32,000 bases of DNA from Candidatus Electrothrix yaqonensis (GCA_047651235.1 CP178758.1:480001-512000), one strand, 5' to 3'; numbered from the stretch's first letter, positions 1 to 32,000 are shown. A program made the numbers and translations. Notes: generated from the sequence alone by a model not told the origin.

Positions 1-1116
1 GATGCTCCGTCACAGTTTGATTTTATCTCGGCCGCTCCGGGCCTAACCTCCTTTCTGGCATGGCAGCTTACCCATCTCAAACTTGATGAACGCGACCTGG
101 AAATAGCCCGTTTTATCCTCGGAAATCTAAACGGGCATGGATTTTTCGAGGCGTCGGTGGAGGATATCTGCGCATATGCAGAATGCTCTACAGAAGAAGC
201 TGAAGGAATGCTGCGCCTAGTCCAGAGTCTTGATCCTCCCGGTATTGCGGCGCGGGACCTCCGGGAGTCTCTGCTCCTCCAGTTAGAGCGGAAAGGAATG
301 GAGGAAGATCTGGTCTACCGCCTGGTTGCAGAGCATATGGATGAGCTGCAGGCTCATAATTTTTCCCGAATTGCCGCAAAAACAAAATGTCCGCTACGGG
401 AAGTACGCAAGGCTGTTGACTTTCTTGCCACCCTGACACCTTATCCCGGGAATGAACACAGCAATGAACAGATCCACTATGTTACGCCTGATGTATATCT
501 GTATAAAGTGGATGATGAATTCATTATCCATCTCAACAATGATGATCTGCCGCAGCTCCAGCTTTCCACCGAATATCAGCAGCTGATCCGGGACAAAAAA
601 GAAACAAAGGAAACCGGGGACGGCTCCAGAGCATATCTGCTGGAAAAAAAACGTCATGCACAGAACTTTATCAATTCTGTGCAGTATCGGCAGAACTCGA
701 TCTACAAGGTGATGAAAAGTCTGCTGAAATTTCAGCAGGAGTTTTTCGAGAAAGGACCGGGCCACCTGAAACCGCTTGTGCTCAATGATGTAGCCCAGGA
801 TATCGGAATGCACGAATCTACAGTCAGCCGGCTTACCTCGAATAAGTACGTTCATACGCCGCAGGGAATTTATGAACTGAAATACTTTTTTTCCAGTGCG
901 GTCAGAACAACTGACGGAGATACGGTGGCGTCCGAAGCAATAAAAAACCGTATCCGGCAGCTGATCCAGAAAGAAGATTCAGCTAAACCGTTCAGTGACA
1001 GCGCCATTTCTGAGCTGTTAAAGGAAGAGGGATTCAGGGTCGCGCGGCGGACCGTGGCAAAATACAGAGATCAGATGAAAATTATGCCGGTCAAACACCG
1101 CCGAAAAAAACATTGA
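1..1116 (+). CDS. rpoN: RNA polymerase sigma-54 factor RpoN, 3' portion (5' end outside window)
   Basis: Frame 1 is open from base 1 (DAPSQFDFISAAPGLTSFLAWQLTHLKLDERDLEIARFILGNLN...) and runs into listed ORF 157..1116. It has an HTH (DIGMHESTVSRLTSNKY) and the RpoN box ARRTVAKYR near the C-terminus. Confidence 0.95.
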   Translation, partial: DAPSQFDFISAAPGLTSFLAWQLTHLKLDERDLEIARFILGNLNGHGFFEASVEDICAYAECSTEEAEGMLRLVQSLDPPGIAARDLRESLLLQLERKGMEEDLVYRLVAEHMDELQAHNFSRIAAKTKCPLREVRKAVDFLATLTPYPGNEHSNEQIHYVTPDVYLYKVDDEFIIHLNNDDLPQLQLSTEYQQLIRDKKETKETGDGSRAYLLEKKRHAQNFINSVQYRQNSIYKVMKSLLKFQQEFFEKGPGHLKPLVLNDVAQDIGMHESTVSRLTSNKYVHTPQGIYELKYFFSSAVRTTDGDTVASEAIKNRIRQLIQKEDSAKPFSDSAISELLKEEGFRVARRTVAKYRDQMKIMPVKHRRKKH

Positions 1117-1201
1117 TAGATATTAAGATATTGAAATGACCGTATTAAACGCAGCAGCATTTTATTCACAATCTCGGAGCCGCCTGCCGGAGACGGAACA
1201 G

Positions 1202-1642
1202 ATGATGGAATTAGAAGAACAATGCATACTTCTTGAGCTGCAGTCCACGGATAAAGAAAGTCTTCTCGAAGAGATGGCCGGAGCTGTGCAGGAAAAATAT
1301 CCTGCAATGGACAAAAAAACTGTCCGGCAGGTTCTGATGGAGCGGGAGCAGATCGGTTCCACCGGCGTGGGCAACGGTGTAGCTATCCCGCATGGCAAGT
1401 TCTACGGGCTGGAACGGTGCCTGCTCTGCTTCGGCAGATCCGTCCGGGGGATCGCTTTTGATGCCAAGGATAATAAGCCGGTGCATTTTATCATCATGAT
1501 TCTTTCCCCGGTGGATATGGTGGAAGAGTATCTGCAGGTTCTTGCCCGGGTCAGCAGGGTAATGAATAATGCAAAGAACAGAAATCTTTTTCTGCGGGCA
1601 CGCAGTAAAAAGGTAATTCAGCAGCTGTTCATCGATTCCTGA
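1202..1642 (+). CDS. ptsN: PTS EIIA(Ntr)-type nitrogen regulatory protein PtsN
   Basis: EIIA fold motif GSTGVGNGVAIPHGK with the phospho-histidine. It sits in the canonical position directly downstream of rpoN. Start chosen at ATGATG 1202 (GGAG about 10 nt upstream); the track start 1136 has no SD and remains possible. Confidence 0.85.
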   Translation: MMELEEQCILLELQSTDKESLLEEMAGAVQEKYPAMDKKTVRQVLMEREQIGSTGVGNGVAIPHGKFYGLERCLLCFGRSVRGIAFDAKDNKPVHFIIMILSPVDMVEEYLQVLARVSRVMNNAKNRNLFLRARSKKVIQQLFIDS

Positions 1643-1852
1643 ATCGGAGCGCTGACAGCTTCTTTTTTTCCTCTCCCTGCTCGTCCTCTGCAGCGTCATT
1701 TTCCGCAATATCCATTTATTCTCCCTGCCTTTTCTGTCTTCCCGCCGTACTGATGAGTGGTGAAACAGGGGCAGGCAGCCCCGGTGATTTTCTCCCCGTC
1801 GATATCGAACGGCTGGCCAAAAGGCTGACTGCTCCATAACCGTAAAAAAGAT

Positions 1853-1881
1853 TTGACAGAAGCCTGTAATTTTTGTATGTG
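1853..1881 (+). promoter_or_regulatory. candidate sigma-70 promoter of the atp operon
   Basis: TTGACA (1853-1858), 17 nt spacer, TATGTG (1876-1881), about 75 nt upstream of the atpF' start. Pattern evidence only. Confidence 0.3.
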
Positions 1882-1957
1882 TCTTATCTTTGCCCGTGTC
1901 GTTCTTCTTCTCCAGTTCATCAAATCATTATTTTTCAGAGTTATCAGGAGTTGTTAT

Positions 1958-2389
1958 ATGATTTCGATCGATATTACGGTGTTCATTCATATTATTAATA
2001 TGGTCGTGCTGATGGTCGTTCTGAACAAAATTCTCTATAAGCCTGTCCTTGAAATTATGGACAAGCGGCAGGAAAAACTGGATGCTCTGGGCAGTGACGT
2101 TGAACAGTTCGAGCGCAGTACCAAGGATCGGCAGGCGGAAGTGGAAAGAAGAACACGGCAGGCTGGGGCCCGGGCGAAAGAGGTGCTGGATGCTGCCAGA
2201 GCAGAGGCAGAACGGGCAGGTGCTGAACAGATTACTGTTGTCCGCCGGGAAGCTGACAGCGAAAAAGCAAAAGAGCTGGCCGGGCTGGAGGCTCAGCTTG
2301 ATGATGTGCGGAAAGAACTGCTGGACAGCACCGCAGTGTTTGCTCAGGAGATGGCGGCAAAGATACTTGGAAGGAGTCTGGAGGCATGA
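1958..2389 (+). CDS. atpF2: F0F1 ATP synthase subunit b' (b-family, short form)
   Basis: MISIDITVFIHIINMVVLMVVLNKILYKPVLEIMDKRQEKL is a single N-terminal TM followed by a long charged coiled coil, typical of b/b' subunits. CAGGAG lies 7 nt upstream of ATG 1958. The stop overlaps the next start (ATGA). Confidence 0.85.
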   Translation: MISIDITVFIHIINMVVLMVVLNKILYKPVLEIMDKRQEKLDALGSDVEQFERSTKDRQAEVERRTRQAGARAKEVLDAARAEAERAGAEQITVVRREADSEKAKELAGLEAQLDDVRKELLDSTAVFAQEMAAKILGRSLEA

Positions 2390-3189
2390 AATTACACAAA
2401 ATGAAACGTATTGTTCCTGCCCTGCTCGTTGTCGGCTTATGCGGCGGGATATTCGGGACCGCCTTTGCTGCGGGACACGGCGGGTACGAAGAAGCAGAGC
2501 ATCCTGCTGCTGCAGAACACGCTGTTCAGGCTGTTGAACAGGAACAGCAGGGGCACCAGCAAGTCGTTAACCCGGCTGCCGGAGAGCCTGATGCCGGACA
2601 TATCGGGCACAGTGCAGTTGCTGCGCAGGGAACAGATCATAATGCTGAACATGCTGCTGCCGGACACGGAGAGGAGCACGGCGGACATAACGCCCCCATG
2701 CTGACCGCAGAAAAACTGAAGGATCTTTTCTGGCGGGCAATAAATTTTATCGCCCTTGTGTTTCTGCTGGTCAAATTTCTCGGTAAACCTGTGACCGCCA
2801 GTCTGGGCGGACGGCGCCGGGAAATTCAGGAGGAGCTGGACGCTATGGAGGAGCAGCGCGACGCAGCAGAACGTTCATATAAAGAATTTACCGGACGGCT
2901 CGCCGGGATGCAGCAGGAAGCAGAGGAGATCGTCGCCAAAGCCAGGGCAATGGCTGAGGACGAAAAGGCCAGAATCCTTGCCGAGGCCGAGGCGGCAGCC
3001 AAAGACATCAGGCGGCAGGCGGAAGCTGCTGTACAGGGAGCCTTTGCCGATGTAAAAACGAGACTGCAGGCCGAAGTGGCGGAACAGGCCGTGGCCATGG
3101 CTGAGGAGCTGATCGTCAGGAATATGACTCCGGAGGATCAGGTGGCGATCACAGAACAGTTTCTTGAACGAGTGAGTGCGGTACAGTGA
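2386..3189 (+). CDS. atpF: F0F1 ATP synthase subunit b with about 105-aa N-terminal signal-like plus His-rich extension
   Basis: The C-terminal 160 aa is a canonical b subunit (LFWRAINFIALVFLLVKFLGKPV TM, then an RREIQEELD... coiled coil). The start overlaps the atpF' stop and the stop overlaps the GTG start of atpH. Confidence 0.9.
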   Translation: MKLHKMKRIVPALLVVGLCGGIFGTAFAAGHGGYEEAEHPAAAEHAVQAVEQEQQGHQQVVNPAAGEPDAGHIGHSAVAAQGTDHNAEHAAAGHGEEHGGHNAPMLTAEKLKDLFWRAINFIALVFLLVKFLGKPVTASLGGRRREIQEELDAMEEQRDAAERSYKEFTGRLAGMQQEAEEIVAKARAMAEDEKARILAEAEAAAKDIRRQAEAAVQGAFADVKTRLQAEVAEQAVAMAEELIVRNMTPEDQVAITEQFLERVSAVQ

Positions 3190-3731
3190 AACAGACAATT
3201 TTAGCAAAGCGATATGCCAGAGCGATCTTTGCGCTCGGCACAGAAAACGGAAAAACTGAAGCCTATGCGGAAACGCTGCACGCGCTTGCCGATATCTTTG
3301 ATGATCCTGCTCTTGAGGTGGTGGATGCGTTGACTAATCCGCTGTATCCGCTTGAGGTCAGAAAAAACGTCATGACCAAAATCGCTCAGGCGGTCGGGGC
3401 TGATGCCCTGATGACTGCATTCCTCAACCTGCTGGTGGAGCGCAGACGGGTTGACGTGATGTGCGAGATCGCGGTGCAGATGCGGGAGATGCTTGACCGT
3501 CAGGAAAATATCAGCCACGGTTCGGTCACTTCGGCAGTGGACCTGGACAGCGGGCTGCTTGCAAAAGTTCAGACAACACTTGAAAATATCACGGGAAACA
3601 AGGTCATTCTTGCAACACGGGTGGATCCCTCCATTATCGGCGGCGTTGTTGCCAGGGTCGGAGATCTGGTGTTGGACGGAAGTATACGAACACAACTTAA
3701 TGGATTAAAAGAATCTATCAAGGGGAGATAA
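3186..3731 (+). CDS. atpH: F0F1 ATP synthase subunit delta (OSCP)
   Basis: The N-terminus [13 protein letters not shown] and C-terminus [25 protein letters not shown] are hallmark delta-subunit motifs. The GTG start overlaps the atpF stop (GTGA). Confidence 0.95.
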
Positions 3732-3738
3732 TAGTCAG

Positions 3739-5262
3739 ATGCAGATCAAAGCCTCAGAAATCAGCAAGATCATAAAAGATCAGATTGCTGGTTATGAAAA
3801 TGTAGCAGACCTGAAAGAAACCGGAACCGTGCTGTCCGTGGGTGACGGTATTGCCCGTGTATATGGTGTTGAGAATTGTCAGGCCATGGAGCTGCTTGAA
3901 TTCCCCGGCGGCATCATGGGCCTTGCCCTGAATTTGGAAGAGGACAACGTCGGTGTTGCGGTTATGGGCGATGTCCGCTACATCAAGGAAGGGGATATCG
4001 TCAAGCGGACCGGCAAGATTGCCGAAGTTCCGGTCGGACCGGAGCTGGAAGGCCGGGTTGTTGACGGTATCGGTCAGCCCATTGACGGCAAGGGGCCGCT
4101 CGGTGCCAAGGAAACCCGGAAAATGGAGGTACTGGCTCCCGGGGTTATCGCCCGGAAAGGTGTGCATGAGCCTTGCTACACCGGCTATAAGGCTGTCGAT
4201 GCCATGACCCCGGTGGGCCGCGGTCAGCGCGAGCTGGTGATCGGCGACCGCCAGATCGGCAAGACGGCTCTGTGCGTGGATGCGATTATCGCTCAGAAGA
4301 ATACCGAGATCCACTGTATCTACGTGGCCACCGGCCAGAAAAAATCCACGGTTGCTCTGGTGGTTGAGGCCCTGCGCAAGCACGGAGCAATGGAGTACAC
4401 CACCGTAGTTGCGGCCTGTGCCTCTGATCCTGCCCCGATGCAGTATGTCTCCGCTATGGTAGGCTGTGCAATAGCCGAGTACTGGCGGGACAGCGGCAAA
4501 CATGCCCTGATTATTTACGATGATCTCTCCAAGCAGGCTGTGGCCTACCGTGAGCTCTCTCTCCTGCTCAGGCGCCCGCCGGGCCGCGAAGCCTATCCGG
4601 GTGACATCTTCTTCAACCACTCCCGTCTGCTGGAGCGGGCCGCCAAAGTTAACGATGAGCTGGGTTCCGGTTCCATGACTGCCCTGCCGATCATCGAGAC
4701 CCAGGCCGGTGACGTTTCCGCCTTTATCCCCACCAATGTTATCTCCATCACCGACGGTCAGGTGTTTCTGGAGCCGAGCCTGTTCTTTGCCGGTGTCCGC
4801 CCGGCCATCAACGTGGGTATTTCCGTATCCCGCGTCGGTGGTGCCGCCCAGGTCAAGGCCATGAAGCAGGTGGCCGGTACCCTGCGTCTCGACTTGGCCC
4901 AGTACCGTGAGCTGGCCGCCTTTGCCGGGTTCGGTTCTGATCTTGACGCAGCTACCCAGGCCCAGCTGACTCGCGGCGAGCGGCTGGTTGAAATCCTGAA
5001 GCAGCCCCAGTATCAGCCCCTGCCTATGGAAAAACAGGTGGTGATTATTTTTGCCGGAACCAAGGGCTTTCTGGATGCGCTGCCGGTTGATATGCTTGCT
5101 GAATATGAGCAGGAGCTGTACAGCTATATTGAGGCCAATGAGCCGTCGATTTTCAGCGAACTGCAGGAGAAAGAAGCGATCTCCGATGAGCTGGACCAGA
5201 AAATCAGAAAAACGCTGACCTCTTTCGGCGACGCGTTTAAAGCGACCAAGGGTCTGAACTAA
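3739..5262 (+). CDS. atpA: F0F1 ATP synthase subunit alpha
   Basis: 507 aa with Walker A GDRQIGKT, plus [29 protein letters not shown] and ITDGQVFLE motifs. Confidence 0.98.
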
Positions 5263-5315
5263 AAGGCTGAACTGAAAGGACGTGAAGTAAGCTCGAACAG
5301 CAGGGGACTGATTAC

Positions 5316-6188
5316 ATGCCCGGATTAAAGGATGTTAAGAATAAAATAGAAGGCGTCTCCAAGACCTCGCAGATTACCAAGGCGATGAATATGGTTGCCT
5401 CGGCCAAACTGCGGGGAGCGCAGGAGCGGATGGAATCTTTCCGGCCCTATGCGGAGAAGTTTGTCGAGGCCATGCAGGAGGTGTCCGGCGCAATGTCCGG
5501 CAGCAGCCAGCCGCTGATGGAGGCCCGTGATGTACGGACAGTGGAGATCATTGTTATCACCTCGGACCGCGGCCTCTGCGGCAGTTTCAATGCCAATATC
5601 GTGGCCAGGGCGCAGAAGCTCATGGATCAATACGAGGCTGAGGGAAAGAAGGTCACTCTGGTTACGGTGGGCAACAAGGCTGCCCAGGCCTTTAAACGCT
5701 CCGGGAAAATCCGGAAGTCGTATAAGGATATCATGGGTTCTTTCCAGATGTTCAACGCACGGGCCATCTCGCAGAATGTCAGCCGTAATTTTCTGCAGGA
5801 AGAAGCAGATAAAGTGCATCTGGTGTATGCCCGCTTTCTCTCTATGGCCAAACAGCAGCCGACTGAGCAGACCCTGCTGCCTATAGCACCTCCTGAACAG
5901 GAAGAGACAGAAAAAAAAGGCGTACCGGTTGAATATATCTATGAGCCGGATCCGGTGCAGATCATGGAAAACCTTCTCCCTCTGCATCTGAATGTCCAGG
6001 TCTATCGTGCCATGATCGAGGTCGGAGCTGGTGAGCAGGCAGCCAGGATGGCTGCTATGGATAATGCGACCAATGCCTGCGGGGATATTATCAAAGAGTT
6101 GACACAACTGTATAACAAGGCTCGCCAGGCGGCTATTACCGGCGACCTGATGGATATCGTCGGTGGTGCTGAGGCACTGAAGGGCTGA
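5316..6188 (+). CDS. atpG: F0F1 ATP synthase subunit gamma
   Basis: N-terminus IKNKIEGVSKTSQITKAMNMVASAKLR and C-terminus ARQAAITGDLMDIVGGAEAL are gamma-subunit signatures. Confidence 0.97.
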   Translation: MPGLKDVKNKIEGVSKTSQITKAMNMVASAKLRGAQERMESFRPYAEKFVEAMQEVSGAMSGSSQPLMEARDVRTVEIIVITSDRGLCGSFNANIVARAQKLMDQYEAEGKKVTLVTVGNKAAQAFKRSGKIRKSYKDIMGSFQMFNARAISQNVSRNFLQEEADKVHLVYARFLSMAKQQPTEQTLLPIAPPEQEETEKKGVPVEYIYEPDPVQIMENLLPLHLNVQVYRAMIEVGAGEQAARMAAMDNATNACGDIIKELTQLYNKARQAAITGDLMDIVGGAEALKG

Positions 6189-6196
6189 AAGAATAG

Positions 6197-7660
<1,464 letters not shown>

Positions 7661-7694
7661 TCCACGCTAAGCAAAGTAAGCAAAGGGAGAAAGA

Positions 7695-8111
7695 ATGGCA
7701 CAGATTCATCTTGAAGTAGTCACGCCCTCCGGTCCGGTGGTCAGCGAGGATGTGGACATCGTTACGGCGCCCGGTACGGACGGGGAGTTCGGTGTGCTGG
7801 CAAATCATGCTCCGTTTCTGACCACGATCAAAACCGGGACCTTGATCCTGAAGAAAGACAAGCAGGAGAGATATCTCATGGTCAGCGAAGGCTTTGCCGA
7901 GGTCTCGAATAATAAAGCCACCTTTCTCGTGGAGGCTGCTGATTACGGCTCAGAGATTGACGTGGATCGGGCGCTGCAGGCCAAAGAGCGGGCGGAAAAG
8001 CGTTTGGCACAGGATCAGGCAAAAGCCGAAGATGTCAACCGGACACGGGCCGAGGCTGCCTTACAGCGGGCCGTGGCCCGGATTGCTGCTGCGGAGAGAG
8101 CCAAACTGTAG
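7695..8111 (+). CDS. atpC: F0F1 ATP synthase subunit epsilon
   Basis: 138 aa. LEVVTPSGPVVSEDVDIVTAPGTDGEFGVLANHAPFLT is the typical epsilon beta-sandwich N-terminus, followed by a helical C-terminus. It is the last gene of the operon. Confidence 0.95.
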   Translation: MAQIHLEVVTPSGPVVSEDVDIVTAPGTDGEFGVLANHAPFLTTIKTGTLILKKDKQERYLMVSEGFAEVSNNKATFLVEAADYGSEIDVDRALQAKERAEKRLAQDQAKAEDVNRTRAEAALQRAVARIAAAERAKL

Positions 8112-8160
8112 GGCGCGGCGGGGTACAGATTACCGCCAAGGTTGTAACTGGTATTGGAAA

Positions 8161-8188
8161 GGCTGTCCGAAGGGGCGGCCTTTTTTTT
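8161..8188 (+). terminator. rho-independent terminator of the atp operon
   Basis: GGCTGTCC-GAAG-GGGCGGCC forms an 8-bp stem (two G-U pairs) with a 4-nt loop, followed by T8 (8181-8188), 50 nt after the atpC stop. Confidence 0.8.
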
Positions 8189-8357
8189 GTTTCAGGAAAG
8201 CAAGCAATATGCAAAATGCGTCGGACTGAGTTCTGCTTTGCTCAAAGATGTTTTTGTATCAGGTGCCTGTGGAGATCATGCACTTATCACTTGAATTCAG
8301 GCAGTTTCGTGTTGCCTCTTCAACAAAAAAGAGGGAGGATGCCCGACCGGAAATTCT

Positions 8358-8413
8358 TTGACATAAGGAGCAATACTTCTTACGATAAAGTAAGGATACT
8401 TAAAAAGTAAGGA
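8358..8413 (+). promoter_or_regulatory. candidate vapBC promoter with repeated AAGTAAGGA operator-like motif
   Basis: TTGACA (8358-8363), 17 nt spacer, TACGAT (8381-8386). AAGTAAGGA occurs twice (8388-8396 and 8405-8413), and the second copy overlaps the vapB SD. Confidence 0.4.
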
Positions 8414-8420
8414 GACAGTT

Positions 8421-8678
8421 ATGACTCTGGCAACCATCACAACAAAGGGGCAGGTAACTATACCGAAAAAAATCAGGGAATTATTAAAACTTCATGCTGG
8501 CGATAAAATTGAAATTACTGTCACTGCAGAAAGAGAAGCGGTTATCAGGCCGGTCTCGAAAAAGGTAGATGATGTTTTTTGTAAATTACATAAGCCCGGC
8601 AGAAAAACAGCAGCACTTGAAACTATACATGAAGCCGTCAAAAACAGGATGAAAGACAGGTTCCAATGCAGGGAATAG
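8421..8678 (+). CDS. vapB: AbrB/SpoVT(MazE)-fold antitoxin, VapB-like
   Basis: ATITTKGQVTIPKKIRELLKLHAGDKIEITV is the swapped-hairpin AbrB/SpoVT DNA-binding motif. The protein is 85 aa and overlaps the downstream PIN gene by 13 nt. Confidence 0.85.
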   Translation: MTLATITTKGQVTIPKKIRELLKLHAGDKIEITVTAEREAVIRPVSKKVDDVFCKLHKPGRKTAALETIHEAVKNRMKDRFQCRE

Positions 8679-9064
8679 ATACCAATATTCTTGTTCGTTT
8701 TCTCATCGGCGATGACGATCTTCAGACAAAGACAGTGTACAATATTTTCAAGCAGGCAGAGGCGGATAAAAATGAACTTTTTATCCCCTTGCTTGTCATA
8801 TTGGAGCTCATCTGGGTCTTGGAATCAGTTTATGAGATATCGAGAAAAGATATTATTAACTCAATAAGCGATTTGCTCCTGATGCCGGTCTTACGATTCG
8901 AGCAGCAATCAACCGTGCAAAGATTTACCCGGGAAGCTTACGGGAACACATATGATCTTTCAGATCTACTGATTGCTTGCTCCGCCGGACAGCAGGGCTG
9001 TGATACTGTCATTACTTTTGATAAGAAGGCATCCAGATGCGACCTTTTTCACTTGGCACAGTAA
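8666..9064 (+). CDS. vapC: PIN-domain ribonuclease toxin VapC
   Basis: N-terminus IDTNILVRFLIGDD (first acidic PIN residue), 132 aa, C-terminus DLLIA...CDTVITFD. It is coupled to an upstream AbrB-type antitoxin. Confidence 0.85.
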   Translation: MQGIDTNILVRFLIGDDDLQTKTVYNIFKQAEADKNELFIPLLVILELIWVLESVYEISRKDIINSISDLLLMPVLRFEQQSTVQRFTREAYGNTYDLSDLLIACSAGQQGCDTVITFDKKASRCDLFHLAQ

Positions 9065-9102
9065 GATAACCTCAAGTTGCCGGAAAAGAGGTATAGTACT
9101 TG

Positions 9103-9213
9103 ATGCGAATAGCCAATCCGATCTACGACGTGGTCTTCAAGTACCTGATGGAAGACCGGGAGTCCGCCGTGCTGCTGCCGGAGGTCACCGGACAGGAACA
9201 ACATGAAAGGTAA
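9103..9213 (+). pseudogene. 36-codon remnant resembling the N-terminus of a PD-(D/E)XK/Rpn-type nuclease (putative transposase) family protein
   Basis: MRIANPIYDVVFKYLMEDRESAVLLPEVTGQEQHER then stop. The NPIYDVVFKYLMED start is, from memory, typical of that family, whose members are about 300 aa. Similarity was judged by eye only. Confidence 0.3.
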
Positions 9214-9314
9214 ACGGTTGCCAATATCTGCCGATCGGAATACTATGAACTGATACGCTTTCTGCATAAGGCAGAGACAGGATCATACAGAACCAACAGG
9301 AGCATGACAGAGCA

Positions 9315-9914
9315 ATGAAAGCGATTCCGCCGCGCCAGAGCAGCATAGAACGGAAGACCATGGAAACGGACATTTCGATGACACTGGCTCTGGACGGTTC
9401 CGGTCATGCGGACATCAGCACCGGTGTCGGTTTTATGGATCATATGCTGACCCTGTTCACGGTGCATGGTTTTTTTGATCTGTCTGTCCGGGCCAAGGGA
9501 GATACCGATGTTGATGACCACCATACTGTGGAAGATATCGGCATCTGTCTCGGACAGGCTTTTTTCCAGGCATTGGGCGACAAATCCGGAATCAGCCGTT
9601 ATGCCCATGCCTATGTGCCGATGGATGAAACCCTGGCCAGGGTCTGTATTGACTTTTCCAACCGCCCCTTTCTTCATTACGGAGTCACCATCGGCGACCA
9701 GAAGGTGGGCAGCTTTGACACCGCCCTAGTCTGCGAGTTCCTCCGCGCCCTGTCATTGCATTCCGGCCTGACCCTGCATGTTGATCTTCTGCACGGCGAA
9801 AATGCCCACCATATTATCGAGGCCATCTTCAAAGCGCTTGGCCGGACAATGGGGCAGGCTACATCAATCAGAGAGGGGCTTGCCGGTACCCTGTCTTCCA
9901 AAGGTTCTTTATAG
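9315..9914 (+). CDS. hisB: imidazoleglycerol-phosphate dehydratase
   Basis: RKTMETDISMTLALDGSG, GVGFMDHMLTLF, DDHHTVEDIGICLGQA and NAHHIIEAIFKALGR are the conserved IGPD His/Asp metal motifs. 199 aa. Confidence 0.97.
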   Translation: MKAIPPRQSSIERKTMETDISMTLALDGSGHADISTGVGFMDHMLTLFTVHGFFDLSVRAKGDTDVDDHHTVEDIGICLGQAFFQALGDKSGISRYAHAYVPMDETLARVCIDFSNRPFLHYGVTIGDQKVGSFDTALVCEFLRALSLHSGLTLHVDLLHGENAHHIIEAIFKALGRTMGQATSIREGLAGTLSSKGSL

Positions 9915-9945
9915 AACGCCGAATCCGTTTTTTTTTGAGGTGAAG

Positions 9946-10626
9946 ATGATGTCCTTGAAATTACCTGTTTCCCGCTGCCTTTCTGCTGCCGTGCGTGCAT
10001 ATTTCTGTTCAGGCCTGCTTGTCCTGCTTGCATTGACGGCAGGCTGCAACAGTAAAGGAAAATTAGACAGAGCAGAACAGCCTGATTTCACGGTCAGCTG
10101 TGTCGCCGTATTACCGGCAGTCAGTAAACCTGAACTGGACAGCGAACTGCTCTCGGCTATTGAAAAGAAAGAGCTGGAAGACGGCATATACTTTTTCAAT
10201 AAGTCATTGAAGCAATATTTTATCAGCAGAAAGGATGTCCGGCTGTTCAGCGACGGGCAGCTGTCCGCTACGGAGAAGAACGCGGATGCTCCGCCGTTGG
10301 AGCGGGCTAAGGAGCTTGCCGAACGGCTCAGCTGCAATGCTGTCCTGGAAACCACTATCCGGCGCTACAAAGAGCGGGTCGGCGGCAGGATCACAGCCAA
10401 GGAACCGGCCTCTGTGGCCTTTGACTACCGCCTGCTGGCCATGCCGGAGGGGACAGTGCTCTGCCGGGATACCTTTGATGCGGAACAGCAGTCGATTATG
10501 GCAAATCTGCTGGGCTTCAGGGACGGGACCGGCGGTTCCATGAGCTGGCTCACTGCGGAAGAGTTTCTTGTTCAGGGGCTGCAGAACAGACTGAACAAAT
10601 GTTCATATCTTGCCGAAGAGGACTGA
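9946..10626 (+). CDS. lipoprotein of unknown function
   Basis: MMSLKLPVSRCLSAAVRAYFCSGLLVLLALTAGC is a signal peptide plus lipobox (LTAG-C). GAGGTGAAG lies just upstream of ATG 9946. The longer track ORF (9778) overlaps the hisB 3' end and is not supported. Confidence 0.75.
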   Translation: MMSLKLPVSRCLSAAVRAYFCSGLLVLLALTAGCNSKGKLDRAEQPDFTVSCVAVLPAVSKPELDSELLSAIEKKELEDGIYFFNKSLKQYFISRKDVRLFSDGQLSATEKNADAPPLERAKELAERLSCNAVLETTIRRYKERVGGRITAKEPASVAFDYRLLAMPEGTVLCRDTFDAEQQSIMANLLGFRDGTGGSMSWLTAEEFLVQGLQNRLNKCSYLAEED

Positions 10627-10719
10627 AACGCATTGTGTGTTCTGAAACAGATTAGGCAGGGGGACATCCCCTATGCTATGATTGCCTGATCCCTTCCTGT
10701 GTGAAGATTCATCAGATTC

Positions 10720-11535
10720 ATGAAGAGAATCCTCTCCCCCGGTGAAAACCGCCGGATCGCCCGGGCCATGCTGGACTACAGCATGCTGTCCCATGCCGAC
10801 CGGGTACTGATTGCGGTTTCCGGCGGCATCGATTCTCTGGTCCTTGCCTGGGTGCTGCAAAACTGGCGGAACAAGGCCCCGATCGATTATGCGGTGCAGG
10901 CTGTGTATGTGGATATGCAGCCTTCGGCTTCGGACAGGCAGAGCGGAGGAAGGGCCGGGCAGGTTGCAGACAGGCTTGCCGCGCTGGGACTCTCCTGTAT
11001 GATGCTGTCTGAACACCAACCGACACAATCGGCTTTGCAGCAGACTGCCGGTGCTGCATCTGCTGCATCGGGTGTTTGTTTTCAATGCGCCCGCAACCGG
11101 CGGCGGCAGCTTTTTGCCTATGCCCGCCAAGAAGGGTACAGCAAAATTGCCCTGGGCCATCATCGGGACGACATCGTCGAAACCTTTTTTATCAACCTCA
11201 CCTGCAGCGGGAATATCAGCACCATGCGGCCCAGGCAGGAGCTTTTTTCCGGCCGCCTTGCTCTGATCCGGCCGCTGGCTTATCTGAAAAAGGAAGAGAT
11301 CAGGGCCATCGGCAGGCGGCTCGGTCTTGAAGCCGTGCCGTCTGACTGTCCTTTGTCCGAGCAGACCCGGCGTCTGGAGATCAGAGCACTGCTGGACAGG
11401 ATGTATCAGCAGTTTCCCGGCAGCCGGGACCATATTTTTTCCGCCCTCGGTAACGTCCGACAGGATTACCTGCTCCTTCAGGAAGGGGAAGAAAAAAGGA
11501 AAGCGGAACGCCGTATGCCTGCCGGGGACTCCTGA
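10720..11535 (+). CDS. PP-loop ATPase, TtcA-like tRNA 2-thiocytidine synthetase family
   Basis: PP-loop SGGIDS, CFQCARNRRR (CxxC), IALGHHRDDIVETFFINL and LIRPLAYLKKEEI match the TtcA/TilS-type adenine nucleotide alpha-hydrolase pattern. Confidence 0.75.
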   Translation: MKRILSPGENRRIARAMLDYSMLSHADRVLIAVSGGIDSLVLAWVLQNWRNKAPIDYAVQAVYVDMQPSASDRQSGGRAGQVADRLAALGLSCMMLSEHQPTQSALQQTAGAASAASGVCFQCARNRRRQLFAYARQEGYSKIALGHHRDDIVETFFINLTCSGNISTMRPRQELFSGRLALIRPLAYLKKEEIRAIGRRLGLEAVPSDCPLSEQTRRLEIRALLDRMYQQFPGSRDHIFSALGNVRQDYLLLQEGEEKRKAERRMPAGDS

Positions 11536-11619
11536 CTGTTTGAACCCCGATCCGGTTTCGGACAGGCTGCCGACACGGCTAAGTGTATTTACATCAACAT
11601 ATTTATTTTATAAACTATT

Positions 11620-12270
11620 ATGAACCAGGCAAGTATAGAAACAGCGTACAATAAATACTCAGGTGTATATGATAGGATATTCGGTCGGGTATTTGAAAAC
11701 GGTCGCAATAAGGCGGTTCAGATGATTCCTTTGAGCGGCCAGGAAAGGATACTGGAAGTCGGGGTAGGGACAGGGATAAGTCTGACCAAATATCCCAGAA
11801 CTGTCGGCGTGGTCGGGATTGACCTTTCCGAAGATATGCTGAAAAAAGCACAGGAACGAGTGGAACGGTATGCCTTGACAAATGTGGAGCTGCTGTTGGC
11901 AAACGCTGAAGAAATGTCCTTTCAGCGGAACCATTTTGACAAAGTCATCATTATGTATGTGCTGTCTGTGACACCCAACCCGGAGATTCTGCTTGAAAAA
12001 GCACTGGACGTATGCAAGGAGGGCGGAGAGGTTATTATAGTCAATCATTTCAGCGAAAAAAAGCTGTTTAAAAAGTTGAGCAGTTCTGAATTGTCGCGAA
12101 GAATTGAGCGAAGGCTGGGATTCAGGGTCTATTTTCCGATGAAAAAATACATTGAGCACATCAACACCTTGGGCCACTCCTGTACTGATGTGAAATCAGC
12201 AAACTACGGCTTATCCAAGATCATTAAGATCAAAAAGAACGGAGTTGGCGTTTATGCGGACAACGCTTGA
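11620..12270 (+). CDS. class I SAM-dependent methyltransferase
   Basis: Motif I ILEVGVGTGISL, post-I IDLSEDML and FDKVIIMYVL, giving a Methyltransf_11/25-like layout. 216 aa. Confidence 0.8.
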   Translation: MNQASIETAYNKYSGVYDRIFGRVFENGRNKAVQMIPLSGQERILEVGVGTGISLTKYPRTVGVVGIDLSEDMLKKAQERVERYALTNVELLLANAEEMSFQRNHFDKVIIMYVLSVTPNPEILLEKALDVCKEGGEVIIVNHFSEKKLFKKLSSSELSRRIERRLGFRVYFPMKKYIEHINTLGHSCTDVKSANYGLSKIIKIKKNGVGVYADNA

Positions 12271-13150
12271 CTGCCTGGTTTGTTTTATGCGCCAAGCCCG
12301 GTCTATCGGCCTGCTGACCACGGATAATCCGGCATATCAGCGGCAGCTGCTTGATACCACAGGCCGTTTTATCGAACAGATGGATGAAAATCTGTCACCG
12401 CCGGAAAATGCTGCGCCGCTTTATCAGCTTTTTGCCGGAGTACTGGGAACGGATGACCCGTTTGCCCGGATCAAACAGGAGAGCACGGCCTTTGCCCTGT
12501 CCCTGAAAGAGGAGCTGAAACAGCGGATTTGTGCTGCCGATGATCCGCTGCGGGCCGCGATCCGGGTGGCAATCGGCGGCAATATTATTGATTACGGTGC
12601 CCTGCACAGCTTTGATGCGGCAGCCACCATGCAGCAATGTTTTGACCAGGAATTTGTCGTGGATGATTATCCGGCCCTGCTGGCTGCCTTGGAGAAATCA
12701 GAACCGGAAGTGCTGTATCTCTGCGACAACTGCGGCGAAACCGTTTTTGACGGCCTGCTGATTGAACAGCTGCAGGTACGCGGCTGCCGGGTCACGACTG
12801 CAGTACGGGAATTGCCCATTATCAACGATGCTACCCTGGAAGACGCCCGCGCTGCCGGATTGGATAAACTCTGTCCGGTGATCAGCAGCGGCAGCGATTG
12901 TCCCGGTACTCCGCTTGCCCGCTGCAATGAGGGGTTCCTGGAACGCTTCCGCTCAGCCGACCTGATCATCAGCAAGGGGATGGGCAATTTTGAAACCCTG
13001 TCCGAGGAACCGGGGCCGATCTATTTTCTTTTTACAGTCAAATGCACGCAGGTTGCCCGGCATCTCACCAAGCGGCAGCAGCTTGCTCCGGGTACCCTGA
13101 CTGGAGCAGGAGAAATGGTGCTGCTGCGCCAGAAGCTGCCGTCGTCCTGA
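12254..13150 (+). CDS. DUF89 (ARMT1-like, damage-control phosphatase) family protein
   Basis: N-terminus LDCLVCFMRQA, central LCDNCGETVFDGLLIEQL, C-terminus IISKGMGNFETL are the DUF89 metal-site motifs. ATG 12254 overlaps the methyltransferase 3' end by 17 nt. Confidence 0.75.
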   Translation: MRTTLDCLVCFMRQARSIGLLTTDNPAYQRQLLDTTGRFIEQMDENLSPPENAAPLYQLFAGVLGTDDPFARIKQESTAFALSLKEELKQRICAADDPLRAAIRVAIGGNIIDYGALHSFDAAATMQQCFDQEFVVDDYPALLAALEKSEPEVLYLCDNCGETVFDGLLIEQLQVRGCRVTTAVRELPIINDATLEDARAAGLDKLCPVISSGSDCPGTPLARCNEGFLERFRSADLIISKGMGNFETLSEEPGPIYFLFTVKCTQVARHLTKRQQLAPGTLTGAGEMVLLRQKLPSS

Positions 13151-13253
13151 TCGGCAGTATTTTTTTTCATCTTTATCAAATTCTTATTTCACCACATAAA
13201 TGTTCGGCAGCGTCATGCCGGACGGGCATCAGGGTGGCTGGGTCTCGAACCAC

Positions 13254-13315
13254 TTGCTCTCTGAAGAGAATCCGTTATAATCTCTGCCCGTACTATTTTG
13301 TGATATATATTGTGA
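13254..13315 (+). promoter_or_regulatory. candidate sigma-70 promoter plus direct-repeat operator upstream of the GltD-like gene
   Basis: TTGCTC (13254-13259), 16 nt spacer, perfect TATAAT (13276-13281). Downstream lies TTGTGA-TATATA-TTGTGA (13298-13315), inside the predicted leader. Confidence 0.4.
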
Positions 13316-13347
13316 CAGATAAACCAACAGAGTTTGCAGGAGGAACA

Positions 13348-14775
13348 ATGAAATCGGCAGAACGAATGGCTATTCCCCGTCAGCACCCGCAGGAGCTCGA
13401 CCCGACTGAACGGATAAAAAACTTCAAGGAAGTAACTGCGGGCTATGACGAGGAAACAGCACTGCTCGAAGCTGAACGCTGTCTGCAGTGCAAAAAACCG
13501 TCCTGTATACAGGGCTGCCCGATCCGCAACAATATCCCCGGCTTTATTGCCCTGATCCGGGATAAGAAATTTGAGGAGGCCTACTGGAAGGTGCGGGAGA
13601 CCAGCACCATGCCCTCGGTCTGCTCCCGTGTCTGTCCCCATGAATTTCAGTGTGAAGGCAGCTGTATCCGGGGCAGAAAAGGTGACCCCGTGGCCATCGG
13701 CATGCTGGAACGCTATCTCACGGACTGGATGGTGGCCAACGGTAAATCCATGAATAAGGAATGCGCGGTGCCCAACGGCCGTAAGGTCGCCATTGTCGGG
13801 TCCGGCCCTGCCGGGATAACTGCTGCCTATATTCTCGCGCATGAGGGCTATAAATGCACCATCTACGAGGCCCTGCCCGTGTTCGGCGGCATGCTCTCCG
13901 TGGGCATTCCCCATTACCGCCTGCCCCGCGATATCATCGGCGCGGAACTGGCCTCGCTGAAAAGCTGCGGCGTGGAAATCAAATACGGTATAACCATCGG
14001 CAAGGATAAAACCCTGCAGCAGCTCCGGGATGAAGGATATGAAGCCGTTTTTATGGGGGTCGGGGCGCATGAAGGCCGCAGGCTGAGGATTGAGGGCGAG
14101 GAAACCACGAAGGGCGTCCTGCACGGCGTGGATTACCTGCGCCGGGTGCTGACTGGTGAGACCGTGGATATCGGCAAAAAGGTCGTAGTGGTCGGCGGCG
14201 GCAACGTGGCCATTGACGTGGCCCGGACCGCCCTGCGGACAGGTTCGGACGAGGTCTTCATCCTCTATCGGCGCACCAGAGAGGAGATGCCCGCTTCCGG
14301 CGCCGAGATCCATCATCTGGAAGAAGAAGGCGTGCGGATGGAATTCCTTGCTTCCCCGGTAAAAATTCATGCCGATGAAAACGAAAACAATCAGCTCACC
14401 GGGGTCGAGTGCGTCAGGATGGAACTCGGAGAGCCGGATGATTCCGGTCGGCGCCGCCCGGTGGTGCAGGAGGGCTCAAACTTTATCATCAAGGCTGACT
14501 CCATCATCCCGGCCATCAGCCAGCAGGTGCAGCATGATGCCGACAAGGGCGCTGATCTGCAGCTGGAATCCTGGGGAACCTATGCGGTCAATCCTCGTAC
14601 TTTGCAGACCTCAGTGCCTTGGATTTTTGCCGGAGGCGATGATGTGCTCGGACCGCAGACTGCAGCTAAAGCTGTGTATCAGGGCAAGGTTGCTGCGGAA
14701 TCCATGCAGCGCTTCATGGAAGGCAAGGATCTTGAGGAAGGCCGCAAACTGTCCTGCTATATGGTGGACTGGTAA
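13348..14775 (+). CDS. GltD-family NAD(P)H-dependent oxidoreductase (glutamate synthase small-subunit / NfnB / SudA-like)
   Basis: N-terminal Fe-S Cys motifs (CLQCKKPSCIQGCP, CSRVCPHEFQCEGSC) and two Rossmann motifs (VAIVGSGPAGITAA, VVVVGGGNVAIDVA). AGGAGGAACA sits directly upstream of ATG 13348. The upstream part of the track ORF (13042) is not coding-like. Confidence 0.85.
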   Translation: MKSAERMAIPRQHPQELDPTERIKNFKEVTAGYDEETALLEAERCLQCKKPSCIQGCPIRNNIPGFIALIRDKKFEEAYWKVRETSTMPSVCSRVCPHEFQCEGSCIRGRKGDPVAIGMLERYLTDWMVANGKSMNKECAVPNGRKVAIVGSGPAGITAAYILAHEGYKCTIYEALPVFGGMLSVGIPHYRLPRDIIGAELASLKSCGVEIKYGITIGKDKTLQQLRDEGYEAVFMGVGAHEGRRLRIEGEETTKGVLHGVDYLRRVLTGETVDIGKKVVVVGGGNVAIDVARTALRTGSDEVFILYRRTREEMPASGAEIHHLEEEGVRMEFLASPVKIHADENENNQLTGVECVRMELGEPDDSGRRRPVVQEGSNFIIKADSIIPAISQQVQHDADKGADLQLESWGTYAVNPRTLQTSVPWIFAGGDDVLGPQTAAKAVYQGKVAAESMQRFMEGKDLEEGRKLSCYMVDW

Positions 14776-14849
14776 AAGGCGGAAGAAAAGCCTGCCCGAA
14801 TATGCTGATCTGCTGAATTCAGCGGAGTGAAATAGTGAAATAAACAAAA

Positions 14850-14927
14850 TGGTCGGGGCGGTAGGATTCGAACCTACGACCTCCTGCTCCCAAGGCAGGC
14901 ACGCTAACCAGGCTGCGCTACGCCCCG
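14850..14927 (-). tRNA. tRNA-Pro (anticodon UGG), CCA encoded
   Basis: The reverse complement folds as CGGGGCG-TA-GCGC-AGCCTGGTTA-GCGT-G-CCTGC-CTTGGGA-GCAGG-AGGTC-GTAGG-TTCGAAT-CCTAC-CGCCCCG-A-CCA (78 nt). This is a full cloverleaf with TGG in the anticodon loop. Confidence 0.95.
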
Positions 14928-14968
14928 ACATTTTACCGGAATGAGAATACCGATAAAAGTGAAGGTTC

Positions 14969-14997
14969 AATGTAATATTGAAGCGCATTTCCTGCAA
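14969..14997 (-). promoter_or_regulatory. candidate promoter of tRNA-Pro
   Basis: On the minus strand, TTGCAG (14997-14992), 17 nt spacer, TACATT (14974-14969), about 40 nt upstream of the tRNA 5' end. Confidence 0.35.
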
Positions 14998-15055
14998 TCT
15001 TTTTTTGTTCAACAGCTGTTTTTTGCCTCAGGTCAGCGTCCGGGACGCTGATACG

Positions 15056-15268
15056 GCCCGAAATCAGACGGTGGAGATTGCAGAACGTACCTTGGCCCTG
15101 GACACAGCCTTTGCCTTGCCCCGGTCTGCGGTGAGCTTTGAAACGGTCTTTGTGGTGAAGGACAACCGACTCCATACCCGCAAGGTGGAGGTCGCCGGGA
15201 TGCAGATGCAGAACGGCATGGCCTTAGTCCGGATTGAAGAACCGAAGAGCAGCAGGGCGGAGGAATGA
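15056..15268 (+). pseudogene. C-terminal remnant of an RND-efflux periplasmic adaptor (membrane fusion protein)
   Basis: ARNQTVEIAERTLALDTAFALPRSAVSFETVFVVKDNRLHTRKVEVAGMQMQNGMALVRIEEP matches the last beta-barrel/membrane-proximal segment of HlyD/AcrA-family adaptors (..vP.sAv......vfVv.d......r.V..G......v.i). There are no upstream domains. An 8-bp palindrome (15033-15051) sits at the break. Confidence 0.5.
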
Positions 15269-15294
15269 GAAAGCTGCCAGGGGGGAAGAAAAGG

Positions 15295-15363
15295 ATGAAG
15301 ACGGTGGGCAATGTGGAGATTCCCCTGTCCGCGTTTTTGTCGGTACTCAAGTCGGAGCAGTAA
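15295..15363 (+). CDS. 22-codon upstream ORF abutting the STAND ATPase start
   Basis: GGGGGAAGAAAAGG then ATG 15295, encoding MKTVGNVEIPLSAFLSVLKSEQ. Its TAA is immediately followed by ATG 15364 (TAAATG). No homology recognised. Confidence 0.25.
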   Translation: MKTVGNVEIPLSAFLSVLKSEQ

Positions 15364-18300
15364 ATGAACAAACCATTTTTCGCCGGGCGCACGGCAGACC
15401 TTGATCAGCTCACAGCATTGGCAGAGCAGGCCTTTGCCGGAAAGGCGCAGATCGCTTTTATCACCGGTGAGGCAGGCATGGGCAAGAGTGCTCTGGCCTG
15501 CGAACTGCTGCGCCGTGTGCAGGAAAAGCAGGAGAATGCGGTTGCCGCCTGCGGTAAATGCACGGTGCGGGAGGCCAGTTATCTCCCCTTCCGCACTATA
15601 CTGGAACAGCTCAGCGGCAGCGAAAAGCAGGTGCAGGAATCCGGCGGCAAGTTAAGGAAAGTGGCAGAATTTACGGTCGAAACGGTCTGGACGGTCGGCC
15701 CTGAACTCATCGGTATTTTCGGCACCCCGATCAAGGCCCTGCAGAAGGTGGTCGAAAAGCAGGGACTGCGGAGCGGAACAACCGCGCCAGCTGTCACCAC
15801 GCCGCAGGATCTGAATCCGCAGCAGATTTACGGCTGGTACACCAAGATCATGCAGGAAGTTTCGGCCAAATTTCCTCTGCTGCTCTTTCTTGATGATCTC
15901 CACTGGGCCGATGAATCTTCTCTGAACCTGCTCTTCCACCTCGGCCGCGAGCTGGAAAACCGCAGAATCTTCCTGATCGCCACCTTCCGTCCCCATGAAA
16001 TTTCTGAGCGGCTTGCTGAAATAAAGAACCGACTTGAGCGGTATGGTGCACGGGAATTCTCCCTCGATGTTTCAACAGAAGGAGAAAAGGATGTCGTTAA
16101 AATTCGGGACTTTGTCCACTCCTTTCTGACGGAAAAATACGGAACAAATTTTTCCGGCCAGTTCGAGCAGCTTTTGGCGGAACGCACCCGGGGAAATGCC
16201 CTTTTTCTTGCCGAGCTGCTGAAAAATATGGAGGAAAAAGGGCAGCTCACCTGCGAGAAGCAGAATGGGATGGTCGTCCGCTGTCATCTTGCGGAAGGGC
16301 TTGACGAACATGTCGCTTTGCCTGGGAAAATCGAGGCGGTCCTGCGGGAGCGGGTTGACCGGCTGGACAAGGATTTGCAGGAACCGCTGACCGTCGCTAG
16401 TGTGCAGGGCGATGATTTTCTTGTCCAGGTGGTTGCCAAAATTCAGCAGACTGATTGCTGGGAATTGATCGATACCCTGAGCAAAGAGCTGATGAACCGG
16501 CATCAGCTGATTTATGACCGGGACGGAAAGGATCTGGCCAACGGCAATCGGGTGCATGTCTTTTCCTTTCGGCATAATCTGCTGCGGCAATACGTGTACG
16601 ACAGGATTCCGAAAGCAAAAAAGGAGCATCTTCATGCCGAAACCGGCGCGCGTCTGGAGGAGCTGCATCAGCCGGATGCCGATGAGATTGCCGGAGTGCT
16701 GGCTGTTCACTTCCATCACGGGCATGTGCTGCCCAAAGCTGTTGCGTATTCGCTGAAAGCGGCGGAGAACGCCAATATCCGGTACGGCACTGCCGAGGCC
16801 GTGCGTTGCGCGGGCATGGGGCTGGAGGCTCTGGAACAGGGGAAACGCAATTTTTCTCTGCAGGAATATCTGGAAAATAAAATCAGGCTGGTGATTGAGC
16901 TAGCAAAGGCGGAGGAATATGGTGGTGATCCGCAGGAGAAGAAAGATCATATTCAGTTTGGGATAAAATTACTTGAAGAGCATCTGCCATTGGTGGAACA
17001 GGTTGCGGAAAAAGTGCAGGCGGATTTTTATACCGAGTTTGGTAGGCTGTATTATAGAAAAGGAGGAAAACAGCAGGAAGCAAAAACTTGGTTTGAAAAG
17101 GCTTTGCTTCTGTATGAAAGGAATGAAGACCAAAAGCAAGCTGCTGAATTATGCTATCTTCTTGGAGACATCTATCAGTTCATTTTGTCTTCTTCAGGCA
17201 ACCAGACTCCTCTTGAACAGAGTATAGCTGTTTTACAGAAAGGACTCAGCATTGCCGAACAGATACAAGATATGCCTTTGCAGTCAAGAATATTGAGTCG
17301 ATTAACTTGGCGGTTAGGAAAGAAAAATATTTCAACAAGCAAAATGTATGCGCAGCAGGCATTGACTCTGTCAAGAGCCTCTAAAAATCATTATGCGGAA
17401 ACACGAGCCCTTGCTGCAATGGCATATGTTTGCAGAAGACGTACCCAACAAAAAACTTCAGTAATATATTTGAAAAAAGCGTTGGATATAGCAAGAAAAA
17501 CGGGAAACTCAATAACTGAATCAGAGATATTGAATGATATCGGTTTTGATTGCAGTGACTATATGTCCATAAAAAATGAAGGGCAACGTGCATACAAAGA
17601 AAGCCTTGCTGTAAAAGAAAAAATAGGAACAAAAAAGATATTTTCTTTAAATAACTTAGGGTGGAGTTTTGCAAAGCAGGGAAAATGGAACAAGGCAAAA
17701 TCGTGCCTGATGGAGGCAATTGAACAATCCAGTGAACGAGAAACTAGTCAGTCCCACTATCAATATAAGATAGGAAGAGTGTATATGTTTCAAGAGAAAT
17801 ACGAACAGGCTGAACCTATATTCTTGCACCGAATTAAAATTATTGAAAAATACAAGTTAAGCTATCCAGTAGTATTTATATGCACAGCTCAAAACTATGC
17901 AAAACTAGACAAAAAGATCGAAAGCAAAAAATTACTGACGATCTCTTTTGAAAAATACAAGGCCGTAAGCGGTCCTAACACGAAAGCATCATATCTCCAC
18001 GAATACGCAGAAACCTGCCGCCTTCTCAAAGAATACGAAACAGCCCGATCCGCCTGCAAAAAATCTCTTACATGGCTCCTCAACAACGCCGAAGATCCGG
18101 ATGACTACCAGCCTGTCGCCGAGGCCCGCCTGATCATGGGCAAAATCCTTGTGGACATGCAGTCCTTCCGGGAAGCTCTCCCCTACCTCGAAAAAGCAAA
18201 AGCCGCCTTTGCCATCGGCAGACACTACGCCCTCGGCGAAACCATGCTCTATCTCGGCAAAGCCCATCTGGAACTGAACCACGGCCAAAAGGGAAAAGAG

Positions 18301-18393
18301 CTGCTCATCCGCGCTCTGACGGAATTCCAGCGTCTTGGATTGCGCAAAAAAGAGGCGGAAGCGAGAAGGCTGCTGGGGCTGCGGAGGCAATAA
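15364..18393 (+). CDS. STAND-type P-loop NTPase (AAA_16-like) with C-terminal TPR-like array; no recognisable effector domain
   Basis: FAGRTADLDQL...ITGEAGMGKSALACELL (Walker A) and PLLLFLDDLHWADESSLNLL (Walker B) give a MalT/AAA_16-type layout. The C-terminal half consists of TPR-like repeats (e.g. EAKTWFEKALLLYERNED, KAKSCLMEAIEQS, ALPYLEKAKAAFAIGRHYALGETMLYLGKAH). 1009 aa. Confidence 0.85.
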   Translation: MNKPFFAGRTADLDQLTALAEQAFAGKAQIAFITGEAGMGKSALACELLRRVQEKQENAVAACGKCTVREASYLPFRTILEQLSGSEKQVQESGGKLRKVAEFTVETVWTVGPELIGIFGTPIKALQKVVEKQGLRSGTTAPAVTTPQDLNPQQIYGWYTKIMQEVSAKFPLLLFLDDLHWADESSLNLLFHLGRELENRRIFLIATFRPHEISERLAEIKNRLERYGAREFSLDVSTEGEKDVVKIRDFVHSFLTEKYGTNFSGQFEQLLAERTRGNALFLAELLKNMEEKGQLTCEKQNGMVVRCHLAEGLDEHVALPGKIEAVLRERVDRLDKDLQEPLTVASVQGDDFLVQVVAKIQQTDCWELIDTLSKELMNRHQLIYDRDGKDLANGNRVHVFSFRHNLLRQYVYDRIPKAKKEHLHAETGARLEELHQPDADEIAGVLAVHFHHGHVLPKAVAYSLKAAENANIRYGTAEAVRCAGMGLEALEQGKRNFSLQEYLENKIRLVIELAKAEEYGGDPQEKKDHIQFGIKLLEEHLPLVEQVAEKVQADFYTEFGRLYYRKGGKQQEAKTWFEKALLLYERNEDQKQAAELCYLLGDIYQFILSSSGNQTPLEQSIAVLQKGLSIAEQIQDMPLQSRILSRLTWRLGKKNISTSKMYAQQALTLSRASKNHYAETRALAAMAYVCRRRTQQKTSVIYLKKALDIARKTGNSITESEILNDIGFDCSDYMSIKNEGQRAYKESLAVKEKIGTKKIFSLNNLGWSFAKQGKWNKAKSCLMEAIEQSSERETSQSHYQYKIGRVYMFQEKYEQAEPIFLHRIKIIEKYKLSYPVVFICTAQNYAKLDKKIESKKLLTISFEKYKAVSGPNTKASYLHEYAETCRLLKEYETARSACKKSLTWLLNNAEDPDDYQPVAEARLIMGKILVDMQSFREALPYLEKAKAAFAIGRHYALGETMLYLGKAHLELNHGQKGKELLIRALTEFQRLGLRKKEAEARRLLGLRRQ

Positions 18394-18397
18394 GTAC

Positions 18398-18427
18398 GGG
18401 CGGTTCACGAACCGCCCCTTCTGTTTT
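18398..18427 (+). terminator. rho-independent terminator after the STAND gene
   Basis: GGGCGGTT-CACG-AACCGCCC (8-bp GC-rich stem, 4-nt loop) followed by CTTCTGTTTT, starting 5 nt after the stop codon. Confidence 0.7.
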
Positions 18428-18467
18428 GGAGGCCCCAAACATCACGCAAAAAACGGAACTGTTCACC

Positions 18468-19229
18468 ATGAAAAAGACCATCAAGGCCTTTAGAGTCGGC
18501 CATGAAGTTATCTGGAAGCACGGGCAGTGGCGAAAACTCCTCCTGCCCATCTGCATCTCCGTCCTGCTGGTTCCCCTTTCCATAGCGGGCTTCTTTACCC
18601 TGGGCTGGGAACTGTCTGACTATCTGCAGCACCTTTTCTTCCCGGATCAGACTTGGACCGGCCTGATCGGCTTTGCGGTCTGGATCGCCCTGAGCATCCT
18701 GGTAGCTGGCCCTCTCTACATCGTCTTCCGCAGTATTGTGCTGCTGGTGTTCATCCCCTTTCTTGATCTCGTGTCTGAACAGACAGAATGCATTATGACC
18801 GGGCAACCTGCGCCTGCCGGGCGGAGCATCCTCTCCTCCATCCACCGTCTGCTTCTGATGCTCCTGCTCACAATCGCAGCTTCCGTGCTGGTGGTGATTG
18901 CCGGATTTTCCCTGTCAGCCATTCCGGTTGCGGGCGCACTCCTTTCCGGGGCTGTGGTCTTTTTTTTCCAGATGTTCCTGAGCAGTGCAGCCTACATCGA
19001 TCCCTACCTAGACCGTCGCGGCATGGACCCGAAGCAGAGCTTTTCCCTGCTCTGGAGCAAAAAAGGCGAGGTGTTCTTTTTCGGCGCAGCCGGACTGCTC
19101 CTCACCATGATCCCGGTTATCGGCTGGTTTGTCGGGCCAACCTATTCCGTGATCAGCGGTGTTGCCCTTGGAGTTCTGCTGTTTGAAGAGAACCCGGCCG
19201 GGAGCCTGACAGAACAAGCGATATCCTGA
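18468..19229 (+). CDS. EI24/CysZ-family integral membrane protein
   Basis: It has 4-5 predicted TM segments. The layout resembles CysZ: an N-terminal FRVGHEVIWKHGQWRKLLLPICISVLL, a central PFLDLVSEQTECIMTG loop, and AAYIDPYLDRRGM. Start taken at ATG 18468 (MKKTIKAF). Confidence 0.6.
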   Translation: MKKTIKAFRVGHEVIWKHGQWRKLLLPICISVLLVPLSIAGFFTLGWELSDYLQHLFFPDQTWTGLIGFAVWIALSILVAGPLYIVFRSIVLLVFIPFLDLVSEQTECIMTGQPAPAGRSILSSIHRLLLMLLLTIAASVLVVIAGFSLSAIPVAGALLSGAVVFFFQMFLSSAAYIDPYLDRRGMDPKQSFSLLWSKKGEVFFFGAAGLLLTMIPVIGWFVGPTYSVISGVALGVLLFEENPAGSLTEQAIS

Positions 19230-19431
19230 TCTGCTCTGATGTCTATGAAGGAAGAGCACATTGAACGTATTGATAAGGTGTCATGTGCTCTATAGGCTTA
19301 ATAATCCGGCGATGTCAGCTACTGTTTGACTTGAACCGGAATCCGGTGCAGCCTTTATCTTGGCTTGGATTGAAGAACCGGGCGGCAGCGGAGCAACAGA
19401 AAAATAAACTTTCTGAAAAAGGAGCAAGCCT

Positions 19432-20454
19432 ATGCCAATTATGGAAAATTCCTCGCGTCCTCCCGAACATCTGCGGAAAATTCTTGCCTTAGCCGGTGTC
19501 TCGTTTAACGGCAATCAGCCCTGGGACATTACCGTACATGACCCGGTGGTATACCGGCGTATCCTCGCACAGGGTTCTCTCGGTTTCGGGGAGGCGTACA
19601 TGGACGGTCTCTGGGACTGTCCGGCCCTTGATCAATTGTTCGACCGTCTGCTCAGTATCGAATCAGATATTGAAAAAAAGCTGTCAAACCGTGTCCGTTT
19701 CCGCATTGCTCTGAGTGCGCTTTATAACTGGTTACGGAATCTGCAGAGCCGCAGGCGGGCTTTTCAGATTGCTGAACAGCATTATGATCCGGGCCAGGAT
19801 GTCTTCGCAGCCACCCTTGATCCGACCATGAATTATACCTGCGGCTACTGGGAAAAGGCGGAGACCTTGGAGCAGGCTCAGATCGATAAGATGGATATGA
19901 TCTGCCGGAAGCTGGAACTGCGAAAGGGGGAGATCAGGCTGACAGATTATCGGGAGCTGACCGGAACCTTCGACAAAATTGCGGTCGTCGGTATGTTTGA
20001 ACATGTCGGACCGAAAAACTACCGTACTTTTTTTACAAAGGTGGAGGAACTGCTCAGTCGGCAGGGGCTTTTTCTCCTGCATACCGGCTACTATAAAACA
20101 AGTGCGACGTCTGACCCGTGGATCACCAAGTACATCTTTCCTAACGGGAAACTTCCCTCTGCCGCGCATATTACCCGGGCAATGGAAGAAATATTTCTCA
20201 TTGAAGACTGGCATAACTTCGGTCGGCATTACGATTCTACCCTGATGGCCTGGGCAGAACGCTTTGACAGGAACTGGGACAGCCTGAAGCATCGGTATAA
20301 TGAACGTTTCTACCGGATGTGGAAGTATTACCTGCTGTGCTGCGCCGGGATGTTTCGTTCAGGACGGGGCCAGCTCTGGCAGATAGTGTTCAGCAAGCGG
20401 TCAGGAAAACAGAACTACCGCTCGATTCGGGGATTCAGCAGGCAAGCAACATAA
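19432..20454 (+). CDS. cfa: cyclopropane-fatty-acyl-phospholipid synthase (CMAS) family protein lacking the SAM-binding motif I region
   Basis: Collinear with E. coli Cfa as remembered (GSLGFGEAYMDGLWDC, EQHYDPGQDVF, VGMFEHVGPKNY, PWITKYIFPNGKLPS, EDWHNFGRHYDSTLMAW, YYLLCCAGMFRSGRGQLWQIVF). However, ...LELRKGE-IRLTDYREL skips the VLDIGCGWG...GVT.S segment. Confidence 0.8.
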   Translation: MPIMENSSRPPEHLRKILALAGVSFNGNQPWDITVHDPVVYRRILAQGSLGFGEAYMDGLWDCPALDQLFDRLLSIESDIEKKLSNRVRFRIALSALYNWLRNLQSRRRAFQIAEQHYDPGQDVFAATLDPTMNYTCGYWEKAETLEQAQIDKMDMICRKLELRKGEIRLTDYRELTGTFDKIAVVGMFEHVGPKNYRTFFTKVEELLSRQGLFLLHTGYYKTSATSDPWITKYIFPNGKLPSAAHITRAMEEIFLIEDWHNFGRHYDSTLMAWAERFDRNWDSLKHRYNERFYRMWKYYLLCCAGMFRSGRGQLWQIVFSKRSGKQNYRSIRGFSRQAT

Positions 20455-20582
20455 TGAAAAAAATTCTTGCAGCCTTTGCTGGCAATACGGTTTTTGCCAA
20501 CATCGTTCTGCCCCAATTTTCCGTTGATAAGATCTCCGTCTCTGTTGCCTATCCCGGTGCTGATCCGGAGGAGGAGGAATAG
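20454..20582 (+). pseudogene. N-terminal remnant of an RND efflux permease (AcrB/CzcA superfamily)
   Basis: MKKILAAFAGNTVFANIVLPQFSVDKISVSVAYPGADPEEEE then stop. This matches the RND permease start (M..I..FA.N.V.AN..., then P.FS.D.I.V.V.YPGA.PEEVE) with TM1 internally deleted and everything after about residue 42 missing. The ATG overlaps the cfa stop (TAATG). Confidence 0.55.
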
Positions 20583-20935
20583 ACCTCCTGAAAAACTCAG
20601 TTTTTTATTCTTGATAAATACGCTGTATCAGTAAGTTGCGAGACGAATTTTTTAGATTTACAGGAAATCTAATGAGTTCAGATCACGTGCTGTACAGCAC
20701 AGGATACTTAGACAGGATTAGAGCACAAGTCAAAGGCTTTTCATACTATCCTGCCTGCCCGGAAAGGAAATGCCTCCGGCCAGCTCAAGGAATACTGTCA
20801 TAATGAACAGCAGAAGCATAGGGTATGCTGTATGCAGGGGCCGTTCAATATAGACGTACCAAGTTATAAAGTACAGAGTAAGAACGGAGGTGACAGCCAG
20901 AAGTCCTGTCAGAGCAGCTCCGCTTACCACAGTAA

Positions 20936-20980
20936 AAACTAAACGACTCACCGACTTTCAGTCGGTGAGTCGTTTAGTTT
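20936..20980. terminator. perfect 20-bp inverted repeat, likely (bidirectional) terminator downstream of the DUF169 gene
   Basis: AAACTAAACGACTCACCGAC-TTTCA-GTCGGTGAGTCGTTTAGTTT. On the minus strand it is followed by TTTTAC, on the plus strand by CTGAC. It lies 83 nt past the DUF169 stop. Confidence 0.55.
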
Positions 20981-21062
20981 CTGACGGTTCATCTGGCGAT
21001 GATACTCCGGGTCAGCCTTCAGCCGGTCACGGCGGCTGGTCAGCAGTTTAATAATTTGCAAA

Positions 21063-21887
21063 CTATGGAAACAGTTTATACGGAAAGCCGTTCTGAGACT
21101 CATCTATTCCCTCGGCCATAATCTTAAAATCATGATACGGCATTCCCAAAGCCAGACGGTCTTCTTCCCATCCTCCGAGAGCCCTGGCTCCCAAACAGAA
21201 AAAGGAAGCATTCATCTTCTGTTCAAGAAACGGGTAGGCGGTCACATCAGCGCAGACTCCACGGATGCCGATCGTGTTGAATTCAACCCGTTCTCCGTTC
21301 ATAAAGGCATAGCCCTGAACCATCCGCATTGCCTGCTTGGGAGTAACCCCCATTACAACCACGTCAGGTTCATAGTCGGTGCAGCTGGACGGAAAAGCCG
21401 CCACTGCGTCCATCGCTTCTTTGCCTATCCCCGTCATTCCGGAAACCGCTTTCAATGAAGCACCCAAGGTTTTATAGCGTCCGCAGTCTTCCTGGCCGAA
21501 CAGAGCAAACTCCATATGTCCGCTTGCCCTGCATGCATAAACATATCCGTCGGTAAAATCTTTGGGGCTGGCGGCGTCTTTCATCAGGGAAGTATATTTA
21601 CGACTTCCCTCCAACGGCTCAGGATCATCTGGATCAACAAGTCCTAAAGCTATTGCCGCAGCAGGACACCCTATATTTTTTTTCGTAATAACAATAAAAT
21701 CTCCGTCAGATGCCAGTTTTACTGCACCGCACCAAGGAGTACTGATGTCCTCTGCATTGCTGTCTTTCTCCTTCGGAATATCAGAACCCTTAGGAAAGAA
21801 TTTAACCCCTACCGCTTTTATTGCCGGTTTTTCCGTTCCGTTTTTCAACGAAAAAATAACTTTGTTTTCCAAATCCTGAAAGCTCAT
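21063..21887 (-). CDS. DUF169 (COG2043) family protein
   Basis: 274 aa starting MSFQDLENK, with AAAGGAGAAAAT upstream. Conserved-looking Cys/Gly blocks (NIGCPAAAIALGL, SFFCLGARALGGWEEDRLALGMPYHDF) resemble DUF169. The family call is from memory only. Confidence 0.5.
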   Translation of the reverse strand: MSFQDLENKVIFSLKNGTEKPAIKAVGVKFFPKGSDIPKEKDSNAEDISTPWCGAVKLASDGDFIVITKKNIGCPAAAIALGLVDPDDPEPLEGSRKYTSLMKDAASPKDFTDGYVYACRASGHMEFALFGQEDCGRYKTLGASLKAVSGMTGIGKEAMDAVAAFPSSCTDYEPDVVVMGVTPKQAMRMVQGYAFMNGERVEFNTIGIRGVCADVTAYPFLEQKMNASFFCLGARALGGWEEDRLALGMPYHDFKIMAEGIDESQNGFPYKLFP

Positions 21888-22059
21888 ATTTTCTCCTTTT
21901 CTTCCTGAGAAGCAGCTAAAAATCCATACGCTCGATTTTTGGATTCTCAAAGTTTCTTCTCAGCAGATAATGACTGAATACGTAATTCCTGTTACCGTTT
22001 TTTCTGCCTCTGTTATTTTTCCCGCATTACCTCCTTTTTGATTCAAGTTACCAGGTAAC

Positions 22060-24834
22060 TCAGACCTTCTGAATCCTGCTCTTGATATATTTCAGCGGCG
22101 GGGTGCCGGACCATGTACAGGCCAGGGCAGGCGGCAGCAGAACATTGGTGTTGAAGCCGCCGCATTGCGGATACTTCGGATCACCTTCTATCCCGTATTT
22201 GCTGCCGAACCCGCCAGCTGCAGCCAGCACACCCTGCCGGATATCCCAAGTTACCTTGGCGACAGCCGTGACTTCTCCCCAAGGCGAGGCAACCAGTACT
22301 TCGTCAGCGTCAGCGATACCGAGCTGCCGGGCATCCTGATAGTTAATCCAGACCGGATTGCTGCCGCATTGCTTCATCAGGGCAGAATTCCAAGCAGTCG
22401 AGGTGTGTTCGTGCTCAAGCACCCGGAAATAGCCGCTGATCATGGGAAAGTCTTCATCCGGCTGCAAATCGGGCCAGTCCGCATAGGGCGGAATATAGTC
22501 GGGCAGGGCATTCAGCCCGGCCTTTTCCGCTGCCGGGTTGCTGAAATTATATTTTCCGGTCACGCTGTTGCCAGAAGAACCGTATCCAGCAGGCGGATTC
22601 ATTGAACCCCATTTTGTGTATTTATAAAACTCCTGGGGATCTGTAATATGATAGCCGGTCTTCCGCAGCTCCTCCAAAGTAACCGGCTGGTTGCGGAGCT
22701 GGTTTTCCATGTACTCGTCCTCACTCTGCCAGGGAAAATATTCACCGTAGCCGAGGCGTTGTGCCAATCCGGTAAAGATGGCAACCACGGAACGAGAATC
22801 ATACATAGGCGCAATGGCCTTTTGTCCCAGCGAGATAAAGGACTCATACATCCAGTCCGCTGTTACCCGGCTCTGCTCCAGATAGGTGCAGTCCGGCAGG
22901 ATCACGTCGCAGAGTTCCGTGGTGTTGCTCATGTAGCAGTCAATGGCGCAGGAAAACTCTAACTGCTCCACAGCCCGGCGGACTGACGGTTCGGAGCTGT
23001 CCGACATGACCGGGTTGCCGAAATAGCAGAGCATGGCCTTGAGCCGTCCGGCCAGGACATCCTCTTCAAAATGGGCCGGAATCCAGCCGCTCCAGAGCTT
23101 GGCTTTATTGAGTTTGAATTTCTCCGCATTATTGGGCGGCTTGGGCTGGTCATCAACCCAGGGCGAAGCCAGCTTGCGTTTGCTGATCAGCGCAGGGCCG
23201 CCGGGCGCATCAAAGCAGGCCATAAGGGCGTTCAGGGCCTGGATCGCCTGGGTAGCATGGACGGCATTGGGCACCTGGGCAACCCCGGTCCAGGACATCA
23301 CCCCGGCAGCAGGAGCGGCAGCGGCAAACTCACGGGCCAGCCGTTCAATGGTCGCGGCAGGTACCCCGCAGATGGCCTCGGCCCATTGCGGCGTCCGGGC
23401 GGCTCCGTCCTCTTCGCCCAGCAGCCGTTTTTTGAACTCGGCAAAACCGTAGCACCACTCCGTAACAAAATTCGTGTCGTACAGATTTTCGTTCACCAGC
23501 ACATAGGTCATCGCCAGGGCCATTGCCCCGTCCGTGCCGGGCAGGATCGGCACCCATTCCGTGGCCAGACCGGCAGTTTCGCAGCGCCGGGGATCAACCA
23601 CCACCAGCTTGGCACCTTTTTTGACGGCCTGTTTAAGCAGCCCGACCTTGCGCTGTCCGGCAGAGGTGGCCAGTTCGTTCATGCCGAAGAGAAGGATGAA
23701 CTCGGAACGGGCATAATCAATCCAGGGTCGCTTTTCGCTGAAACAGTGCTCGTTGGCCATCCGGTTGGCATTATCGCACATCTGGCGGTGGGTGCCCTTG
23801 TTCGGGGTGCCGTAGGCCGCCATCACCGCTTCATGGCACCAGCTGTTGAAGTCATTGCCCCGGTGAAATGCTACGGTTTTGGGATCAAAGCTCTGTAGCT
23901 TGGTCGCGGTCAGATCAAGGGCCTCGTCCCAGGACGCCTTTCTGAAACGGCCGTTTTCCCGGATCAGCGGCGTTTTCAGGCGATAGGCGGAATAGGTGTT
24001 TTTATGGGCATTGGCCCCCTTGATGCAGAGCCGCCCGCCGCCTTTGGGGTCACCGGCCAACCCTTTGCAGCCTGTGATGATCCCGTCGCGGACTGTGACT
24101 TCCTGGCCGCAGAGTCCCAGACAGATATAGCAGTGGGTTTTAACCCTCCTGTCCGCCTCCGGTTCAACCGCGCCGTGGGTCAGGGTGACAGGTTTCCGGT
24201 CAAGTTCAAGCAGGGCAACAGCCTGAGCCAGCTGTTCGATCTCCGCCTCCTCAACGGTTCCCGCAAGTACGGCTTTGGTCAGCTCGGCCAGTCCCTGATA
24301 GAAATCAGTCTGCGCAGCTGTGCTGAGCACGTCGCAGAAAGTTGCTGCCCAACTCAGATGCTTGCTAAAAAAATCTGTCTGCTGCTCCTCTGTCTCTTCC
24401 CGTCCGGCCAGATACGCCAGAAACTCCAGTTCCACCGCAATATGGTCGTCCAGATCAGGCCAGGCCGGATTTTTATGTACCCCGGCAGCAGCATATGCCT
24501 CCCGCACTGCAAATAGCGGTTGCTGCATGACCAGCGGTTCGCCGGTGACATGGCAGGAGGCATAGGGGAAGACCGGATTTTTCCCTGCATTGAGAAAAAG
24601 ATCAGCATATTCATAGCGCAGTTCGTTATAGACTTCTGCCGCTGAACCTGTCTGCAGGCCTCTGCTCATTTTGGTGCAGCCGGAGGATAAATCTTCCGTC
24701 GGAGCGTTTTCTCCCAAGCTGGTGAGATGCTCAAGGAAGGAAGGGGTCCGCATCTGTTCAATAAATGCCTGCGGAATTTCATCCCGATAGAAGAAAGAAA
24801 GAAAATTGTATATTATTGCTCGTGCATTACTCAT
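22060..24834 (-). CDS. Mo/W-bis-PGD (DMSO reductase superfamily, Psr/Phs-like) oxidoreductase catalytic subunit with fused N-terminal TorD/DmsD-like chaperone domain
   Basis: Residues 1 to about 195 carry TorD-family motifs (YEYADLFLNAG, NPVFPYASCH, PDLDDHIAVELEFLAYLAG). Residues 235-270 are CYICLGLCG...(27)...CIKG, a CX2CX3CX27C 4Fe-4S motif. Then come the molybdopterin domains (THRQMCDNANRMA candidate Cys ligand; VVDPRRCETA) and a C-terminal molydop-binding barrel (VWINYQDARQLGIADADEVLVASPWGEV). There is no twin-arginine signal. Confidence 0.85.
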   Translation of the reverse strand: MSNARAIIYNFLSFFYRDEIPQAFIEQMRTPSFLEHLTSLGENAPTEDLSSGCTKMSRGLQTGSAAEVYNELRYEYADLFLNAGKNPVFPYASCHVTGEPLVMQQPLFAVREAYAAAGVHKNPAWPDLDDHIAVELEFLAYLAGREETEEQQTDFFSKHLSWAATFCDVLSTAAQTDFYQGLAELTKAVLAGTVEEAEIEQLAQAVALLELDRKPVTLTHGAVEPEADRRVKTHCYICLGLCGQEVTVRDGIITGCKGLAGDPKGGGRLCIKGANAHKNTYSAYRLKTPLIRENGRFRKASWDEALDLTATKLQSFDPKTVAFHRGNDFNSWCHEAVMAAYGTPNKGTHRQMCDNANRMANEHCFSEKRPWIDYARSEFILLFGMNELATSAGQRKVGLLKQAVKKGAKLVVVDPRRCETAGLATEWVPILPGTDGAMALAMTYVLVNENLYDTNFVTEWCYGFAEFKKRLLGEEDGAARTPQWAEAICGVPAATIERLAREFAAAAPAAGVMSWTGVAQVPNAVHATQAIQALNALMACFDAPGGPALISKRKLASPWVDDQPKPPNNAEKFKLNKAKLWSGWIPAHFEEDVLAGRLKAMLCYFGNPVMSDSSEPSVRRAVEQLEFSCAIDCYMSNTTELCDVILPDCTYLEQSRVTADWMYESFISLGQKAIAPMYDSRSVVAIFTGLAQRLGYGEYFPWQSEDEYMENQLRNQPVTLEELRKTGYHITDPQEFYKYTKWGSMNPPAGYGSSGNSVTGKYNFSNPAAEKAGLNALPDYIPPYADWPDLQPDEDFPMISGYFRVLEHEHTSTAWNSALMKQCGSNPVWINYQDARQLGIADADEVLVASPWGEVTAVAKVTWDIRQGVLAAAGGFGSKYGIEGDPKYPQCGGFNTNVLLPPALACTWSGTPPLKYIKSRIQKV

Positions 24835-25108
24835 TATGCTGTCCTGTATCGTGTTTATTCTCCGGATCTATGAACAGAGAGATAAGAAGATGCCCTTTGT
24901 TATCTTTGATTATCATTTTTAAAAAATTTAAAAAATCAGTATCATACAAAAAAAATCATAGTATATTACGCTCGGCAGTTCATTGTCAACTGATTTTCTG
25001 TAAGGAAAACGGGATGAGCGGCCTGCAGGCCATTGCAGAGCATTCCGGCAGGAGAAATCCGGCGGATGCTCCTGAACATGTTTTTTATTCAATATTATGG
25101 AGGAAATC

Positions 25109-26293
25109 ATGGAGAACAGAACTTGGAGCAGATGGTGTCTTCTGCTTCTGACAGCAATCATGCTGCTGAACAGCCCTCCCCTGCTCATGAGCCAGCCGAC
25201 ACAGGCCCCTGCTGCAGAGCTGGATTTGCCCGGCAAGCTGGGTGAGGTTGTTGCCAAGACGCCAAGGGGAACAGAACCCGGGCATATCAATATGGAGGCG
25301 GAAAAAGGTTTTGCCGGAATCCCCGGTGCACCGAAGATCAACTATGTTGCCGCCTTTTTCTGGGCGATCTGGGTGGGCTGGATTTTCACTACAGTCGGGG
25401 CCTTCGGCGGGATAATGGCCGGGGTAGGGCATTTGACGATTTTCGGTATTGGTGCTTATGCTGTCACGTTTAAGGGAACCAACCCTGAGCTGAACAAGCT
25501 GCTCACCGACACCATCCGGACCTCCAACCAGTTCCTGGTCGGGCTGGCTGCCCTGATCTCCACCTACAGTTTTTTCCGGATGAAGCGGCTGGTGGTGCCC
25601 TTAGGGCTGGCAATGGGCCTCGGCAGTGTGGCCGGCGGCCTGCTCATTCCCTGGCTGACTGCCGGAAAAATTCAGCTCAGTCAGTATATCGGCTGGTTCG
25701 GTGTCGCTGTCCTGGTGATCGGCGGGTTTCTCTTCTACGGGACCACGGAACGCAGCCGGGCCTCAAAAAGCAAGGCCAATGAGGCTGCAAAGAATTTCCA
25801 GAAGGCAATGAAGGAAGGTGCCTCGGACACCCAGGGGGTGACGGTCTCATCGTTCGGCCTAACCAAGACTGCTTTCTCCTTTTATGGCACAGAATTCACC
25901 TTTAACCCGCTCCTTGCGGTGCTCGGCGGCGTGGTCATCGCCTCCATAGCCTCGTTTCTGGGGATCGGCGGCGGATTTCTCTATGTTCCTTTCCTGACCA
26001 GCATCATCGGCCTGCCCATGTACATTGTTGCAGGCACCTCGGCTCTGGCTGTGCTGCTGAGTATGGTGAGCAGTATTTTTTCCTTTGTGGTTGTCGGAGG
26101 AACCTATATCAGCTGGGAGCTGGTGGGCATTGAAATGGCCGGAGTTGCTGTGGGCGCGTTCATCGGGCCGAAAACCCAGAAGTACATCCCGGAAAAATGG
26201 CTGAAATGGCTCTTTATCGTGCTGGCCGTGTATGTGGGACTCCGGTATTTCAGCAAGGGCTTCTTCGGCCAGAGCTGGCTGCCGCCGTTCTGA
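25109..26293 (+). CDS. TSUP / TauE-SafE family anion (sulfite/sulfonate-type) permease
   Basis: Two TauE-like halves (FGGIMAGVGHLTIFGI...; LGIGGGFLYVPFLTSIIGLPMYIVAGTSALAVLL). There is an N-terminal signal/anchor plus an extension of about 60 aa. GGAGGAAATC lies upstream of ATG 25109; an alternative ATG is at 25097. Confidence 0.8.
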   Translation: MENRTWSRWCLLLLTAIMLLNSPPLLMSQPTQAPAAELDLPGKLGEVVAKTPRGTEPGHINMEAEKGFAGIPGAPKINYVAAFFWAIWVGWIFTTVGAFGGIMAGVGHLTIFGIGAYAVTFKGTNPELNKLLTDTIRTSNQFLVGLAALISTYSFFRMKRLVVPLGLAMGLGSVAGGLLIPWLTAGKIQLSQYIGWFGVAVLVIGGFLFYGTTERSRASKSKANEAAKNFQKAMKEGASDTQGVTVSSFGLTKTAFSFYGTEFTFNPLLAVLGGVVIASIASFLGIGGGFLYVPFLTSIIGLPMYIVAGTSALAVLLSMVSSIFSFVVVGGTYISWELVGIEMAGVAVGAFIGPKTQKYIPEKWLKWLFIVLAVYVGLRYFSKGFFGQSWLPPF

Positions 26294-26341
26294 GCCTGCC
26301 TTTAGTGCTCAGGACAGGACATGCAGGCATGCTCCCTCAAA

Positions 26342-26416
26342 CCTACCCTAACAGGAAGGACGAACCTATTAGGGTAGGAAGGTGAAACCTATTACCCTAC
26401 GTAAGTCTTACGTAGG
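26342..26416. repeat. nested inverted/direct repeats between convergent genes
   Basis: CCTACCCTAA (26342-51) pairs with TTAGGGTAGG (26369-78). AACCTATTA occurs twice (26363-71, 26386-94). There is a near-perfect palindrome CCTACGTAAG-T-CTTACGTAGG (26396-26416). The TACCCTA core occurs three times. Confidence 0.6.
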
Positions 26417-26457
26417 AGGCATGCCTTGTCGAGCCTGTTCTCATAGGAGGGGAAAAT

Positions 26458-27321
26458 CTATGCTCCTTGCTGCGCTGCCCGCACCTGTGCTAATCCATCA
26501 AGGAATTGCTTCAATGCATGATGGTCGATCTGTTCTGCAATCTGCACGGCAAGAGTAATGTATCTATCTGCCTTGGCAAGGTCGCCCATATCTTTATAGG
26601 TGAGACCGATGTTCCAGCATGACTCCGCTTCTAATTTCCTATCCCCCAGCTCTATTACTATTGTTAAGGCCTGTTCATGATATTTTATTGCCTTGCTCGG
26701 CTTTCCCTGCGCATTATAAATGATAGCAATGTTGTCTAGAGTTGTACCTTGTCCGATTTTATCCCCAGTCTCCTGTTGAATAGGTAAGCTTTGGTAGTAA
26801 TATTCCAAGGCTCTCTTATTATCGCCTTGGTTATAATAAGATAGACCTATATTATTCAGAGAATAGCCTTCTCCTTCTCGATCACTATTTTCTCGGCAAA
26901 TAGTCAGATCTCGTTTGTAATATTGCAAGGCTTGCTCGTGCATGCCTAATTCGCTATAAACACCGGCTATATTATTAAGAAGAATACCTTCGTGCTTCCG
27001 TTCCACCAGTTCATGCCATATCGCTAGGCTTTGCTCATACCAATATAAGGCCTGCTCATACTCTCCGCGTTGTTCATAGGTGTAACCTAACTCACCCAGA
27101 CAAACTCCTTGATCTCTATAGTCGCGACTCTGCCGGGATGCAGATAGCCGCATCTCTATAGCAGCCAGTCGTTCTGTCCACCAAGCTCTCCGGTCTAAGT
27201 GTGTCAGTATTACAGATACTAACGCTTGCACATGCTGCCACAGCTCACTGTGCAGGCAGCTCTCTATCAGTTGTAGGCAATGCGCCCGTTCTGCATCAAG
27301 GCGGGCGGAGGAGGGTGTCAA
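26458..27321 (-). CDS. tetratricopeptide-repeat protein (TPR_12/kinesin-light-chain type), probably the 3' fragment of a larger NB-ARC/STAND gene
   Basis: Five or more 42-aa repeats (YEQALYWYEQSLAIWHEL..., HEQALQYYKRDLTICREN.DREGEGYSLNNIGLSY, ...). The ORF begins at TTG with no ATG or SD. An in-frame stop lies 23 codons upstream (27391-27393). A hand-counted 60-nt sample gives about 38% GC. Confidence 0.6.
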   Translation of the reverse strand: MTPSSARLDAERAHCLQLIESCLHSELWQHVQALVSVILTHLDRRAWWTERLAAIEMRLSASRQSRDYRDQGVCLGELGYTYEQRGEYEQALYWYEQSLAIWHELVERKHEGILLNNIAGVYSELGMHEQALQYYKRDLTICRENSDREGEGYSLNNIGLSYYNQGDNKRALEYYYQSLPIQQETGDKIGQGTTLDNIAIIYNAQGKPSKAIKYHEQALTIVIELGDRKLEAESCWNIGLTYKDMGDLAKADRYITLAVQIAEQIDHHALKQFLDGLAQVRAAQQGA

Positions 27322-27337
27322 CCAGTTTGTGAGGGAG

Positions 27338-27434
27338 GGTTCCGCTATGGTGGAAAGGATGGTTGCACTATGGTGTGGGGGATGGTTGGACTATGGTGGA
27401 AGGGGATGAGGAAAGACAATGGTTGCGTTATAGC
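27338..27434. repeat. three tandem 23-24 bp repeats plus a partial fourth
   Basis: GGTTCCGCTATGGTGGAAAGGAT / GGTTGCACTATGGTGTGGGGGAT / GGTTGGACTATGGTGGAAGGGGAT (27338-27407), then GGTTGCGTTATAGC at 27421. The array lies immediately 5' of the TPR fragment. Confidence 0.85.
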
Positions 27435-27680
27435 TTTGTTCTTATCTGGCTAGGAAGGGTACTGTGGAAAAGGAACAGCGTCAGGGGTGAGGAAGGGCTT
27501 AGGTGAGGTCAGTTTCAATATCCGTCCATAGTTCATCAACCGGCATTGTTTCTCCGTTCACGGCTTCCTCCCAGCCTTGCCTGAAGCTCTTTTTCGCCGG
27601 TTTCAGCGTGATGCTTTCACGGAAACTCCGTACAATACTGAGAAGGCTTGGGAGATATTGGTGAAGTATGTTGAACTCAA

Positions 27681-27713
27681 GGGAAGGACAGGGTGAACTG
27701 CCTTCCCTTTTTT
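27681..27713. terminator. terminator-like hairpin 22 nt downstream of the tyrosinase stop
   Basis: GGGAAGG(A)CAG-GGTGAA-CTGCCTTCCC is followed by T6 on the + strand. It is preceded by A6 as seen from the minus strand, where it is followed by TTGAGTT. It could serve the minus-strand tyrosinase gene or be bidirectional. Confidence 0.5.
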
Positions 27714-27734
27714 ATCAAGCTAAGTTAACTGAGC

Positions 27735-28757
27735 CTATTGGTAAATGTACCCTAATGGCCGATGGTCAATAACATCCGCCGGTGTCCTTTCAGACTCTCC
27801 GGTAACATCGGGAATAGGAGTATCATCTGGCAGAAGCCGTGATATATATCCTTCCCGATCACCCACCCATGGCCACATTGCATCATTCAATTTGTGGCCT
27901 TCATCTTCACCTGAATTTGGTCCAGGATAATAAGCAATGCCTTGATGACCATTCTCCTGCCATTCTGCCCATAGCCGGTCAATATTGCAGTGATGAAGAA
28001 AGAAAATAAGATCATTTGGCGAGGCATAGCGATTCCCCATATGTCCGCCTACCCAGCCGTGACCAAAGTTATGCATTCTTCGACCTGCTTCCAATCGGTT
28101 TCGGAATCCTCTCGGCTGGCTGTCCAAGGTTCCGCTTCCGCTTATCGGATCAACCTCAAGAACGGTACCTGAATCTTCATATACAGGCCTGCTTAAAGTT
28201 CGTCGAACATCTTCAGGGATCGCAAGACTACGAGAGTTTAGCCTACGCAAGAGAGTGGTACCAAGACCACCATCAAGAGACGATCTGATCCGCCAACCTT
28301 CCAATCCTTCAGGCCACCAATCGGGTCGTGGAAAGGAGTTTTCTCCAGTACCTGGTGCGTCATAGCCAAAATACCCTGAGATGATTAAACCGTCCCTAGC
28401 TCCAAGGAATTCATCAACGAACAGCCTCTCCAGGGTGCCGGTATGATCAGTCCAGTCCCAGTATGGTAAACCAATAGACGAGCCGTGCTCTATCAATGCC
28501 TTTTCAAAGCGTAGCAGAAATTCACGGTGCCATGGTAGAAATCCTGGTCCGCCATGCCCCATATTTACATTGCTTCCATCAGGCACTGTCACTGTAAGAC
28601 ATCCCAAGTGAATAGCCTCGAACTGATCAAAGACTGAAATCTGTTTATCCACTGGGGCGTTTGGGTTGGCAACAGTTGCTTTCATTCTTATTACTGCGGC
28701 CAATAAAGAATCACGTTCATCATTTGTTAGGCATGTTACGCTTTTTCTGATAGACAT
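27735..28757 (-). CDS. tyrosinase (type-3 dicopper oxidase)
   Basis: CuA site: GHGGPGFLPWHREFLLRFEKAL. CuB site: MHNFGHGWVGGHMG...SPNDLIFFLHHCNIDRLWAEWQ. Both are near-identical in pattern to Streptomyces MelC2 motifs. GGAGGA lies 5 nt upstream of the ATG. No signal peptide. Confidence 0.9.
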   Translation of the reverse strand: MSIRKSVTCLTNDERDSLLAAVIRMKATVANPNAPVDKQISVFDQFEAIHLGCLTVTVPDGSNVNMGHGGPGFLPWHREFLLRFEKALIEHGSSIGLPYWDWTDHTGTLERLFVDEFLGARDGLIISGYFGYDAPGTGENSFPRPDWWPEGLEGWRIRSSLDGGLGTTLLRRLNSRSLAIPEDVRRTLSRPVYEDSGTVLEVDPISGSGTLDSQPRGFRNRLEAGRRMHNFGHGWVGGHMGNRYASPNDLIFFLHHCNIDRLWAEWQENGHQGIAYYPGPNSGEDEGHKLNDAMWPWVGDREGYISRLLPDDTPIPDVTGESERTPADVIDHRPLGYIYQ

Positions 28758-28801
28758 ATCATTCCTCCTATATTTAGGTGCATTTTATATTGAGTGTACA
28801 G

Positions 28802-28915
28802 GTATTGATTGCGAATGTCTGTTCGTATAACATCAAATGGTTAACATAGAAATACTTAGAGCATATATGCAATCAAACAGATGCTTGTCAACTAGTATTG
28901 ATTATCGGTATTGAT
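28802..28915. promoter_or_regulatory. tyrosinase/hrpA intergenic control region: GTATTGAT x3 and a minus-strand promoter candidate
   Basis: GTATTGAT occurs at 28802-09, 28895-902 and 28908-15, and the last two form GTATTGATTATCG/GTATTGATAATCT. On the minus strand, TTGACA (28891-28886), 17 nt spacer, ATATAT (28868-28863). Confidence 0.35.
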
Positions 28916-29158
28916 AATCTGCCTGTCAAGGAATTTTTCTTGTTTTTGAATAGTAGCAAGCTTTTATACATTGTTATGTGGAGTTACGTCATAGTATCTC
29001 TTCTGGTTCTGACAATACTTTCTTTTACTACAAAAGAGAAAACTCATGTTTTCCCTCCCCACTCAAACCCCCTTTTGCATCCTCCCCAGGAATCGGGTAG
29101 AGTGGCTACCTAAAACGTTTCCCCAGAAAAACAACTGTACGCAACAGCACCCATTCCC

Positions 29159-32000
29159 ATGCAGCTTAACTACCCTACACAGCTCCCCATCACCGACCGC
29201 AAGGACGAGATCGTTCAGGCCATTCGGGATAATCAGGTTATCGTTATTGCGGGCGATACCGGCTCCGGCAAGACAACCCAGCTCCCCAAGATGTGCCTGG
29301 AAGCAGGTCGGGCAGGGGAGGGTACCATGATCGGCTGTACCCAGCCCCGTCGCATTGCCGCCCTGTCAGTCACCGAGCGGGTGCAGGAGGAGCTGGGGCA
29401 GGTCCGGACAGTGGGGTCCAAGATTCGCTTTCAGGATCGCACCGGCCCGAAAACCCGGATCAAGTTCATGACCGACGGGATTCTGCTGGCCGAGACCCGG
29501 GGCGACCGCAATCTACGGGCCTACGACACCCTGATCATTGACGAGGCCCATGAGCGCAGCCTGAACATCGACTTTCTGCTCGGCTATCTCCATCAATTGC
29601 TGGCCCGCCGCCCGGACCTGAAGCTGATCATTGCCTCAGCCACCATTGATACCGAGAAATTCAGTAAGCATTTCCACGACGCCCCGATTATCCAGGTGGA
29701 AGGACGCACCTATCCGGTCACTATGGAATACTGTCCCCCGGATGACGAGGACGATGAAAGCAGTCAGGATATTGACAGGTTGGTTGCGGATCAGGTTGTT
29801 GCGCTGATGTCCCGGCCCGGCGGGGATATCCTGGCCTTTCTCCCCACAGAGCGGGACATCCTGGATACGGTGGCCCTGCTGCGTAAGGAGCTGGCTGACC
29901 GCGCCCTGATCCTGCCCCTGTTCGGACGGCTCCAGGGCGGGGAGCAGCGGCGTATCTTCCGTTCTGCCCATCAGCGCAAGATCATTGTGGCCACCAATGT
30001 GGCAGAGACCTCCATCACTGTGCCGGGCATAGAATGCGTGGTGGATACCGGCCTCGCCCGCATTGCCCATTATAATGTACGGGCCGGGACTACCCATCTG
30101 CCGGTGGCCCGCGTTTCCCAGGCAAGTTGCGATCAACGGGCAGGCCGTTGCGGTCGGATCGGGCCGGGGCGTTGCATCCGCTTGTACAGCGAGGAGGATT
30201 ACCTTGCCCGTGATGAGTTCACCTTACCCGATATCCAGCGTTCCAATCTGGCCGAGGTTATCTTGCAGATGCTCAGTCTTCGCCTGCCTGAGCCGCGCAA
30301 TTTCCCCTTTATCGATCCACCTGCCCCCAGGGCGGTCAATGACGGCTTCCGTATTCTCCGGGAACTGGGCGCCCTTGATGGCGAGCACCGGCTCACCCGG
30401 CAAGGCCGGATCATGGCTCGCCTGCCTCTGGACCCGCGTATTTCCCGGATGATCATCGAGGGTGCGGAGCTGGGTGTGCTCCGGGAAACCGCGATCATTG
30501 CTGCGGCCCTGGCCATTCAGGATCCCCGTGTTCAACCGCCGGACAAGCTGGAAAAAGCCCGGCAGGCCCATCGGGCCTTTAACTATCCCGGCTCGGATGT
30601 CATGACCCTGGTGAATATCTGGGATGCCTGTAGGGGCGAATCCCTGTGTTCGCCCGGATCATCTGATAAAAGGCAGACATGGGGATCTGCCCCTACACCG
30701 TCCGCAGGGCAGCTCCGCCGCTTTTGCGAGGCCAATTTTTGCTCTTGGCAACGGATGCGGGAATGGTTTGATATCTACGAGCAGATTCTCCGTATCCTCA
30801 GGCAGCATAAGGAGTTTGCCTCGGCCTTGGATTGTATGGATGAATCGGGTGAGGGGCCGGGAGATGCCACATCGGACCGTAGGGGCAGACCTATGTGTCT
30901 GCCCAATATGTATAGGGCGAACACGCAGATTCGCCCCTACAGTCAATCGGATGATTCCACAGGGGCAAAGCAGGGTACAACGCAGGCACCCCCTACCGCC
31001 CCAGCTCTGGTCCATCAGGCCCTGACCGCAGGTTTCCTCCGCAACATCGCCCTGCGCAAGGAAAAGAATACCTACCAGATCAGCGGCAACCGGGAGGCCA
31101 TGCTCTTTCCCGGTTCCGGCCTCTATAACAAGGGCGGACAGTGGATCGTGGCAGCGGATTTTGTCCACACCTCGCAGCTCTTTGCCCGCATGGCCGCCAC
31201 GATAGAGGTAGACTGGCTGGAACGTCTGGGTGGCGACCTGTGCAAGCGTTCGTATTCCGATCCACATTGGCAGAAAAAGTCCGGCCAGGTCACGGCCCTG
31301 GAAAAGGTGACCCTGTTCGGCCTGGTCATTGCCGCAGACCGGCGGGTGAACTACGGTCTTCTTAGCAAGAAGACAGCGGAGGAGGCCAAGGATATCTTTA
31401 TTCGGGAGGCCTTAATCCCTGGCGAACTCAGGGGGAAATATCCCTTTCTCGAACATAACCTGGCCCTGGTCCGGCAGCAGGAAGAGCTGGAGGAACGTCT
31501 GCGCAGGCGCGGTATCATGACTGATGAGCAGGTGCTGCACGACTTCTACGATCAGCGTCTGGGGCTGGTGTACGATCGTTTTACCCTCAATCGCTTTCTC
31601 AGCAAGAAGCGGAAACAGGTGAAGTCTGGTGAAAAGGCGGACGGCTTTCTTTGGATGACAGAAAAGGATCTCCGGCAAAGCCAACCGGAAAGTGATGAGC
31701 TGTATCGCTTTCCGAAAACCCTGACCAGTCCCCAGGGCGAGCTGCGCCTCCATTATGTCTTTCGCCCCGGCAAAGAGGAGGACGGTGTGACCGTGGATAT
31801 CCCGGCTTCCTGCTGCCCGCCCCTGTCACCGAACCTGTTTGAGTGGCTGGTGCCCGGTCTGCTGGAAGAAAAGGTGGTGGCCCTGCTCAAGGGCTTGCCC
31901 AAACGTCTGCGCAGGCTCTTTGTTCCCCTGCCGGAAACAGCGGCCCAGCTCATGGACGGCCTGGATCTCTATCAGGGCTCTTTGTACCCGGCCTTGGAGC
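29159..32000 (+). CDS. hrpA: ATP-dependent RNA helicase HrpA (DEAH box), 3' end outside window
   Basis: Frame 2 is open from 29114 to the window end, and it is absent from the ORF track because no stop is reached. Motifs: GDTGSGKTTQLPK, TQPRRIAA, IIDEAHERSLNIDFLLGYL, TNVAETSITVPG, QRAGRCGR. The HA2/OB region follows (FPGSGLYNKGGQWIVAADFVHTSQLFARMAATIEVDWLE, YSDPHWQKKSGQV). Confidence 0.95.
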   Translation, partial: MQLNYPTQLPITDRKDEIVQAIRDNQVIVIAGDTGSGKTTQLPKMCLEAGRAGEGTMIGCTQPRRIAALSVTERVQEELGQVRTVGSKIRFQDRTGPKTRIKFMTDGILLAETRGDRNLRAYDTLIIDEAHERSLNIDFLLGYLHQLLARRPDLKLIIASATIDTEKFSKHFHDAPIIQVEGRTYPVTMEYCPPDDEDDESSQDIDRLVADQVVALMSRPGGDILAFLPTERDILDTVALLRKELADRALILPLFGRLQGGEQRRIFRSAHQRKIIVATNVAETSITVPGIECVVDTGLARIAHYNVRAGTTHLPVARVSQASCDQRAGRCGRIGPGRCIRLYSEEDYLARDEFTLPDIQRSNLAEVILQMLSLRLPEPRNFPFIDPPAPRAVNDGFRILRELGALDGEHRLTRQGRIMARLPLDPRISRMIIEGAELGVLRETAIIAAALAIQDPRVQPPDKLEKARQAHRAFNYPGSDVMTLVNIWDACRGESLCSPGSSDKRQTWGSAPTPSAGQLRRFCEANFCSWQRMREWFDIYEQILRILRQHKEFASALDCMDESGEGPGDATSDRRGRPMCLPNMYRANTQIRPYSQSDDSTGAKQGTTQAPPTAPALVHQALTAGFLRNIALRKEKNTYQISGNREAMLFPGSGLYNKGGQWIVAADFVHTSQLFARMAATIEVDWLERLGGDLCKRSYSDPHWQKKSGQVTALEKVTLFGLVIAADRRVNYGLLSKKTAEEAKDIFIREALIPGELRGKYPFLEHNLALVRQQEELEERLRRRGIMTDEQVLHDFYDQRLGLVYDRFTLNRFLSKKRKQVKSGEKADGFLWMTEKDLRQSQPESDELYRFPKTLTSPQGELRLHYVFRPGKEEDGVTVDIPASCCPPLSPNLFEWLVPGLLEEKVVALLKGLPKRLRRLFVPLPETAAQLMDGLDLYQGSLYPALE
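30630..30696. repeat. REP/BIME-like double-hairpin element, copy 1 (inside hrpA)
   Basis: GTAGGGGCGAATCCCTGTGTTCGCCC, 16 nt spacer, GGCAGACATGGGGATCTGCCCCTAC. These are two hairpin units bounded by GTAGGGGC/GCCCCTAC. Confidence 0.85.
30879..30940. repeat. REP/BIME-like double-hairpin element, copy 2, inverted relative to copy 1 (inside hrpA)
   Basis: GTAGGGGCAGACCTATGTGTCTGCCC, 10 nt spacer, GGGCGAACACGCAGATTCGCCCCTAC. This is approximately the reverse complement of copy 1. Confidence 0.85.

Follow-up and report, generated by a model that had tools for sequence, protein, structure and literature searches.

A TorD-type chaperone fused N-terminally to a complete Mo/W-bisPGD catalytic subunit in cable bacteria and other Desulfobacterota

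The known REMP chaperones of the TorD, DmsD, NarJ and YcdY type are free proteins of about 200 amino acid residues that act in trans, mostly on the Tat leader of their client. Two binding sites, one for the leader and one for the core of the enzyme, have been established for NarJ, DmsD and TorD, and in the case of NarJ these lie on the N-terminal tail and on the core of NarG; cofactor insertion depends on the second (core) site, of which no structural view has ever been obtained, and SAXS data for the TorD-apoTorA complex were inconclusive (PMC10609526). A REMP joined to Mo-enzyme fragments in one polypeptide is already known from NarX of M. tuberculosis, a natural single polypeptide combining a PF02613 REMP with Mo-enzyme sequence, which arose by deletion as a mosaic of NarG, NarJ and NarI fragments, contributes only minimally to nitrate reduction and has no identified function (bioRxiv 10.64898/2026.01.05.697752). 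Among the catalytic subunits, PsrA/PhsA carry a Tat leader, are periplasmic, have PsrB and PsrC as partners, and rely on a separate chaperone or none. The MOLY cluster of sulfur-disproportionating Desulfobacterota consists of the separate genes molyA, molyB and molyC (PMC9676032, PMC12998232), and the latest inventory of sulfur genes in cable bacteria takes in only the periplasmic PsrABC (PMC13047784).

The stretch of the Candidatus Electrothrix yaqonensis genome analysed here (32,000 nucleotides, CP178758.1:480001-512000; hereafter the window) harbors an open reading frame in which a TorD-type chaperone is fused N-terminally to a complete Mo/W-bisPGD catalytic subunit (Table 1). The frame starts with an ATG preceded by an AGGA Shine-Dalgarno-like sequence, runs through 924 codons with no internal stop, and encodes a protein that is a 100% match to one of Ca. 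Electrothrix sp. YB6. Pfam analysis of this protein recovered four domains, every one above its gathering cut-off. The N-terminal one, Nitrate_red_del (PF02613), covers residues 48-168 and scores 92 bits (cut-off 22.2; E 4e-26), and the NCBIfam TorD model aligns with residues 2-193 (E 1.6e-22), in agreement with the family assignment of the original prediction. The chaperone motifs on which that assignment relied were all found (YEYADLFLNAG at residues 74-84, FPYASCH at 89-95 and DDHIAVELEFLAYL at 129-142), as were the marks of a complete Mo-bisPGD catalytic subunit, namely a CX2CX3CX27C cluster motif at residues 235-270, THRQMCDN at 348-355, and the Molydop_binding barrel at the C-terminus.

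Table 1. Features of the fusion gene and its surroundings, with positions counted from the first nucleotide of the window.
Feature	Position	Strand	Evidence
Intrinsic terminator-like hairpin, 20-bp stem, closing the fusion-DUF169 unit	20937..20979	-	
DUF169 gene, downstream of the fusion gene on the same strand	21063..21950	-	PF02596, E 2e-43
Complete fusion gene (REMP domain, tether and Mo/W-bisPGD catalytic subunit), 924 aa	22060..24834	-	ORF list, Pfam
TorD/DmsD/NarJ-family (REMP) chaperone domain, aa 1-212	24199..24834	-	PF02613, NCBIfam TorD, 1n1c alignment, model
Tether, aa 213-229	24148..24198	-	Alignment of 35 homologues, pLDDT, motif scan
FS0 [4Fe-4S] domain (Molybdop_Fe4S4), aa 230-282	23989..24147	-	PF04879, 32.5 bits
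FS0 cysteine motif C235-x2-C238-x3-C242-x27-C270	24025-24132	-	Motif scan
Molybdopterin oxidoreductase domain, aa 285-692	22759..23982	-	PF00384, E 4e-35, 122 bits
Putative Mo/W ligand Cys353, codon TGC	23776-23778	-	Alignment to PsrA 2vpw
Molybdopterin-dinucleotide-binding barrel (domain IV, Molydop_binding), aa 803-916	22087..22428	-	PF01568, E 2e-17, 63 bits
Sigma70-type promoter-like site TTGACA-18-TATACT, 11/12 matches, ~125 nt upstream of the ATG	24960..24989	-	Consensus scan
TauE/SafE-family anion permease, divergent from the fusion gene	25097..26293	+	PF01925, E 2e-23

Shewanella TorD (1n1c) aligns to residues 3-212 of the fusion protein, and the N-terminal domain modelled alone (pLDDT 90.7, pTM 0.89) is predicted to adopt the all-helical REMP fold. 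The top eight Foldseek matches of this model in the PDB are all REMPs (YcdY, the DmsD-like protein 1s9u, DmsD and NarJ), with target-normalised TM-scores of 0.62-0.69 for YcdY, 1s9u and NarJ, and of 0.47-0.51 for E. coli DmsD. The motif E/D-x-x-D-H is a conserved hinge of REMPs; in the fusion protein this hallmark reads DLDDHIAVELEF and lies at residues 127-138. Among 35 homologues, Y76, F80, P87, P90, Y91, H131 (of the DDH motif) and W162 are invariant, which argues that the ancestral chaperone surface is retained. The domain stays below the NCBIfam equivalog cut-offs of both TorD (80.5 vs 132 bits) and DmsD (45.5 vs 162 bits). The chaperone had initially been placed on the first 195 residues or so, followed by a linker of about 35; its identity stands and its boundary does not, since the fold runs to about residue 212, which leaves a tether of about 17 residues, according to the 1n1c alignment and to the N-terminal-only model, where helix 196-207 and strand 218-220 have pLDDT values of about 90. 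A conserved TLxEG segment of the tether (24172-24186) is predicted to form a beta-strand docked on the chaperone domain. In the full-length model (pTM 0.76), residues 221-230 have a pLDDT of 93, compared with 74 when the catalytic domain is omitted, while strand 218-220 stays at about 91. The RR pair at residues 229-230 is not conserved among the homologues.

In the catalytic part, the four FS0 cysteines (235, 238, 242 and 270) are invariant in the 35 homologues, and so is Cys353, whose aligned counterpart in Thermus thermophilus PsrA (2vpw) is the Mo ligand Cys173. The fold of the catalytic part matches PsrA, Nap, Fdh and Arr, each with a Foldseek probability of 1.0, and its score against the NCBIfam PhsA equivalog is below the cut-off (298 vs 694 bits). 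PsrA residues His145 and Arg332, which we take to correspond to the invariant Gly326 and the near-invariant Thr516 of the fusion alignment, are not conserved, so that the chemistry may differ from polysulfide reduction. The full-length model fits PsrA poorly when the two are superposed (TM 0.47/0.58, rmsd 14 Å), and its catalytic part is therefore not reliable enough for docking claims.

Relatives of the fusion protein are encoded in 189 species-representative genomes, nearly all of them Desulfobacterota, and the four-domain architecture recurs in over 110 clusters of proteins, the most distant of them at 51% identity. The cultured species Desulforhopalus vacuolatus DSM 9700 and Desulfofustis glycolicus DSM 9705 are among the carriers. 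No fused chaperone-enzyme of this type is described in the papers searched. Gene neighbourhoods were compared in 81 loci, from 80 genome assemblies and the window.

In the window, the fusion gene is preceded by a sigma70-type promoter-like site, and no sigma54 promoter was detected at two or fewer mismatches; its 5' leader contains neither a Moco riboswitch nor any other Rfam element. The downstream DUF169 gene, whose probable true start is the ATG at 21887 behind an AGGAGA ribosome-binding site, is not separated from it by a terminator and is likely co-transcribed with it, in this genome only. DUF169 was rejected as a conserved partner, being absent beside the fusion gene in the other 80 of the 81 loci; no solved structure of a DUF169 relative was found. 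As originally noted, no ferredoxin-like or membrane-anchor gene accompanies the fusion gene: its neighbours in the window include no PsrB/DmsB-like or NrfD-like gene, and the ten Pfam-annotated loci contain no PsrB/PsrC-type neighbour.

In most relatives, the fusion gene belongs to a conserved cluster, together with genes for an NtrC-type sigma54 activator, a small His-rich membrane protein, a PAS kinase, a stand-alone receiver, a GAF kinase and a TauE permease. The module of His-rich membrane protein, PAS kinase, receiver, fusion and GAF kinase is kept across about 50% sequence divergence, with a shuffled gene order. The receiver-only gene, which encodes no output domain, abuts the fusion gene in 36 of the 81 loci. 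The most persistent neighbour across clades is TauE, located at most 5 kb from the fusion gene in 34 of 81; Electrothrix GW3-4 has the same divergent fusion/TauE layout as the window. Sites resembling sigma54 promoters are enriched: they precede the fusion gene in 15 of 75 loci and the gene that leads the operon in 18 of 40, compared with 4.7% of random windows. The cable bacteria (Electrothrix and Electronema) have lost the signalling genes and, as neighbours of the fusion gene, kept only TauE and/or a rhodanese. The rhodanese gene follows the fusion gene directly in two loci of cable bacteria, those of E. laxa and Electronema sp. PJ; Ca. Desulfaltia has one two genes downstream. Binding proteins with PF12974, members of a family that serves as the sensor domain of the tetrathionate/thiosulfate sensors TtrS and ThsS (PMC5408782), are encoded near the fusion gene in seven loci. 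Some Desulfobacteraceae loci contain a trio of a second Mo-enzyme, a Fer4 protein and a GltD-like protein, the Mo-enzyme being 29% identical to the catalytic domain of the fusion; present in only 3 of 81 loci, it was discarded as a general partner. That the fusion is so tightly linked in an operon to two kinases and a receiver-only protein may point beyond the control of transcription.

Judged from its sequence, the fusion protein carries its chaperone in the place normally held by a Tat export leader. In line with the original prediction, a motif scan detected no RRxF/L-type motif anywhere in it, and neither the fusion protein nor the 34 homologues aligned with it show a Tat motif or an h-region; the most hydrophobic 15-residue stretch within the first 240 residues has a Kyte-Doolittle value of only 1.13. 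Lacking a leader that the Tat machinery could receive, the protein would remain cytoplasmic. The reading that we favour, with moderate confidence, is that of a soluble, single-subunit cytoplasmic PsrA/PhsA-like enzyme with a cis-acting fused chaperone and probably a sulfur anion as substrate. After translation, the chaperone domain would act in cis on the tethered catalytic core, in the manner of free TorD, DmsD and NarJ, which work in trans via their second, core site; it would keep the apo-enzyme open and shielded while the FS0 cluster and bis-MGD are being inserted. Since the tether is short and ordered in the models, the chaperone domain probably stays bound close to the FS0 domain, at the face where PsrB binds in PsrABC. 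Such an arrangement is consistent with the lack of a PsrB/PsrC partner, and a soluble carrier such as ferredoxin would then supply the electrons. As substrate, a sulfur anion (thiosulfate, polysulfide/persulfide, tetrathionate or the like) is probable, with the linked TauE permease transporting it, an assignment made weak by the breadth of the TauE and PF12974 families. In most Desulfobacterota, expression would be under the dedicated NtrC-type/sigma54 multi-kinase system, which the cable bacteria have lost; the gene in the window would use its sigma70-type promoter.

The same tether invites a different view of the N-terminal domain, one that overlaps with a chaperone acting in cis and does not exclude it: the domain may no longer be a transient chaperone and may have become a permanent structural or regulatory part of the enzyme, capping the surface to which an electron-transfer subunit would bind, gating access to FS0 or the substrate funnel, or docking the receiver-only protein. 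The shortness and order of the tether, the whole-chain pTM, the absence of an adjacent PsrB-like gene and the frequent position of the receiver-only gene next to the fusion gene are all consistent with such a role. We nevertheless consider it unlikely, because the REMP hallmark residues are invariant across the 35 homologues and the cable bacteria retain the fusion without the receiver gene.

Less probable again is that the molybdoprotein is a signalling input, with its redox or substrate state read by the PAS and GAF kinases and relayed via the receiver-only protein. The conservation of the kinase/receiver/fusion module despite its shuffled order, as well as a receiver devoid of an output domain, would suit such a relay. 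However, the cluster includes a DNA-binding activator of NtrC type and sigma54 sites lie before the operon, which is most simply read as expression induced by the substrate, of the kind known from Tor and Ttr; moreover, all catalytic residues are strongly conserved, and Electrothrix and Electronema keep the enzyme after losing all signalling genes. In its boldest form, which we hold to be equally doubtful, the molybdoprotein would be the sensory core of an undescribed Desulfobacterota pathway, with the chaperone-derived domain as its interface to the PAS/GAF kinases and the adjacent receiver-only protein. Phosphorylation signals would then report the sulfur-anion or redox status of the cytoplasm, and the metabolic enzyme of cable bacteria would be a stripped-down derivative.

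Export of the enzyme after all, either together with a Tat-signal partner or after removal of the chaperone domain by proteolysis, is very improbable. Some signal-less Tat substrates do undergo co-export with a partner. The MOLY molybdoenzymes of related bacteria are predicted to be extracellular (PMC12998232). Yet no gene for a Tat-signal partner adjoins the fusion gene in any annotated locus, REMPs are cytoplasmic proteins, and the fusion protein offers neither a cleavage motif nor a hydrophobic region. Finally, the artefact that the original prediction had guarded against, two neighbouring genes joined by a missed stop or a frameshift, can be set aside almost entirely, since the junction falls within a single alignment in 77 of the 81 loci and an uninterrupted frame of at least 900 codons is present in 69, against one metagenome contig (L090) in which a 226-residue TorD ORF overlaps a 720-residue catalytic ORF by 26 nt and which itself reads as a frameshifted exception, because its +1 frame still codes for the conserved tether and its catalytic ORF starts at a weak TTG. 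The TorD of L090 (P0125), the nearest one that seemed to be free and encoded in the same gene cluster immediately ahead of the catalytic ORF, was also considered as pointing to a split, two-gene ancestor and was rejected, given that frameshifted junction; the other short top matches turned out to be fusions cut by contig ends or frameshifted.

As a natural, covalent 1:1 chaperone-client protein found in cultured species, the fusion would provide a stable complex for cryo-EM or crystallography, with which the question of the core site could be put to a direct test. In addition, it defines a PsrA/PhsA-like clade, uncharacterised and predicted to be cytoplasmic, with its own dedicated sigma54/two-component regulon and permease, occurring in sulfur-cycling Desulfobacterota, including cable bacteria.

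Compared with described systems, the catalytic part is closest in both sequence and structure to PsrA/PhsA (2vpw; E 2.5e-64, 28% identity, Foldseek), with which it shares the N-terminal FS0 cysteine motif, the Cys position of the Mo ligand and the four-domain bisPGD fold, whereas it lacks their leader and adjacent B or C subunits. The MOLY cluster resembles it in belonging to Desulfobacterota and in pairing a PsrA/PhsA-like molybdoenzyme, proposed to act on sulfur compounds, with a TorD/DmsD-like chaperone (PMC9676032, PMC12998232); the published descriptions nonetheless set the two apart and led us to reject their identity, as MOLY comprises three genes, one of which encodes a B subunit of ferredoxin-like type, with an extracellular location predicted for the enzyme, whereas the fusion is one polypeptide with neither B subunit nor signal. 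FdhF and acetylene hydratase (2e7z), both cytoplasmic bisPGD enzymes, are soluble, signal-less, FS0-containing monomers, as the fusion would be, with significant sequence and fold matches, but have no fused chaperone and differ in active-site ligands or chemistry. The N-terminal domain shares the PF02613 family, the fold and the DH motif with TorD, DmsD, NarJ and YcdY, and departs from these REMPs in being covalently N-terminal to its presumed client, with no leader. In NarX the REMP is internal and the Mo-domain incomplete, whereas in the fusion the REMP is N-terminal and the catalytic subunit complete and strongly conserved. NarJ is separate, and NarG belongs to another clade, has an Asp ligand and has NarH and NarI as partners; NarG nevertheless requires a REMP although it is a Mo-bisPGD enzyme that is not exported, and the NarG-NarJ pair therefore offers the closest functional parallel to a chaperone working at the N-terminus of an enzyme in the cytoplasm.

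The fusion ORF, accompanied by a ribosome-binding sequence (AGGA) and an AT-rich upstream region, encodes an N-terminal redox enzyme maturation protein (REMP; NarJ/TorD/DmsD family, PF02613) domain followed by a molybdopterin catalytic subunit. The TorD-family signature of the original prediction was borne out by the Pfam Nitrate_red_del match and by the NCBIfam TorD model (residues 2-193), and a motif scan of the protein recovered every motif quoted there in its place. The nearest solved relative of the catalytic part is polysulfide reductase PsrA of Thermus thermophilus (2vpw; E 2.5e-64), whose Mo ligand Cys173 aligns with Cys353; this residue and cysteines 235, 238, 242 and 270 of the [4Fe-4S] cluster FS0 are invariant across 35 diverse fused homologues. 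The top NCBIfam model, thiosulfate reductase PhsA, scored 298 bits, far under its equivalog cut-off of 694, and what we take to be PsrA residues His145 and Arg332 are not conserved in the fusion protein, so that polysulfide chemistry should not be assumed.

Coordinates of the fusion gene, its domains and associated features (unprefixed positions, window; L-numbers, genomic loci of fusion-gene relatives; P-numbers, database proteins)
Feature	Location	Strand	Remark
Fusion ORF	22060-24834	-	924 codons, uninterrupted
Nitrate_red_del (NarJ/TorD/DmsD family)	aa 48-168 of fusion protein		Pfam, above gathering score
Molybdop_Fe4S4	aa 230-282 of fusion protein		Pfam, above gathering score
Molybdopterin	aa 285-692 of fusion protein		Pfam, above gathering score
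Molydop_binding	aa 803-916 of fusion protein		Pfam, above gathering score
Sigma70-like promoter, near-consensus	24989-24960		upstream of fusion gene
DUF169 (COG2043) gene	21063-21950	-	downstream of fusion gene
Strong terminator	20979-20937		after DUF169 gene
rpoN (3' part), then F-type ATP synthase operon	1-7660	+	window start
GltD-like gene	13042-14775		~7 kb from fusion gene
tRNA gene	14853-14927	-
AAA_16 ATPase + TPR protein	15364-18393	+	1009 aa
Tyrosinase-domain (type-3 copper) protein	27735-28757	-	adjoins TPR proteins
Small hypothetical protein	L005:4586-5023; L034:7415-7903; L075:6442-6948		absent from window
Extended TauE	L034:14550-16238; L075:7617-9323
Hypothetical paired with extended TauE	L034:16335-16940; L075:6955-7530
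Second Mo-oxidoreductase/ferredoxin/GltD-like trio	L003:13174-17753; L006:12511-16850
PPDK_N/PEP-utilizers + phosphatase pair	L034:1968-5373; L005:13442-16850; L091:2961-6561
Apparently split relative	L090:7001-9818		metagenome contig
TorD + Fer4_22 fusions	P0176, P0178, P0246		outside window

A "molybdopterin-dependent oxidoreductase" of the cable bacterium Candidatus Electrothrix sp. YB6 matches the protein with 100% identity, and the protein's four-domain architecture is common to more than 110 protein clusters, with identity down to 51%. When one genome per species was scanned, relatives were encoded at 189 loci; 79 of the best 80 bear Desulfobacterota or uninformative names, the hosts among these 80 including cable bacteria (Electrothrix, Electronema), Desulfocapsa, Desulfofustis glycolicus DSM 9705, Desulforhopalus vacuolatus DSM 9700, Desulfopila, Desulfobacteraceae, Desulfohalobiaceae, Desulfatiglandales and a Desulfomonile MAG. 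The sole exception among them, a 3.3-kb contig with 0.8x coverage labelled and binned as Anaerolineales (L087, JAIVXD010000333.1), is probably a binning error and not a lateral transfer. Across 81 loci (80 assemblies and the window), the ORF runs uninterrupted for at least 900 codons in 69 and is cut by contig ends in eight, and a single alignment crosses the chaperone-catalytic junction in 77; together with the more than 110 clusters, these counts refute a missed stop or other sequencing error at the junction, and the fusion is real, with the original interpretation of it supported. In the lone apparently split case (L090), chaperone (226 aa) and catalytic part (720 aa) form overlapping ORFs inside the conserved cluster, and the +1 frame still codes for the tether; a frameshifted fusion is the best interpretation, arising either from natural gene fission by frameshift or from an assembly indel.

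In the homologue alignment, the chaperone domain changes faster than the catalytic part (mean identity 49% vs ~70%) but retains several invariant positions, among them His131 in the DDH hinge motif. The AlphaFold2 model of the full protein (pLDDT 78.6, pTM 0.76) has an N-terminal domain above 90, and residues 1-232 modelled separately reached pLDDT 90.7 and pTM 0.89, their best eight PDB matches all being REMPs (YcdY, 1s9u, DmsD, NarJ). A helix (196-207) and a conserved TLxEG strand (218-220) remain confident in the model without the catalytic domain, and the alignment with Shewanella TorD reaches residue 212; the chaperone fold therefore spans approximately residues 1-212. Thus, a TorD domain and a linker are present as predicted, but the domain does not end at ~195, and the true tether comprises only residues ~213-229 instead of 35 residues. 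Residues 221-230 score pLDDT 93 with the catalytic domain present versus 74 without it, and the models suggest that a short, ordered tether would keep the chaperone near the FS0 domain. The full model superposes poorly on PsrA (TM 0.47/0.58), so that the docking geometry of the chaperone is putative.

Both flanks reach 3 kb or more in only 42 of the 81 loci, so that all neighbour counts are lower bounds. The fusion gene is directly adjoined by a stand-alone receiver gene in at least 36 of the 81 loci and by a GAF-GAF-PAS histidine kinase in at least 28, while a PAS kinase, a small hypothetical protein and a TauE-family permease lie within 5 kb in at least 46, 40 and 34, respectively. The small hypothetical (145-190 aa), always encoded just before the cluster's PAS histidine kinase, is a membrane protein that matches no Pfam family. 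Its N-terminus resembles a signal peptide, and it has several hydrophobic helices as well as conserved histidines (HGAPEG.YVHQ.AH ... GH ... DHL); it may be a metal- or haem-binding co-sensor. An NtrC-type sigma54 activator is a cluster member in both major clades, and -24/-12-like sites lie upstream of the fusion gene in 15/75 loci and of the operon-leading gene in 18/40 (background, 4.7% of random windows). That cluster membership is kept despite clade-specific gene order points to a functional link. The linked TauE of many relatives has ~565 aa, including an N-terminal extension of ~260 aa without Pfam match, and is paired with a conserved hypothetical of ~190-200 aa. No PsrB- or PsrC-like partner gene, nor any DmsB-type or anchor gene, adjoins the fusion gene in the window or any annotated locus, which extends the original observation. 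In one subclade of Desulfobacteraceae, the cluster extends to a second Mo-oxidoreductase, which is unfused and shares 29% identity with the catalytic part of the fusion, together with a ferredoxin of 170 aa and a GltD-like NAD(P)H oxidoreductase; the three may constitute a cytoplasmic NAD(P)H-linked molybdoenzyme. A GltD-like gene also occurs in the window. Three unrelated loci share a gene pair beside the cluster, coding for a dual-specificity phosphatase and a PPDK_N/PEP-utilizers protein of 815-868 aa.

In the window, the TauE permease is divergently transcribed from the fusion gene and, with 398 aa, is shorter than that of many relatives and without their hypothetical partner. No terminator was found between the fusion gene and the DUF169 gene, which apparently are co-transcribed in this genome only; DUF169 adjoins the fusion gene in the window alone among the 81 loci, and its product has no solved relative or NCBIfam match. 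The presence of rpoN indicates that the organism has sigma54, although no sigma54 site was found at its fusion gene. The window of this cable bacterium also encodes a tyrosinase-domain protein and an AAA_16/TPR protein, whose C-terminal third (especially 17001-18000) forms a GC trough (37% vs ~52% window-wide).

We consider it fairly probable that the fusion is a soluble cytoplasmic PsrA/PhsA-like enzyme whose REMP acts in cis. In their free form, NarJ, DmsD and TorD recognise two places on the client, namely its leader or N-terminal tail and a further site on the catalytic core that is required for cofactor insertion (PMC10609526); in the fusion, the leader-binding site would be obsolete and the core interaction would become intramolecular. 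Less probably, the chaperone-derived domain could be permanent, with a structural or regulatory function. A sensory role of the molybdoprotein within the kinase operon, whose signalling genes cable bacteria have lost, is unlikely. Export of the enzyme through hitch-hiking is very unlikely; neither a twin-arginine motif nor a hydrophobic leader was found in the protein or its homologue alignment, as the original prediction of a missing Tat leader had it, and the arginine pair at 229-230 is not conserved. For the cis-acting enzyme, a sulfur anion is a tentative substrate, proposed because of the similarity to PsrA/PhsA, the TauE and rhodanese neighbours, and occasional nearby binding proteins of PF12974, the sensor domain of TtrS (tetrathionate) and ThsS (thiosulfate) (PMC5408782). 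TauE is kept in cable bacteria (window, Electrothrix GW3-4, Electronema PJ and nielsenii), and rhodanese lies directly downstream of the fusion gene in E. laxa and Electronema PJ.

Both COGs are already assigned to some family members by automatic annotation, so the architecture is visible in databases but apparently undiscussed in the open-access papers and bioRxiv searched. The REMP evolution study describes no natural REMP-enzyme fusion, the 2023 maturation review uses "fusion" for engineered constructs only (PMC10609526), and the 2026 inventory of cable-bacteria sulfur genes treats only the periplasmic Phs/PsrABC complex (PMC13047784). In another REMP fusion family (565-579 aa), a TorD-like domain at the N-terminus is followed by ~250 unassigned residues and a Fer4_22 dicluster domain at the C-terminus. 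Compared with the original prediction, our analysis lengthens the chaperone fold, shortens the tether and adds a conserved context of regulatory and permease genes. The fusion defines an uncharacterised clade of predicted cytoplasmic enzymes; the result is robust and mechanistically suggestive, and would help to work out how REMPs make contact with the core of the apo-enzyme. The fusion covalently joins a known enzyme superfamily to a known chaperone family, an arrangement of which the papers searched give no description. In the MOLY cluster of sulfur disproportionators, A, B and C (TorD-like) are encoded by separate genes, and the enzyme is predicted to be extracellular (PMC9676032, PMC12998232). 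The sole precedent found in which a Mo-enzyme polypeptide contains a REMP domain, M. tuberculosis NarX, is a deletion-born NarG/J/I mosaic without identified function.
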